Positions 1 through 49,238 of a stretch of DNA of 49,238 nucleotides are shown here, one piece after another. Made by a program: the position numbers and the translations under genes. The DNA is from a virus. Its lineage: Duplodnaviria > Heunggongvirae > Uroviricota > Caudoviricetes. The notes under the pieces were generated by a model. That model was not told where the DNA came from. It made no database searches and worked only from the letters and a program-made list of their open reading frames with translations. The stretch's first letter is position 1. The number at the start of each line of letters is the position of its first letter. Where the stretch lies: the IMG/VR virus record IMGVR_UViG_2534681703_000016; one strand, given 5' to 3'.

Positions 1-74
1 ACACAGGGAATACTCAGTAAACGCTGACCTACTTCATCTTCGTCCAGCTTTCGTTTCAACTGGGATTCCAGCTC

Positions 75-894
75 GGCACTGTTGCAAATAGTCGGTGGTG
101 ATAAACTTATCATCCTCTTTTGCTGATGGAGCTGCACATGAACCCATTCAAAGGCCGGCATTTTCAGCGTGACATCATTCTGTGGGCCGTACGCTGGTAC
201 TGCAAATACGGCATCAGTTACCGTGAGCTGCAGGAGATGCTGGCTGAACGCGGAGTGAATGTCGATCACTCCACGATTTACCGCTGGGTTCAGCGTTATG
301 CGCCTGAAATGGAAAAACGGCTGCGCTGGTACTGGCGTAACCCTTCCGATCTTTGCCCGTGGCACATGGATGAAACCTACGTGAAGGTCAATGGCCGCTG
401 GGCGTATCTGTACCGGGCCGTCGACAGCCGGGGCCGCACTGTCGATTTTTATCTCTCCTCCCGTCGTAACAGCAAAGCTGCATACCGGTTTCTGGGTAAA
501 ATCCTCAACAACGTGAAGAAGTGGCAGATCCCGCGATTCATCAACACGGATAAAGCGCCCGCCTATGGTCGCGCGCTTGCTCTGCTCAAACGCGAAGGCC
601 GGTGCCCGTCTGACGTTGAACACCGACAGATTAAGTACCGGAACAACGTGATTGAATGCGATCATGGCAAACTGAAACGGATAATCGGCGCCACGCTGGG
701 ATTTAAATCCATGAAGACGGCTTACGCCACCATCAAAGGTATTGAGGTGATGCGTGCACTACGCAAAGGCCAGGCCTCAGCATTTTATTATGGTGATCCC
801 CTGGGCGAAATGCGCCTGGTAAGCAGAGTTTTTGAAATGTAAGGCCTTTGAATAAGACAAAAGGCTGCCTCATCGCTAACTTTGCAACAGTGCC
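75..894 (+). mobile_element. IS26 (IS6 family), complete 820-bp copy
   Basis: 14-bp terminal inverted repeats GGCACTGTTGCAAA at 75-88 and inverted at 881-894; single internal transposase ORF; length exactly 820 bp. Confidence 0.97.
138..842 (+). CDS. tnpA: IS26 transposase Tnp26 (DDE)
   Basis: ORF 120..842; from ATG at 138 the translation MNPFKGRHFQRDIILWAVRWYCKYGISYRELQEMLAERG... matches IS26 Tnp26 as recalled. Confidence 0.95.
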   Translation: MNPFKGRHFQRDIILWAVRWYCKYGISYRELQEMLAERGVNVDHSTIYRWVQRYAPEMEKRLRWYWRNPSDLCPWHMDETYVKVNGRWAYLYRAVDSRGRTVDFYLSSRRNSKAAYRFLGKILNNVKKWQIPRFINTDKAPAYGRALALLKREGRCPSDVEHRQIKYRNNVIECDHGKLKRIIGATLGFKSMKTAYATIKGIEVMRALRKGQASAFYYGDPLGEMRLVSRVFEM

Positions 895-1246
895 CTTTTT
901 TGTTCAGGCTGGCATCCCAGATATCCAGATTTTCACGTGCTGTACGCTGTGCTGATGCCCCGGCAATTTTAATTTCGCTGAGGTTATTTTTTATCAGCAG
1001 CGCGTTATTGCTCATAATGGCTTTAATGGACAGTGCAAGCTGGTTTAATTTTGTTTTATCCGGTTGAATACCGGCTTCTTTCAGCGTGTTTAATAACTCC
1101 GCCTGCACAATATTAAACCAGTCCATGCCGGGCCATGTGATAGCATTATTCCCGTCACCTTCTGAAAACCAGCGAACGATAGCACTACGCTGGGCGGATA
1201 CGGGCGGCATGACGGTTACGCCGCTGTCGTTATCAATATAAAACAT
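895..1246 (-). pseudogene. Mu-family tail fibre protein S, N-terminal 117 codons only, truncated by IS26
   Basis: ORF 788..1246 starts MFYIDNDSGVTVMPP... directly after baseplate genes and runs into IS26 at 894; residues beyond are read-through of IS26 sequence. Confidence 0.6.
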
Positions 1247-1788
1247 TAGTTATCTCCGTCATGGTAAACAAATTTATAAATCTGATGCGCGGGTTTATAT
1301 TTCTCCAGTAAACATTCCAGCGCACCCGATTCATAAACACGTAACGGCGTCAGAACATTATCCAGCACCGTTGCGTTGCGATAATTTTTAATACCGTAAA
1401 TATTGACCTGCGTAACCCACTGGCCTTCTGTGGAATCCGTCAGCCTGACGGTAAAACCGTACTGCGCAGCCAGCCATTCATAAAAGCGCCGACTCAGATT
1501 GCCGGTCATACGCATTTTATTCGCGGCAGCCCGCCGGCGTTCGGACAGGGTGCCGTTTTCGCTGGTACAGTCCGGCAACCCCAGAAATGATTCCCACTCA
1601 CCCAGATACCAGCGGGATGTGGACGGGAAACGCTCCCGCAGCATTTGCCGCGCATCATCCGCCGCAGTGGTAATCACGTCGCTGATGGCCTGCGCCAGCG
1701 CAGATAATTTGCTGTCGGGGCTTTTATTCCAGGCAAGCCCTGACGGCAGTAATTGCAGAAAGGCCGTCTGCCAGGGTGTTACAGCCAT
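1246..1788 (-). CDS. baseplate/tail protein (Mu gp48-like by position)
   Basis: 180-aa ORF between baseplate J-like gene and tail fibre start, overlapping start/stop couplings; synteny with Mu late region. Confidence 0.55.
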   Translation of the reverse strand: MAVTPWQTAFLQLLPSGLAWNKSPDSKLSALAQAISDVITTAADDARQMLRERFPSTSRWYLGEWESFLGLPDCTSENGTLSERRRAAANKMRMTGNLSRRFYEWLAAQYGFTVRLTDSTEGQWVTQVNIYGIKNYRNATVLDNVLTPLRVYESGALECLLEKYKPAHQIYKFVYHDGDN

Positions 1789-2861
1789 TCAATTGTCCCC
1801 GGTGTTAACAGTTCCGTATTCTCCGAACGCTGGATCTCTGTCGGGAAACGCACTTCAAAATCATCCAGACCGGTAACACCTGCCACCGCACGGATAATAC
1901 GGGAGGGGGCAAGTGCACCGCCCGGCGTCACCTCATTAAAAAACATGGTATTAATGGCGTGAGTAATAGCCTGTTTCAGTTCGGCTGTCTTCGGCGATAT
2001 ATAAATCCGTGGATTTACCGGCTTTGCCTTTGGTGCAAATACCGTGACATTTACACCATCAGGCTGTCCGACAATCAGGCCGGTTATCGGGTCAGTATGA
2101 CCGGCGATATAATCCGCCACGCGTTCCACATCTGCCGGTTGTGGAAAAATATTGCTCCGGTTATCCATAACAAACGTCACCCCGACTGTGCCACCGCCTT
2201 TCCATGTCGGAAAAGACCAGGCACGGGTAACGCCGCTGACTTCACGTGCCCAGCGAACATAATCAAACTGATTACCGCCGAACGGAGGATACTGGACACG
2301 ATATTCCAGCCGTGACAGCAGCTCCGCTGCACTCTCAATATCAGCTCCACCGGAAAACCCTTTTACAGTGATGGCATCGGAAACAACACTGGCAACCGGG
2401 GTGATCAACGTTAAAAGGGTATTCTCACCGGTATTTCCTGCCTCACCGGCAGCCAGTGCGGTAACGGTAATTTCCGTCGTTCCTGCACGGTCAATCACAA
2501 TGGCATCAGCCAGGCTGTAAACCACACCATCAGCACGCTGCCAGCGTGTACCGGCAGGAATGGTGGTCGCTGCCGATGTGGTGACAGTCAGCGGGCCGCT
2601 GGCGGCTGTCGCCTGTTTGCGGCGCACGCCCCAGAACCGGCAGTGCTCCAGCAACTCATCTTCATCTGCTGTCGACGGGATAATCTGCCGTCCAACCCAT
2701 GAAATATGCTCGTGAAAACCGGCAGCAAGGCCCGCCTGAGCATAAGCAATGGCACTCAGCGTTTTTTCACGGGCCTGAGGCCAGCTACCCGGCAGGCGCT
2801 GTTCAATATTCTGTTCTGTACGGGCAATCAGCGATGATAATGTCGGTGGTGAATAAGCCAT
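1779..2861 (-). CDS. baseplate J-like protein (Mu gp47-like)
   Basis: 360-aa ORF, position and size typical of baseplate J family in Mu-type tail module. Confidence 0.7.
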   Translation of the reverse strand: MAYSPPTLSSLIARTEQNIEQRLPGSWPQAREKTLSAIAYAQAGLAAGFHEHISWVGRQIIPSTADEDELLEHCRFWGVRRKQATAASGPLTVTTSAATTIPAGTRWQRADGVVYSLADAIVIDRAGTTEITVTALAAGEAGNTGENTLLTLITPVASVVSDAITVKGFSGGADIESAAELLSRLEYRVQYPPFGGNQFDYVRWAREVSGVTRAWSFPTWKGGGTVGVTFVMDNRSNIFPQPADVERVADYIAGHTDPITGLIVGQPDGVNVTVFAPKAKPVNPRIYISPKTAELKQAITHAINTMFFNEVTPGGALAPSRIIRAVAGVTGLDDFEVRFPTEIQRSENTELLTPGTIEWL

Positions 2862-3299
2862 TTAAACCCCGTTAAATGCTGCTTTAAACTCATAAGGAAT
2901 AACGGAACCATCCGGTAATGTCAGTGCAATGTAGAGGTATAACCAGCCCTGATGTAACTGTTCCGCTCTGACGTTAATCGCACTCACCCGGCCCGCTGTT
3001 TTCAGCCATTCCAGCGCCTCTTCGGCATACCCTCTGGCGCGTTCCAGCGTATCCGGTGTGGCTTTTTCACGTGATAACAGCCACAACCGCGAACCGATGG
3101 GGCGGTCGCGGTAACTGTCACCCCACCATCCACGGCGATCATCTGAACCATCCGGCAGCGTGTCAGAATCCAGCGCGCGCCGGTCGGTAAACAGGGAGAT
3201 TGTCACATCGGTCGTCAGACTGTCGTCGGTCAGCATATCAATGCCATCCTGTGCAATATCGCCGCGTCCGTTCGTCCAGATAATGGCTAAATCGGTCAT
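2862..3299 (-). CDS. baseplate protein (Mu gp46-like, phage GP46 family)
   Basis: 145-aa ORF tightly coupled to neighbours in baseplate block. Confidence 0.6.
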   Translation of the reverse strand: MTDLAIIWTNGRGDIAQDGIDMLTDDSLTTDVTISLFTDRRALDSDTLPDGSDDRRGWWGDSYRDRPIGSRLWLLSREKATPDTLERARGYAEEALEWLKTAGRVSAINVRAEQLHQGWLYLYIALTLPDGSVIPYEFKAAFNGV

Positions 3300-3889
3300 T
3301 GCATCGGCCCTGTGGTTCCGCCGCTGTCGCCACGGTGGATATGCTTATCCGTCGATTTGCCATTGATGATGGCATCCGGGGCAGTAATATTGCTGTCGAA
3401 CTGGCTTTTACCTTTAACGCCCAGACCTTTCTGGATCTCAACGTCGCCGGTAAACGTGGTTCTGGGTGTATCAACGGTCATGCTTTCATCAGCGTAAATC
3501 TCAACCGTTTTACAGGTAATGATGCAGCGCCCGTCCTTTGTCAGCCTGATACGATGCCCCTCGTGGTGGTAAATGCCTGCATCACCCGGTTCAAGATTTG
3601 TCGGGCGGTAGCGGCGGTCTTCCACCACAACGGCAATCCCCTGATCACGTTGTGCACCCACACAGGCAATCAGCGCCTCTGCGCCCGGCAGAGGAACGCT
3701 GAAATGCCCGTAATTTTGCAGGCGCTCCACTTCATCAGATTCCTCATCATCCAGCAGACCGACCTGCAGGTTCTGAACCTTTCGCCCGTCGTTAATCACG
3801 TTAACAACGGCACGCGCAAGCATCAGACGCACACGACGCATCAGCGGTGTCAGCAGGCGGTTCATGGCGGAATCATTTACTCTTTCCAC
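3296..3889 (-). CDS. baseplate assembly/spike protein (Mu gp45-like)
   Basis: 197-aa ORF in baseplate block; synteny. Confidence 0.6.
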   Translation of the reverse strand: MERVNDSAMNRLLTPLMRRVRLMLARAVVNVINDGRKVQNLQVGLLDDEESDEVERLQNYGHFSVPLPGAEALIACVGAQRDQGIAVVVEDRRYRPTNLEPGDAGIYHHEGHRIRLTKDGRCIITCKTVEIYADESMTVDTPRTTFTGDVEIQKGLGVKGKSQFDSNITAPDAIINGKSTDKHIHRGDSGGTTGPMQ

Positions 3890-5010
3890 GGCGGCGTTTT
3901 CTCCGGGTGTCTGCGATAATAATCTTCAACCAGCGCATCAACGCCATCATTACCATCCCCTCTGGATTTGCGGTCGCTTTCAACCGGCACCAGAAAGCCT
4001 TCGCGTGGTGCAAGGCTGACGCGGGTTTTCAGCCCGTCCTGGTCATTCAGTATCAGGGTGACTTTGCTGACCAGTAATTCCGTGGTTTTGATGGCATATT
4101 TCGAGGCATCAATAGTGACCAGCAGGTTTGGCATCCAGAGTTGCCCGTCCTTGCGAGTCCATCCGTCAATTTCAGCCTCAAAGGTGATGGATTTTGCCAG
4201 TCTGCGGCGTTGCTCACGCAGGGCGCGGGCCTGTGCATCCTTCGCCGTAATTTTGCTGTCGGCAATGATGATCATCGGTCTGTAACGGGTTACATCACTG
4301 TCAGTGGCGGTCCCTTTCCGGGAGACGATACTTTTCGCATCAATATCATCACCCTCAGCGCCGTTTGCGCGGGCATAACCCTTGACAATGTATTCGCTGA
4401 ACCGGTCACGGAAATCTTCGTCAAAATCCACCGTCAGCAGATTTTTCCCGAGGATCAGCTCATCAGTGACCGTACTGGCAGCCCGGCTGAATACCAGCTC
4501 TCCGGCGGCATTGCTGGTCATCAGTACACCACGTGCGCGGGAGGCCCGCACCAGCGCTTCGTAAACCGTTTCTGAATGGTCAAGCGTAAAAGACGGAAAC
4601 GACGCTGCGCTTTCCTTGTCTGACAGCTCCCAGCGAACGGTAACGCCATAAGGGGCGCACAGGTCACGCGCAATCTGCTCCAGTGTGCGGTTTTTCCACT
4701 GTCCGCCACTGTAAACGGCAGCACAGTCAATCAGGTCAGCCGTTTTGTCACGTCCGGCGACAGTGATTTTCATACTGTCAGCGGTCATCTGGCGTCGCCG
4801 TGAATCGATATAACCGGTGCAGACAATCTGCCCCCCGATTTCGAGCGTGAACTTCTTCCCCGGAGCCAGCCCGGATAAATCCGTGCCCGGTGGCACGTTC
4901 ACCCCCAGCTCAAAATATCCGGCTACGGATTCAATCGAGCGGGTGACAGAGACTGACGTCCAGCCGGTAAAAAGCCTGCCATCCGTTCGCAGCGTGACGG
5001 TATTACTCAT
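3877..5010 (-). CDS. baseplate hub / late-control-D-like protein (Mu gp44-like)
   Basis: 377-aa ORF following DNA-circularisation-like gene; synteny with Mu P. Confidence 0.6.
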
Positions 5011-6490
5011 TAATCACCTCAATACTGACACCACCGGGAACAAACAACGGGTTGCTGATACCGTTCCTGCGGGCCAGCCGTTGCCAGTTCCGGCTGTTTC
5101 CTGTGTAACGGTACAGGGCCACCATTGCAGGCATCGTCTCCGGCAGACGGTGCGTTTCACTACCCGCCAGTTGCAGCCCGCGTTTTTCCAGGTCGGCAAC
5201 AACCAGCAGACGCAGTTGCGTAAGCTGAACGCTGTCTGTCGAAAAGCCCTGCTCAGATGCCGTCAGAATGACGGTATCCAGCGCAGCCCCCAGCATGGCG
5301 GCTGTTTTTCCGATATCGGACACACTTTCAAATACCGGGGGCGTGGCTGTACCACTGTCTGAAAAGGATACCTGTGAAAAGCCGCCGTCCGGGGTTATGG
5401 CAGTTAACTGTAACTGTCCCTGTGTGACGGTAGCAGATGTGCTGCTGGCCCCGCTGGCTGTGCCGGTTGTGGTGGACGGGGCATCCAGTACAGGTGCACG
5501 GGTGGCATTATCCCTCCGGCGACTGAAATCCAGTGCCGCAGTCAGTGCCTGGCTGGCAGCTTCTGCCCGGTATGTCTGCGCCGCTGCCAGCATGACGTAG
5601 TTCAGTGTGGCAATATTTTTTTCTGCAACCGGACTGTTGTACGAGGTTGTGATTGCCCCCTGTCTGCCTGCGGTGGCGGCATGGCGACGTTCGAACCGCT
5701 GCGCCAGACGGTTCCAGGTGGAAAATGCTGTCCGGGTATCGCATAACGATGAAACGCCGGATAACGCCCCCATCAGCGAGGAGGCCAGCATGGCTGGTTT
5801 ATTTATCAGGCCGGTCACAGAGCCTTTCATCGCAGAAAGCGATCCCATCAGACCGCTGACAGTCTGCGTAACCCCCAGATTGTCCACCGCATCACTGATA
5901 TCATCGATGACACCGGTTACAGCTTCCATCACGGCGGTTGCCGCCGCAGTGCCATCTTTTACGGTCTGCCAGACAGAGGACAGCGTATCTCCCAGAGAAC
6001 CGGTTACAGCAACGGACTGTGCCGGTACGGCTGCACTGGTGTCTGTCTCTGCGTCCGGGGCAGTATCCTGCAACGACGGATAAACGGTAACGGTGAACGC
6101 GTAATAATTCAGTTCATCCGCTTTAGTGCGGCATTCCCATGAATCCACCATGACGGCCACAGTGCCGAAATCAGGATGTACCAGCTCACCGCTACCCGGA
6201 GCATCAAGAGCATCCATCAGCGCACCCGCTTCATCTCTGGCAGTCTCTGCGTTGCTGTTCAGAATGCAGATGCTGAATGTGCGGGAGCGAAGCTTTTTCC
6301 CCAGGTCGTTGACACCGCCGGTATCACGTAACGGGTACTCACGTTTAACCAGACGACGTCCGCCAGCCTGTTTTTGCTCCTCGATGACGAGAAACGGCAC
6401 GTTACGGAACGTGCCTTTGCCGGTTGTTTTCCTGCCTCCACCGGTTTTATCCCGGACAGCATTAACGGCATTTAAAGCATCTTCAAACAT
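5003..6490 (-). CDS. DNA circularisation protein N-like (Mu gp43-like)
   Basis: 495-aa ORF immediately downstream of tape measure gene, Ser/Thr/Ala-rich centre; synteny with Mu N. Confidence 0.55.
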
Positions 6491-6494
6491 GGTT

Positions 6495-8570
6495 TTACCA
6501 GCCTGTAATGTAGTTATCGCCCGCGTAAATATTCAGCCCCATACCATCCTCGGTGACGCGGGAACTGGTCAGACGTAACCCCTCGCCAAGTTCGACGCGC
6601 AGCGAGGCTTCCGCATTCACTTTTTGCTCCTGCGGTTCCTTATCCGTGGCCGTCCACTTCTGATACAGGTCGGTTACAAAACCGCCCAGATACTCCCCGG
6701 CGACACTGCCCAGCGTGGCACCGGCAACCGTACCCAGCGGTCCGGCAAGGCTGCCAACGGCACCGCCGAGCCATGCACCGGCTGTACTGCCAATTGCGCC
6801 TGCTTTTTCATGGGTTGACGCCTGCTCATCCATCAGGACGGGGGCAAGCTGGAGTGCCCCCATTACCGGGCCACCCAGACGTGACAACGCACGCCCCGCG
6901 CCTTTCCCCATCCAGCCCAGCGCCCCGGCACCTTTTGTCACAACCCGACCGATCGCACTGCCTGCAAGTTTGTTTCCGATACCGGAAAACCACCCGCCAG
7001 CGGCACGCCCGGCATCAGCCAGCTTTCCGACCGCTCCCGTAACCAGTTGCCCGGCAGCACTGCCTGCAAGCCTGCTCAGAAGACCGGATTTACCGGGTAA
7101 AGGTAATGGTGCAGGCCGTGCCGTTACCGGTACGCCGGGTGGGGGTAATGCCAGAACAGGGCGTGGTGCAGGTAATGCCAGCGGCTGTGGCCCGGACAGC
7201 AATAACGGCTGGCGGGGTAACAGGGGCGTCATGCCTTTGCCTTTCCGGGTGCGACCACCACGGCCACCGCTTCCGTAACCGCCGAACCCGTGAGGCCAGT
7301 TAGTGACAAACACACGCTGAATGCCGGTGCCCTGCAACAGCGTCTCAGACGTCATGGCATCCGGGACCGGCAGACCTGCCTGCCCACGTTTGCGGTTTCG
7401 CATCCAGCGCCACATACGACGCCCGGTTTTAAACGGATAACTGGCAACCTGCCATGAGGGGTTTGCCACGGCCCAGCCTGCTCTCAGGGCTTTATTGGCA
7501 AGCCAGACAGACACCAGAACAGCAGCCAGTTTTTTCAGGCTGACAATATTCTGGTCAACCCATGCCAGCGCATCTTTACCCGGTTTCAGCCAGCGCCATA
7601 ATTCCTGCGCCGCGATTTTTACCTTTCTGAACGTGGTCAGGAATTTCTGACCAATGTTTTCTGCCAGTGCGTCCAGCTCCCCGGATTTATCCGCCGCATC
7701 GTGCCAGTTAAGCACCCGGCGCATCTCGTTCTTGATTTCTTCAAAGGGGCCGCTGTTTGCCACCTTCGTGCGAAACTCAAGCAGGTTGCCCTCCATCTGG
7801 GCCATCATCCCGTCCCAGGAGTTCATGGCAGCCGCCTGTGCGCCTTCTGACTGCTCCAGCAGGGTCCGGAATACCGTCAGAATGGCTTTCTTGCCCAGCT
7901 TGCCTTTTTCACCCAGCTTACGGATTTTTTTCTCATCCTTACCCGTTGCATCTGCCAGCACCTTGTAAACGTTGATACCGTAACCGGTCAGCAGGTTGGC
8001 GTCCGCCGCCGTGATTTGCTGGCGGGCAAACATCTGTTTGAACTGTAACGAAGCCCCCTGCGCGGTGGGTAAATCCCAGCCATGCATCGCGCCCTGATTC
8101 TGTAGCATGGTGATGAACTGTTTTACCTGGGCGTCAGTCATGCCAAACGCCGTTGATGTGCGGATTTCCTGCAGAACGCCGCCCAGCCCCCAGGTGGTTT
8201 CTTTTGCGTTCTGCTTCGCCCACGCCATCATGGCCTGTGCTCTGGCCTTATCGCCGTGATACAGCGAGTTCATGGCGATAATCTGCTGCTCACGCTGGGC
8301 GGCGGCACCAATAAACAGTTTATTGGCGGTGTAACCCACGCCAGCGATACCCAGCGCCCCGGCTGACAGCATTCGGAATGTACGGGTTGACAGTGAACCC
8401 ATTCTGTCAATGGCACCAGAAACGCGCACAACCTCCATACGCAGGGCACGAAGGGAACTTTGTCCGCTACGGGACAGGGCGTTTATCTGGTTCGAATACT
8501 CGCGGGAACGCCGGGAAAGATTGCCATTAAGATCAATAATGACAGACGCCTTTAAGCGTTTCCCGGTCAT
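6495..8570 (-). CDS. tail tape measure protein
   Basis: 691-aa ORF after tail tube/chaperone genes; long Gly/Ala-rich C-terminal half and Pro-rich linker typical of tape measure proteins. Confidence 0.8.
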
Positions 8571-8714
8571 AGAGATTTCCTGATTTAACGGTGATATTGA
8601 GAGAGGGTTTTAGCCTGCTGGCAGTGCCGGAAAAAGCGGGACAGCGGGAGAGACAAGGCCCATTCCGGGCCACTTTTCAGAATAACGCCAATCGCTGTCG
8701 CCGCTTTCTCAATA

Positions 8715-9149
8715 TCATTCCGGCACCGCAGCCACTCGCCCCCGTTCTTGCGTCAGCGATGCCGCCACAGCCATGTCGTGCATCTCTGTGGCCAGCGACA
8801 GACGCTGGAAGTCATCGACGGACAGCTTGCGCATCAGCGCCAGCGATAACGGGCCTTTGATGCAGCCCACGCTGGCAATCTGTCGGCGCAGCATTTCCAG
8901 TCCCATCCGGGACGGGGAACTGACCAGCACCGGGCCTTCCTTGCTCATTACCAGCTTTTCAGCCGCCGCCTGGGCATCAATCAGATCGCCTGCGGTCAGT
9001 TCACGCAGTGTCACGTCATACTGCATTTCAGTCTCGTCACCGGTGCCGAACGCCAGGCCGTCTTTCAGTTTCAGGCCACCGGACTGAAGCTCAGCCACAA
9101 TACTGTCACGCAGTTCCTGTGCTTCAGGACTTAAATTCATTTCGTCCAT
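8715..9149 (-). CDS. tail assembly chaperone-like protein (Mu gp41 position)
   Basis: 144-aa acidic ORF between tail tube and tape measure genes. Confidence 0.5.
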   Translation of the reverse strand: MDEMNLSPEAQELRDSIVAELQSGGLKLKDGLAFGTGDETEMQYDVTLRELTAGDLIDAQAAAEKLVMSKEGPVLVSSPSRMGLEMLRRQIASVGCIKGPLSLALMRKLSVDDFQRLSLATEMHDMAVAASLTQERGRVAAVPE

Positions 9150-9158
9150 TGTTTCCCC

Positions 9159-9515
9159 TTATGCAATGCGTTTGCTTTTTTTTGCCGTCAGTACCAGCGA
9201 AATTTCGCCGCCGTCGTTTTTCGGTTCATCCGCCTGCCAGGCATTCGCCAGCATCCAGGTTTCACCGGTATCAGCCTGGAATTCGACGGTGATGTTTTCC
9301 CAGTCGATAATTTCATCCAGCCCGATGGGACCGCCCCCCGGAATTTTGCATTCCACTTTTGCGGCACGTGGTTTACCTTTCCAGCCATAAACCCGCGAGC
9401 CGGTCACTTCTTCACGGGTGGTGCCGGAAGGCGTGAAGGAGGCACCTTCCATTGATTCAAGCTCCATGCCATTGACACGGATGAACGCCACCCCCTGACG
9501 CTGATTTCCAGCCAT
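9159..9515 (-). CDS. tail tube protein (Mu M-like)
   Basis: 118-aa ORF directly downstream of sheath gene. Confidence 0.7.
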   Translation of the reverse strand: MAGNQRQGVAFIRVNGMELESMEGASFTPSGTTREEVTGSRVYGWKGKPRAAKVECKIPGGGPIGLDEIIDWENITVEFQADTGETWMLANAWQADEPKNDGGEISLVLTAKKSKRIA

Positions 9516-9524
9516 AAATGCTCC

Positions 9525-11024
9525 TTACAGAATGAACTGAACTTGTGCCGCGAAAATGCGGAACTGGTTAATCAGATTCGGGCCGCACAGCACATCAAGA
9601 CGGTCTTTGTCGTCCTTGTTACGTGCCACATACAGCTCCTCTTTGAACGTGTCGAAATCCTCGACCAGTCCGGCGTTTTCCCATTCTTCAAACAGTGCCA
9701 GCAGCTCCGTTTTGATCACGGATGGCGTCACCACGGCCTGACCGGTGGCAAAGCGGGTGCCATCACTTGCCAGCTTGTGGTTCGGGAATTTCTGCGTGAT
9801 GCGGGTTCGCAGCGAATAACGCAGATAACTCAGCGTGGCGATGGTATTCACGTTCAGATAAGACGGATCGCTGTCACCGTACTTGTTCGTGCGGTACATC
9901 GTGATCATGCGTTCAATCTGCATTTCACCACCATCATTCACGTTAAACGTGGAGATGCCGTCAAACAGCAGCGCATTACGTTCTGACCAGGTGAAACGAT
10001 CCCCCACCGCAGGCGGCATTCTTCCGGGCAACGTCAGCGTCTGGAGTGGACGCGCCGGGTCGATGGAAAGCGCCTGGCTGGCAACGGCACACAGGGTGGC
10101 GGCGTACAGATATGACGGTTCCGGTGCACCGGCAATCCCCATACAGGAAATCAGATGGTCATTACGTCTGACACCAAACGTGGAAATATCCCCATACGTG
10201 CCGGACAGCACTGTCACGGCAAAGCCATCAGCCTGACTGACCGGTCCCCAGCGTTCCTGCAATTCAGTGCGTAACAGATTCAGGTTCGGTTCATCGGTAT
10301 AGGGCATCACAATATATTTGTATTGCAGATCGCCCATTCCCGCGATACTTGCGCTGATATCCGGGTTGATGTATTTCCGGGATTCGGCTTTGAATGCCGT
10401 GATAATCCCGTAAGGGGTGGTTTCACCCGCGTAATAGTTCCAGCGCACATCCACGGCAGATAATGCACCCGTAAATTTTGCAGTCAGAACTATATCTGTA
10501 GCGCCGGCATCATCCGGCGTGGTTGAGAGCAATACTGCCTTCACCGGCAAATCAGGATGACCGTTGATTCGGTCAGTCAGCAGGCCAGCCAGCTTCGATC
10601 CCTTGGTACCTGCTGCGACGGATACCGCCAGTCGCTGACCGGCAATGTAAGTCACAAGCGAGCCGTTTTCGGTTGCCGTTCCTGACAGTGTGATTAAACC
10701 GACAGTAGTTTTAGAGATAGTATTACCGGGGTTTTTCGCCTGCGGAATACACCACAGCTCCGCCACGCGGTTAGCTTTCAGGAATGCATCTGCCATCAGT
10801 GCCAGCATGGAACCCTGACCAAACGCCGCACTGGCCTGTGAGCCGGAACGGATACGGACAGGCACGTCTGGTGCCGCACTGGCCCCCTTATTGCTTTGCC
10901 CGAACATCAGCACGCGCTGACGGGGGGCCGGTGTTCCGCTGACGGCATTACTGTTATCAAATTCGATATACGCCAGAGGAACGCGAACATCTGGCGGGAT
11001 CGCGTTAAATGAAATATCGCTCAT
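9525..11024 (-). CDS. contractile tail sheath protein (Mu L-like)
   Basis: 499-aa ORF; size and position typical of myovirus sheath. Confidence 0.85.
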
Positions 11025-11030
11025 TTCGAT

Positions 11031-11261
11031 TTACTCCGTTTTTTTCAGCGCAGCGTCGGTATCATCCGCCGTGTTTTCGGTGCTCCCGACTTCAACCACA
11101 TCAGTGTTTTCGGTGCTCCCGACTTCAACCACATCACCGGCTACAAGGCGACGTATCCAGAAACTGTTACGGGGCTTTTCTTCTCCCTCAGGCGCCAGTA
11201 ATTCCATCGTGAGCGGGTCACGGATGGTTTTTCCCTCTGCGGGTTTAATTTTCAGCATCAT
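11031..11261 (-). CDS. small head-tail region protein carrying an in-frame 11-aa tandem duplication
   Basis: 76-aa ORF; perfect 33-bp tandem repeat at 11071-11103 and 11104-11136 encodes VVEVGSTENTD twice. Confidence 0.5.
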   Translation of the reverse strand: MMLKIKPAEGKTIRDPLTMELLAPEGEEKPRNSFWIRRLVAGDVVEVGSTENTDVVEVGSTENTADDTDAALKKTE

Positions 11262-11793
11262 TATCCTTTTCCTGATTCACATTGATATGTGCGGCAAATT
11301 CCGGGGTTTCGGCCGGGAGTTTCCAGGTCTGCCAGTGACGCTCGTAATCATCCAGCGAATCCATGTCCACCACGGACGGCAGCGGGGTAGTGCCACTCAA
11401 CAGAACGCCGTAAAGCACCACGCCGGCATTGATACGGTTGTCGTCACAAAGATTTCTGACCTGCGTCAGTCTCATCCCGGTGGTCTGGCCAAACGTCTGA
11501 CCGTTAACACCGGCAATCAGTCGCTCCACAATCTGATAAATACCGGGCCGGTTTACCGGTTCCCCGTTCAGCAACTCCGCCACGACAAAAAATGCCCAGC
11601 GACTTTCAACTTCCCGACGCGTACGCCCCTCACCACAGCCCATCCATGCCAGAAATACCGATGGCGGGGCCAGAAAGAGACGGTGTACATCCTCGTTAGT
11701 CCATGTGCCGGTAAGGGGTTCCACCTGCCGCAGGGTTGCCCCAAACAACTCACGAACGCGCGCCAGCAGTGCGGCTTCGGTTTCTTCCAGCAT
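11245..11793 (-). CDS. head-tail connector region protein (Mu gp37-like by position)
   Basis: 182-aa ORF, synteny. Confidence 0.5.
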   Translation of the reverse strand: MLEETEAALLARVRELFGATLRQVEPLTGTWTNEDVHRLFLAPPSVFLAWMGCGEGRTRREVESRWAFFVVAELLNGEPVNRPGIYQIVERLIAGVNGQTFGQTTGMRLTQVRNLCDDNRINAGVVLYGVLLSGTTPLPSVVDMDSLDDYERHWQTWKLPAETPEFAAHINVNQEKDNDAEN

Positions 11794-12218
11794 CAGATAA
11801 ACCCCTTCTGTTTTCGTGAAAAAACAGGTGGATCAGACTGAATCTGCACAAGATCCTCTCCCTCCGGAGAGGCTGCCGTCCTGCTTTCCACACCCGGATC
11901 TGTTTTGCCATCACGTACCTGTTCCAGCCAGCGCACCGTGTCCCTGTAAGTTGCGGTGATCTGCTCGGTGGGTTGTGATTCATTCAGATAAAACCAGGCC
12001 ACCACGCAACACTGCCGTTTCAGCAGTGAGGGGACGACGGTAAGCGGCAGAACAAAGCGCGCGGCGAGATAGCCATCAATAAAGGCCGAGGCATCTGCCA
12101 GTGCCTGTTCTGCCACGGCATCATCCGGCTGCCCGTCCGCTGTTTTAGGGCGGGTGAGAATATCCAGCCGCGTACGTGTATAGCGGGCGCACAGGTCATT
12201 TACCGTCGCGTAATTCAT
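11793..12218 (-). CDS. head-tail region protein (Mu gp36-like by position)
   Basis: 141-aa ORF, ATGA coupling to neighbours. Confidence 0.5.
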   Translation of the reverse strand: MNYATVNDLCARYTRTRLDILTRPKTADGQPDDAVAEQALADASAFIDGYLAARFVLPLTVVPSLLKRQCCVVAWFYLNESQPTEQITATYRDTVRWLEQVRDGKTDPGVESRTAASPEGEDLVQIQSDPPVFSRKQKGFI

Positions 12219-12625
12219 GCATCCGCCTCAGCCAGCGCCGCTTTGATTTGCGCACTGCTCACCGGTTCCCCCAGCGCCGCACTGACGGCTTTCACTTTGG
12301 GTTCTCCCCCTGCGGTAAAGTGTTCCGGGTTTGCCTTATCCAGACCGGCAAGGGTCGCACGGATACGGGCGTTCAGATCGCCCACACCCAGAACGTCCAG
12401 CCCCCCAGCCTCAGCGAGCGTTTCTGCTGACGATGCAGATACCACAGACAGCACGCTGTCGGCACGAATGATCGCCAGTTGTTCTTCGGTGACTTCCACG
12501 GTGTTTTCGCCACGTGTAAAGGCGATTCCGGCGCGGCGGTAGACCGGACGAAGGCATTTAATAATCGCCGTGCAAGTGATGCGAGAAGTGTCCAGCCGTT
12601 GTGAATTAAGCGAAGTCCCTGACAT
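12215..12625 (-). CDS. head protein (Mu gp35-like by position)
   Basis: 136-aa ORF following major capsid gene. Confidence 0.5.
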   Translation of the reverse strand: MSGTSLNSQRLDTSRITCTAIIKCLRPVYRRAGIAFTRGENTVEVTEEQLAIIRADSVLSVVSASSAETLAEAGGLDVLGVGDLNARIRATLAGLDKANPEHFTAGGEPKVKAVSAALGEPVSSAQIKAALAEADA

Positions 12626-12691
12626 AACACATGCTCCTCCTTTTCCTTTATATCAGGTTAAAAGGCGGTCTGAACCGCCTTTTAATGACGG

Positions 12692-13609
12692 TTACAGGTA
12701 GTCAGCGACAACCAGTTGCAGCTTGCCCTTCATCTCGTTGGAGACGGTGGTATTGCCATCCGCGAACAGTTCACGGTTAAGCAGTTGCTCTGCGGCTTTT
12801 TCCAGCCCGACCGGTACAACGATATGCGTCGGCTTCAGGCCCAGCTTCTTACCGCCATCACCTTCAAAAGAGCGCATCAGTTGCCAGCCCTTCCAGAGGT
12901 TATCCAGCGTCAGATCGCCTTTTACCGCGACAGCCATCTGCCAGAAGCCGTAACCGGCAGCACGCCGGGCGCTGGCACCAAACAGGAACTCGTTATCCAT
13001 AAAAACGTGGTCGTCATCGATACGGGTACGTGCGACCAGTTCGGGTTTGCGGCGCTCCTGGAAAATCAGCGGTTTGACTGCGCGGGAGCAGTCCAGCAGA
13101 TAGAACGGCAGACCACTGAAGCTGTCCTGTTCAACGATGTTAGAGGTATTCTTTACGTCGCCCGTGCCGTCCACATTCGGATATACCGGATGCTCCTTGT
13201 CGAAGAAGTTCTGACCGTCATAGCAGTGCTGGGTAAAGCCATCTTTCAGAAGTTTAAAAATCAGCTCATCCGGCTGAACTGCCGCAGAACGCCCCATCTC
13301 CTGAAAAATCGGCGCATAAATACCCAGATTGTCATCCTCGAAGTCATCACGGGAAATACCCACGGTGCCTTCAAACGTTTTATTGGCGATGGAGTAGCCA
13401 TGCGCTTGCATTTGCTGAATGGTTCGCTTACCCACCCATTCTTTCAGGGTCGGGAATTTACCCAGCCAGCCATAGGTATTGCTGCGGGTGGAAGAGTTCA
13501 CCGCCATTGCAATTCTGCTGTACTGCGACGGGGCGTCTTCAAGACCGCCCTGAAAATCCTTACGCCAGGAGGTCATCAGGGCTTTAATGGATGCCGGGGT
13601 GACAATCAT
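12692..13609 (-). CDS. T: major capsid protein (Mu T-like)
   Basis: 305-aa ORF downstream of protease/scaffold gene; size and position of Mu major head subunit. Confidence 0.85.
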   Translation of the reverse strand: MIVTPASIKALMTSWRKDFQGGLEDAPSQYSRIAMAVNSSTRSNTYGWLGKFPTLKEWVGKRTIQQMQAHGYSIANKTFEGTVGISRDDFEDDNLGIYAPIFQEMGRSAAVQPDELIFKLLKDGFTQHCYDGQNFFDKEHPVYPNVDGTGDVKNTSNIVEQDSFSGLPFYLLDCSRAVKPLIFQERRKPELVARTRIDDDHVFMDNEFLFGASARRAAGYGFWQMAVAVKGDLTLDNLWKGWQLMRSFEGDGGKKLGLKPTHIVVPVGLEKAAEQLLNRELFADGNTTVSNEMKGKLQLVVADYL

Positions 13610-14691
13610 TTTTCTTGTTCCTGTTTCATTTTCAGATACTCAGCCTCAGTAATGCCGAGCGCCTTCACTGCTGCCTGTTCATCAGCAGACAGCACCGCCA
13701 CCGCCGGTTTTTCCTGTGACGGTTTTTTCGCTGTGGTGGTCTGCATGGCAGATAACGCAGCGATGGGCTGTTTTTCCTCAAGCTGTGCCGACAGTGCCGC
13801 CACGCCAATCTGACCGCCAAGCTGTTCCAGGTAAGTGCGTTCGCTTTTGAAAATGCGGCCTTCCTGTTCCGCCTTGTCCAGAACGGCGCTCAGGCTGGCT
13901 GCGGCGCTTTGTGCAGTCGCCTGTGCCAGTTCATCACGCAGGGCGTTGTAGCTTTCCACCGGGACGTATTTCGTCAGGTCAACGGCGGCTTTCTGTGCCT
14001 TTTCCAGTTCGGCGGATAACGACGCCACTTTTCCGGCATCTGTTTCGAGTGCATCAAGCGCACTCAGGGCCGCACTGGCCTGTTCATCGGTGATGTCTGC
14101 ATTTTCGGGGACCGTCACTCCAAGACGCGCAAGCAGCTTGCGCAGCGTTTCATTCATGGGTTTGTTCTCCTGTTGAAGGATGTCGGGAAGGTCTGCCGCC
14201 AGTGCGGTCAGCTTTTTCATGCCGGTGGCACCGGGGTCATTGGTCAGCGCAGCAAGGCGGATTTGCAGCACCGCACCGGTGGCGGTGTCATACGGAAAAA
14301 CCGCAGAGAGATAACCAAATTCGCCGTCATCGATGCGCTGCTGCGCCGCCGCCGTCCAGCGTGGGTGGATAAATAATCCTTCACCTTCACGCCACTGCAT
14401 TTCATCGGCGTTAAACCAGCCAGCCGCGACGAGTTGTTCCGGGGGTAATCCTTTGTCCTTACGTAGCTGGTTATGCTCGTAATCAATCAGTACGTCCTGG
14501 TTGAGCGCGCGAACGCCTTCAACCAGACGCCCGGCAATCTCACCGTCGATGAACCACCCCTGACCACCTGTCACATCAAACGGGCGACCATCACGGGCAC
14601 TGAAATGACCGGCAGGCAATAGCTGGCACCAGCCGTCATCGTCAATGGACAGCGCACTCAGTGCGGCAATGCCAATCGCGTGTTTTTTCAT
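13606..14691 (-). CDS. I: head protease/scaffold protein (Mu I-like)
   Basis: 361-aa ORF with Ala/Gln-rich coiled C-terminal half (scaffold-like), immediately upstream of capsid gene. Confidence 0.75.
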   Translation of the reverse strand: MKKHAIGIAALSALSIDDDGWCQLLPAGHFSARDGRPFDVTGGQGWFIDGEIAGRLVEGVRALNQDVLIDYEHNQLRKDKGLPPEQLVAAGWFNADEMQWREGEGLFIHPRWTAAAQQRIDDGEFGYLSAVFPYDTATGAVLQIRLAALTNDPGATGMKKLTALAADLPDILQQENKPMNETLRKLLARLGVTVPENADITDEQASAALSALDALETDAGKVASLSAELEKAQKAAVDLTKYVPVESYNALRDELAQATAQSAAASLSAVLDKAEQEGRIFKSERTYLEQLGGQIGVAALSAQLEEKQPIAALSAMQTTTAKKPSQEKPAVAVLSADEQAAVKALGITEAEYLKMKQEQEK

Positions 14692-14887
14692 GTCCTGCTG
14701 CTCATCATGGTTTGTGAGCAGTCAGTTTGCGGGAGGTGCGGGAAAATCTGGGGTTATGCTATTTGAGTACTGGAGAAAGAAAGTGGAAGGAAGATAAAAC
14801 GGGATTCATACACCGTTAAATACCGGTTTAAAAATCCCGTGGCGCGTTTTAAAAAATCTGTGCAGCTGATTTTATGCCTGATTCTGT
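14692..14887. other. 196-bp non-coding gap between G and I homologues at the centre of the prophage (position of the Mu strong gyrase site)
   Basis: no ORF over 16 codons on either strand in an otherwise tightly packed late operon; in Mu the strong gyrase site lies between G and I. Confidence 0.35.
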
Positions 14888-15358
14888 TTATTGCCTCAGA
14901 GCGGCGCTGACGCGTTTTCTGATGGCATCAAAAATTTCCTGTTCCCCGGTCTTATCCAGCCCCATATAAGGACGCGCAGGAACGCCTGCCGGGCGGGGTG
15001 CCATATCGGGTGTACCGCCCCACTGATGAATGGCAGCATAAATTTTTGGCGAACCAATCAGGGCATAATCCTGTCCATAATCGGTGGTAATACTGCGTGC
15101 CAGATCGCCATGCAGGGTAAGAATACTGCCCGGAACAAAACCATGATCCTGACGCCATGCCTGCCACGAATCGCTCCATGCTTCCCAGCCTTTCCCTGTA
15201 TCCGGATCTGCCTGCCGTTCAAATGCCTGTTCCGTGGATGACAGCAGCGCCGCAGACATCACACGGGGAATGGCGCGGTCACGTGTGACGGTTCCCAGTT
15301 CATCCAGCGCAAGCTGAATACGTCGCACATCCACGGCAACGTTCATATCAAGACTCAC
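14888..15358 (-). CDS. G: virion morphogenesis protein (Mu G-like)
   Basis: 156-aa ORF between F-like and I-like genes. Confidence 0.7.
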   Translation of the reverse strand: MSLDMNVAVDVRRIQLALDELGTVTRDRAIPRVMSAALLSSTEQAFERQADPDTGKGWEAWSDSWQAWRQDHGFVPGSILTLHGDLARSITTDYGQDYALIGSPKIYAAIHQWGGTPDMAPRPAGVPARPYMGLDKTGEQEIFDAIRKRVSAALRQ

Positions 15359-16674
15359 TTATTCACCTCCACATGCCCCTCCAGTACGTCAATCATCCCG
15401 TCAGCAATCGCGGCTTCAAGCGACTGTGCAGATACGCGGCTGATACTGACCAGCACATCCGCCCGGTCATTCTGTTTGCTGACAGCCTGCGATGTTCTGA
15501 CCACAACTTTTGCAGTGCCGTCGCGGGTTGCCACAACATACAGCAACTGGTGGTTCTCCCTGTCCCACAATACCGCCTGTGGTTTTGCCATCAGCGACGG
15601 CAGACGCTGTAAATCTTCCGGTTTCAGGGCGGCATCAGCAGTGGTCGCCAGACTTTTCCCGTTCATCACAAGCAGACGGGCTGGCATATTCCCGGTGCGC
15701 TGATGTACGGCTTCAGCCACGGATCCCGTCATAAAACCCAGCGCCCGGATTTCATGACCGGTCTGACGTGATCCTGCCAGGCGTTTAAGCCAGAGGGAAA
15801 AAGCAAGCTGACGCTCCCGGCTGTTATTCAGCGTCTGCACAACCTGCTCACGCAGCTGCGCGTCGTGAATTTCCACCAGTTTTCGAATCAGTGCCTGATC
15901 CGTACCAAATGCTGCCGAACCGGGGTTATATGACCAGCCCACATCCGGCGTCATTTTTACCTGACCGTTGTCAAACGTGGTTGACGATGTGCGGAAAATC
16001 TCGCCGGTGCTTTCATCCGTACCGGCATCCACTTCGCGGGTATTCATGAATGACGCACCATAACTGACCTGTAGCCCCAGTTCTTTCATGCGGGCCGCAG
16101 ACAGCGCCCGGACGCGACAGCGGCAGCGCCAGCCGTTCGGCGGGTAATGCGTCTGCCAGAAAATGTCGTCATACCGGAAAACCACATTGTGCAGCCGCGC
16201 ATGTTCCGGGCGCGTTCTGCTGTCCATAACGGCGACATACTGCCAGTACGGATACAGGTCCGCCGTGTTCATCATCTGCGCATAACGTCCCGCCGCATAT
16301 GCTGTACGGGTGTTGACGTCATAAATGGTTGCCAGACGACGCGGACTGCCCAGCTCAATTTTCTTCGCGTTTCCGTCTGTATCCACGATGATTTGTTTTC
16401 CCCACCATCCGAGTTTTTGCAGCCGGGGGGCCAGTGTGCGGGTAAATTCCTCACGGGTGATACCTTCACTGACAGCCCGCTCCACTTCCTCACGGATTGT
16501 GGTCAGTACATCCATCCGGGTGGCTTTGGCAACGGTAAAGGCGCGGGCGTGCGCGTCTGCCAGTTGTTCGTACCAGTTCCAGGTGATGTTGTAGCCTTTG
16601 GCGCGGAAATACGCGACAGCCTCCTTTGGCGGGAGGCGTGCGGCATACGCCAGATCAATGGTCTGCTGCGGCAT
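15355..16674 (-). CDS. F: head morphogenesis protein (Mu F-like)
   Basis: ORF 15355..16710; internal ATG at 16674 preceded by GGGGG gives a 20-nt overlap with the portal gene. Confidence 0.75.
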   Translation of the reverse strand: MPQQTIDLAYAARLPPKEAVAYFRAKGYNITWNWYEQLADAHARAFTVAKATRMDVLTTIREEVERAVSEGITREEFTRTLAPRLQKLGWWGKQIIVDTDGNAKKIELGSPRRLATIYDVNTRTAYAAGRYAQMMNTADLYPYWQYVAVMDSRTRPEHARLHNVVFRYDDIFWQTHYPPNGWRCRCRVRALSAARMKELGLQVSYGASFMNTREVDAGTDESTGEIFRTSSTTFDNGQVKMTPDVGWSYNPGSAAFGTDQALIRKLVEIHDAQLREQVVQTLNNSRERQLAFSLWLKRLAGSRQTGHEIRALGFMTGSVAEAVHQRTGNMPARLLVMNGKSLATTADAALKPEDLQRLPSLMAKPQAVLWDRENHQLLYVVATRDGTAKVVVRTSQAVSKQNDRADVLVSISRVSAQSLEAAIADGMIDVLEGHVEVNK

Positions 16675-18193
16675 CCAGACGCCCCCATATATCGGCAACA
16701 AAAATGGCACGGGTCAGCATGTCGATAAGTTCTGCATCATCCATCTGCGGATATAATGAAGCGGCTTTGTTCATGGCGGCTTCCGGGCCATCTTTCAGCA
16801 CAGAAAAAATGACGGGTTTCAGCAGGGGATCAACCGAACGCTGCCAGTCTTCCGGTGACACGCCCATCCGGTCGATATCATCCTCCTGCGGGATATCTTC
16901 AGCGGATAATGCGGCTTCTTTCTGCGGACCGTTATCCGGGACAACCGGTTGAGCAGTAAACACGGCTTCGTCACCGACCGGCTGTGGAATATGGAGTTTT
17001 TCCTGTATCCAGGAGACCGGAATACGCATTCCCGCCGCCAGTTTCGGAATGGCGTCAGACAGTGCCGTAATATCACCCGCTTCACTGGTATCAAACACAA
17101 TGCCCGGCAGGCGGTTAATATCAATGGTGCTGTCACTGTTCAGTGCCAGCAGGGGATAAATCAGGTCACGGTTAATACTGCGGGCAAGCTGGCCCACATC
17201 CGCGTTACGGATTTCCCGGCGAACCTCATCATGCACTTCACCCAGCGACCGTGCACCTTTATCGCCGGCCTCTGTGGTCAGGGTGCCGCCCAGAATGGCT
17301 TTTGAAATCGCTTTTTCTGCCCAGCCAATCATCGCCATAAAGGGGTCTGACTGACCATCTGCGGCGCTCTGAAAATCCAGCGTCATCCCCATCGGAATAA
17401 TGCCACCGGCACGTCGCCCGATATCCATCACGGCCTGCATCAGCGTGGCTTTCTCACGGTTCGTGGAGCCGGTCGGATATTTACCGACGCGCATGGGGAG
17501 TCCGTAAATTTCCAGAAACTCTGCAAAATCACGCACGGAATAGTTTTTAAAAATAAAAGGCCAGATAAGCGTGCGCACAAGGCCATTGGTGCCAACGTAC
17601 CCGGTGCGGGATTTGGCCCGGTGCATAAACCAGCCGAACGGTTGCAGCTCCAGCCCGTGATAAGACGCATCACACAGGCGTAATTCGTTCAGATTGTCGG
17701 GGTTCGCACAGAACAGCGCCGGATCGCGATGATGCAGCGCCACCGGCACGCGCATTTTGCCCAGCCATCCCCATTCAATCTCCTGCATGGAATAACCCTT
17801 GAGAATGGCATCACCGGCATCAAACAGGGCATCTTCAAACCACGCCGCATCATGCAGATATTCATTCAGCATGTCGGCGTCTTTTTTCTCCTGTGCGCTG
17901 GCATCACGTGCCGGAGCGATGCGCCATTCCAGCGCCTGAATGGCAAGCCGGCGTTTGCTCAGTTCGGAAAAAAGGTGGGTGTCCTTTTCTTCCATATCAA
18001 AGGCCAGGTCAGCCTGTGCGGTCAGATCACCGCGTTCGGCATCACGCAGCATCTGCGCGGCCCGGTTCGGCGTCACACCACTGGAAGGATGCTCCTGCGT
18101 ACGCTTCATGACCATTGCCAGCTCATCGCTGCGGGTCTGCATTTCATCGTCAAAATCAAACGGCTGCCCGGAAATATCCAGAATACGGCCCAT
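16655..18193 (-). CDS. H: portal protein (Mu H-like)
   Basis: 512-aa ORF directly after large terminase gene; size typical of Mu-type portal. Confidence 0.8.
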   Translation of the reverse strand: MGRILDISGQPFDFDDEMQTRSDELAMVMKRTQEHPSSGVTPNRAAQMLRDAERGDLTAQADLAFDMEEKDTHLFSELSKRRLAIQALEWRIAPARDASAQEKKDADMLNEYLHDAAWFEDALFDAGDAILKGYSMQEIEWGWLGKMRVPVALHHRDPALFCANPDNLNELRLCDASYHGLELQPFGWFMHRAKSRTGYVGTNGLVRTLIWPFIFKNYSVRDFAEFLEIYGLPMRVGKYPTGSTNREKATLMQAVMDIGRRAGGIIPMGMTLDFQSAADGQSDPFMAMIGWAEKAISKAILGGTLTTEAGDKGARSLGEVHDEVRREIRNADVGQLARSINRDLIYPLLALNSDSTIDINRLPGIVFDTSEAGDITALSDAIPKLAAGMRIPVSWIQEKLHIPQPVGDEAVFTAQPVVPDNGPQKEAALSAEDIPQEDDIDRMGVSPEDWQRSVDPLLKPVIFSVLKDGPEAAMNKAASLYPQMDDAELIDMLTRAIFVADIWGRLDAAADH

Positions 18194-19848
18194 TACCAGC
18201 CCCCTCGTTCAAACTGGTGATAATCATCAAAATCATCGTTATCAACATCATCACCACGGTGGCGTGGTGGTAGCGGACGAACGCTGTCCTCGTCGATAAC
18301 AAAACCATTCATATAAGACGCCCTGACAGCCATACAGAGCGCCACGGCAAAGTCGCCATGTCGTCGGCCTTTACCACCTTCATCTTTTGTGCGCCCCTTA
18401 TCAATCTGCGGAATACCTTTGTCCACCTTGATGTGGAGCAGGTCATCAAGTGTGGTCTGGTGCCGGGCAATCGTGATGTTCTGCGCCTCAAACTCGCCTT
18501 TCAGTTTGGGCATCCACTCCTGATACCAGGATGCGGTCAGATTCACACAGTCGATCATCTCCGGGCCATAAATCAGACGGGCGGCTTCTGCCAGATAACC
18601 GCCGTTACCGGTGGCATCAAATGCAGCGCCGGTAAAACGGGGCAAACGGGACAGAATGAATAAAAGGATTTGTCGCTGCTGGTCATAGGTCACATTACGC
18701 AGCTCCACGCGGAAACATTCGCGTTTGCGTAAGTCAGGCGTGATGGCAAGCGGCACAAACACCGTCAGGTCGCCACGGCGTGCAAAGTCTTCGCCCAGTA
18801 CGTGTTTATTGAGCGGCGACAGCGCATCGAGCAACGGGAGCAGCTCCTGTTCACACCAGTCCTGAACGATGCCGTGGCGCATTTGTGGTGTCAGCGATTC
18901 AAAATCGTCCGGGGCTTCAAAACGCAGAACCGGGATATCCCGCGCGGGTGTCATGGCAGCTTCAATCAGCACGCGTGACAGATAAGCGCCCCCGGATTTT
19001 TTAGGAATGCAGCCGTATTCCTCGTCGGCGCTCTCTTTATTCGGCGCATTCCGGTACAGGCCATCACGCCAGGCTTTTTCCGCTTCCGGCGACCACGGCT
19101 GATTCGTGACGTAACAGATACGCCGGTACAACCCGTCAGCGATGGCATCATCCAGCGTGATGCGGTGAACGCTGTAATCCTTGCGCCCCTCGCGCGCATC
19201 CTGAATGTACTGGTTAAACAGGTTATCGACGCCGTTATGTGTCGATATGATGCGCACGCTGGCACCCCACATGTTTAGTGCAAAGGCCGCTTTCAGCAGT
19301 TCGTCCAGGGCTTCATGGAATGCCGCCTCATCAATCACCACGTCCCCCTGCAAACCACGCAGGTTAGACGGACGGCTTGACAGCGCCTGTATCTTAAATC
19401 CGCTGTTCGGAAAGCGGATCATGTAGGTGAGGATTTCTTCTTTTTTGTCGCTGTCCCAGAAGGTCTGCTCCCAGACGTCAGCCTTTGCCAGCTGGTTAAA
19501 GGCGCGGGCAAACAGGGCACAGGCGGCGATGTATTCCAGCGCCATTTCCTGACGGGAACCCACATAAAAGACGTTGCGACCACCGCGACGCTTCGGCTTT
19601 GCGGCCGTCATGACATTGCGGCCCGCTTCAGCCCATGTCAGACCGGTACGACGGGATTTTTCAGCGATGCAAATCTGGCTTTCATCCTCAAACCAGCGGC
19701 GCTGATAGCCCAGAAAAACCGGTTCATTGCGGGGCTGTGCTTCCCCGATATCGGTCACGATATTCACGCCGAGCAGTCCGGCTTCCTCACGCAGGTTGAT
19801 TTTGCGGGGCGCATGAAGGGCTTTAAGATTGTTTTCTCTGGTGTTCAT
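18193..19848 (-). CDS. terminase large subunit
   Basis: ORF 18193..20040; start reassigned to ATG at 19846-19848 (MNTRENN...) with GAGAGGG RBS, just after the stop of the upstream gene. Confidence 0.8.
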   Translation of the reverse strand: MNTRENNLKALHAPRKINLREEAGLLGVNIVTDIGEAQPRNEPVFLGYQRRWFEDESQICIAEKSRRTGLTWAEAGRNVMTAAKPKRRGGRNVFYVGSRQEMALEYIAACALFARAFNQLAKADVWEQTFWDSDKKEEILTYMIRFPNSGFKIQALSSRPSNLRGLQGDVVIDEAAFHEALDELLKAAFALNMWGASVRIISTHNGVDNLFNQYIQDAREGRKDYSVHRITLDDAIADGLYRRICYVTNQPWSPEAEKAWRDGLYRNAPNKESADEEYGCIPKKSGGAYLSRVLIEAAMTPARDIPVLRFEAPDDFESLTPQMRHGIVQDWCEQELLPLLDALSPLNKHVLGEDFARRGDLTVFVPLAITPDLRKRECFRVELRNVTYDQQRQILLFILSRLPRFTGAAFDATGNGGYLAEAARLIYGPEMIDCVNLTASWYQEWMPKLKGEFEAQNITIARHQTTLDDLLHIKVDKGIPQIDKGRTKDEGGKGRRHGDFAVALCMAVRASYMNGFVIDEDSVRPLPPRHRGDDVDNDDFDDYHQFERGGW

Positions 19849-19855
19849 AACCCTC

Positions 19856-20446
19856 TCATGCCTTACCCAGCAGCACATCACGGATACGCTGCTCCAGCTC
19901 TTCGCTGATGCCATCCTGCCCGCGCAGTTCTTCACTGACGGCGTTTGCCGCTTCTTCTGCGAATGCCTGGCGGATTTCTTTCTCGCGCCGGTGGCTGGAC
20001 ATTGCCGTGGATTCCAGACGCTGTGCCGCCAGCATGGCATTTTTCAGCAGGTCAATATCCACGTCAGATTCCGGGTTTTCGATTTGCCGCATCATGGCCT
20101 TAAAAAGCTGGCTGCGGGCCATTTCCAGAATCAGCTTTGTGGTTTCTCCCATTGGCTTGTCGCCAAGTTCTGCGGTCAGTGCTGACGTCATTTCACGCAT
20201 CTGTCGCAGGTTATGGCCTACCTGCTCGACGTTCGTCGCGTAACGGTTCAGACCGGAACGGGAGAGTTTCATCTCATCCGGCAGGCCTGCGTCTTCAATC
20301 AGTGCGTTAATTTCTTCCAGAATGCGGGCCTGTGGGATCGCTTTATCACGCAGCATTTCATGCAGCGTTTTACGTACGTTTTCCGGCAGTAAATCCACTT
20401 TTGAAGCCCGGCCCCGTGTTTTCCTGTCCATCACGCCTCCTGTCAT
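19856..20446 (-). CDS. terminase small subunit-like protein (Mu gp27 position)
   Basis: 196-aa ORF immediately upstream of large terminase. Confidence 0.55.
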   Translation of the reverse strand: MTGGVMDRKTRGRASKVDLLPENVRKTLHEMLRDKAIPQARILEEINALIEDAGLPDEMKLSRSGLNRYATNVEQVGHNLRQMREMTSALTAELGDKPMGETTKLILEMARSQLFKAMMRQIENPESDVDIDLLKNAMLAAQRLESTAMSSHRREKEIRQAFAEEAANAVSEELRGQDGISEELEQRIRDVLLGKA

Positions 20447-20733
20447 GCACGGGGACGAGGACGCTTGACACCGGCAACGCGGGCACGACCTTCTGCCACA
20501 TCCTGACCCCGGGAAGTCAGCGTTACGACATAAAAGCCGCGCAGGTTTTCCACGGTGACCAGTTGCTGCTCTGCCAGCCAGTCAATCTGGCCGCGAACCA
20601 CATCGCGGGAAACGTTGTGTCCGTATGCATCCAGACAGTCCTGAAGGATGGATTCGTTGGCTTCGTTATTGCAGTCCATCAGGGAACGCAGGATGACCAG
20701 ACGACGGTCTTCGGTCAGAATATCGTTAATCAT
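20443..20733 (-). CDS. small phage protein (Mu gp26 position)
   Basis: 96-aa ORF, ATGA coupled to neighbours. Confidence 0.45.
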   Translation of the reverse strand: MINDILTEDRRLVILRSLMDCNNEANESILQDCLDAYGHNVSRDVVRGQIDWLAEQQLVTVENLRGFYVVTLTSRGQDVAEGRARVAGVKRPRPRA

Positions 20734-21047
20734 GAATTACTCCGGTTTACTGCGTTTTCAAGCAGCAGCTCCAGTTGATGGGAAAATGACTGCACCCGCT
20801 GGGACAGCACCCGGATATCACCGGACAGCTCTGCAATTCGCAGGCGCATTTCGTGTACATCTTCTGTGCCGGGGATGCTGGCGTAGCGGGTTTCCATTTC
20901 GGTCATCCGGTTTTCAAGACGCTCCACACGCTCGGTGCTGGCAAAACTACGACGCATCGCCCAGACGGCCCCACCGGCCACAACAGGCAACAGGTAAGGC
21001 CATAACGCTAAAACTGAAATCAAATCCATTATTCTGCTCCACGGCAC
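20730..21047 (-). CDS. membrane protein (Mu gp25 position; candidate SAR-endolysin releasin)
   Basis: 105-aa ORF with N-terminal hydrophobic helix LISVLALWPYLLPVVAGGAVWAM and coiled C-terminus; lies in the lysis cassette. Confidence 0.5.
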   Translation of the reverse strand: MPWSRIMDLISVLALWPYLLPVVAGGAVWAMRRSFASTERVERLENRMTEMETRYASIPGTEDVHEMRLRIAELSGDIRVLSQRVQSFSHQLELLLENAVNRSNS

Positions 21048-21223
21048 CAGTGGCAGTAGTTCGCCATCGGCTGCTGTCTCAGCACATCAGGCCGCAGCTC
21101 ACGACCGCAACCGGCACACAATACAGGCGGGTCATACGCCGCCGGGCGGGGAATATCACGGGTATCCCCCTGCCAGAGTTCAGCGAGCAGCAGCGCCAGC
21201 GCCCGGTTCTGGTCTTCGTTCAT
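21029..21223 (-). CDS. DksA/TraR-type C4 zinc-finger protein
   Basis: 64-aa ORF with CAGCG...N17...CHWC motif. Confidence 0.6.
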   Translation of the reverse strand: MNEDQNRALALLLAELWQGDTRDIPRPAAYDPPVLCAGCGRELRPDVLRQQPMANYCHWCRGAE

Positions 21224-21521
21224 AAATTTCTTTCCTTCGGGTCTCCTGTTCCCGGACTGATGCCTTGTCGCGGTTGCACTGCCCGAGCGCCATCAACAGG
21301 TCAGCATTCCAGAGAAGGGATGCTCCCCACGTCAGGGGCTGTGGCATGGGCGGAACGGGCGTTGCTTCCGTCAGTTCTGCATCAGTTTCGGGCTGGAGCA
21401 CCACCGATGGCACGGGTGCGTTTTTCGAGTTCCCGCAACCTGTCAGCAGCAACGGCAGGCACAGGACGAGTGCTGCAATTGTCACCGGTAATGGCGGTTG
21501 TAATTTTTTGTTTTGCATCAT
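21180..21521 (-). CDS. o-spanin (outer-membrane lipoprotein), overlapping the i-spanin gene out of frame
   Basis: internal start MMQNKK... at 21521; signal peptide ending in lipobox LLTGC; 140-bp overlap with i-spanin ORF. Confidence 0.55.
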   Translation of the reverse strand: MMQNKKLQPPLPVTIAALVLCLPLLLTGCGNSKNAPVPSVVLQPETDAELTEATPVPPMPQPLTWGASLLWNADLLMALGQCNRDKASVREQETRRKEIYERRPEPGAGAAAR

Positions 21522-21768
21522 GATGTTCTGTCTCGTCTGCCAGCCGTGCGGCACGATTTGCGGCACGGATAGCGGAAAATACCTGCATCGTCTGTTCCTG
21601 ACCGTGTAACAACCATTCAGCAGTGTGGCGGGCCTGTTGCTCCGTCTGTAATTCACGGCGCAGCGTCTGGTTATCGTGGCGGGTGCTGTCCAGCCTGTGC
21701 CACAACACCCCGGACAGAACGGCGGCAAACACGGCAGCCAGCAGTAAACTTTTACTGGCGAAGGTCAT
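21382..21768 (-). CDS. i-spanin (Rz-like)
   Basis: 128-aa ORF with N-terminal TM helix and charged coiled periplasmic part, immediately after endolysin gene. Confidence 0.55.
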   Translation of the reverse strand: MTFASKSLLLAAVFAAVLSGVLWHRLDSTRHDNQTLRRELQTEQQARHTAEWLLHGQEQTMQVFSAIRAANRAARLADETEHHDAKQKITTAITGDNCSTRPVPAVAADRLRELEKRTRAIGGAPARN

Positions 21769-22270
21769 CCGCCCCCCTGATATTCCAGATAGCCATTTCC
21801 ACTTCGCGACGGTTCATCAGTCCTTTCCATTTATGGCCTGCGGCAAACACCCAGCGGGCCATCTGGTCACGCGCTCCGGCGTAATCACCGGCATTGAGTT
21901 TTTTCAGCAGCGTTGATTTACTGAATGCGGTAACACCGGTGTTGAAAATAAACGTTGCCAGCGCCGTTTTCTGATATGGCGTCAGCGGCACCCTGACAAG
22001 ACGATCGATTGCCGCATAAACCGGTTTTAAATCACTGTCGAGAAGAGCCATACACTCCGCATGGCTGTAACGGCGCATTTCGATATCCGGCCCGGTATGT
22101 CCCACACAGACCGTAAGCACACCGGCAATATCGCGGTAAGGCATATAAGCGATATTTTCCAGATGGATCAGAGACTGACGGGTCATTTCCTGATAACCAC
22201 CCACACCGCCACCGGCAATCGTTGCCGCCAGCAGTGCGGCTTTCAGTTTTTTTGGTATCCCCGCCATCAT
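21752..22270 (-). CDS. lys: SAR endolysin (lysozyme family)
   Basis: 172-aa ORF with N-terminal signal-anchor-release-like segment KLKAALLAATIAGGGVGG followed by lysozyme-like domain; downstream of C as in Mu. Confidence 0.8.
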   Translation of the reverse strand: MMAGIPKKLKAALLAATIAGGGVGGYQEMTRQSLIHLENIAYMPYRDIAGVLTVCVGHTGPDIEMRRYSHAECMALLDSDLKPVYAAIDRLVRVPLTPYQKTALATFIFNTGVTAFSKSTLLKKLNAGDYAGARDQMARWVFAAGHKWKGLMNRREVEMAIWNIRGADDLRQ

Positions 22271-22340
22271 GCTTCCCTGAAAAAATGCGCTGATGGCAGT
22301 CTAAAAAATCAGATGGCAGGTGCGGGATTATGGTGACAGG

Positions 22341-22367
22341 AAATAACCGGCAGGATGCCGGTTATTT
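22341..22367. terminator. 12-bp perfect inverted repeat hairpin overlapping the C stop codon
   Basis: AAATAACCGGCA-gga-TGCCGGTTATTT; U-rich stem edges; sits between C and lys. Confidence 0.35.
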
Positions 22368-22784
22368 TGGGCTTTCAGGTGAGAACAGATCAGGCTGATG
22401 ACGTCGTGTATGCAGCTTTCTCTGGCGGGCAATAATCTGGTAGATCTGCGGCTGGGACAGGCGATACTGGCGACGCAGTTCTTCCATGTTACGACCATTG
22501 AACTGGCAGTAAAGCAAATCGTCGCGTAACGCGGTCAGGATCGTATCGCCGCAGGGGATGTAAAACTGCCGCCCGCCCAGAAAACAGGACAGGGCAACGG
22601 CCTGTTTACGGGCAAGCTCACGGGGATTGCTGACGTTCTGGCGTTTCAGTTCGTTTTCCAGAATATCAATCAGATCAACCACTGAACGGGGCCAGCGTGA
22701 TTCCAGTTCCGGGGCCGGGATGTTATCAATATGCCCGATTAACTGGCGAATTGCCGGATCGTGTTCAAATAAATCATGCTGCAT
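22362..22784 (-). CDS. C: late transcription activator C (Mor/C family)
   Basis: 140-aa ORF, C-terminal HTH region resembling Mor; located between mor and lys as in Mu. Confidence 0.85.
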   Translation of the reverse strand: MQHDLFEHDPAIRQLIGHIDNIPAPELESRWPRSVVDLIDILENELKRQNVSNPRELARKQAVALSCFLGGRQFYIPCGDTILTALRDDLLYCQFNGRNMEELRRQYRLSQPQIYQIIARQRKLHTRRHQPDLFSPESPK

Positions 22785-22796
22785 ATTTTCCCCCGG

Positions 22797-22916
22797 TTAA
22801 CAGACAAAAAGATACACCACGGCACTGATGGTTATCAGAACCACAAGGGCAATCACTTTTATCGCATTAATCAGCGTGGACGGCCCGAAACATTCATCAC
22901 TGAATTTTCTGTACAT
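22797..22916 (-). CDS. small hydrophobic protein (39 aa), not in ORF track
   Basis: ATG at 22916 preceded by AAGGGG; translation MYRKFSDECFGPSTLINAIKVIALVVLITISAVVYLFVC; stop 12 nt before C start. Confidence 0.35.
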   Translation of the reverse strand: MYRKFSDECFGPSTLINAIKVIALVVLITISAVVYLFVC

Positions 22917-22925
22917 GGTGCCCCT

Positions 22926-23288
22926 TTACCCGAACAGACGAGCGCGAAAACGAAAGGAGAGCCAGAACGTCAGCAATCCGGCCAGCGCCCAGATGACATA
23001 CTCAGGACCCGTTTTCAGTTGAGACGTTGCCATCACGGCTAATCCCAGCCCGGACAGCCCCCCCAGCCAGGTCAGAGGCCAGACGAACCGGGCAAAATGT
23101 TCAGGCACCCGGCAGCTCATTATCAGCGCATCCAGATAATCACCGGCAACACATAAAGCAACACTGAAAACCGAGGCACAGCAAAACATCAGCGCGCGCC
23201 AGCCACAAAACAGACTTATCCACAATAACAGCGCCAGTAATACCACCGATAAAAAATCAGGCCACTGACGAGCAGAACGCTCAGACAT
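22926..23288 (-). CDS. integral membrane protein (middle operon)
   Basis: ORF 22926..23339; start likely MSERSARQ at 23288; three or four predicted TM helices. Confidence 0.5.
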   Translation of the reverse strand: MSERSARQWPDFLSVVLLALLLWISLFCGWRALMFCCASVFSVALCVAGDYLDALIMSCRVPEHFARFVWPLTWLGGLSGLGLAVMATSQLKTGPEYVIWALAGLLTFWLSFRFRARLFG

Positions 23289-23499
23289 AATGTTTCTCCC
23301 TGTAAAGCAGGCAATGATGAAGAATTTCCGGCATATCAACTGACTGCCAGCCTTTCATGTAATAACTGCCGTGGGTGCCATCATGACCGGTATAGTCGCG
23401 GGGCGCAGGACGTGGCCCACCGGCGACACGGCGCAAAACCTCCTGACGCAGCCGCTCACGTCTGCCAAGATGAAAGGATGCATTCCAGCCTTTACCCAT
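23281..23499 (-). CDS. hypothetical protein (middle operon)
   Basis: 72-aa ORF with ATG start, downstream of mor. Confidence 0.45.
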   Translation of the reverse strand: MGKGWNASFHLGRRERLRQEVLRRVAGGPRPAPRDYTGHDGTHGSYYMKGWQSVDMPEILHHCLLYREKHYV

Positions 23500-23576
23500 G
23501 ATGATTTTCCCCGGTACGGTTATTCATCACAGGATATTGAGGACGTAAAAAAAGCCGGATTAACCGGCTTTACTGT

Positions 23577-23966
23577 TTACAGAAGTGAGGGCTGGTACTG
23601 GCGGTATTTCAGCCGTCGCATCCGGCGAATGGCTTTGTACACCGTATTGAAAGTGACACCATAACGGGTGGTCAGTTCGCTGACGTTGCGACCGTTAAAA
23701 TCATTCCAGATACGCAAATCCCGAATCAGCGAGTCCAGAACCTGACCGCGTGGAATGTAGACCTGGCCGCCGCCCAGATGCTTACAGATAGCCACAACAA
23801 TCTCCAGTGAATGGGCAGGATCAACACCCAGCCGGGACAATTCCCCGCGTAGTAAATCGTTCAGCTCCGCCAGCAGTGCCGGAAAGCGTGACGTATCCTC
23901 TGCGGGATTGTCAAGATGTGCCAGGATGGTGTCATCCTGCAAATCACCAAATAAATCTTCCGTCAT
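23577..23966 (-). CDS. mor: middle operon regulator Mor
   Basis: 129-aa ORF; C-terminal region ...GGGQVYIPRG... parallels the C protein; follows gemA with ATGA overlap as in Mu. Confidence 0.85.
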   Translation of the reverse strand: MTEDLFGDLQDDTILAHLDNPAEDTSRFPALLAELNDLLRGELSRLGVDPAHSLEIVVAICKHLGGGQVYIPRGQVLDSLIRDLRIWNDFNGRNVSELTTRYGVTFNTVYKAIRRMRRLKYRQYQPSLL

Positions 23967-24514
23967 TGTGCCATCCTCCGCGTCTTTCTGGCATGGGCAT
24001 AAGCCGCCGTCATGGCATCATAGCCGCGCAGTTCACGCCCGGACGGACTGACCGGCAATGGAAGCCCGTGACGGGAAAAGGCTTCACGAATACAGCGGAT
24101 GTGCCACTGTTTCAGGGTTTCAAGCACAACCTGCAACGATTCTCCGTGGCACCACGCCAGTGTGGAAACACCCTGTCCGCCGTTGCGTTTCGCTGTCAGG
24201 CGCTGAACATATTTATCCAGCGCCACATCACCGCCATCGGTAATAAAACCGTCTTCTGCCATCTGCTGCCAGACTTTGTATACCTTCTCGCGGGGAGTGG
24301 CATACCCCTTAAAGCGGCGACGTGGATGTTTATTCAGCTTCTTAAAGCCGCGTTCTTTCATGGCATCGAGCACCTGTTCCAGTTGCGTGACCGTCAGCTC
24401 GCGGCAACTGGTTTTGCCCGTTTTCTGCATCAGAAAAGCGCGGTAAGTGTCGTCGTCGAGTTGTAGCTCCCGACGGGCGACATGGATTAATTTAATCAGG
24501 GATGTGCGATTCAT
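23963..24514 (-). CDS. gemA: GemA-like protein (Mu gp16)
   Basis: ORF 23963..24682; start reassigned to ATG at 24514 (MNRTSLIKL...) with GAGGTGAG RBS. Confidence 0.7.
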   Translation of the reverse strand: MNRTSLIKLIHVARRELQLDDDTYRAFLMQKTGKTSCRELTVTQLEQVLDAMKERGFKKLNKHPRRRFKGYATPREKVYKVWQQMAEDGFITDGGDVALDKYVQRLTAKRNGGQGVSTLAWCHGESLQVVLETLKQWHIRCIREAFSRHGLPLPVSPSGRELRGYDAMTAAYAHARKTRRMAQ

Positions 24515-24544
24515 TTGCTCACCTCTCATATTAAGGAATGAGAT

Positions 24545-24961
24545 ATGAAAATTGATTATGACGAGATAGCCAGAATATTTGATGTTTTTCTGGAGGCCGA
24601 CACCGCATTCATTCGACTGGAAGATGTCGGCTGGGATTGTTCTCAGCGGCACAGCGACAGCCATCAGAAGCTGGTTTTCCATCTTCTGTTGCTGGTTGAA
24701 AATGGTTTTATCAGCAACAGATATCTGGAAACAGGCACCGCAAAAAGCATTGGTCTCACCCCAACAAGCCTCGGATATTCATATTCAGGCACCAGTGTCA
24801 GACTTACACAAGATGGTCATGATTTTGCGAAAGCACTACATCAAAAACCCATTCTTGAGCGCATAAAACAGGACCTTGCCGACGCCCCGATGACGCTCGT
24901 AACAGACGTCGGCAAACAGTGGTTAACCTCGTTTCTTAAAAAGAAACTCGGGATTGAATAG
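24545..24961 (+). CDS. hypothetical 138-aa protein on the opposite strand to all surrounding prophage genes (possible DUF2513-like winged helix)
   Basis: ATG at 24545 preceded by AAGGAATGAGAT; minus strand has no ORF of 60 aa or more across 24515-24922; AT-richer than neighbours. Confidence 0.6.
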   Translation: MKIDYDEIARIFDVFLEADTAFIRLEDVGWDCSQRHSDSHQKLVFHLLLLVENGFISNRYLETGTAKSIGLTPTSLGYSYSGTSVRLTQDGHDFAKALHQKPILERIKQDLADAPMTLVTDVGKQWLTSFLKKKLGIE

Positions 24962-25234
24962 TTCCCTGTTCATACGTTGCAGCGCATCAAGGGCGGCGAC
25001 AGCCGCCACTTTATTGTTACCATCAGCAATAGTGCGGAGATTTTCAATAATCCAGTGAGGACTCAGTGACTCAGCAATAATGCCAAACCGGTACGCCATG
25101 ACTTCATCAATAGCTTTTTCATGAGACGACTCATATACAAAACTCACAAAGTCATGCACTTCTTTTTTCGGCAAACCACCGGCAATCAGCAGGGCGGCAA
25201 GCTCTTCTGATTTTGAAAATACACCATTATTCAT
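24923..25234 (-). CDS. hypothetical protein (103 aa)
   Basis: ORF 24923..25249 (GTG); ATG at 25234 preceded by AAGGTGAG; 3' end overlaps the plus-strand gene by 39 bp. Confidence 0.5.
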   Translation of the reverse strand: MNNGVFSKSEELAALLIAGGLPKKEVHDFVSFVYESSHEKAIDEVMAYRFGIIAESLSPHWIIENLRTIADGNNKVAAVAALDALQRMNRELFNPEFLFKKRG

Positions 25235-25235
25235 A

Positions 25236-25931
25236 TCACTCACCTTCACAATTCATGCACGCCGTGTCATCGCCCATATCGCAGTGGTTGCATTTCTGCC
25301 CACCACAATGAGGGCACTCTTTCAGATATTCAGGGTTTTCATTACCGCAGGTCGGGCATTCCTGTTTCACCGTGGTGAATGTCCCCAGCCACGAATACGA
25401 ATTTTCACCGACTGTCTTTTTCCCCGTTATTTCTGAATCAGAACTAATACAGTGTTTTTCAACCCATGCCACACGTGCTGAATTCAGGTGGCATCTGGCC
25501 AATTTGCTTTCGTTTCTGTAATGTTTGCTGTCCCGGTTAAATGGCAATTTCTCATTCAGCCCTGCTGAGATAAAGTCCGCATGTAATTGTTCTAATGCGG
25601 CTTCACTGTCTGCACCGGTTGATTCAAAATAATCGTAAGCATTGGCACATAATCCGGCAGCCCGGGTAAATACATCATCGCCCGTCTCCATTGCCCCATT
25701 CTTTAACCATCGGTTGTAGGCTGTATAAAAACTATAAAGTTGCTTTCTGATACAGGTAGTGGCAGTTCCGCCATTAACTGACGCTGGCGTAACATAGCCA
25801 GCTCTGCATAAAGCAGAACGAAGTATATCCAGAACCTGCCAGGCATCTTCTCCTTCAATCACGCTACAGTTTTTGTACACCAGGACGTCCCGGCCACAAC
25901 TTTTATCAATACCCCAGTCTTCAAATTTCAC
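25236..25931 (-). CDS. hypothetical protein with C-terminal double zinc ribbon
   Basis: ORF 25236..25994; preferred start GTG at 25931 with AGGAGG RBS 6 nt upstream; C-terminus CPTCG...CPHCG...CNHC...CMNC. Confidence 0.6.
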   Translation of the reverse strand: MKFEDWGIDKSCGRDVLVYKNCSVIEGEDAWQVLDILRSALCRAGYVTPASVNGGTATTCIRKQLYSFYTAYNRWLKNGAMETGDDVFTRAAGLCANAYDYFESTGADSEAALEQLHADFISAGLNEKLPFNRDSKHYRNESKLARCHLNSARVAWVEKHCISSDSEITGKKTVGENSYSWLGTFTTVKQECPTCGNENPEYLKECPHCGGQKCNHCDMGDDTACMNCEGE

Positions 25932-26460
25932 AACCAGCCTCCTGCACCACACCCGGTGCTGATGAAAAATCAATGATGAGATAACGCAGTACATGGTCGG
26001 TGATATTCCAGGCGCTGGAACTGCAAATAAACCGCCCCAGCCGGATATCGATATAAGCCATCACAAAACGGGGCATTCCCTGTTTGCACATCTCGTCATC
26101 CACTTCTGCAACGATGTGAACGGACTCACAGGTCAGTACGCCTGTCGCAAACTCTTTTGCCAGTGCGGGGATGGTATTACCTTCCACCCAGGGTAATGAG
26201 CGACGCCAGTTGCACCACACCGCATCATCAACAGCAGGCTGCTCAGTTGCGTTTCGTCTTACCGGCGGCGTCTGACGCGGGCGCGGAACGTCATAAAATC
26301 CGTTGCATTCGGTGAGCACTCCGGCATCAACCGCATCACGCAGGAAATACACCATTGCGGAGGGTGGCATCTGCATTTTTTCAGCCAGAACCCCGCAGGT
26401 CAGGCGTCCGTAAGCCCGTAATAATGTGCTGACACCATTCAGAATTTTTGCATCAACCAT
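25921..26460 (-). CDS. hypothetical 179-aa protein with N-terminal winged-helix-like segment
   Basis: ORF downstream of gam with its own start; no family recognisable by eye. Confidence 0.55.
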   Translation of the reverse strand: MVDAKILNGVSTLLRAYGRLTCGVLAEKMQMPPSAMVYFLRDAVDAGVLTECNGFYDVPRPRQTPPVRRNATEQPAVDDAVWCNWRRSLPWVEGNTIPALAKEFATGVLTCESVHIVAEVDDEMCKQGMPRFVMAYIDIRLGRFICSSSAWNITDHVLRYLIIDFSSAPGVVQEAGCEI

Positions 26461-26558
26461 GTTTTATTCCTCAGTAATCTGTTTCAGGCGCGAGCAATCC
26501 CCTGACGCATCGCGCCATAATTAAAAGAATGTGAATTAATTAAATATTAATGGTGGTA

Positions 26559-27083
26559 TTAAATACCGGCTTCCTGTTCAAACGGAATAATGGAAAAATC
26601 TTCAATTCCCGATTTAACCGTAATTCCGGCAACACCTGCGACGGCTTTTGGTTCCAGTAAAATCGCCTCCTTGTTGATTTCCTGCTTCGTGCGAATAAAG
26701 CGTTGCAGGCCAAGACGCTCCAGCGTTTCCATCACTGCATCCATACCACGAATACTTACTGATGGTGGACGGACCCGCCACGATACATCACCGGTGACAA
26801 GATTCGCCGTCTTCACTTTGCCGCCGTTCGTCAGTTCGTCGCGGTTCGCTTCACACCATCCCTGAACGCCTTTTGAAAGGGTTTCAATATCGGTTTTAAT
26901 CGGTGCAATCCGGGCCGCAAATTTCTCCGTAATTTCCGCGATGGCATCATTCATTTCCGTTTCCAGACGTGATGCTTCGCGCTGTAAATCCCCGATGCGT
27001 TTAATATCGGTAATCACCGCATCGCGGTTTTGTGGCACATAAGCCGCTGCGGCACTCTTGATACGTTTTGCTGGTTTAGCCAT
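26559..27083 (-). CDS. gam: Gam, Ku-like double-strand-end binding host-nuclease inhibitor
   Basis: 174-aa translation MAKPAKRIKSAAAAYVPQNRDAVITDIKRIGDLQREASRLETEMNDAIAE... matches phage Mu Gam as recalled. Confidence 0.93.
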   Translation of the reverse strand: MAKPAKRIKSAAAAYVPQNRDAVITDIKRIGDLQREASRLETEMNDAIAEITEKFAARIAPIKTDIETLSKGVQGWCEANRDELTNGGKVKTANLVTGDVSWRVRPPSVSIRGMDAVMETLERLGLQRFIRTKQEINKEAILLEPKAVAGVAGITVKSGIEDFSIIPFEQEAGI

Positions 27084-27102
27084 AAATTAAAGCTCCTGTT
27101 AA

Positions 27103-27402
27103 TTAATATCCGCTGTATACAATGCTGGATACAGCTCGATTGCTTAATTCCATCTTTCGGGCAATGACATGAATATCCAGCCCTTCTTTATAAAGTTCAC
27201 GACATAAATATTTGTCGTGTTCACTGATTCGGTATACACACAATGATATTCCGTGCCTTCTGGCATGTGCCCGGAGGGCGGTTGTGGCGACTTTCAGTTT
27301 TTCCGCCATTTCTTCAACGGTCATTTTCCCGACGTTGGCTTCGATAAATTCCCGGTCTTCGCGTGACCAGCGCTTACGATTACACTTCATGTCAGCCACC
27401 AT
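27103..27402 (-). CDS. hypothetical early protein with HTH-like segment
   Basis: 99-aa ORF in semi-essential early region. Confidence 0.5.
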   Translation of the reverse strand: MVADMKCNRKRWSREDREFIEANVGKMTVEEMAEKLKVATTALRAHARRHGISLCVYRISEHDKYLCRELYKEGLDIHVIARKMELSNRAVSSIVYSGY

Positions 27403-27822
27403 TCAGTACAGCAGAGGCTCGCGCAGTGATGCCGGAATATGCCGCAGCGATAACTGAACCGCTTTCAGGGCAAGCGAGGAATAACAGCAGCGCGCCCAGC
27501 CTTTTGCCATTAACCGGTAATCGCGCCAGATACGCTGCCACATTTCACGGGCCTCAGGGTCTGATGCGCAGATGTATTCCCGGTCCATGACGTACTCCCA
27601 TAAATCCACGTTGAACGCACCGCCAAATGCAATGGCGCGGGATATGCTTTCGCCGCAATAACGCGCACAAATGCTGTAATGGTCGAAAGCAATCAGGTAA
27701 GTCTTTTCACCACAATCATCAACTTTCCGGGCGCAAATAAACTCGCGTAATTCACCACCGTTGTTATTGCGTTCCTGAATTCGGATTAATGCCTGAATTT
27801 CATTTCGGATTTTGACGTTCAT
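27403..27822 (-). CDS. hypothetical early protein
   Basis: 139-aa ORF, tightly packed. Confidence 0.5.
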   Translation of the reverse strand: MNVKIRNEIQALIRIQERNNNGGELREFICARKVDDCGEKTYLIAFDHYSICARYCGESISRAIAFGGAFNVDLWEYVMDREYICASDPEAREMWQRIWRDYRLMAKGWARCCYSSLALKAVQLSLRHIPASLREPLLY

Positions 27823-27842
27823 TGTCAGCGTTCCTTTGCGAA

Positions 27843-28112
27843 TTAATGTCTGGCTGTATTCGGGTTATAGCTGAATAATTCCCCCTCGGCTTCCAGCCCA
27901 AGCTCCCTGGCTGATTTCAACAACTCCTCGGTCGCTTTTTTAATGATTTCAGGAGCCATGCTCTTGATGATGCCTGCCATTACATCATGTGGCCCGGTCT
28001 GGTCCTCAGGTGAGGATTCTTCCAGTCGCACATTCATATTTACGGCAAAACCTCCATTTTCCTGAAACTCAATATTTCTTGTATTGTTAAATTCAAAGAT
28101 TACTTTTGCCAT
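27843..28112 (-). CDS. hypothetical early protein
   Basis: 89-aa acidic ORF. Confidence 0.45.
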   Translation of the reverse strand: MAKVIFEFNNTRNIEFQENGGFAVNMNVRLEESSPEDQTGPHDVMAGIIKSMAPEIIKKATEELLKSARELGLEAEGELFSYNPNTARH

Positions 28113-28132
28113 TTTTCTTCTCCTTATTGATT

Positions 28133-28378
28133 CTAAATAACTGCGCTGGCTTTTACCTTCGCGCCTTTTACCTGCTTAAAGAAAACTGCGCTGCACCACG
28201 GACAACATGTCAGGGAATCCCAAATTTCCTTTTCGTGTGAGCATTGCGTCATAATCTGTTCACCGCATCCGGGGCATTTATATGTCGTCAGCGGCACCCC
28301 GTGGCACTGACAGTGTTTAACCCATTCAATATATTTTTCAGCTTTAATACACATCGTTATCTCCAGATAATCTGACAA
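28133..28378 (-). CDS. small Cys-rich (zinc-binding-like) early protein
   Basis: 81-aa ORF with CQCHG, CPGCG, CCPWC motifs. Confidence 0.45.
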
Positions 28379-28584
28379 CCATTAAGACGGGCCGTCCATA
28401 CAGAACGGGCCACCCCGGACTTATGCTCCATAATCCTGACCGCGTTTTTTACCAGTTCCACCGGTGGGTAAGTGATTTCAAGAATCGGACGCGCCACGCC
28501 GAGATATGATTCATTTACATGACTCCCGCGCGCCTGTAACCAGTTCTGCGCATCCGTTGCCATTTTTATATTTCGGGCCATCAT
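28357..28584 (-). CDS. small early protein at the position of Mu kil
   Basis: 75-aa ORF immediately downstream of B. Confidence 0.4.
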
Positions 28585-28599
28585 AATTTCTTCTCCTTC

Positions 28600-29538
28600 T
28601 TAATTACGCAGCAGCGTTGAAATATCAACGTCCAGGTCTAATTCACGGAAAGCCTGACGCAGATAATCTTCGTTAACACGCTCACCTTTACCGTGAGCCG
28701 TCATGGCGGCAAGGCGAAGTGAATGATTCAGAATGCGAAGCGCACCTGGTTTCTGCGCAATCTGCTGTAATAACTCCAGTTCATTTTCGCCGTTAATCTG
28801 CCAGGCATCCGCAATAGCTTTTACATCGGCTTTTTTGGTTTTATTAATTGCAGTGCGCTTTGCAATACGGGAAAACAGACGGGCAAATTCAACCGTTCTG
28901 TTACCCCCCGTCATATTTGAATAAACCCGGTGATTTCCCATCAGCACAAGGCCAGTGCGGGTTGATTCCTGTAACAGGCGGAGTTCTTCCAGAACTTCGG
29001 CACCAAGATGATCAGCTTCGTCGATGATAACCAGCCCCTGTGTACCTTCAAGGCGACGTCGCAGGGCGCGGGAGAGCGGCCCTTTACGGCGTGGTGCGTC
29101 ATTCATTCCCAGCTCAAACGCCAGTTCAGTAAGACATTCCAGAACGCTGGCACAGGATGGCGTAATGGTGATCATCCAGACATTGTTATTGGTGCGGCGA
29201 TATTCACGGGCCGCTTCGGTTTTGCCCACACCAGGATTGCCACATACAACAGCAATACTTTCAGTCAGGCTGGCAAAACGCATACTTGTCCAGATTTGTT
29301 TTACCGTCTGCGTTTCCACAAAGCGGGGCGGTTCAGGTAGTTCTGCCACTGCATGATATTTTTCCAGCCAGCGTTGCAGCATTTGTGAAACACGCTCGTT
29401 ATCCCCGTTGTACTTATCATTGATAAAACTACTGATAGTTCCGGTAGAAAGTCCGCTCTCAAGAGCAATTTGTTTAAAGGTGGTTTCTTCATTTTCTACA
29501 AGCGTGCGCAGTCCTGCGCGAATATCGGAAATATTCAT
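28600..29538 (-). CDS. B: DNA transposition protein B (AAA+ ATPase)
   Basis: 312-aa ORF with Walker A GNPGVGKT; translation matches MuB as recalled. Confidence 0.92.
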   Translation of the reverse strand: MNISDIRAGLRTLVENEETTFKQIALESGLSTGTISSFINDKYNGDNERVSQMLQRWLEKYHAVAELPEPPRFVETQTVKQIWTSMRFASLTESIAVVCGNPGVGKTEAAREYRRTNNNVWMITITPSCASVLECLTELAFELGMNDAPRRKGPLSRALRRRLEGTQGLVIIDEADHLGAEVLEELRLLQESTRTGLVLMGNHRVYSNMTGGNRTVEFARLFSRIAKRTAINKTKKADVKAIADAWQINGENELELLQQIAQKPGALRILNHSLRLAAMTAHGKGERVNEDYLRQAFRELDLDVDISTLLRN

Positions 29539-29576
29539 CTGAATAACCTCGTAATTAAATTTTGTTTAAACGTTAA

Positions 29577-31565
29577 TTAAATGGCTTTTTTACGTCTGTT
29601 CTGTTCCAGAATATCCAGCGAATGATTCAGATATTCATCACGCTCAGTTTCGTATTCATCATCACGCTCCTGATTCTTCACCCGTTCCGTATTACCGGAA
29701 GGCCGGAAAATGCCGACAATTCGTGATTCTGGTGCTTCAGGTTCGGCTATCTGCGGCAGCAGCTCTGCCACTTCCAGTGCATCCATTTGTTTCTGTGCCT
29801 TAATCGCTGCTTTCGTCGCAGATTTCAGTTGTTTCTGGCGGCGGCGATATTCACGGCCTGCCGCAGCATCATTAAACGCAACAGGTGCCAGACATTCCGC
29901 TTCACAGATAAACCGACCGTCCAGGGTGTAACAATAAACCGTGCTGTGTAGCTGCTGCGGATCAAACCTGACCACAACTTTTTTCACGCCGGCATTCATT
30001 AATGCCATGTTGTAATAAACGTTTTTCGCGCCTTTAAGGGAGCCGCCAACTTTAAGCGTAAACTCGCCTTTGCGTGAAACGTTCACCGCCTCGGCAGGCA
30101 GTAACAGCATCCGTTTTTGTTCTTCGGTTGGCTTACGCACAATCGTTCTGGCGTATTCACGCTCGAAAACATCATCAAACGAGAGTTTGCCCCCGCACAT
30201 TTCTGTTTCACGGCCTGTTCTGGCATTGAACATCGCCACACCTTCGGCAAGGTTTTTCAGAAACAGCTCTGCATCAACAGCGCGGTTGCCATAGTTATCA
30301 GGTTTTGCCTGCGGATTTGGCCCCGTATATGCGCCAGCCAGTGCCGGATGCTTATCAACGTATTCCTCAAGCCCACCAACACCGAAAGCACGTTCAACAG
30401 GTTTTGCCTGGCCCCAGCCTTTACCGGCAACAACGCTTGTCCAGTGCATTTTCGCACCCATCAGTAAAAACAATCCCTTTGGATCGTCTTCTTTCACCTT
30501 AAAGCGGTAGCGATTGGGCGCGCCTCCCGTCAGCCATTTATTCGCAGCACCACGGGTGTTATCAATGGTGATGTGAAAATCCTCCGGGATACCGTAGCGA
30601 GTCACAACATCCATGAACGAGAGGCGAATTGAATCAATGTTCTCGCTCACATCGCAGCGCCAGCCCAGAATTTTTCGGGTTTTCACATCCTGCCAGAACC
30701 ATGTTTTCGGGCGGATCACATCACCGTTAAACCAGCGTACAAAGACGTTATGCAGATAACCGTCGCCGTTGATCCACTGCATGGCGTCCAGGTGTTCCAC
30801 AGTTCGCTGCTGTGCCGGTATCAGATGCATCAGTGCATGTTCACCTTCACGACAGGCAACAACCATTGCCTCGTCCAGTTGCTGAATCCGGCGAAAGGCC
30901 GTGGCACGGGAGGGAATACTCCAGCCATGCTCGCGGGCTGCCAGTTCCAGACGCTCATAACATTTGCGGAAGGCGGGTTTTTCCGGTCGCAGATAATCTG
31001 CAATCAGAAACTGCCAGGCATCCTCGTCAAATTCACTTTTGTGAACATTGCGACGGGATGCACCACGTCCATCAACAAGTGCAGCCGCCCAGTCAGGCTT
31101 CGCAAACTTCTGTACCTGGTAATACTTGTCCCGCAAAGTGGATGCGCTGACCTGGTAATGCCCTGCAACGGTCGCAAAAGCCGTTTTCGTTGAAATCCCC
31201 TGGTTCAGCATTTCGTCTGCAGCCTGAACCGCAGGCAACCATTTTTCAGCAAGTCTGCGCTGGGAATCGCTGGCTTTATCCCATTTGCTCCACAGCACCT
31301 CACGATCATAATCATGGGCTTCCAGCGTGGGGCGGGCGATTTCAAAACGGCCCAGGCTTGTTTCAATTCTCCCTTGTTGCAACAGAATTTCAGCACGTAA
31401 TGCGACAGGGAATGATTTGATATTGAATTCAAATGATACACCTTTAGTCCCTGCAACCTGTCTGAACTCCCAGCCTTCTCTTTGTGCCTTACGTGTAATG
31501 TTAGTGGCTTGCTTTGGTAAACCTGCCAAACCGAGCAACTCTTTTGCTGTATACCATTCTTTCAT
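29577..31565 (-). CDS. A: DDE transposase A (MuA family) with D108-type N-terminal operator-binding domain
   Basis: 662-aa ORF; from about residue 65 onward matches MuA as recalled (…[20 protein letters not shown]… catalytic core), N-terminal ~65 aa differ. Confidence 0.95.
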
Positions 31566-31572
31566 AGCGCAC

Positions 31573-31794
31573 CTAGTATCGAGACGGCCAAATATCTTGC
31601 GGTGTCATTCCCAGTGCATCTGCAATGATTTTCTCCGCTTTCGGATATCTCTTATCCAAAGCATTTTTTAATGTTGAAGACGAAAGATGATTAGATCTTC
31701 CCAATTCAGCTAGTGACATATTGCGTTTTCGTAGCTCTGCAACGATGTCAGCTCTGTGCCAATCTTGGCGGTTAGTTCTTTTATTCATATGCAT
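31573..31794 (-). CDS. ner: Ner DNA-binding regulator
   Basis: 73-aa ORF with ...[14 protein letters not shown]...IWPSRY, Ner family; directly upstream of A. Confidence 0.85.
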
Positions 31795-31979
31795 TTCATG
31801 TAATCCTTTCAGATTCCCCCGCGAGCTACGCTATAAAGTAGCTCACGGCATATCGTGCAATGTAGTGTGGAATCACTTTCAAATCAATAGTGATTTGAAA
31901 GGATTTGCCATGATTTCATATAACAGCATGATTTTTATATGAATTTATTTTGTCTCTATTGAAATCACTAGGATTTTAA
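31795..31979. promoter_or_regulatory. divergent early promoter/operator region between ner and c
   Basis: AT-rich 185-bp gap with palindromic TTTCAAATCA...TGATTTGAAA repeats between divergent c and ner. Confidence 0.6.
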
Positions 31980-32504
31980 ATGATGTCTTTTGAAATCAAA
32001 GAATGGTTTAATGCGAAAGAGCTGGAAGGGATGCCTGGTGTACCAAAGTTGGCGACTAACATTACCAGGAAAGCTGTGGCGGAAGATTGGGTAAAACGTC
32101 AGCGTCACGGTGGGAAAGGTGTCGCTTATGAGTATCACATCAACAGTCTGCCAGAAGAAACACGCAGGGCCATTAAAGGAGCCTCACTTTCTGATAAACC
32201 AGTGCATACATCAATCGCCCATACAGTTGATGAGAGGCTAATTTATGCAATGAGCTTCTTAACACCAGATGAGCAGGCCGCAGCTGTGGAGATCATTCGT
32301 GTGGCAGGGATTAAAGGACTTATGCCTACAATTGTCAGTAAAGATAAGGCATTAGAGGCATTAGGGATTACTGTGGAGCAACAGAAAACCCTGCAAACTC
32401 TTCAGGCATTACCACCGGAAAAAGTGAGAGAGATTTTGTCTCAGTATGAAGGCAAAGAACATAATTTCCCTGTAAGAGAAAACGATGTAAAGAAAGCTGT
32501 ATAA
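31980..32504 (+). CDS. c: prophage repressor c (D108-type)
   Basis: 174-aa ORF divergent from ner; N-terminal domain homologous to the N-terminus of the A protein in this window. Confidence 0.8.
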   Translation: MMSFEIKEWFNAKELEGMPGVPKLATNITRKAVAEDWVKRQRHGGKGVAYEYHINSLPEETRRAIKGASLSDKPVHTSIAHTVDERLIYAMSFLTPDEQAAAVEIIRVAGIKGLMPTIVSKDKALEALGITVEQQKTLQTLQALPPEKVREILSQYEGKEHNFPVRENDVKKAV

Positions 32505-32663
32505 CAACCAGGTAATAGCTAAGACATAAACTTCACTCCAGGCAATTACATATGTAAGATACCCAAACAGTGATGATTGTTTTTGACACACATCACTTGC
32601 TGAAAGCCTGGTTGTTACCGTTTTTGAAGCATTTTTGAAGCTGTACTTGAAATGATGCGTGAA

Positions 32664-32843
32664 GTAATTGCTTTTCGTGTCTTTAATGAATCAAAAGCTG
32701 TTTCCAACAATCTTTCGCGTTTCAAGATGTAACGGCTAAAATCTGTCCTACAGGCTTGCAAGCCCCACTAAATCTAATCCCGCCAAATCCCGAATAATCC
32801 AATGTCCTCCCGGTTTTTTTCGTACTTCAAGTGAATCAATACA
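32664..32843 (-). repeat. Mu-family left end (attL with transposase binding sites)
   Basis: reverse complement of 32799-32843 reads TGTATTGATTCACTTGAAGTACGAAAAAAACCGGGAGGACATTGG, the Mu left-end terminus; divergence from Mu further in fits D108-type. Confidence 0.85.
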
Positions 32844-32856
32844 GTGCTGATTTATG

Positions 32857-33159
32857 TCAGACGGGATTTTGCTTATCAATTATTGAGAACAGAAATTTTC
32901 CTGAATCATCAATACTATACTTAGCAAGTAAAGGTGTTTTCTCATTTATCTGCTTGAGTGCAGGATCAAGGAAAGATCGTTTCAACTCTGCCAAGTTCTT
33001 CTGCTGGGATTCCGGTAAGACGAAACGGTCATTTAACCAAGCATGAGTAGTAACCCATAAGCCTGAAGATTTGAATTGAGCAAGACTTTCATAAAGGCGG
33101 ATCGTCCGGGGATTTCGAAGACTGCCACAATCGCGGAGCGAGTAGGTGGTGAACTGGTT
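32857..33159 (-). pseudogene. C-terminal remnant (about 100 codons) of a second RepE-family replication initiator gene, truncated by IS1
   Basis: minus-strand translation ...FTTYSLRDCGSLRNPRTIRLYESLAQFKSSGLWVTTHAWLNDRFVLPESQQKN... parallels the C-terminus of the intact RepE-like protein at 40742-41464. Confidence 0.7.
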
Positions 33160-33174
33160 GGTAATGACTCCAAC

Positions 33175-33678
33175 TTACTGATAGTGTTTTATGTTCAGAT
33201 AATGCCCGATGACTTTGTCATGCAGCGCCACCGATTTTGAGAACGACAGTGACTTCCTGCCCAGCCTTGCCAGATGCTGCCTCAGATTCTGGTTATGCCG
33301 CTCAATTCGCTGCGTATATCGCTTGCTGATAACGTGCAGTTCTCCCTTCAGGCGGGATTCATAAAGCGGCCAGCCATCCGTCATCCATACCACGACCTCA
33401 AAGGCCGACAGCAGGCCCGGAAGACGCTCCAGCGTGGCCAGAGTACGCTCACCAAAGACGCGTGCCACCACCGTCCTGCACATCCTGCCATAGGCGTAAA
33501 ATAACCAGCGCTGACGTGATTTAGCCCCGACGTAGCCCCACTGTTCGTCCATTTCCGCGCAGACAATGACGTCACTGCCCGGTTGTATGCGTGAGGTTAC
33601 CGACTGCGGTCTGAGTTTTTTAAGTGACGTAAAATCGTGTTGAGGCCAACGCCCATAATGCGGGCGGTTGCCCGGCAT
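33175..33678 (-). CDS. insB: IS1 InsB frame (expressed as InsAB' fusion by -1 frameshift)
   Basis: 167-aa ORF ...[31 protein letters not shown]... matches IS1 InsB with a few substitutions. Confidence 0.88.
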
Positions 33679-33872
33679 CCAACGCCATTCATGGCCATAT
33701 CAATGATTTTCTGGTGCGTACCGGGCTGAGAGGCGGTGTAAGTGAACTGTAGCTGCCATGTTTTACGGCAGTGAGAGCAGAGATAGCGCTGATGTCCGGC
33801 AGTACTTTTACCGTTACGCACCACGCCTTCAGTAGCTGAGCAGGAGGGACAACTGATGGAGATGGAAGCCAC
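33597..33872 (-). CDS. insA: IS1 InsA
   Basis: 91-aa translation [42 protein letters not shown]... matches IS1 InsA as recalled. Confidence 0.92.
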
Positions 33873-33927
33873 TGGAGCACCTCAAAGACACCATCGTACA
33901 CTAAATCAGTAAGTTGGCACCATTATC

Positions 33928-35873
33928 CGGCAGGCGATCTGGATTATCGTCACGCTGTTAAATATGTCGCGGTAGGGATACCCGTTACCGGATACCCCCC
34001 GCACAGATCCCGGCGTGCGCGATTTACGCACCGGGCTCCTGCCTCGGGTGTCTGGCGGTGAACCGCTCCACAGGCCATGGATGAAGAACCCGAACCCTTG
34101 GTAGCCATGCGGCTGCCAGTTTGTTTGCTTTCGTCCAGGTCGTATCATCCTTCTGGCTCCTGCGCCTGAGCGCCCGGCGCCAGAGGTTTGTTACGTGTGT
34201 CCTGAACTTCTGCATGGTGGGGAAGTTGCCCGGTACCGAGTGATAGTTCAGGTATCCCTGAACCACTCTCCTGAGCCATTTTCCCTGTTCGGGGATTGAG
34301 TAATGCCAGCGCCTTCGCAGACCGTCTTTGATGGCTTTCAGAGTTGCCGTCATCCGATCCCGGCGGGTCTTTCGTATCAGCATGAACCTGCCGTTGCGAT
34401 CTTTCCCGCTGATGTGCGTGAACCCGAGGAAGTTGAACGTTTCTGGTTTGCCTTTTCCCCTGATGGCACGGTTTTCGGCAGCGAAGCGGCCGAACTCCAT
34501 CAGACGGGTTTTCTCCGGGTGAACCGTGAGTCCGAACTCCCTCAGTCTGCGCTGCATGGCTATACGGAAGCGCCGGGCATCGTATCGTTTGTCGAACCCG
34601 ATGACGATGTCATCGGCGTATCTGACCATTACCACATTGCCTGTGGCATAGCGACGTCGCCACTGATGCGCCCACAGATCGAAGACGTAGTGGAGGTATA
34701 TGTTTGCCAGCAGCGGTGAGATGACCGCACCCTGTGGGGTGCCTTCCTCCGTTGCTCGCCATTGACCCTCCTCCAACGTCCCGGCTGTGAGCCACTTACG
34801 TATGAGCCTGATTACGCTCCGGTCGCCGATCCGATGCTCTGTGAACCTGATCAGCCATTCGTGGCTCACCCTGTCGAAGAACTGACTGATGTCGGCATCC
34901 AGTACCCAGTTTACGTTAGTGCGTACCAGCCCTGTGGCCAGTGCGTCCAGTGCATCGTGCTGGCTTCGCCCGGGTCTGAACCCGTATGAGAACCCCATAA
35001 AGTCGTTTTCATAGACTGCGTTCAGGATTTTCACCAGCGCATACTGGACGATCTTGTCCTCCAGCGAGGCGATGCCGAGCGGGCGTTGTTTTCCATCCGC
35101 TTTTGGGATGTAGTGACGCCTGCCGGGCTGCGCCCTGTAGCTGCCCTAATGTAGCCTCCGGTGCAGATCTGTTATGTTGTTCTTCATGTTTCCGGCGTAG
35201 TCCATCCACCTGATGCCATCCACTCCGGCGGCCGCTTTCCTGCTCAGGGAGAGGAATGCGGCTTCCAGTGCTTCGACTGTCAGCAGGTGGAACAATGCTG
35301 TAAACCGTTCTTTCTTCCGCTGCTTCGCAGCTTCCCGCACGCGTGACAGCCTCTGTGACATGCTTTCCCGGCTCTGTGTCCGGCGCATGTGTGGCTGTTC
35401 CGCGTTCCCCTTGGCCCCGCTCCTTCGCTCCACTGACTCCGCTCCTTTCGGGTTGTTCGCCTGCTTCGCCGCTACTATGAGCGAGTCCGACTTCTCCTCT
35501 CCGTACATCACCGGCTATGACTCCTCGTCTTCCCGGTGCGGGCCGTCTCCGACACTGGCAGATGGTCAGAGGGGAGATCTCCCGGTTCCCGCGTAGAGAT
35601 CGTATTGACATGCCAGGGTCTCAGACCCCGCCGGGTCCATGTGGCACTCGCAGTATCGCACCCTATGATGTTGCCTTCCGTTAACAGTACAACGTCGGCA
35701 CCCGGTAATTTAATATACATTTCGTGGCTCAATGGCTGGCCTGTCAACACCCCTGTCAACGCTTCGCCCCATACCTCGCGGTATGCAACGCATGACTCGG
35801 GGACCTTGTGGATTGCTGGTCCTTCAATGGTCGGGGACTTTCACCCCTTGATCTCTACCGGTCTCCCGGTGAG
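33928..35873 (-). mobile_element. group II intron (boundaries approximate)
   Basis: RT/maturase ORF flanked by about 0.1 kb of 3' and about 0.4 kb of 5' non-coding structured sequence; abuts IS1 at the 3' side and the umuDC SOS box at the 5' side. Confidence 0.5.
34024..35511 (-). pseudogene. group II intron reverse transcriptase/maturase interrupted by a single in-frame amber codon
   Basis: ORFs 35146..35511 and 34024..35034 are in the same frame, separated by TAG at 35146-35148; read-through gives continuous RT motifs (AAGVDGI..., RPLGI, YADD, FLGF, maturase X domain). Confidence 0.75.
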
Positions 35874-35893
35874 CACTGTATGTATAACCAGTA
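35874..35893 (+). promoter_or_regulatory. LexA (SOS) box upstream of umuD
   Basis: CACTGTATGTATAACCAGTA, 16/20 match to TACTGTATATATATACAGTA with CTG-N10-CAG core, 24 bp upstream of the umuD ATG. Confidence 0.6.
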
Positions 35894-35916
35894 AAATTAG
35901 AGTGTCAGGAGGAAAG

Positions 35917-36348
35917 ATGAAACTACAACTTTTCAGCACCGGGAAAGAACTCCCGCCACAGGCCCATCCATTGTTTGCCGATCTGGCCAGCTGCGGTTTT
36001 CCCAGCCCTGCTGCTGACTATGTCGAGTCCGATCTGGATCTCCATGATTACTGCATACGGCATCCGAGCGCGACGTACTACCTGCGTGCCAGCGGAGACA
36101 GCATGGCCGACGGCAGTCTGTACAATGGCGATCTGCTGGTTGTGGACAGTGCTGAAAAGCCGCGGCACGGCGATATCGTTGTCGCCAGCATGCAGGGGGA
36201 GTTTACGGTGAAACGGCTTCTGCTGACGCCGCGACTGACGCTGCAGCCCATGAATGCCTCCTGGTCGCCGATTTATCCTGATCCCGACGAGCTGGATATC
36301 TTTGGCGTCGTCACGCATATCATCCACCGCCCGAGGGAGATGTACTGA
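35917..36348 (+). CDS. umuD: UmuD-like SOS mutagenesis protein (LexA-type S24 peptidase)
   Basis: ORF 35536..36348; ATG at 35917 after GGAGGAAAG; translation ...[12 protein letters not shown]...[18 protein letters not shown]...GEFTVKRL... closely parallels E. coli UmuD. Confidence 0.9.
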
Positions 36349-37619
36349 TGTTTGCCCTGGCCGATGTGAACAGCTTCTATGCCAGCTGTGAACGTGTTTT
36401 CCGCCCGGATTTGAAAGGAAAGCCGATAGTCGTCCTGAGCAACAACGACGGGAATGTAATCGCTCGCAGTGCCGAGGCGAAGCCCTGGATCAAAATGGAA
36501 ACTCCGTGGTTTCAGATAAAAAACGAAAGATACCCGGAAAAAATATATGCGTTTTCAAGTAACTATGAACTTTATGCCTCGATGTTGGCGCGCGTGATGA
36601 ACAGCCTGGAGGAACTGGCCCCCAGAGTGGAACAGTATTCAATTGATGAGATGTTCCTCGATTTGACCGGCGTGGAGCACTGTATGGAGCTTGAGGACTT
36701 CGGCCGGCAGCTGCGTCAGCACGTGTATGACTGTACCCACCTGACCATTGGCGTGGGCGCCGGACCAACGAAGACCCTCGCAAAATCAGCCCAGTGGGCC
36801 TCAAAAGAGTGGAAACAGTTTCGTGGCGTACTTGCTCTGACCAGGGGAAATCCGCAGAGAACGCGGAAACTGCTTTCACTGCAGCCGGTTGAAGAAATCT
36901 GGGGGGTGGGTAACCGTATTGCACGCAAGCTGAATGTACTGGGCATTAAGACCGCGCTCGATCTCGCCCTGACGAACCCGGCCTTCATCCGCAAAAATTT
37001 TTCTGTGGTCCTTGAGCGAACGGTACGGGAACTGAACGGGGAAAGCTGCCTTTCGCTTGAGGAAGCCCCTCCGACGAAACAGCAAATTGTCTGCAGCCGC
37101 AGTTTTGGCGTGAAGATCACGGAGTACGAGTCACTCCGTCAGGCTATCTGTCAGCACGCAGAGCGGGCCTCTGAAAAACTGCGTAAAGAGCACCAGTATT
37201 GCCGGCATATTTCCGTTTTCATCAAAACGTCTCCGTTCGCCATTAAAGAGCCTTACTACGGCAACGTGGCTACGGAAAAACTTCTTACACCCACTCAGGA
37301 CACCAGGGACATCATTGCAGCCGCTACAACGGCTCTGGAGCGTATCTGGAGGGATGGGCACCGGTATGCCAAAGCCGGAGTTATGCTGAATGACTTCACC
37401 GGCTCCGGCGTTTCGCAGCTGCAGCTGTTCGACGAACGCCCGCCACGCCCTTACAGTGCTGAGCTGATGAAGGTTCTGGACGGGATCAACAACTCAGGGC
37501 TGGGTAAAGTATGGTTTGCGGGGCGGGGTATTGCCCCGGAATGGCAGATGAAACGGGAGATGCTTTCTCCTGCTTATACGACACGATGGTCAGATATTCC
37601 TTCAGCGAAACTGGCGTAA
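36348..37619 (+). CDS. umuC: UmuC-like Y-family DNA polymerase V catalytic subunit
   Basis: 423-aa [44 protein letters not shown]... parallels E. coli UmuC; ATGA-type coupling to umuD. Confidence 0.92.
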
Positions 37620-37624
37620 AACTT

Positions 37625-37702
37625 TGGCGATTTCACCTTGAAATTCTCAGCCTAAACTGCCTAATTACAATAAGTTAGATGTGAAATCGCCATGGCGAAA
37701 TT
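37625..37702. promoter_or_regulatory. parS-like centromere downstream of parB
   Basis: P1-type heptamer ATTTCAC at 37630-37636 and inverted GTGAAAT plus hexamers TCGCCA/TGGCGA at 37681-37698. Confidence 0.5.
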
Positions 37703-38678
37703 ATTGACTCAAATTTCTGTCAAGGACCTCGTTGATAGCCTTGTCCAGTTCATCCTGAATCACTTTTGACATACGGCTAAACTCATAAGTCAGCGTACGC
37801 CCTTTCACACGCTTACGCGCGAACTTGTCCTTTTCTTCAAAAGACCAGAGTGGGGAAACCACTGACTTTTCCTTGGGAGATGGATCTATCAATGCCTGAG
37901 ATGCCTGAGAAATCAGCTTCAGTATACTGGCTTTCTGTTCGTCTTCTGGTCGCTCGCCTTCACTCAAAATTGCATCGAGCTGAGCTGATACAGACTGAAT
38001 GAGTTCTTCAGGCGTTAATCCCTTTTCACTGAGTTTTTCATTAACTTCTAAAAGAAGTTTATAGTCACTAAACGATAGCTCCGACTGAACCGGGAACAGA
38101 GAAATCAAGTCTTGCGGTACGGCCGCCGCCTGCAGCGCCCTGGTAACTTTAGCTTGAGATAACCCCTCCAGTTCAGCAATTTCCTTTTGATTAAATCCGG
38201 ACTCTTTAAGAGCGATCAATCTCAGGCCAATCTCCCGAAGATTATGTTCTTTAGCTGTCTGGATATCTTTAGCCAGTTGGCGAGCTTCATCAGCTGATAA
38301 ATGCTCTTCGGTAACCATTACATCAAGGCCTGTACGGACAAAAATTGCTGAGGCTCGCCGTCTTGAACCATCCAGTATCTCAATCCTTTCACTTTGCTTA
38401 ATACCAATACAGGGAAAGAACTGCTGAAACTTAATCGTCTGGATAATGGATTTCAGGGATTCCCTGGTCAGTGCAAGTTGATCTCTTCCGTTGTTTTCCT
38501 GGTTTACGAAGGTCTTACTTTCAACTTCAGATGCAGGCACCCGAACAAACCTGAACGTTACCTTCCTGCCGGTTTTTAAGGTAAATACCTGGCTTCTACC
38601 GGTGTCCGTCATTTCCGCAATTGACGCCTGGGTATTTAACTGTCTGCCGATGGTTTTTCTTTTCTCATTCGACATCAC
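37701..38678 (-). CDS. parB: ParB partition protein (P1 ParB / F SopB family)
   Basis: 325-aa ORF with ...IEILDGSRRRASAI..., ...EGLSQAKVTRALQAA... HTH and C-terminal dimerisation region; follows parA with ATGA overlap. Confidence 0.85.
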   Translation of the reverse strand: MMSNEKRKTIGRQLNTQASIAEMTDTGRSQVFTLKTGRKVTFRFVRVPASEVESKTFVNQENNGRDQLALTRESLKSIIQTIKFQQFFPCIGIKQSERIEILDGSRRRASAIFVRTGLDVMVTEEHLSADEARQLAKDIQTAKEHNLREIGLRLIALKESGFNQKEIAELEGLSQAKVTRALQAAAVPQDLISLFPVQSELSFSDYKLLLEVNEKLSEKGLTPEELIQSVSAQLDAILSEGERPEDEQKASILKLISQASQALIDPSPKEKSVVSPLWSFEEKDKFARKRVKGRTLTYEFSRMSKVIQDELDKAINEVLDRNLSQ

Positions 38679-39880
38679 ATACCTCCGTTAGTACGAATGA
38701 ACTCGATGCGATCAAAGACTGCCTTCGCAAAGTCTTCCGCTGCTGATTTTGCGCTTTTTAGTGCCTCTGTACTTCCATCATAGGTTGCTGGATTTGCTGA
38801 AATAACTGTGTCAAAAGTCTCCCCACAACGTTCGAAACCATCCAGTCTTGGCAGAACCATGTCTAGCATATCGGCACCGAAAACCTCTTTGGCCTGACTA
38901 TGGCAAATTTTGTGATCAGACTTGTTCAGGATCTTGGACATGAAGCCGACATTACCGATGAGATTGCAGGTGTGCCCATCCATTTCGATGGAATCTATGA
39001 GGGCAGGGAGGCTGGCCACAAACTTCAGGGAAGAATGAAAATCAACCGTCGCCGGTGGAAGAGGGGTCAACATCAGGTCTGCCGCCCCAATGCAGTTTTT
39101 CAGGAACGCATCAAGGTGAGGACCACTATCAAGGAAAATAAAGTCGTAGTCATGCTGGAGCTTGTCGATAATGTTCTCTTTAAGCACCGCATGAATATTT
39201 TTCCCTGGCAGATGTTCTTCACACAATCCCTTCCAGCCTTCAGCAAGGAATGCATCGTCAATGGAAGCGGGGATTACATCAACACCAGGGATAATAGACG
39301 GTACTATAAAATCGGAAAGTAATTCTTCACGAGACACGTTCTGGAGCATGGCCTGAGCAGCCGTATTTTCAACCAAGCCCACTGAATTCTCATGGCTCAG
39401 GAACATTGTCAGAGATGCCTGCGGATCGAAATCGATGGCCAGAATACGCAGGTCTTCGAACAGAAGCTGAGGATGAGCTCGAAAAGCATGTGATAATGAA
39501 GCGGTAGAAACTGTCTTGGAACCACCACCTTTAAGATTACATACAAAAATCGTAAAGGCTTTATCGAAGCGATCCCTGTACTTCGGTACTTTACGATGGT
39601 TATACAGATCGATGACATTCTGAATCGTCATCGCGTATTTCATCGTATTACCAGAAGGTTTCTTTTTAAAAATGTAGCCACCGGCTTCCATTTCGGACAC
39701 AGCATACTCAACACTGCCTTTACTGAGCTTAGGCAGCTTATACAGAGCGGCTTTGCTGTATTCCTGATAGAACTCGGTAAGCTTCAATTCCTCTTTTTGC
39801 TGTCGGATACTTTCGCTCAAAGATGTCAGAAGCTTACCTGCACGTGTAGCGACTTTCCGTAACTGCTCAATATTGTCCAT
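38675..39880 (-). CDS. parA: ParA partition ATPase (type Ia, with N-terminal regulatory domain)
   Basis: 401-aa ORF with deviant Walker A KGGGSKT and long N-terminal extension typical of P1 ParA / F SopA. Confidence 0.88.
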   Translation of the reverse strand: MDNIEQLRKVATRAGKLLTSLSESIRQQKEELKLTEFYQEYSKAALYKLPKLSKGSVEYAVSEMEAGGYIFKKKPSGNTMKYAMTIQNVIDLYNHRKVPKYRDRFDKAFTIFVCNLKGGGSKTVSTASLSHAFRAHPQLLFEDLRILAIDFDPQASLTMFLSHENSVGLVENTAAQAMLQNVSREELLSDFIVPSIIPGVDVIPASIDDAFLAEGWKGLCEEHLPGKNIHAVLKENIIDKLQHDYDFIFLDSGPHLDAFLKNCIGAADLMLTPLPPATVDFHSSLKFVASLPALIDSIEMDGHTCNLIGNVGFMSKILNKSDHKICHSQAKEVFGADMLDMVLPRLDGFERCGETFDTVISANPATYDGSTEALKSAKSAAEDFAKAVFDRIEFIRTNGGM

Positions 39881-39889
39881 TTATCACCT

Positions 39890-39928
39890 CATGACGTTTT
39901 TTGTCATTTTGAACAAAAAGTGTCATGT
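39890..39928. promoter_or_regulatory. palindromic candidate parA operator
   Basis: CATGACGTTTTTTGTCATTTTGAACAAAAAGTGTCATG imperfect palindrome 10 bp upstream of the parA start. Confidence 0.45.
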
Positions 39929-40272
39929 TGCAAGAAAAAAAATCATATTGTTTTGATTTCGCTCTCAACAGAAGGGGGATGAAGCTCGACGGGCGTGCTA
40001 CTAAATCACACTGCAGCAACACGCAGACGCACTTTTGACCATCAACAGCAACTCATACAAAAGGGCTTTGAGAAAGGTATTCAACTTGCAAGACAGGAGA
40101 GTCATTCAGAAGGATTCTGATTTTAGTTACGACCAGTGCAATGCTGAGCCTTATGTATCAGCGCTCGCCGCAGCCATGTAACCGAGCGTAGCGAGCGAAC
40201 TGGCGAGGAAGCGAAGAGGAACCGTTCCGGCAGATAGCTCTTACGCTCAGCACAAGAAGAGTTTTCCATCCT

Positions 40273-40690
40273 CTGTGGGAAACAGGTCAACTTTAATGGA
40301 CGCTCCGGACTATGGGAAACAGGTCAACTTCGCGGACGGCCCGGACTATGGGAAACAGGTCAACTTCACGGGCGGCCGGGAGTGTGGGGAACAGGTCAAC
40401 TTCGCGGACGGCCCGGATTATGGGAAACAGGTCAACTTCGCGGGCGGCCGGGACTGTGGGAAACAGGTCAACTTTGCAGACGGCCCGGACTGTGGGAAAC
40501 AGGTCAACTTCGCGGGCGGCCGGGAGTGTGGGGAACAGGTCAACTTCGCGGACGGCCCGGACTAAGGGAAACAGGTCAGCTTCTCGGACGGCCCGGACTA
40601 TGGGAAACAGGTCAACTTCTCGGACGGTCGGGAGTGTGGGAAACAGGTCAAGTTAGGCAAGCACTATGGGAAACACAGCAAGTTCAGTAT
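40273..40690. repeat. iteron array, 11 copies of a 36-37-bp direct repeat plus one degenerate copy (incA/incC-like copy control)
   Basis: core TGGGAAACAGGTCAAC recurs at 40277, 40313, 40350, 40385, 40422, 40458, 40494, 40530, 40565, 40601, 40637; no unique spacers. Confidence 0.85.
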
Positions 40691-40741
40691 CCCCCCATAT
40701 GTCAGCAACAAACTAAGGGGGGAGGAAATAAAAATTACAGA

Positions 40742-41464
40742 CTATTGTTTTTTATCAAGAAAATTAAACAGCAAGCGACCATCTTCTTCAGTGGTATATG
40801 TTACCTTTAATGGCGTCTTCTCATTAATTTTCTTCAGAGCAGGTTCCAGGAAGGTACGCTTCATTTCAGCAATATTGTTTTTCTGCGAGGCAGGGAGCAT
40901 AAACCTTTCACATAACCAGTCATGTGTGGTGATCCAGACACCAGTGCTCCGGAACTGACACAGGCTTTCATAAAGCCGGATGACACGAACACTATTAAGC
41001 TGGCCACAGTCATAGAGAGAATAGGTAGTGAACTGGGAGGTTAAGCCGACCAGGAATGGCATGACCTTGTAGTTAAATTCAATCTGCCAGGAACCCCGGC
41101 CTCGCTTCATTCCTGCTTCAGCCAGCCACGGACGTTTAACTTCTTCAAACTCACCTTCTTTTGGATAAAAGGTAACCGTTGATTCGCCCAGAGCATTTAC
41201 CCCAGCCTTCACATCACGACTGGCGACAGACGTAGCGACATTGAAGTATTTGACGTAATCGGAAACGCTGATTTTGAAGAGCGGCAATACGTCAGAGTCA
41301 TCTTCCTGGCTGTCATTAAAATAGGCCTGCATGAGGCATAACCACAGCACACGTTTTGCCTGAAGAGGCAGGTAATATGCAGCTTCGGTCAATTCGTTAG
41401 ATTGCTTTATACTGGCGCGTTTTTTAAACGTTTTAGTAGCTGGCAAGAGTGCTTGAGTATCCAT
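40742..41464 (-). CDS. repA: RepE-like replication initiator (Rep_3 family)
   Basis: ORF 40742..41623; start reassigned to ATG at 41464 (MDTQALLPATKTFKKRASIKQSNELTEAAYYLP...), paralleling F RepE N-terminus; ...RLYESLCQFRS... motif. Confidence 0.88.
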   Translation of the reverse strand: MDTQALLPATKTFKKRASIKQSNELTEAAYYLPLQAKRVLWLCLMQAYFNDSQEDDSDVLPLFKISVSDYVKYFNVATSVASRDVKAGVNALGESTVTFYPKEGEFEEVKRPWLAEAGMKRGRGSWQIEFNYKVMPFLVGLTSQFTTYSLYDCGQLNSVRVIRLYESLCQFRSTGVWITTHDWLCERFMLPASQKNNIAEMKRTFLEPALKKINEKTPLKVTYTTEEDGRLLFNFLDKKQ

Positions 41465-41815
41465 TTCAATGCCTATGGGTAAATTTTTACCCACCCATAA
41501 TGACAGTGAAAACAGAAATTGCAAGCTATCGCGATACTTATCCACCGGAAAAATCTGCACTTTATCCACAAGTGGATAATTGAGAACTGAACTTGACCTC
41601 TTTCCCATAGCTTGTTGATGCATATCCCATAGCTTGTTGACACAAAACCCACTGATACGTGATTAATTTCCCATATTATGTTTACCAGTTGCCCATACAG
41701 GCCCCCTCTCAGGCCGCACTGTACGCGGCTTTCAGGCTCCCTAAAAGATGTAAAATAAAGAAAAAGAATAAAAAAGTACTTTATAAAAATATGCCCGTGG
41801 ATAAGTGGATAACCC
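41465..41815. promoter_or_regulatory. replication origin / repA control region
   Basis: DnaA boxes TTATCCACC (41538-41546), TTATCCACA (41562-41570), tandem GTGGATAAGTGGATAAC (41797-41813); AT-rich 41744-41790; 3-4 iteron-like copies inverted relative to the downstream array (41587-41700). Confidence 0.6.
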
Positions 41816-42155
41816 CGAGGGGAGGTGATTTTTCAGGCATTGAGCGTAAGCAGAATTTATAAGTTTTGTTCCCTGGTGCTTCCTCGCTCACTCGGGGCTT
41901 CGCCCTGTCGCTCGACTGCGGCGAGCACTGCTGGCTCGATCATATCCGTGGCCGGAAGATACTACTCCTCCCCCGAGTCGCTCTCCAGAGCCGGCTACAG
42001 CGAGACAACCCGCACGAAGATTTCTATCGTCCCTGCAGACATATTCGAATCGTTTTTATTAACCCTGGCTTCCGTCGTGACAGAACACTACGTCCTGTAA
42101 AAGGGGGACTAAGGCCCCTGAATCACACACCTGAATAATGCGGAGTTTTACGATA

Positions 42156-42242
42156 ATGTCATTGCTGGAAACTTTCCTGACCGCTTCTCAGGGGGCAACA
42201 ATCCTGTTCCTTGCCATGCTGATTTACTGGCAAAAGCGATAA
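42156..42242 (+). CDS. possible small hydrophobic peptide (28 aa; 34 aa if started at 42138)
   Basis: MSLLETFLTASQGATILFLAMLIYWQKR; followed by GC hairpin GCTGGCC-ttt-GGCCAGC at about 42254-42270; below the ORF-track length cut-off. Confidence 0.25.
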   Translation: MSLLETFLTASQGATILFLAMLIYWQKR

Positions 42243-42370
42243 ATCCAAGCGGGCTGGCCTTTGGCCAGCTTCGCTGTATAAGGGGAAAAATGCGGCATAT
42301 CCAGACATTTCACTAGGCAATTTGAATTCAGATATCTATGCTTGGGATCCGGTCAACAGGAGGTAACAAG

Positions 42371-42628
42371 ATGAAACTTGAAACTATACAGATAGATAAT
42401 ACCGTAAGGAGTGGTCTTAATTCTTTCACTGACGGGGTGATTATTCGTGATACAAAGGTATTGATCACGCTCAATCTCCCGGATGGACAGAAAACCACTA
42501 TTGAGGGGGAATGGCGGCATATGTCGGACGCCAACAGGTTGTCAGAACGTATTACGATGCTTCAGCATGCGATCTATGAGCAGTATGAAGAATACAGAGC
42601 AGATATTCCCGTCAGCTGGTCCAGATAA
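42371..42628 (+). CDS. hypothetical 85-aa protein
   Basis: ORF 42338..42628; ATG at 42371 preceded by AGGAGG; convergent with recombinase gene. Confidence 0.5.
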   Translation: MKLETIQIDNTVRSGLNSFTDGVIIRDTKVLITLNLPDGQKTTIEGEWRHMSDANRLSERITMLQHAIYEQYEEYRADIPVSWSR

Positions 42629-42685
42629 CGTCTGACAGACCTCCCCGGCGAGCAGGACGTTCGCCAGCATCATTCTCCTAAGTAC

Positions 42686-43462
42686 TTAAATATTCCCTTT
42701 CAGCATGGCTACCGCATCCGCTTCGGGCATCTGAAACTGAACTCGATGCCGCGCAGCAACATCAAGTGCGAACACCTTCGTATAGACTTCCGTCGAGCTA
42801 ATCGATTTGTGGCCCATCAGGCTCTGCAAAACCTTCAGTGGTATGCCGGCATACAGCATATGCATCGCGTAGGAGTGGCGGAACGTATGCGGGGTGACCG
42901 GCACCGAGAATGTCACCCCGTCGACGGCGGCCGCTTCAACCGCTTCGCCAATCCAGGTCCGTACTGTCCGGTCGGTGATGTCCCAGATGCGGGCTTTCTC
43001 TGTTCTGCCGGTACGCTTGTTGCGTCTTTCCAGCGGAATTTTCAGGGTGGCCACCATCATCTGCAGCTGGCTGACGTAGTGGTGATCGGAAAGCGGAACC
43101 AGACGATGAGCCTGGCTACCGGCGGGAGCTCGGCCGGCTGTCCTGGCCGCTTTTTCGGTGCGCTGCTTAAGCGTGGCCAGCTGCACGAACGGATACGGTG
43201 GCACCAGCGAAAAATCCCCCCGGGTCAGCGCCAGCGCCTCGTTGATACGTGCGCCGGTGTTCCAGAGGGTTGCCAGCAGCATCTTGCGGTGCAAATCGGG
43301 CACATAATGGAGCAGGGCGCTGACTTCCGGTGCCAGCAGGTATTTCGGTAGTTCATCTTGAACGAGCGCCATCTGGCGCAGGGCCAGCGCGGCGGGATAG
43401 TCAATGGCCACCGGCATTTGCGCCGGCTGCTGCGGGTGAGAATATGATAAGAGGCCGCTCAT
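42686..43462 (-). CDS. tyrosine-type site-specific recombinase
   Basis: 258-aa ORF with C-terminal catalytic signature ...HTFRHSYAMHMLYAGIPLKVLQSLMGHKSISSTEVYTKV (H-x-x-R-H ... Y). Confidence 0.8.
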   Translation of the reverse strand: MSGLLSYSHPQQPAQMPVAIDYPAALALRQMALVQDELPKYLLAPEVSALLHYVPDLHRKMLLATLWNTGARINEALALTRGDFSLVPPYPFVQLATLKQRTEKAARTAGRAPAGSQAHRLVPLSDHHYVSQLQMMVATLKIPLERRNKRTGRTEKARIWDITDRTVRTWIGEAVEAAAVDGVTFSVPVTPHTFRHSYAMHMLYAGIPLKVLQSLMGHKSISSTEVYTKVFALDVAARHRVQFQMPEADAVAMLKGNI

Positions 43463-44202
43463 TGGTTTGACATTCCATCAGGTATCACTAATTGATTCCA
43501 CTCCCTGTTGCGGGTAGCTTCAGCAGCGCGCAGGGCTCTTTCGCGCCTCCAGACTTTACGAAACACGGAAACTGCAGACCATTCATCATGACCTGTAAGA
43601 CGTGTTTCGGGCATCCCGGTTGCCTTGCGCAGACGGACGGCAAGAATGACAGCGTTGATGCCCAAGCGCGTGAACTGATACTGCCGTTCCCTGAAATAGT
43701 CCTTATGCCAAGGAGGGTCGGAGTATTCGGCGGCATATGCAATTGCCCTGTGGGCCTCATCCTGGAGCACCGGCAGTTCACGGATGCGATACATAAGACG
43801 TGGCTCTAAAGTCCGCCAGTCACCGGAGACATCGATCAGATTCAGTTCAGGGTAATTCGTGACAGCTTTTCTCTCAGGCTGGGGGGCATCATCATCCTGG
43901 CCGTCATCCGTCACAACCCGGAAACAACCCTCAGCATACCGTTCAAGCATGAATACCAACTCGGTGGCAATGTAATGCAGTTCCTTTTTCATTTTATCTT
44001 CTGACGCCTGTCTCTCACGCTTAAGCGTGAAATAATGTGTCAGCCAGATGCCAGTGAGTGTTATACCCCCAGTAAGCAGGCCAGTGATAAGCCCGGTTGC
44101 CACGTTTCCCCAGATCCCCGCCCCTTGATTAATCAGCTGTACGGAAACCGGATGGGATGTCGCAGCAACTATACTCTCAGTTGCGGCCTGTATATCAGTC
44201 AT
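43459..44202 (-). CDS. membrane-anchored hypothetical protein, translationally coupled to the recombinase
   Basis: 247-aa ORF; N-terminal TM segment GIWGNVATGLITGLLTGGITLTGIWLTHYF; stop overlaps recombinase ATG (ATGA). Confidence 0.55.
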   Translation of the reverse strand: MTDIQAATESIVAATSHPVSVQLINQGAGIWGNVATGLITGLLTGGITLTGIWLTHYFTLKRERQASEDKMKKELHYIATELVFMLERYAEGCFRVVTDDGQDDDAPQPERKAVTNYPELNLIDVSGDWRTLEPRLMYRIRELPVLQDEAHRAIAYAAEYSDPPWHKDYFRERQYQFTRLGINAVILAVRLRKATGMPETRLTGHDEWSAVSVFRKVWRRERALRAAEATRNREWNQLVIPDGMSNQ

Positions 44203-44252
44203 TGATCATTTACCCCTTTATATTCCTGAGAAATCCCGCCCTCTGTCCGTAG

Positions 44253-44603
44253 TCAGCGGCCGGCAGCCAGCTCTTCAGCCAGTTTCACAAACCTTTTGTG
44301 CTCAGTCTGCAGGTAATGGCTGTAAATCCGGGCATCACGTTCTGTCAGTCCGGATGGATTGCCGGTGAAGTAACGTTGCAGCACCGCAATACAGTGATTG
44401 TAGGTATCGAGATCATATTCCCAGTTTCCCAGCTCACCGGCCGCATCCAGTTCCTGGCGAAACTGCTCGTATTTACGGAGCAGAATGCCAAGACCTAATT
44501 CTGTTGCAGCATAAAGATTATTTTCTCCTGGCGCGGAAATCGCATTACGGATTTTTTCAAAAGCATAACTGAAATCATTTCTCTCATTGAATGCAGTAAA
44601 CAT
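44253..44603 (-). CDS. hypothetical 116-aa protein, first gene of the recombinase operon
   Basis: ORF with ATG start 50 bp upstream of the membrane protein gene. Confidence 0.5.
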   Translation of the reverse strand: MFTAFNERNDFSYAFEKIRNAISAPGENNLYAATELGLGILLRKYEQFRQELDAAGELGNWEYDLDTYNHCIAVLQRYFTGNPSGLTERDARIYSHYLQTEHKRFVKLAEELAAGR

Positions 44604-45176
44604 GTCCTTTCCTCAGTTGAATAGTTAGCCGTGCAATTTTACCACACCTCAATCATCGTCAGATGAGTGCCACTCTGTCGTGACAGTGACTTTCACTAGA
44701 GTGATTTTCACATACTAAAATAATAAGCAGCCATATAACAACGTAATTAAATTACCTGACGGCCGCTCTGGCCGGATCCGACTTTTATGTTATTCCACAG
44801 TTTCCGGAAGTGTACCACGCACACGGAATAACCACAGCGCCCTTTCAGGGTGGTGAGCGGCCGGTCACGGGGCAGGGGAGGGACACAACATATATGGTCA
44901 CTGACAGCTGGAAACACCGCTACATCTTGTGTTTCCGGGCCGCTGCGCGCCGGCGGGGCTGAATCAGATCCGGAACTGCCTTTTTTCGGATCTGAGCGGG
45001 AAAAGTGAGAAACCAACATAGGTGTAACATATCCATATGCCGGGCATCTGCATAGGCAAAGCATACGCATATACCTACCATCTGCATATGTAACACCTAT
45101 ACAAGCCGGGCTTGCAGGCATATACTTCACCTATGCGGGAATACTCCCTGGCACACTCAGCATATGAGGAAAAACC

Positions 45177-45407
45177 ATGCGCACAGTTTCGATATTTAAA
45201 AACGGCAATAACCGCGCCATCCGTCTGCCCCGGGACCTGGATTTTGACGGCGTCAGCGAGCTGGAGATCGTCCGGGAAGGGGACAGCATCATTCTGCGTC
45301 CCGTCCGGCCGACCTGGGGCTCGTTCGCGCAGCTGGACAGGGCCGATCCGGACTTTATGGCGGAGCGTGAGGATGTGGTCAGCGATGAAGGACGTTTTGA
45401 GCCATGA
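45177..45407 (+). CDS. vapB: VapB antitoxin (AbrB/SpoVT-type)
   Basis: 76-aa ORF MRTVSIFKNGNNRAIRLPRDLDF...; 4-bp overlap with downstream PIN-domain gene. Confidence 0.88.
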   Translation: MRTVSIFKNGNNRAIRLPRDLDFDGVSELEIVREGDSIILRPVRPTWGSFAQLDRADPDFMAEREDVVSDEGRFEP

Positions 45408-45820
45408 AGAAAACCTGGATGCTCGATACTAACATCTGCTCGTTCATCATGCGCGAGCAGCCGGCAGCGGTGCTGAAGCGCCTGGAGCAGGCGGTGCTGC
45501 GCGGTGATCGCATCGTGGTCTCGGCCGTGACATATGCCGAGATGCGCTTCGGCGCCACCGGCCCGAAGGCCTCGCCGCGCCATATTCAGCTGGTCGACGC
45601 GTTCTGCGCGCGCCTCGATGCCGTCCTGCCCTGGGACCGCGCCGCGGTGGACGCCACGACGGACATCCGGGTGGCGCTGCGCCTAGCCGGGACGCCGATC
45701 GGCCCGAATGACACGGCCATTGCCGGGCACGCCATCGCGGCGGGCGCCATCCTGGTGACGAACAATGTGAGAGAGTTTGCGCGGGTCCCGGGCCTGGTGC
45801 TGGAAGACTGGGTGAAATAA
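45404..45820 (+). CDS. vapC: VapC toxin (PIN-domain ribonuclease)
   Basis: 138-aa ORF MKKTWMLDTNICSFIM... with PIN acidic residues; ATGA overlap with vapB. Confidence 0.88.
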   Translation: MKKTWMLDTNICSFIMREQPAAVLKRLEQAVLRGDRIVVSAVTYAEMRFGATGPKASPRHIQLVDAFCARLDAVLPWDRAAVDATTDIRVALRLAGTPIGPNDTAIAGHAIAAGAILVTNNVREFARVPGLVLEDWVK

Positions 45821-45965
45821 TCCCGTAATAATTTCCGTGACGGAGACGACAGACATGAATGGGCTTTGTTGAATAAATCGAACTTTTGCTGAGTTGAAGG
45901 ATCAGATCACGCATCCTCCCGACTGGATTTGCCCCTATATTTCCAGACACCTGTTATCACTTAAT

Positions 45966-46045
45966 GGAGTGACCCCGAGCCCGTAGACAAATCTGCCCTA
46001 TAGTTGGAGTGACCCCGAGCCCGTAGACAAATCTGCCCTATAGTT
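45966..46045 (+). repeat. perfect 40-bp tandem duplication inside the IS leader
   Basis: GGAGTGACCCCGAGCCCGTAGACAAATCTGCCCTATAGTT at 45966-46005 and again at 46006-46045. Confidence 0.8.
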
Positions 46046-46063
46046 TGAGCATAGGAGGAGTCT

Positions 46064-46348
46064 ATGGGCACATCACGTTTTACCCCTGAATTTAAGGAAG
46101 AGGCCGTCCGCCAGATCACCGAGCGGGGCTATTCTATTGCTGAAGTATCTGAACGGCTCGGCGTGTCGGCGCACAGCCTATATAAATGGCTCCGGGCTGT
46201 TAAGCCTGACAACAGTGGACAGCAGGCACAGGATTTACTGGATGCCAGAACAGAAATTCTCAGGCTGAAAGCACAGCTTAAACGCACTGAGGAAGAGCGG
46301 GATATTCTGAAAAAGGCAGCGCGGTACTTTGCAAGGGAGCCCGACTGA
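46064..46348 (+). CDS. IS3-family transposase OrfA (HTH)
   Basis: 94-aa ORF ...TPEFKEEAVRQITERGYSIAEVSERLGVSAHSLYKW... with leucine-zipper-like C-terminus. Confidence 0.85.
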   Translation: MGTSRFTPEFKEEAVRQITERGYSIAEVSERLGVSAHSLYKWLRAVKPDNSGQQAQDLLDARTEILRLKAQLKRTEEERDILKKAARYFAREPD

Positions 46349-46395
46349 AGTATCGCTTTATCAACGATCACCGTGAAATCTGGTCGATCGTTACA

Positions 46396-46750
46396 ATGTG
46401 TCGGGTCCTTAAGGTTGCCCGTGCCGGATTTTATGTCTGGCTCCATAACCCTGTATCTGCCGGAGAAAAGGATAACCAGCGACTGCTGGAACTCATCCGC
46501 GACTCCTATACGCTGAGTGGTGGAGTTTACGGTTATCGCAGGGTTCATGGCGATCTTCGCGAAATTGGCGAAGTGTGCAGCAGAAACCGGGTTGCCAAAA
46601 TCATGAGGAAAAACAGGATTCAGGCTATACATGGTTATAAAGTGCCACGCGGGAGCCGGGGACGACCGTCACTGATAGCGCCTAATCACGTGCGGCGTGA
46701 ATTTACTGTAGTGAAGCCCAATCAGGTGTGGGTCACCGACATCACCTACA
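46396..46750 (+). pseudogene. IS3-family transposase OrfB, N-terminal part, interrupted after ...NQVWVTDITY by a group II intron
   Basis: ORF 46396..46815 in -1 frame relative to OrfA; coding similarity ends at 46750 where GTGTG intron 5' end begins. Confidence 0.7.
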
Positions 46751-48438
46751 GTGTGCCCGGAGTTCAGGGCGGGCATGGATGCTTAAATGAACCGCGAGTC
46801 TGTCTGGAATATTGAACCGGTAACTCACGATGAGAAACCCAACAATCCCACCGGGTGTGACGGTGGAGAACCTGAGCGGCAGTGACCTGCGGCATGCCCG
46901 CAGGGTGATGTAACCCGCTGACAACGGGGATTGAGGCGAGATCACTAAGCCGAGATGATCCTCAAGGTTAAGTACTGAAAGGCTGAAGAACATGAACCCG
47001 TTAATCCGCCTCTGTGGGTTGAAAACGTCACCACGGCCTACGTGATCTGACAGGCCGTGCAGGAGGAACTGGCAGTGATACGTAAGCACTGCCGGTCGAA
47101 GGTGTTTTGACATGTATGCGAAACACCGGGGCAGCAGCGTCTATCACGCTTGCGTTGCTGACTTCTGCCAACTTGCGGCAAGCAAGGATAAAGAGTGCGA
47201 CGGGCAGCCTCCTCAGTATGCCTGAGTCCAGGCAGGTAAACCGGGGAAGGTCAGCGACGGATGTTAAGGGGGCATGGCTCCGATGACGCGCTGGCTGGCG
47301 GAGCTTCCGTAGTAGTCCGCGATGGGGAAAGCCCATTACATGGCGAAGGGAAGCAGTTTGAATGTGTTTGCGACGTGAATTAACTGACCTAACGAGGTGA
47401 AGACCTTTGATAATCAGCGAAATGCAACGCAAGCTTGCCACATGGGCAGCCACCGATCCGTCCCTACGGATTCAACGGCTGCTGCGTCTGATAACACAAC
47501 CAGAATGGCTGGCTGAAGCGGCGCGGATCACGCTTTCATCAAAGGGGGCGCATACCCCCGGCGTTGATGGCGTGAACAAAACAATGCTACAGGCCAGACT
47601 GGCTGTTGAGCTGCAAATCCTCAGGGATGAATTACTCTCAGGCCACTACCAGCCCTTGCCCGCCAGACGGGTTTACATCCCTAAAAGCAACGGCAAACTG
47701 CGACCACTGGGTATCCCCGCGTTGCGGGATCGTATTGTTCAGCGGGCCATGCTGATGGCGATGGAGCCGATATGGGAGAGTGATTTTCATACGCTCTCAT
47801 ATGGCTTCCGGCCTGAGCGCAGTGTCCACCACGCGATCCGCACGGTGAAATTACAGCTCACAGACTGCGGTGAAACCCGGGGACGCTGGGTGATTGAAGG
47901 CGACCTGTCCAGTTACTTCGACACCGTACATCATCGACTGCTGATGAAGGCTGTACGCCGCAGGATCAGTGACGCACGTTTCATGACTCTGCTGTGGAAA
48001 ACCATCAAGGCGGGACATATCGATGTCGGTCTCTTTCGGGCGGCCAGTGAAGGTGTGCCACAGGGCGGTGTTATATCGCCGCTATTATCGAACATCATGC
48101 TGAATGAGTTCGATCAATACCTGCATGAGCGCTACCTGAGCGGGAAAGCCAGAAAAGATCGGTGGTACTGGAATAACAGTATCCAACGGGGCCGAAGTAC
48201 GGCGGTCAGAGAAAACTGGCAGTGGAAACCCGCGGTGGCGTACTGCCGCTATGCCGATGATTTTGTCCCCATCGTCAAAGGCACCAAAGCACAGGCGGAA
48301 GCCATCAGGGAGGAGTGTCGGGGTGTGCTCGAAGGCAGTCTGAAACTCAGGCTGAACATGGATAAGACTAAAATCACCCATGTTAATGACGGCTTTATCT
48401 TTCTGGGGCACAGGATCATTCGCAAACGCAGTCGTTAT
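46751..48438 (+). mobile_element. group II intron, 5' part (domains I-IV with RT ORF), 3' end removed by IS26
   Basis: begins GTGTG at 46751 inside IS3 orfB; about 650 nt structured RNA then RT ORF; terminated by the IS26 inverted repeat at 48439. Confidence 0.7.
47407..48438 (+). pseudogene. group II intron reverse transcriptase, C-terminally truncated by IS26
   Basis: ORF 47407..48465 with ...TPGVDGV..., ...RPLGIPALRDRIVQ..., YADD, FLGH motifs; last 9 codons (GTVANSRW) are IS26 sequence; maturase domain missing. Confidence 0.8.
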
Positions 48439-49238
48439 GGCACTGTTGCAAATAGTCGGTGGTGATAAACTTATCATCCCCTTTTGCTGATGGAGCTGCA
48501 CATGAACCCATTCAAAGGCCGGCATTTTCAGCGTGACATCATTCTGTGGGCCGTACGCTGGTACTGCAAATACGGCATCAGTTACCGTGAGCTGCAGGAG
48601 ATGCTGGCTGAACGCGGAGTGAATGTCGATCACTCCACGATTTACCGCTGGGTTCAGCGTTATGCGCCTGAAATGGAAAAACGGCTGCGCTGGTACTGGC
48701 GTAACCCTTCCGATCTTTGCCCGTGGCACATGGATGAAACCTACGTGAAGGTCAATGGCCGCTGGGCGTATCTGTACCGGGCCGTCGACAGCCGGGGCCG
48801 CACTGTCGATTTTTATCTCTCCTCCCGTCGTAACAGCAAAGCTGCATACCGGTTTCTGGGTAAAATCCTCAACAACGTGAAGAAGTGGCAGATCCCGCGA
48901 TTCATCAACACGGATAAAGCGCCCGCCTATGGTCGCGCGCTTGCTCTGCTCAAACGCGAAGGCCGGTGCCCGTCTGACGTTGAACACCGACAGATTAAGT
49001 ACCGGAACAACGTGATTGAATGCGATCATGGCAAACTGAAACGGATAATCGGCGCCACGCTGGGATTTAAATCCATGAAGACGGCTTACGCCACCATCAA
49101 AGGTATTGAGGTGATGCGTGCACTACGCAAAGGCCAGGCCTCAGCATTTTATATGGTGATCCCCTGGGCGAAATGCGCCTGGTAAGCAGAGTTTTTGAAA
49201 TGTAAGGCCTTTGAATAAGACAAAAGCTGCCTCATCGC
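48439..49238 (+). mobile_element. IS26 copy 2, same orientation as copy 1, running off the window end (last ~20 bp missing)
   Basis: left inverted repeat GGCACTGTTGCAAA at 48439-48452; interior matches copy 1 except for three small differences. Confidence 0.95.
48502..49185 (+). CDS. tnpA: IS26 transposase Tnp26, altered C-terminus from a 1-nt difference near the 3' end
   Basis: ORF 48484..49185 identical to copy 1 until ...KGQASAFY, then frame changes (TTTTATATGG versus TTTTATTATGG in copy 1). Confidence 0.85.
   Translation: MNPFKGRHFQRDIILWAVRWYCKYGISYRELQEMLAERGVNVDHSTIYRWVQRYAPEMEKRLRWYWRNPSDLCPWHMDETYVKVNGRWAYLYRAVDSRGRTVDFYLSSRRNSKAAYRFLGKILNNVKKWQIPRFINTDKAPAYGRALALLKREGRCPSDVEHRQIKYRNNVIECDHGKLKRIIGATLGFKSMKTAYATIKGIEVMRALRKGQASAFYMVIPWAKCAW

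What the first reader, a model, noticed from the sequence alone, without database searches (positions are those of the whole stretch)
11071..11136. Perfect in-frame 33-bp tandem duplication inside a small virion-region gene
It duplicates the 11 residues VVEVGSTENTD in a 76-aa protein. It could be recent slipped-strand variation or an assembly artefact; an identical tandem copy is unlikely to be old.
Basis: seen in the sequence. Interest (0 to 1): 0.22.

Follow-up and report, generated by a model that had tools for sequence, protein, structure and literature searches.

The report
Tolerated tandem duplication in Mu gp38
A small tail-region gene of a Mu-like E. coli prophage carries a real, perfect 33-bp in-frame duplication that lengthens a floppy protein tail; many independent isolates share it, it appears harmless, and it is ordinary variation rather than an artefact or a new mechanism.

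Summary
Window 11071..11136 is a perfect 33-bp x 2 head-to-tail repeat inside the 76-aa gene 11031..11261 (-). That gene is the homologue of phage Mu gp38 (Pfam DUF2635) and lies between the tail terminator gp37/K and the sheath gene L.

Mu, D108, SfMu, the Yersinia Mu-like phages and every Mu-like prophage found in 5,426 complete E. coli genomes have one copy.

It is not an assembly artefact. The exact protein occurs on about 120 contigs. Every one of the 20 carrier loci retrieved from public assemblies, 14 draft genomes and one viral contig (15 sources including the window's own assembly), has the identical junction. The carriers sit at eight or more different insertion sites, with complete tail and head modules.

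The duplication is young. The copies are identical, and single-copy siblings differ by 0-5 substitutions in 12-20 kb. It is nonetheless an established marker of a circulating phage lineage.

It starts at the last beta-strand of the folded N-terminal domain and adds 11 residues (DVVEVGSTENT) to a predicted disordered tail. Tail length ranges from 2 to 74 aa across the family, so the change is most likely near-neutral.

The same allele has an extra A in an A-run, which rewrites the C-terminus. Interest is low.

The parts
11104..11136 (-). Repeat copy 1, proximal in the gene. It encodes D43-T53 (DVVEVGSTENT). Its VVE residues form the last predicted beta-strand of the DUF2635 domain.
   Evidence: TRF; sequence; AlphaFold2 strand 44-46 and pLDDT 79 for residues 41-50
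11071..11103 (-). Repeat copy 2, distal in the gene. It encodes D54-T64 and is predicted disordered. This is the 33-bp segment that aligns as an insertion against all single-copy relatives.
   Evidence: Alignments A1 and A2; pLDDT below 50 for residues 53-64
11031..11261 (-). Gene for the 76-aa DUF2635 protein, the homologue of Mu gp38 (Mu_38, annotated 'putative sheath terminator protein' in AF083977).
   Evidence: Pfam PF10948, 77.4 bits against a cut-off of 26.6, residues 5-48; PHROG 208, unknown function; synteny with Mu annotation
11039..11045 (-). A7 run (A6 in Mu and relatives), with a C>T change at 11047. This +1 frameshift replaces the C-terminal PKKRSKSK with LKKTE. The stop codon now lies 6 nt before the sheath ATG instead of overlapping it.
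   Evidence: DNA and protein alignments; present in all 20 retrieved carrier loci
11245..11793 (-). Upstream neighbour: gp37/K tail terminator homologue (182 aa). It overlaps the start of gene 38.
   Evidence: Pfam Phage_Mu_Gp37; Mu annotation; role in the Mu virion from PMC11915804
9525..11024 (-). Downstream neighbour: tail sheath gene L (499 aa).
   Evidence: Pfam Phage_sheath_1, Phage_sheath_1C and domII

Best explanation
This is a genuine, heritable length polymorphism. A single replication or repair error in one E. coli Mu-like phage lineage copied 33 bp (11 codons) head to tail in the gp38 (DUF2635) gene.

The repeat begins at the last beta-strand of the small folded N-terminal domain. 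The first copy therefore completes the fold, and the second copy adds 11 residues to the disordered, low-complexity C-terminal tail, taking it from 17 to 28 aa. Tail length varies freely in this family, so the protein most likely still works, or the change is near-neutral. The allele has been carried by infectious phage into many hosts.

Shown: the repeat is real; it has a single origin with an identical junction, linked to the A7 frameshift; carriers lie at many insertion sites with intact late-gene modules; and the change is placed in a predicted disordered, length-variable region.

Inferred: the molecular event that produced it (template slippage or misalignment), its neutrality, and the function of gp38 itself. 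gp38 is a tail-associated or assembly factor of unknown role.
For: 1. The repeat is exact and in frame.

2. Relatives have a single copy. This holds for 14 phage records including Mu, D108 and SfMu, for all Mu-like prophages in 44 of 5,426 complete E. coli genomes (no dup-bearing match, where a carrier would have ranked first; the 10 rows listed each span 67 bp for a 100-bp query), and for one plasmid record.

3. The exact protein is on 102 contigs, plus 19 more called from the second Met, from NCBI, IMG and ENA. The junction 32-mer is also in an IMG/VR contig.

4. All 20 retrieved carrier loci have dup + A7 with an identical junction.

5. Seven carriers with embedded prophages have seven different host flanks at the right end: flhDC/motAB, asnS/pncB/pepN, a lambdoid prophage, cobUST, rna/rnk, an ABC-transporter operon, and ppnN/queF/syd. 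The window copy adds an eighth site in plasmid-type DNA.

6. Carriers have complete terminase-to-fibre modules and the G segment in both orientations.

7. Carriers are mosaic in the head genes, up to 44 differences per kb, yet identical around gene 38.

8. AlphaFold2 gives pLDDT 87-89 for residues 1-40, a strand at 44-46, and pLDDT below 50 for residues 53-64.

9. Across 167 family members the tail is 2-74 aa long (median 22) and A/K/E/P/T/S-rich. Several members have degenerate tandem repeats in the tail.

10. A second perfect in-frame tandem duplication (45 bp, in the tape-measure gene) segregates in the same lineage.
Against: No direct functional data exist for gp38. It was not resolved in the Mu virion cryo-EM maps (PMC11915804), and it has no solved structure or significant fold match. 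'Tolerated' could therefore also mean 'the gene is dispensable'.

The junction has no microhomology and there is no hairpin, so the classical slippage route is not specifically supported.

The window's own prophage copy is cut by an IS6/IS26-type element after gp48. This particular copy may be defective for reasons unrelated to the duplication.

Distinct insertion sites could in principle arise by transposition without virions, although spread between unrelated strains argues for infection.

Reads were not examined.
Confidence: 0.85

Rival explanations
1. Assembly or sequencing artefact: the true sequence has one copy, and the second copy was created by the assembler or by a read error.
For: The window is a 2013 draft contig, AQEY01000006.1. 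Two metagenome scaffolds of the same phage type show one copy.
Against: An identical junction appears in all 20 retrieved carrier loci, which come from 14 draft-genome assemblies and one IMG/VR contig made by different projects and pipelines (15 sources including the window's own assembly). The exact protein is on about 120 contigs. A 66-bp structure is shorter than ordinary reads, so it is easy to assemble correctly. Collapse to one copy is the likelier assembler error, not expansion.
Confidence: 0.02
2. Gene decay: gp38 is dispensable or already inactive in this lineage, and the duplication plus the A-run frameshift are two steps of pseudogenisation.
For: Two derived lesions sit in a 231-bp gene. 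gp38 is not seen in the virion structure. The window's prophage is itself truncated by an IS element.
Against: The frame stays open to a nearby stop. The conserved N-terminal domain is untouched and scores 77 bits against Pfam. Both changes fall in the variable tail, where family members differ in length and only 44% end in a basic patch. The gene is conserved across 479 representative clusters at E <= 1e-3, though a few hits such as P0029 and P0143 are long repetitive proteins rather than family members. Carriers spread to at least eight sites with intact late-gene modules.
Confidence: 0.08
3. Selected length variant: the longer tail is adaptive, for example by tuning tail assembly or escaping a host defence that recognises this protein. 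Gain and loss of the copy would then act as a fast switch.
For: Within the A7 lineage the two-copy form dominates, about 121 contigs against 2. Haplotypes with dup+/A7, dup-/A7 and dup+/A6 all exist. Tail length is hypervariable across the family.
Against: Only one- and two-copy states are seen. The unit is a multiple of three, so there is no on/off frameshifting. Dominance is equally explained by hitch-hiking in a successful phage lineage. The dup+/A6 contig L012 is a 1.3-kb mosaic metagenome contig that may be chimeric. The single-copy forms sit at the centre of a star phylogeny, so ancestor and revertant cannot be told apart.
Confidence: 0.04
4. Recurrent hotspot: the same duplication arose independently several times.
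For: The dup+/A6 haplotype (P0004, L012) could be an independent origin.
Against: There is no microhomology or hairpin that would fix identical end points. All carriers share the linked flanking haplotype, including E9, T12, E20 and V40. L012 also has this window-type haplotype around the repeat and is mosaic on both sides, which fits recombination or chimerism. None of the roughly 65 other Mu-like sequences checked has the duplication.
Confidence: 0.02

Closest known systems
Bacteriophage Mu gp38 (Mu_38, AAF01116.1) and its D108 and SfMu orthologues
   Same: Same position between K/gp37 and L/sheath. The surrounding 501 bp are about 90% identical in DNA and the protein is 88% identical. Same DUF2635 N-terminal domain and the same acidic GSTENTADDTDA tail.
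   Different: The window allele has the 11-residue duplication and an LKKTE C-terminus in place of PKKRSKSK, and its stop codon no longer overlaps the sheath start.
Pfam DUF2635 / PHROG 208 family
   Same: Conserved domain of about 48 residues (W35, G10, D15-P16, R37-R38, G42, V44), followed by a variable low-complexity tail.
   Different: It is the only cluster found with a perfect tandem copy. Other long-tailed members (P0012, P0016, P0019, P0100, P0106) have diverged or degenerate repeats.
In-frame tandem-duplication length polymorphisms in phage tail genes, for example tape-measure proteins
   Same: A second perfect in-frame tandem duplication (45 bp, [15 protein letters not shown] x2) segregates in the tape-measure gene of the same phage lineage. 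Same class of event: a perfect in-frame copy tolerated in a repetitive or flexible region.
   Different: From general knowledge, tape-measure length has a known read-out in tail length. No phenotype is known for gp38 tail length.
Sheath/tube terminator proteins of contractile tails (T4 gp15/gp3, P2 gpS/gpR)
   Same: The only link is the annotation 'putative sheath terminator' on Mu_38 in AF083977 and the gene's position next to the sheath gene.
   Different: In the Mu cryo-EM structure gp37 alone caps both tube and sheath, and gp38 was not found (PMC11915804). There is no sequence or fold match to any solved structure.

Membership tests
DUF2635 (PF10948) / Mu gp38 orthologues | Match to the family HMM above the curated threshold | tested here: met
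   77.4 bits against a cut-off of 26.6, E = 6.7e-22, residues 5-48
DUF2635 (PF10948) / Mu gp38 orthologues | Gene lies between the gp37/K tail terminator and the tail sheath gene of a Mu-type late operon | tested here: met
   Pfam on the neighbouring genes; identical layout in the Mu annotation and in all carrier loci
DUF2635 (PF10948) / Mu gp38 orthologues | Conserved residues of the N-terminal domain are retained | tested here: met
   In a 103-sequence alignment W35 is invariant, and G10, D15, P16, L22, G26, R37, R38, G42 and V44 are at least 90% conserved. All are present in the window protein.
Mu-like transposable prophage (Muvirus-type) | Mu-type terminal sequence and near-random insertion sites | tested here: met
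   Exact 23-mer of the Mu left end at 32821..32843. Relatives carrying the same allele have eight different flanks.
Product of classical slipped-strand mispairing | Head-to-tail direct repeat with no spacer | tested here: met
   TRF 2.0 copies, 100% matches
Product of classical slipped-strand mispairing | Short direct repeat (microhomology) at the duplication end points in the progenitor | tested here: not met
   The period-33 identity is exactly 66 bp. The flanks CCGG/ACAC and TGAT/GGCG do not match.
Product of classical slipped-strand mispairing | Stabilising secondary structure in the progenitor strand | tested here: not met
   DNA folds of the single-copy sequence give z = -0.06 and 0.00 against shuffles
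Contingency locus / phase-variable repeat tract | Many copy-number alleles, with unit length or position such that copy-number changes switch expression | tested here: not met
   Only one- and two-copy alleles were found. The unit is 33 bp, a multiple of three, so the frame is kept.
Tail sheath terminator (functional class) | Located at the head-proximal end of the sheath in the virion | not testable with these tools
   gp38 is not resolved in the Mu cryo-EM maps (PMC11915804). There are no PDB sequence or fold matches.

The most novel reading that the evidence does not exclude
The disordered tail of gp38 could be a tunable spacer whose length is under diversifying selection, for instance to adjust sheath or terminator assembly, or to escape a host defence that senses this late protein. 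The 33-bp copy would then be gained and lost quickly as a reversible length switch. The coexistence of dup+/A7, dup-/A7 and dup+/A6 haplotypes and the 2-74 aa tail range in the family do not exclude this reading.
Probability: 0.04. Interest if true: 0.45.

Novelty: new member of a known kind. Interest (0 to 1): 0.1.

Why it matters
It matters little biologically. It is an ordinary in-frame length polymorphism in the flexible tail of a small phage protein of unknown function.

It has three practical uses:
1. The junction, together with the linked A7 run, is a clean marker for one circulating lineage of Mu-like E. coli phages.
2. The natural allele shows that residues after about position 50 of gp38 tolerate an 11-residue insertion and loss of the basic C-terminus. 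That is useful for anyone tagging or dissecting this uncharacterised protein.
3. It is a worked example of separating a real tandem duplication from an assembly artefact without reads, by using independent assemblies and independent transposition sites.

Tried and rejected
- Junction 32-mer scans found nothing in genome contigs (species representatives) or metagenome contigs. The only hit was in viral contigs.
- A repressor look-up to reach left-end flanks was uninformative, because that protein is in 4,190 blocks and none of the contigs shown was a known carrier.
- A gp43 look-up found only the window's own contig and a few others, but it did reveal the identity of the window.
- The PDB sequence search gave no hit at E <= 10. 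Foldseek against the PDB gave a best E of about 1, including the B. subtilis prophage protein YqbF at E = 1.5, which is not significant.
- The literature holds no paper containing 'DUF2635'. The Mu cryo-EM paper mentions gp38 only as unresolved.
- DNA folding of the progenitor showed no hairpin. The promoter/terminator scan found nothing created by the junction.
- I tried to polarise single-copy against two-copy (ancestor or revertant) with 20 kb of sequence. The phylogeny is star-like and the question stays undecided.
- I considered the dup+/A6 haplotype (L012) as evidence for the order of events. I rejected it as unsafe because the 1.3-kb metagenome contig is mosaic on both sides of the repeat.

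Full report
**Observation.** Tandem Repeats Finder reports one array at window 11071..11136 with period 33, 2.0 copies, 100% matches and no indels. The sequence shows the same. The bases on either side break the period, so the repeat is exactly 66 bp. By my own arithmetic, a perfect 33-bp tandem copy is expected about 1e-15 times by chance in 49 kb. The repeat lies in frame in the minus-strand ORF 11031..11261, which encodes 76 aa. The duplicated peptide is DVVEVGSTENT (residues 43-53 and 54-64).

**What the gene is.** The protein matches Pfam DUF2635 at 77.4 bits against a cut-off of 26.6, over residues 5-48. Its neighbours are Phage_Mu_Gp37 upstream and a tail sheath gene downstream, with Mu Gp36 and the FluMu N-terminal domain protein further upstream. 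The surrounding 501 bp are about 90% identical to phage Mu, D108, SfMu and Yersinia Mu-like phages. In the Mu record the orthologue is Mu_38, annotated 'putative sheath terminator protein', between K (tail terminator) and L (sheath). PHROGs files it in family 208, function unknown. No solved structure matches by sequence. A 2025 cryo-EM study of the whole Mu virion lists gp38 as 'probably structural' but could not resolve it, and found that gp37 alone caps the tube and sheath (PMC11915804). No paper in the library contains 'DUF2635'.

**Comparison with relatives.** Mu, two E. coli prophages and a Yersinia phage align with a clean 33-bp gap against the window. All 14 phage records and all Mu-like prophages found in 44 of 5,426 complete E. 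coli genomes (51 places) are single copy. A carrier would have ranked first in those searches, and none did. The one plasmid hit is also single copy. The A-run at 11039..11045 has seven A (gene strand) instead of six, and there is a C>T change at 11047. The C-terminus PKKRSKSK* becomes LKKTE*, and the stop codon now lies 6 nt before the sheath ATG instead of overlapping it.

**Artefact or real.** An exact-sequence look-up finds the 76-aa protein on 102 contigs, plus 19 more where it is called from the second Met. The sources are NCBI, IMG and ENA, and all are E. coli. The junction 32-mer is also in an IMG/VR contig. All 20 carrier loci I retrieved from public assemblies, drawn from 14 draft-genome assemblies and one IMG/VR contig (15 sources including the window's own assembly), contain two perfect copies and the A7 run. 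The window itself is the whole of contig AQEY01000006.1 of GCA_000355295.1. A 66-bp structure is shorter than a sequencing read, and the same junction recurs across projects and assemblers, so an assembly artefact is very unlikely. Reads could not be examined here.

**How old it is, and whether it is tolerated.** Mu-type phages integrate by near-random transposition, so each new lysogen has a new insertion site. I looked up gp48, which lies near enough that a 10-kb flank contains both gene 38 and the prophage right end.
- Seven carriers with embedded prophages have seven different host neighbourhoods: flhDC-motAB, asnS-pncB-pepN, a lambdoid prophage, cobUST, rna-rnk, an ABC-transporter operon, and ppnN-queF-syd.
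- At DNA level, five share one right-end sequence (...GAGCCGGCTCA) and two have the Mu-type end (...CGCCGCTTCA). The flanking sequence is unrelated in every case.
- In the window the Mu left end is at 32843, and the flank is 100% identical to E. coli plasmids.

That makes eight independent integrations of a phage that already carried the duplication and the A7 run.

Carriers have complete terminase-to-fibre modules and the invertible G segment in both orientations. Two carriers (L029, L030) are strongly mosaic in the head genes, with up to 44 differences per kb, but are identical around gene 38. The allele has therefore passed through recombination as well.

The duplication is still young on the substitution clock. 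The two copies are identical everywhere. Two metagenome scaffolds with a single copy on the same A7 background (L011/L041 and L042) differ from core carriers by only 0-5 substitutions in 12-20 kb. The phylogeny is star-like, with differences mostly in private recombination patches, so I cannot say whether the single-copy form is the ancestor or a revertant. A third haplotype, duplication with the Mu-type C-terminus, exists only on a 1.3-kb metagenome contig that is mosaic on both sides. It may be a recombinant or a chimera.

**Where the duplication falls in the protein.** An exhaustive profile-free search finds 479 representative clusters at E <= 1e-3. Matches almost always end near query residue 46-55. 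In 167 members with the domain end defined, the tail after the domain is 2-74 aa long (median 22) and rich in A, K, E, P, T and S. Only 44% of tails of 12 aa or more end in a basic patch, and several members carry degenerate tandem repeats in the tail. In a 103-sequence alignment the conserved residues are all N-terminal of position 45. AlphaFold2 on that alignment gives a confident small domain: pLDDT 87-89 for residues 1-40, strands at 2-7 and 27-30, a helix at 33-41 and a strand at 44-46. Residues 53-64 have pLDDT below 50. The first copy thus supplies the last strand of the fold, and the second copy extends the disordered tail from 17 to 28 residues, well inside the family range. Foldseek against the PDB found nothing significant.

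**Mechanism of origin.** The event is a blunt head-to-tail copy. The progenitor has no microhomology at the end points and no hairpin beyond shuffled controls (z about 0). The junction creates no promoter-like or terminator-like site. Some form of template misalignment during replication or repair is the default explanation, but the classical signature of slipped-strand mispairing is absent, so this step is inference. The same phage lineage carries a second perfect in-frame tandem duplication, 45 bp in the tape-measure gene, giving 706 aa instead of 691 aa ([15 protein letters not shown] x2). Such events recur in these tail genes.

**Verdict.** The feature is a real, single-origin, in-frame tandem duplication that marks one circulating lineage of Mu-like E. 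coli phages. It lies in a length-tolerant disordered tail and is most likely near-neutral. The main rival is that gp38 is dispensable and decaying, at about 8%. Artefact, adaptive switch and recurrent hotspot are each at or below 4%. This is ordinary variation, a new allele of a known family, and of low interest.

Noticed in passing
window 11039..11047: The same gene has an A7 run where Mu and all other E. coli alleles have A6, plus a C>T change. The C-terminus changes from PKKRSKSK to LKKTE, and the stop/start overlap with the sheath gene is lost. This change is linked to the duplication in all retrieved carriers. A +1 slip on the A7 run would restore the Mu-type frame; that was not tested.
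   Followed up: partly
window 1..850: An IS6/IS26-type transposase gene (120..842 +; Pfam DDE_Tnp_IS240) follows gp48, and the contig ends there. The tail-fibre genes, G segment, gin and the right end of the prophage are absent from the window, so this prophage copy is interrupted or truncated.
   Followed up: partly
window 32821..49238: The Mu-type left end is at 32843. Everything beyond it is plasmid-type DNA, 100% identical to several E. coli plasmids: IS1 transposase (33175..33678), ParA (38675..39880), a Rep3-family initiator (40742..41623), and umuD and group II intron ltrA by annotation of the hits. This Mu-like prophage therefore sits in a plasmid backbone.
   Followed up: partly
window 40276..40651: A 36-bp x 10.4 tandem array (86% matches) lies immediately next to the Rep3 initiator gene, and a 22-bp x 2.2 repeat lies at 41604..41651 on its other side. 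They may be iterons or incompatibility repeats. The array is widespread in Klebsiella and E. coli plasmids.
   Followed up: partly
window 45965..46049: A 40-bp x 2.1 tandem repeat with 97% matches lies in the plasmid part of the window.
   Followed up: no
L026 13860..13949 (corresponds to about window 7121..7165, single copy there): Some carriers (L026, L032, L038) have a 706-aa tape-measure protein instead of 691 aa. The cause is another perfect in-frame tandem duplication, 45 bp ([15 protein letters not shown] x2), with no other substitution in the gene.
   Followed up: yes
L031-L037, about 12000..15850: Carriers have two different right-end modules: com/mom with the Mu-type end ...CGCCGCTTCA, or a 148-aa ORF with the end ...GAGCCGGCTCA. 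The invertible G segment is present in both orientations (fibre 500 aa + 175 aa, or 488 aa + 177 aa).
   Followed up: partly
L040 9277..10010: A metagenome scaffold of the same phage type has an internal deletion that joins a truncated major-head gene (gpT) to the C-terminal part of the gp47 baseplate gene. This removes gene 38 and most of the tail genes.
   Followed up: no
L012 (1,263-bp metagenome contig): This is the only sequence that combines the duplication with the Mu-type C-terminus. It is window-like around the repeat and E148-like on both sides, so it is either a natural recombinant or a chimeric assembly.
   Followed up: partly

What the first reader, a model, noticed from the sequence alone, without database searches (positions are those of the whole stretch)
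24515..26460. Opposite-strand gene and unassigned gene block inside the Mu-type early region (between gam and gemA)
In phage Mu every early gene is transcribed in one direction from Pe. Here a 138-aa ORF (24545-24961) sits on the opposite strand, 30 bp from the gemA start, with its own RBS and lower GC than its surroundings; the minus strand is ORF-free over those 400 bp, so it is unlikely to be spurious. It is convergent with a 103-aa gene (39-bp overlap). The adjoining minus-strand genes encode a 231-aa protein with a C-terminal double CxxC zinc ribbon (GTG start, AGGAGG RBS) and a 179-aa protein with a winged-helix-like N-terminus. None can be matched by eye to Mu gp12-gp15. This is the best candidate here for an undescribed accessory module (moron; possible anti-defence, host-takeover or superinfection-exclusion function), but function is pure inference.
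Basis: partly seen in the sequence, partly recalled or inferred. Interest (0 to 1): 0.62.

Follow-up and report, generated by a model that had tools for sequence, protein, structure and literature searches.

The report
Opposite-strand DUF2513 gene in Mu prophage
The backwards-facing gene is real and conserved. Phage Mu and its relatives normally carry a backwards gene at this exact spot, so this is an ordinary swap of accessory genes of unknown function, not a new kind of insertion.

Summary
The sequence features are as described. A 138-aa plus-strand ORF (24545-24961) lies 30 bp from the gemA start and overlaps a 103-aa minus-strand gene tail-to-tail by 39 bp.

RefSeq phage Mu annotates an opposite-strand gene, Mup15, in the same slot, also overlapping its neighbour gp14 tail-to-tail.
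- The 179-aa protein is Mu gp11 (92.5% identical).
- The last 56 aa of the 231-aa protein are Mu gp13.
- The 103-aa protein matches SfMu gp14 (84%).

Only two patches are foreign to Mu: 24515-24984 and 25408-25937.

The plus-strand ORF is a real gene of the catalogued but uncharacterised DUF2513/phrog_585 family. It encodes a small acidic protein with a winged-helix fold.

The new observation is that DUF2513 and the 103-aa family form a tight tail-to-tail pair. This pair also occurs outside the early region, for example inside a baseplate gene cluster, which suggests a mobile two-gene accessory cassette. Among close Mu relatives it alternates with the gp14/Mup15 pair just upstream of gemA.

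Function is inferred only. It is probably an accessory gene expressed in the lysogen and silenced by early transcription. No promoter, defence-family match or expression data support this.

The parts
23963..24514 (-). gemA (Mu gp16). Its start lies 30 nt from the plus-strand ORF, facing away from it.
   Evidence: Pfam GemA E=1.4e-31. 93-96% identical to Mu, SfMu and YpM_5 GemA.
24515..24544 (.). 30-bp spacer holding both ribosome-binding sites. It contains the inverted repeat TCTCAT-N8-ATGAGA (24524-24543).
   Evidence: Sequence and inverted-repeat search. The spacer is identical in prophages whose DUF2513 protein is only 62% identical, but different in the Salmonella versions.
24545..24961 (+). 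Opposite-strand gene for a 138-aa acidic winged-helix protein of the DUF2513 / phrog_585 family.
24923..25234 (-). 103-aa early-strand gene (phrog_1988, SfMu gp14 homologue). It is the tail-to-tail partner of the DUF2513 gene, with a 39-bp overlap.
   Evidence: Partner family found next to DUF2513 in 33 of 40 loci. AF2 model unusable, pLDDT 52.
24992..25007 (+). GC-rich hairpin GGCGGC-GACA-GCCGCC followed by ACTTTATTGT, 31 nt past the plus-strand ORF stop. It is a possible terminator, but it coincides with the conserved AAVAAL codons of the partner gene.
   Evidence: number of sites not above shuffles. Fold z=-3.1; the hairpin is kept in L007 and L008 but not in L044 or L025.
24515..24984 (.). 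Foreign patch A, with no DNA similarity to Mu, SfMu or YpM_5. It stands where Mu has gp14 plus Mup15 and the region upstream of gemA.
   Evidence: blastn breakpoints. The same patch occurs in E. coli SE11 and 22KM0354 with different neighbours.
25236..25931 (-). 231-aa chimeric protein. The first ~175 aa are foreign and include a ~106-aa domain of a 129-aa prophage protein family (phrog_2510). They are fused in frame to a Mu gp13 zinc ribbon (25236-25407).
   Evidence: phrog_6418 full length E=3.5e-166 and phrog_5584 (gp13) E=1.1e-38. Homologues. PGAP CDS WP_244588664.1.
25408..25937 (.). Foreign patch B, standing where Mu has gp12.
   Evidence: blastn breakpoints. Present in 2 of 5426 E. coli genomes, there without the DUF2513 gene.
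25921..26460 (-). Mu gp11 homologue (179 aa).
   Evidence: 92.5% identical to Mup11; Pfam Gp11_C E=2.9e-39; phrog_1949.
26559..27083 (-). gam (Mu gp10), marking the upstream edge of the block.
   Evidence: 100% identical to Mu Gam; Pfam Phage_Mu_Gam.

Best explanation
This is the variable tail of the early ('semi-essential') operon of a Mu-type prophage lying on the minus strand.

Shown:
- gp11, the gp13 zinc ribbon, the SfMu-gp14-like 103-aa gene, gemA and gam are ordinary backbone genes.
- Two patches have been exchanged by recombination. One replaces gp12 and fuses about 175 foreign residues onto gp13. The other replaces Mu's gp14/Mup15 pair with the 3' end of the 103-aa gene plus an opposite-strand gene for a DUF2513/phrog_585 protein.
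- The slot immediately upstream of gemA usually holds an opposite-strand gene in this phage group.
- The DUF2513 gene and the 103-aa family form a tight tail-to-tail pair. The same pair also occurs at other genome positions, so it behaves as a mobile two-gene accessory cassette.

Inferred, not shown:
- The DUF2513 gene is read against the early operon. It can therefore accumulate mainly when the early promoter is repressed, in the lysogen. After induction, oncoming early transcription would suppress it, while that same transcript expresses the 103-aa partner.
- The protein is a small acidic winged-helix protein with a hydrophobic 'recognition' helix. It more likely binds another protein, or acts as an atypical regulator, than works as a classical repressor.
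- Its most likely role is a lysogen-expressed accessory function such as exclusion, defence or regulation.
For: Mosaic structure and identities.
Mu's own opposite-strand Mup15 in the same slot, overlapping gp14.
Survey of 46 loci with GemA at least 80% identical: 10 carry DUF2513 plus the 103-aa family, 19 carry the Mup15 family plus Mup14 (always together), 7 carry the 103-aa family alone, 1 carries it with Mup14 only, and 9 carry none.
Same position and orientation in E. coli (62% identity) and Salmonella (48%) prophages, with 30-39-bp overlaps.
Partner family next to DUF2513 and tail-to-tail in 33 of 40 IMG/VR loci. In L044/45/49/50 the pair sits between Mu-gp45-like spike and gp46-like sheath-initiator genes. 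In L047 the flanking genes face the other way, yet the pair stays tail-to-tail.
The two proteins diverge in parallel: 62/49, 51/37, 46/32 and 42/30% identity.
Real coding gene.
Fold and charge.
More distant relatives sit in classic accessory-gene positions of other phages, between the lysis and terminase genes and near int/xis. Others sit next to a type I CBASS operon or a NucS-like defence candidate.
Against: - No sigma-70-type promoter was found for the plus-strand ORF. With a 30-bp spacer, any promoter must lie inside gemA.
- The downstream hairpin is no more than chance would give and coincides with conserved codons.
- There are no transcript data.
- The 103-aa family occurs without DUF2513 in SfMu, YpM_5 and 7 of 46 loci. 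DUF2513 relatives occur without it in L026-29, L048, L052, L054 and the marine genomes. The pairing may therefore reflect physical interlocking of overlapping 3' ends more than joint function.
- Many IMG/VR loci are near-duplicates, leaving roughly 10 distinct pair types.
- No match to any PADLOC or NCBIfam model.
Confidence: 0.6

Rival explanations
1. The DUF2513 protein is a DNA-binding regulator specific to Mu. It would sit back-to-back with gemA and control the gemA-mor genes, or its own promoter, by binding the inverted repeat in the 30-bp spacer.
For: It faces away from gemA at 30-70 bp in all Mu-type contexts seen. It has a winged-helix fold. TCTCAT-N8-ATGAGA spans both translation starts, and the spacer stays identical while the ORF diverges to 62%.
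Against: The same gene pair occurs far from any gemA, in a baseplate cluster and other settings. All 24 family members examined are acidic (pI 4.8-6.7), and the putative recognition helix is hydrophobic with a single lysine. The Salmonella versions have a different spacer without this repeat. A short repeat covering two ribosome-binding sites can arise from the two similar sites themselves.
Confidence: 0.13
2. The pair is a prophage-borne exclusion or defence module with built-in self-immunity. DUF2513 would act in the lysogen against incoming phages. The 103-aa protein, made with the early genes, would neutralise it when the prophage itself is induced. Mu's gp14/Mup15 would be an alternative allele with the same logic.
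For: The tail-to-tail pair moves as a unit. Two unrelated pairs alternate in one slot. The orientation opposes the lytic operon. Homologues at 40-44% identity lie directly upstream of a Cap15 plus CD-NTase CBASS operon and near a NucS-like PDC-S02 candidate.
Against: There is no PADLOC match for either protein. The weak PDC-M42B hit appears in only 2 of 13 partners at E=0.009. Neither protein has an enzymatic or membrane domain. Each partner occurs alone in many genomes. The defence-island neighbourhood rests on one marine locus type plus one genome.
Confidence: 0.17
3. One reading: a one-off, undescribed accessory module of four unassigned genes inserted into an otherwise strictly one-directional Mu early region.
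For: Two patches have no DNA similarity to Mu. The block has lower GC. The cassette is rare in E. coli.
Against: Mu has Mup15 in the same slot. gp11, gp13 and SfMu gp14 are matched. The two patches occur separately elsewhere. All four proteins fall in existing PHROG families.
Confidence: 0.05
4. The plus-strand ORF is a chance open frame lying antisense to non-coding early-operon sequence.
For: No promoter was found. The Pfam score is below the family cut-off.
Against: There are 450 cluster representatives at E<=1e-3 with conserved length. Third-position substitution bias and many synonymous changes point to selection on the protein. The structure model is confident, pLDDT 92. The minus strand has no alternative ORF.
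Confidence: 0.02

Closest known systems
Phage Mu gp14 / Mup15 pair (RefSeq NC_000929; also in D108, SfMu and Yersinia vB_YpM phages)
   Same: Same slot, the last position before gemA. Same geometry: a ~100-aa early-strand gene overlapping tail-to-tail with a small opposite-strand gene (62-bp overlap in Mu, 39 bp here). Both pairs always travel together in the survey.
   Different: No detectable sequence relationship. BLASTP found nothing, and hhalign gave probability 0.4-5.7% over 7-16 columns. Mup15 has 88 aa against 138 aa here. Mu has about 70 bp between Mup15 and gemA, against 30 bp here. The reality of Mup15 is itself disputed: the GenBank record AF083977 now annotates a same-strand Mu_54 and a 'semi-early promoter' there.
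DUF2513 (Pfam PF10711) / PHROG 585, an uncharacterised family
   Same: Full-length match to phrog_585 (E=5.5e-31). NCBI's pipeline names the 98-99%-identical E. coli proteins 'DUF2513 domain-containing'. Homologues at ~54% identity carry PF10711 hits.
   Different: The window protein itself scores 15.8 bits against a Pfam cut-off of 29.6, so it belongs to a divergent enterobacterial branch. No member of the family has a known function: only one paper in the library mentions the name, in an unrelated context.
Morons of temperate phages (independently transcribed accessory genes such as lambda bor/lom or HK97 gp15; from general knowledge)
   Same: Patchy distribution, a different composition from the neighbouring gemA gene, an orientation independent of the surrounding operon, and insertion between conserved genes at several different genome positions.
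   Different: The defining promoter and terminator were not demonstrated. Here the unit appears to be two interlocked genes, not one.
PadR / MarR / HxlR-type winged-helix regulators and viral winged-helix proteins (STIV F93, TubR)
   Different: Sequence identity is 11-21% with no family-level match. The protein is acidic, and the helix in the recognition position is hydrophobic. DNA binding was not tested.

Membership tests
Muvirus early (semi-essential) region | Order A-B-...-gam-gp11-...-gp13-...-gemA-mor on one strand, with high identity to the Mu proteins | tested here: met
   Gam 100%, gp11 92.5%, gp13 part 91-95% and GemA 93-96% identical, in Mu order. Ner and c repressor lie at 31573-32504.
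Muvirus early (semi-essential) region | Homologues of Mu gp12, gp14 and Mup15 between gp11 and gemA | tested here: not met
   No tblastn or blastn match to Mup12, Mup14 or Mup15. No BLASTP or hhalign similarity.
DUF2513 (PF10711) / phrog_585 | Score at or above Pfam's gathering cut-off | tested here: not met
   15.8 bits against a cut-off of 29.6, E=0.018. Several homologues at ~54% identity do carry PF10711.
DUF2513 (PF10711) / phrog_585 | Full-length profile match to the PHROG family | tested here: met
   phrog_585 E=5.5e-31, residues 1-137 on profile positions 1-127 of 128.
Moron (independently expressed prophage accessory gene) | Own promoter upstream | tested here: inconclusive
   The consensus scan found none on the plus strand near 24545, and inspection by eye found only weak -10-like hexamers. 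The scan covers sigma-70 consensus sites only.
Moron (independently expressed prophage accessory gene) | Own terminator downstream | tested here: inconclusive
   The hairpin at 24992-25007 has a weak T tail, the number of sites is not above shuffles, and the hairpin overlaps conserved codons.
Moron (independently expressed prophage accessory gene) | Patchy presence among otherwise similar phages, and occurrence at different genome positions | tested here: met
   5 of 75 E. coli genomes with a Mu-type gemA carry it. Other positions are documented.
Winged-helix transcription factors (MarR/PadR type) | Winged-helix fold | tested here: met
Winged-helix transcription factors (MarR/PadR type) | Sequence-specific DNA binding through the recognition helix | not testable with these tools
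   Composition argues against it: pI 4.8-6.7, and helix 38-52 reads DSHQKLVFHLLLLVE. A binding assay is needed.
Known or candidate anti-phage defence systems (PADLOC-DB 2.0) | Significant match of either protein to a system component | tested here: not met
   No hit for the DUF2513 protein or its marine homologue. The 103-aa family shows only PDC-M42B at E=0.009, in 2 of 13 members.

The most novel reading that the evidence does not exclude
Mu-type phages keep an antisense-coupled two-gene switch in the slot just upstream of gemA, and it comes in at least two unrelated versions (gp14/Mup15 and 103-aa/DUF2513). The opposite-strand protein would be made in the lysogen and provide exclusion, defence or defence regulation. 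The early-strand partner, together with oncoming early transcription, would switch it off on induction. The 103-aa/DUF2513 version is mobile and also lands inside late gene clusters of other phages.
Probability: 0.2. Interest if true: 0.6.

Novelty: new member of a known kind. Interest (0 to 1): 0.32.

Why it matters
Taken at face value, this is routine mosaic variation in the least understood part of the Mu genome. All four proteins already sit in catalogued families of unknown function.

What could matter is the pattern behind it. Two unrelated tail-to-tail gene pairs alternate at one fixed position next to gemA, and one of them travels as a unit to other genome positions. This gives a concrete, testable handle on genes in the Mu semi-essential region (gp11-gp15) that, to my knowledge, have had no assigned function since the genome was sequenced. 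It also bears on whether Mup15 is a real gene, a point on which the RefSeq and GenBank records disagree.

Tried and rejected
- Homology between the window pair and Mu gp14/Mup15. BLASTP and hhalign were negative. A shared 'L-x-x-L-V-x-x-G-x-I' motif aligned over only 16 columns at 5.7% probability, so I rejected it as evidence of common descent.
- Defence or anti-defence assignment. PADLOC and NCBIfam were negative.
- Sequence search of solved structures. Nothing turned up for the DUF2513 profile, the 231-aa protein or the 103-aa profile.
- Structure of the 103-aa protein. The model had pLDDT 52 from a shallow alignment and was unusable, so I ran no fold search on it.
- Promoter search for the plus-strand ORF. 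No consensus site in the window. Scans of two other contexts were uninformative.
- Rfam. No RNA family matched in or near the block.
- Literature. 'DUF2513' gave one irrelevant paper and 'PF10711' none. PMID 9454718, cited for Mu's semi-early promoter, is not held. The SfMu paper does not discuss these genes.
- Deciding Mup15 against Mu_54 by substitution pattern. The result was ambiguous: 25/25/40 by codon position, and the antisense frame also stays open.
Full report
**Setting.** The window carries a Mu-type prophage on the minus strand.
- The genes are A (29577-31565), B (28600-29538), gam (26559-27083, 100% identical to Mu Gam), gemA (23963-24514), mor (23577-23966), C and lysis genes.
- Ner and the c repressor lie at 31573-32504.
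- The finding covers the stretch between gam and gemA.

**Checking the observation.** The coordinates are right.
- The plus-strand ORF runs 24545-24961 (138 aa). An AAGGA lies about 7 nt before the ATG, and exactly 30 nt separate this ATG from the gemA ATG.
- It overlaps the 103-aa minus-strand gene (24923-25234) stop-to-stop by 39 bp.
- On the minus strand under it there is only a 42-aa ORF and the upstream run-on of the gemA frame.
- The 231-aa gene starts at a GTG preceded by AGGAGG, the same start that NCBI's pipeline uses in E. coli JCKP02.
- The lower GC is real but not specific to the ORF. The ORF is 45.6%, the 103-aa gene 43.3% and the 231-aa gene 46.3%, against 54.7% for gemA. The rest of the early region is 47-50%.

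**The ORF is a gene.**
- A protein search found 29 clusters at 30-99% identity, all 134-146 aa (apart from two shorter, likely partial, entries of 111 and 116 aa).
- A profile search of 1.84 billion representatives found 450 hits at E<=1e-3, nearly all stand-alone proteins of 130-145 aa.
- Against a 62%-identical copy, differences fall 43/23/73 on codon positions 1/2/3, and 40 of the 90 changed codons are synonymous.
- It matches phrog_585 over its full length (E=5.5e-31).
- NCBI names the E. coli copies 'DUF2513 domain-containing protein'.
- The window protein itself is below Pfam's cut-off (15.8 against 29.6 bits).

**What the neighbours are.** Comparison with Mu, SfMu and Yersinia phage vB_YpM_5 shows a mosaic.
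- 24400-24514 (start of gemA) is 98-99% identical to all three.
- 24985-25407 is 94% identical to SfMu and YpM_5. It covers most of the 103-aa gene, which is SfMu gp14 and is absent from Mu, plus gp13.
- 25938-26600 is 91-95% identical. It covers gp11, the spacer and the end of gam.
- The 179-aa protein is Mu gp11 (92.5%; Pfam Gp11_C E=2.9e-39).
- In Mu, gp13 is a separate 60-aa gene. Here its start is lost and it is fused in frame to about 175 foreign residues that stand where gp12 is in Mu.
- That foreign part contains a ~106-aa domain of a 129-aa prophage protein family (61-69% identity; phrog_2510), which is sometimes fused to DUF551.
- The fusion is not unique. It matches phrog_6418 over its full length (E=3.5e-166), has an exact cluster of 138 member sequences, and occurs in two complete E. 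coli genomes.
- Only two patches have no counterpart in Mu: 24515-24984 and 25408-25937.
- The two patches are independent. E. coli 22KM0354 has patch A with ordinary gp11-gp12-gp13. JCKP02 has patch B with no opposite-strand gene before gemA.

**The premise about Mu is wrong.**
- RefSeq NC_000929 annotates Mup15 (88 aa) on the opposite strand between gp14 and gemA, overlapping gp14 tail-to-tail by 62 bp. SfMu and YpM_5 have the same arrangement.
- The current GenBank record AF083977 instead annotates a same-strand 55-aa Mu_54 and a 'semi-early promoter' there. The status of Mup15 is therefore disputed, and I could not settle it from substitution patterns.
- I surveyed 46 IMG/VR loci whose GemA is at least 80% identical. 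Ten have DUF2513 plus the 103-aa family. Nineteen have a Mup15-family ORF, including 54%-identical and more remote 80-119-aa versions, and every one of these sits next to a Mup14 homologue. Seven have the 103-aa family alone, one has it with Mup14 only, and nine have none of these.
- An opposite-strand gene directly upstream of gemA is therefore the usual state in this phage group. It comes in at least two unrelated versions.

**The pair.** The 103-aa family turned out to be the regular tail-to-tail neighbour of DUF2513.
- A profile of the family finds it immediately downstream and convergent in 33 of 40 IMG/VR loci with a strong full-length DUF2513 match. These represent roughly ten distinct sequence types. 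Overlaps are 39, 30 or 15 nt, or the genes are 0-4 nt apart.
- The same arrangement holds in E. coli and Salmonella prophages whose DUF2513 is 62% and 48% identical, and in Citrobacter, Pantoea and Kluyvera genomes.
- The pairing is not confined to the Mu early region. In L044/45/49/50 the pair sits between homologues of the Mu gp45 spike and gp46 sheath initiator, inside a baseplate cluster.
- In L047 the flanking genes run the other way and the 103-aa gene is the odd one out, yet the two remain tail-to-tail.
- Identities of the two proteins fall together: 62/49, 51/37, 46/32 and 42/30%.
- Caveats: each occurs without the other in some genomes. In this window the recombination joint lies inside the 103-aa gene, so only its last ~20 codons belong to the swapped patch. 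Overlapping 3' ends alone would tend to keep the two together.

**What the protein looks like.**
- The AlphaFold model is confident: pLDDT 92, pTM 0.83.
- All 24 family members examined are acidic (pI 4.8-6.7). The helix in the recognition position reads DSHQKLVFHLLLLVE. The most conserved motif, RLTxxGHDFAxAL, follows the wing.
- This fits a protein-binding or atypical regulatory winged helix better than a classical repressor, but that is inference.
- The model of the 103-aa protein is all-helical and unreliable (pLDDT 52).
- Neither protein matches PADLOC or NCBIfam models.

**Context clues to function.**
- More distant relatives (25-37% identity) in other temperate phages lie between the lysis and terminase genes, and next to xis/int.
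- Homologues at 40% identity in three marine contigs lie 147 bp upstream of, and co-oriented with, a Cap15 effector plus CD-NTase, i.e. a type I CBASS.
- In Alcanivorax a NucS-like PDC-S02 candidate lies two genes away.
- These neighbourhoods are suggestive of a defence-related or regulatory accessory role, but they are few.

**Expression logic (inferred).**
- No sigma-70 consensus promoter precedes the ORF. With a 30-bp spacer, any promoter must lie within gemA.
- The spacer holds TCTCAT-N8-ATGAGA across both translation starts. It is identical in prophages whose DUF2513 has diverged to 62%, but the Salmonella versions have a different 70-bp spacer. That spacer carries a hairpin plus a T-run on the early strand.
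- A GC hairpin 31 nt after the stop could terminate the plus-strand transcript, but it coincides with the conserved AAVAAL codons of the partner gene.
- The gene faces the strong early promoter. The simplest expectation is expression in the lysogen and suppression by convergent early transcription after induction, when the partner gene is expressed.

**Verdict.**
The interpretation rests on a mistaken premise and overstates how much of the block is unassigned.
- The region is ordinary mosaic variation in the Mu semi-essential region, built from catalogued families of unknown function.
- The conserved tail-to-tail pair, and its alternation with gp14/Mup15, is a modest new observation worth an experiment.

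Noticed in passing
window 34024-35841 (-): A group II intron. Rfam group-II-D1D4-6 matches at 35616-35841 (186.6 bits, E=8.8e-55). A reverse-transcriptase ORF lies at 34024-35034, and a 200-aa ORF just upstream in another frame suggests the intron protein gene may be split.
   Followed up: partly
window 32700-39900: The prophage's c-repressor end is followed by an IS1 transposase (33175-33678), the group II intron, and then umuD/umuC-like and ParB genes. These last genes are 100% identical to many Klebsiella and E. coli plasmids (4318 plasmid records match). The Mu-type prophage therefore appears to sit in, or next to, plasmid backbone DNA.
   Followed up: partly
L001 (Mu NC_000929 7896-8162) and L004 (AF083977 7960-8217): The two public Mu records disagree. 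RefSeq has opposite-strand Mup15. GenBank has same-strand Mu_54 plus a 'semi-early promoter'. In the survey, Mup15-family ORFs, including remote 80-119-aa versions, always accompany a Mup14 homologue, which favours Mup15 being real. Codon statistics were ambiguous.
   Followed up: partly
L008/L010 4930-5000 (Salmonella Mu-type prophages): Between the DUF2513 start and gemA there is a hairpin, GGCGGTG-N6-CACCGCC, followed by a T-run on the early strand. It looks like a terminator placed just before gemA. The window has no equivalent.
   Followed up: no
L141-L143 (marine metagenome contigs), e.g. L141 2899-5106: A 143-aa DUF2513 homologue lies directly upstream of, and co-oriented with, a Cap15-type two-transmembrane effector and a CD-NTase cyclase (type I CBASS). 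SymE-type toxin, antitoxin and DUF3644 genes are nearby.
   Followed up: partly
window 25408-25931 (-): The foreign part of the 231-aa protein contains a domain shared with a common 129-aa protein of E. coli and Salmonella prophages (one cluster seen on 213 contigs). In some proteins this domain is fused to DUF551.
   Followed up: no
L053 1731-2137: In one IMG/VR contig the DUF2513 gene matches in two overlapping pieces in different frames. This suggests a frameshifted, possibly decaying, copy.
   Followed up: no

Follow-up and report, generated by a model that had tools for sequence, protein, structure and literature searches.

A probable passenger conflict cassette co-transcribed with the resolvase in the rfsF-resD multimer-resolution locus of an IncR plasmid

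Introduction

Why should a tyrosine recombinase be translationally coupled to a protein that appears to be anchored in the membrane? This question is raised by three minus-strand genes, p116, p247 and resD, located at positions 42686–44603 of the IMG/VR record IMGVR_UViG_2534681703_000016; the whole 49,238-nucleotide stretch of this record is referred to below as the window. The first-pass annotation, prepared from the sequence without database searches, took the recombinase for a plasmid multimer-resolution enzyme, regarded such enzymes as usually stand-alone and proposed that the membrane protein was an accessory or regulatory factor of recombination. The analysis presented here led to a different answer: the locus is the rfsF-resD multimer-resolution locus of an IncR plasmid, in which p116 and p247 probably form a co-transcribed passenger conflict cassette.

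Results

Gene Layout and Plasmid Context

The window is an IncR plasmid backbone containing repB with iterons, parAB, umuCD, vagCD and retA, and vapBC together with further stability genes clustered around the trio. A phage origin of the window was considered and rejected, as a nucleotide search of a phage collection returned no match, although PHROG contains families for each of the three small proteins.

The first gene, p116 (44253–44603, minus strand), encodes a protein of 116 aa and is followed after 50 bp by p247 (43459–44202, minus strand; 247 aa) and then by resD (42686–43462, minus strand; 258 aa). The plus-strand TCAT at 43459–43462 corresponds to ATGA on the coding strand, and thus the stop codon of p247 overlaps the ATG of the recombinase gene by 4 bp. 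The three-gene arrangement, the gap and the overlap described in the first-pass annotation were all confirmed by the list of open reading frames and by the sequence itself. The same strand, the short gap and the overlap also agree with its proposal of a single probable operon, and no intrinsic terminator was predicted on the coding strand inside the trio; co-transcription of p116, p247 and resD in the IncR plasmid is inferred. At least 80% of the 3.2-kb trio region was covered in 861 PLSDB plasmids, which, together with confident AlphaFold models, establishes that p116, p247 and resD are real genes rather than chance reading frames. The trio was kept as a unit in IncR plasmids, as well as in ColV-type IncFIB plasmids with a divergent middle gene.

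The Recombinase and Its Site

The recombinase matched the Pfam Phage_integrase profile at residues 41–230 (E = 2.3e-18) and was identical to ResD of plasmid F at 224 of 244 residues (92%, E = 3e-168), so that its designation as a plasmid multimer-resolution tyrosine recombinase was borne out; judged by sequence, it is the orthologue of F ResD. The conserved R...HxxR...H...Y residues were present in the motifs GARINE, HTFRHS, GHKS and EVYTKV, which aligned to the structures of XerC and XerD. ResD has no separate N-terminal core-binding domain; within the family, approximately the first 15 residues vary, and conservation sets in at about residues 12–16. In the IncR literature, the gene is named resD and is considered part of an rfsF-resD system (PMC9412624, PMC12310702), while ResD-dependent dimer resolution at rfsF has been established for F only (PMC4398462; bioRxiv 10.1101/2024.03.26.585537).

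The search for a resolution site near the trio revealed an rfsF-type core recombination site at 44963–44996, about 360 bp upstream of p116, with 12-nt inverted arms separated by an 8-nt spacer (TCAGATCCGGAA - 8 nt - TTTCGGATCTGA). This 12-8-12 repeat was single in the window, whereas shuffled sequences were expected to yield 0 matches. A repeat with identical arms was found in F (NC_002483, 45922–45949), which falls exactly at the position in F (nt 45922, at the start of RepFIA) where 'two rfsF sites' were placed (PMC4398462). Apart from the window, 17 distinct loci with ResD had a single rfsF upstream of the cassette, the arms being conserved and the spacers variable. No second full rfsF site permitting inversion or excision of the cassette was detected in the window; consequently, the cassette is not flanked by sites and is neither inverted nor excised. 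It should be noted that a relaxed half-site scan also returned CACTTCCGGAA at 44802–44812, within the leader described below. A cluster of repeats at 45017–45136 was rejected as the ResD site, since it travels with vapBC, whereas the repeat at 44963–44996 is common to F.

The interval from rfsF to the first gene (44604–44962, minus strand) is a conserved non-coding leader homologous to the interval between rfsF/oriV1 and ccdA of F. It has conserved blocks in common with the pifC-ccdA intergenic region of F, was 69–82% identical in many other ResD loci and presumably contains the operon promoter. Scanning of the coding strand upstream of p116 for the sigma-70 consensus gave no good match; reading by hand indicated a possible extended -10 element (TGGTAAAAT, 44636–44644, minus strand) some 33 nt before the ATG of p116, which was missed by the scan because there is no good -35 element. 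A putative ribosome-binding site, GAGGAAAG, lies downstream of this possible -10 element. No credible Rfam match for a structured RNA was found in the leader.

Properties of p116 and p247

The p116 product is cytoplasmic and acidic (pI 5.35) and was modeled by AlphaFold as a four-helix bundle (pLDDT 93.6). Searches of Pfam and NCBIfam assigned neither p116 nor p247 to any family, and fold searches with both returned generic helical bundles only, in agreement with the earlier view that these proteins belong to no characterised family. No toxin or antitoxin family was found for either protein in Pfam, NCBIfam or PADLOC, and neither resembles a known toxin, antitoxin or nuclease. Residues 66–103 of p116 weakly matched Pfam Phage_int_SAM_4 (E = 0.024, 15.5 bits against a curated cut-off of 27 bits); neither a profile match above threshold nor a structural match to an integrase SAM-like core-binding domain was obtained.

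For p247, hydropathy and the positive-inside rule predicted a glycine/threonine-rich transmembrane helix at about residues 29–57 (codons at 44032–44118, minus strand). The single N-terminal helix proposed earlier is plausible, although of borderline hydrophobicity (Kyte-Doolittle 19-residue maximum of 1.54, residues 34–52), and the hydrophobic segment is kept throughout the family. Lysine and arginine are absent from residues 1–30 and occur six times in residues 58–75, a distribution suggesting an N-out/C-in topology. In the AlphaFold model, the transmembrane helix is continuous with the first helix of the bundle, and pLDDT was at least 87 in most 10-residue blocks of residues 51–230 (two blocks, 73–82). 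Thus, p247 probably spans the membrane once, in N-out/C-in orientation, and exposes a four-helix bundle to the cytoplasm. Its N-terminus had a weak match to a holin family (phrog_4237, E = 0.013), its fold search yielded no DNA-binding or recombinase-interacting fold, and Pfam searches with 44 members of the p247 family returned nothing.

Residues 47–236 of p247 matched positions 6–195 of the 203-position profile PDC-S67 (E = 3.6e-45, 151.9 bits), which is a PADLOC candidate family with a single-gene definition. The same profile was matched by the ColV-type allele (WP_000796228, 1.2e-17), by a Stenotrophomonas member (9.4e-56) and by distant members (about 1e-75). This match makes p247 a candidate phage-protection protein at the sequence level; no mention of PDC-S67 or of the RefSeq protein accessions was found in the searchable literature. 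The window protein belongs to a divergent enterobacterial plasmid branch, with 25–30% identity to betaproteobacterial members. The loci of distant members, surveyed by twelve single look-ups, directly adjoined AbiGi, PDC-S15/FRG, PD-Lambda-4_A, an AbiU-like AIPR protein and a protein with an HNH motif (read by eye), and DUF4365 and PycTM were located within a few genes of distant members on mobile elements. The Stenotrophomonas copies, according to translations of open reading frames inspected by eye, lie between seemingly housekeeping genes, and the neighbors of p247 in the window are plasmid-stability genes. Relatives from Stenotrophomonas and Burkholderia had no recombinase within the fetched flanks of 4–8 kb on each side.

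A Variable Slot between rfsF and resD

Nine ResD matches from an evenly spaced PLSDB sample were opened, eight of which were informative. The genes upstream of resD in these eight loci encoded a 334-aa C-terminally hydrophobic protein, HEPN-like proteins of 273 and 256/259 aa, orphans of 217 and 144 aa, and ccdAB with a 104-aa gene; the p116 and p247 pair was present in one of the eight plasmids, and ResD occurred without p247 in the other seven. When the cassette proteins other than p116 and p247 were compared with Pfam and PADLOC, the sole result was a weak indication of HEPN_RiboL-PSP in the 273-aa protein. A 4-bp overlap between resD and unrelated upstream genes was annotated in loci L033, L038, L041, L043 and L044. 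In PLSDB as a whole, at least 5000 plasmids carried ResD versus 1954 with a p247 relative, which was near-identical in about 950 IncR-type plasmids and divergent in about 1000 more.

Comparison of the window with the ColV-type locus L041 revealed 88% DNA identity through the leader and p116, no detectable DNA similarity across p247 and a return to 81% identity sixteen codons into resD. The respective protein identities were 96.6% for p116, 33% for p247 and 90% for ResD, so that the middle gene is hypervariable; in locus L014, p116 and p247 were 54% and 50% identical to those of the window. An alternative family of first genes of about 100 aa had several partners, namely, p247, HEPN-like proteins and a third family. 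Anti-phage genes were often present on the far side of rfsF (pifC and its neighbor in F, an 'anti-phage transmembrane ATPase' and an 'abortive infection family protein'), and no literature describing the rfsF-resD slot as a defence hotspot was found. Overall, p116 and p247 have the look of an exchangeable passenger cassette and not of aids to recombination.

Discussion

The Passenger Cassette in the Resolvase Operon

The reading that we consider probable is that of an rfsF-resD multimer-resolution locus of an IncR plasmid carrying p116 and p247 as a co-transcribed passenger conflict cassette. ResD would resolve a plasmid dimer to monomers by recombination between its two rfsF sites, which are in direct repeat, and resD would be the last gene of a transcript that begins in the conserved leader, immediately downstream of rfsF. 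The interval between the leader and resD contains a two-gene passenger cassette, namely, ccdA-ccdB in F, p116 and p247 in the window and unrelated pairs elsewhere, and such cassettes were probably exchanged by recombination in the conserved flanks, i.e., in rfsF, the leader and the first gene on one side and in resD on the other. The p247 product is most likely a membrane-anchored conflict effector of abortive infection, phage defence or post-segregational killing, the four-helix-bundle domain of which would face the cytoplasm, while p116 may be a separate small cytoplasmic partner or regulator. The link between the two is loose because p116 and p247 assort independently. The position of the cassette in the resD transcript would tie its expression to the plasmid-stability operon, as with ccdAB in F and pSLT.

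The closest known arrangement is that of F, where ccdA, ccdB and resD are contiguous and resD begins one base after the ccdB stop codon. It resembles the window in the recombinase (92% identity), the rfsF arms and the homologous upstream leader, as well as in the layout of site, leader, two genes and abutting resD, and a replication initiator gene adjoins in both cases (repB in the window and repE in F). The differences lie in the genes before resD, which in the window are unrelated to ccdA and ccdB and encode an orphan four-helix bundle and a membrane-anchored PDC-S67 protein, in the rfsF spacer (CTGCCTTT in the window and CTTGGGGT in F, same orientation) and in the first 11–21 residues of ResD. 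In pSLT, the virulence plasmid of Salmonella, ccdAB-PSLT029-PSLT030-rsdB-PSLT032 was shown by RT-PCR to be one six-gene operon in which rsdB is the fifth gene and the amount of RsdB is dependent on the promoter of ccd (PMC5065971). As in the window, a ResD-family resolvase is distal in a polycistron behind small uncharacterised ORFs, whereas the pSLT operon still starts with ccdAB, and its small ORFs are different ones. Given these two operons, the earlier statement that recombinases of this type usually stand alone was incorrect.

More distant parallels are provided by Tn3-family transposons, in which toxin-antitoxin pairs are located beside the res site and the resolvase, and promoters of the resolvase site can control them (PMC7157771). 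As in the window, a conflict or stability cassette lies directly beside a site-specific resolution module; however, the resolvases are transposon serine or tyrosine enzymes instead of plasmid ResD, and the cassettes belong to recognisable toxin-antitoxin families (ParE, PIN, Gp49, HEPN), unlike p116 and p247. The distant PDC-S67 members, in turn, are found among defence genes on mobile elements, whereas p247 of the window belongs to a resolvase operon, where a small partner gene precedes it.

A broader version of this reading, which is speculative and rather doubtful as a whole, would regard the rfsF-resD locus as a dedicated platform for the exchange of conflict genes. Two crossovers, one of them at rfsF or in the leader and the other in resD, would swap a hypervariable two-gene cassette (ccdAB, HEPN-like, PDC-S67 and others) that would always be expressed from the resolvase operon. 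In this case, p247 would represent a new effector of abortive infection or addiction, anchored in the membrane and able to work with interchangeable partners (p116, the family of about 100 aa, AbiGi, FRG and HNH).

Alternative Explanations

Could p116 and p247 form a classical two-gene toxin-antitoxin pair that functionally replaces ccdAB, with p116 as the antitoxin and p247 as the membrane toxin? The order of a small and then a larger gene and their position are those of ccdA-ccdB in F, p116 is small, acidic and cytoplasmic, p247 combines a membrane helix with the weak holin match, and vapBC and other stability genes cluster at the locus; moreover, one distant p247 relative comes after AbiGi, which is the leading member of the two-gene abortive-infection system AbiG. 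However, p116 and p247 assort independently and do not co-vary (97% versus 33% identity), and the alternative first-gene family is paired with several second genes, neither of which is expected of a tight toxin-antitoxin pair. Recognisable type II domains and joint divergence of the partners were absent, p116 has no DNA-binding domain of the antitoxin type, and distant p247 relatives are often single genes with no small partner. On balance, a classical pair is unlikely.

The proposal of the first-pass annotation, in which p247, with or without p116, would be an accessory or regulator of ResD acting as a membrane tether or timing factor, as FtsK does for XerCD, or controlling directionality, fared worse and is considered improbable. 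Translational coupling through the ATGA overlap and the lack of an N-terminal core-binding domain in ResD are compatible with it. Furthermore, a ResD homologue followed the p247 relative in 22 of 24 Enterobacterales loci, all of which were found through p247, and distant relatives adjoined three recombinase families (ResD-like, small serine resolvase and large serine recombinase). This recurrent adjacency may point to a functional connection instead of a common location at the edges of mobile elements. Nevertheless, ResD proteins with 86–93% identity to that of the window are coupled to unrelated upstream genes, sometimes by the identical 4-bp overlap, and a profile search of F, in which resolution by ResD at rfsF was established, gave no homologue of p116 or p247 (no match at E ≤ 10). 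No recombinase was present within the fetched 4–8 kb on each side of the p247 relatives L028–L030, L055, L059 and L060, and in other relatives it was not adjacent; each protein thus occurs without the other. The strong conservation of ResD (90%) against that of p247 (33%) is also not consistent with co-evolution, and no fold that binds DNA or interacts with a recombinase was detected.

The idea that p116 is a detached SAM-like core-binding domain that makes up in trans for the N-terminal domain which the short ResD lacks, prompted by its weak Phage_int_SAM_4 match, by a four-helix bundle of about fitting size and by the start of the ResD catalytic domain at residue 41, is scarcely credible, as the score falls well short of the curated cut-off, p116 is missing in F and in many other plasmids with ResD, unrelated small proteins replace it in many ResD loci and its acidic pI is unlike that of a DNA-binding domain.

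Significance of the Locus

Returning to the passenger-cassette reading, the recombinase itself is textbook; the useful finding is the variability of the slot that ccdAB occupies in the F ccd-resD operon. Antibiotic resistance in Klebsiella and E. coli is carried to a major extent by IncR and IncF plasmids, the stability of which is therefore of practical interest. Should the cassette confer no phenotype, p116 and p247 would simply be orphan hitch-hikers in an ordinary resolvase operon. If, on the other hand, it serves in addiction or in defence against phages, it would add a new effector family, and the reason for wiring such modules to resolvase expression would emerge, echoing the pairs of Tn3-family transposons.

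Organization of the Probable resD Operon and the Plasmid Backbone

Three genes were located on the minus strand of the window, namely, p116 (44603-44253) and p247 (44202-43459), encoding proteins of 116 and 247 aa, and resD (43462-42686), encoding a 258-aa recombinase. The ORF list and the sequence bore out the first-pass annotation as to the three genes, the 50-bp spacing between p116 and p247 and the ATGA stop/start overlap of p247 and resD (43459-43462); no intrinsic terminator was predicted on the coding strand within the trio. The recombinase contained a Phage_integrase catalytic domain (Pfam; residues 41-230, E = 2.3e-18), with no separate N-terminal domain found in Pfam, and was 92% identical to ResD of the F plasmid. 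The view in the same annotation that resolvases are usually stand-alone is false for the ResD family. In F, ccdA and ccdB run straight into resD, with one base between the ccdB stop and the resD start. In the Salmonella plasmid pSLT, RT-PCR placed ccdAB, two small ORFs, rsdB (the ResD homologue) and a further gene in one operon, and deletion of the ccd promoter lowers RsdB levels (PMC5065971). Thus, upstream coupling of resD is the norm.

The 3.2-kb region was 99.8-99.9% identical to hundreds of IncR-typed plasmids of Klebsiella, E. coli, Enterobacter and Salmonella; existing annotation of the IncR trio goes no further than two hypothetical proteins and an integrase. The window also encoded RepB with 36-bp iterons, vapBC (vagCD) and a group II intron reverse transcriptase, as well as parAB- and umuCD-sized ORFs at positions matching those in the near-identical plasmid L002. 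The window thus carries the published IncR backbone, where the recombinase is named resD and its site rfsF (PMC9412624, PMC12310702). Three overlapping repetitive ORFs at 40275-40700 (96-142 aa, all three plus-strand frames) arise from the 36-bp RepB iterons and are repeat artefacts, not genes. A conserved hypothetical gene of 85 aa (phrog_31850; 42371-42628, plus strand) is convergent to resD; it accompanies IncR repB even in locus L032, which has another resD cassette, and this assigns it to the replicon and not to the cassette. Downstream of vapBC, at 46064-46815 and 47407-48465, were an IS3-family transposase pair (split orfA/orfB) and the reverse transcriptase gene (retA, IncR backbone).

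The rfsF Site

The first-pass annotation had suggested a search for paired inverted repeats within about 1 kb, and inverted-repeat detection revealed such a site 360 bp from p116 (44963-44996), an rfsF-type 12-8-12 repeat of the form TCAGATCCGGAA-N8-TTTCGGATCTGA. The pattern occurred once in the window and was absent from shuffled sequence; its arms were identical in F (nt 45922-45949), at the position where the two rfsF sites opening the RepFIA region have been placed (PMC4398462). Apart from the window, a relaxed search recovered rfsF in 17 distinct ResD-bearing loci, each with one copy ahead of the cassette; the arms were conserved and the spacer was plasmid-dependent, as would be expected of a crossover region. 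Among the comparison loci L001-L045, the arms AGATCCGnAA / TTnCGGATCT were kept across IncR, IncF, IncI-gamma and pLVPK-like plasmids, while variants of the 8-nt central spacer included AAAGGCAG, ACCCCAAG, ACTCCTGG and AATACCAG; the spacer type could set which plasmids recombine together at rfsF. The 360 bp from rfsF to p116 contained conserved blocks common to the F rfsF/oriV1-ccdA interval and most other ResD loci. One rfsF per plasmid fits dimer resolution; inversion or excision of the cassette does not fit a single site.

Between rfsF and the vapB start, dense imperfect direct and inverted repeats were found (45017-45136), including a 40-nt palindrome-like pair (45018-45057 / 45061-45100). 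They were conserved at 80-82% along with vapBC in Pantoea and Mixta loci (L009-L011); they were therefore rejected as a ResD site and probably represent the vapBC promoter/operator. F also carries a second ResD-like recombinase (35618-36358, 47% identical) adjoining the RepFIB initiator, and a second ResD paralogue or fragment was present in loci L014, L019, L022 and L024.

Variability of the Genes between rfsF and resD

A p247-based set comprised 28 genomic loci, 24 of them from Enterobacterales; a ResD homologue lay downstream on the same strand in 22 of the 24, directly after the p247 relative in 20. In the other two, from Leclercia (L007, 8735-9908; L008, 8741-10021), two extra genes of about 137 and 223-275 aa, assigned to no family, separated the p247 relative from resD, so that the slot between the rfsF leader and resD can hold more than two genes. 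Across the p247-based set, ResD was 65-94% identical, versus only about 40-56% for p247. An evenly spaced sample of ResD matches in the plasmid database PLSDB gave eight informative plasmids, and p116 with p247 was present in only one of them. Other occupants were a C-terminally hydrophobic 334-aa protein, proteins of 273 and 256/259 aa that carried an RNxLVH motif and matched HEPN_RiboL-PSP weakly, 217-aa and 144-aa orphans, and ccdAB followed by a 104-aa gene; the 4-bp overlap with resD was also seen for several unrelated slot genes. In PLSDB, at least 5000 plasmids carried ResD, 1954 a p247 relative and 1607 a p116 relative. The p116 position was filled elsewhere by a cysteine-rich small protein or by loosely related proteins of about 100 aa (some linked by BLAST, others grouped by eye on shared motifs), whose partners were p247 relatives, a HEPN-like protein and a third family. 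As a unit, the trio was kept in IncR plasmids and, with its middle gene diverged, in ColV-type IncFIB plasmids.

The sharpest example was the ColV-type IncFIB plasmid NZ_MW390538 (L041), in which DNA identity to the window was 88% from the leader through p116, was lost over the entire p247 gene and returned (81%) sixteen codons into resD; the corresponding protein identities were 96.6% for p116, 33% for p247 and 90% for ResD. The middle gene thus forms a hypervariable segment with sharp borders and conserved flanks. Similarity ended at the p247 start codon and resumed only within resD (dissimilar interval, window 43414-44209 versus L041 3393-4141), so that the swapped segment takes in the variable N-terminal tail of ResD.

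Two loci had departed from this layout. In Pectobacterium betavasculorum (L013; 8707-8967, 10080-11360), a small gene and a p247 relative were followed by an 86-aa ResD N-terminal remnant and a 426-aa ORF resembling, by eye, a P4-type integrase; apparently, a plasmid cassette has come to lie in a chromosomal island here. In Citrobacter braakii (L023; 7773-8747), the rfsF leader (81% over 226 nt) was fused to a p247 relative from residue 62, giving a 277-aa ORF with no resD downstream, which is a rearranged or decayed copy.

Features and Genomic Context of p247 and p116

Neither protein matched a Pfam or NCBIfam family. The single N-terminal transmembrane helix that the first-pass annotation placed in p247 corresponds to one glycine/threonine-rich hydrophobic segment (approximately residues 29-57) of borderline hydropathy (Kyte-Doolittle 19-residue maximum 1.54); the absence of K/R before the segment and the six just after it suggest an N-out/C-in topology. 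In the AlphaFold model, with high confidence for most of residues 51-230, a long helix begins in the membrane and runs on into a cytoplasmic helical bundle. p247 matched the PADLOC candidate defence family PDC-S67 (E = 3.6e-45), as did its betaproteobacterial relatives (about 1e-75). Profile searching against 1.84 billion representatives yielded 933 clusters, of which the best 150 (about 86-256 aa, mostly 165-256) had essentially one matched stretch each, so no large domain fusions were evident among them; no Pfam match was found among the members tested. W129 was invariant, and L86, C93, P118, G181 and R192 nearly so. p116 is acidic (pI 5.35), with a predicted four-helix bundle (pLDDT 93.6), and represents an orphan family whose named matches were all from Enterobacterales.

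Distant p247 members were found directly downstream of AbiGi (54 bp away), of an FRG/PDC-S15 protein and of an HNH-motif protein (motif by eye; DUF4365 and a P4-type integrase nearby), directly upstream of PD-Lambda-4_A, one gene away from an AbiU-like AIPR protein, past a recombinase, and within a few kb of a PycTM gene. Anti-phage genes were also frequent on the far side of rfsF in enterobacterial plasmids: pifC with a neighbouring P-loop NTPase in F and, in others, an 'anti-phage transmembrane ATPase', an 'abortive infection family protein' and an S-4TM effector.

Proposed Function of the Locus

ResD would resolve plasmid dimers at rfsF, as established for the F orthologue, and resD would lie distally on an mRNA that starts in the conserved leader beside rfsF, as gene spacing, terminator absence and the pSLT precedent suggest. 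Like ccdAB, the two genes ahead of it would constitute a passenger cassette, with exchange via recombination in the conserved flanks. On the evidence of PDC-S67 membership (an unvalidated candidate set) and genomic neighbourhood, the most likely role of p247 is that of a membrane-anchored effector in defence, abortive infection or addiction, which is the weakest step of the argument, and p116 may be its small, loosely associated partner or regulator. A strict toxin-antitoxin pair is a weakened reading, as p116 and p247 assort independently.

The proposal of the first-pass annotation that the membrane protein is an accessory or regulator of recombination, extended here to p116, appears unlikely. 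Its main evidence is that distant p247 relatives repeatedly adjoin site-specific recombinases, which differ in family: ResD-like (43% and 79% identity), a small serine resolvase, a large serine recombinase and phage-type integrases. We take this adjacency to mean that the genes reside at the cargo edges of mobile elements. Against an accessory role, in F, where ResD/rfsF resolution was defined, neither family profile HMM detected a homologue in the six-frame translation (E ≤ 10); the Stenotrophomonas, Burkholderia and Paraburkholderia relatives had no recombinase in the 4-8 kb fetched per side, and ResD and p247 did not co-evolve.

For the passenger-cassette reading, a general precedent comes from Tn3-family transposons, in which conflict cassettes lie next to a resolution module (PMC7157771). 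The recombinase, rfsF and the operon logic are already known, whereas the ccdAB position as a hypervariable cassette slot and the PDC-S67 membership of its IncR and ColV occupants appear undescribed in the searchable literature. The interest of the locus would rise if the cassette proves functional in defence or addiction, or rfsF-resD turns out to be a dedicated platform for cassette exchange.
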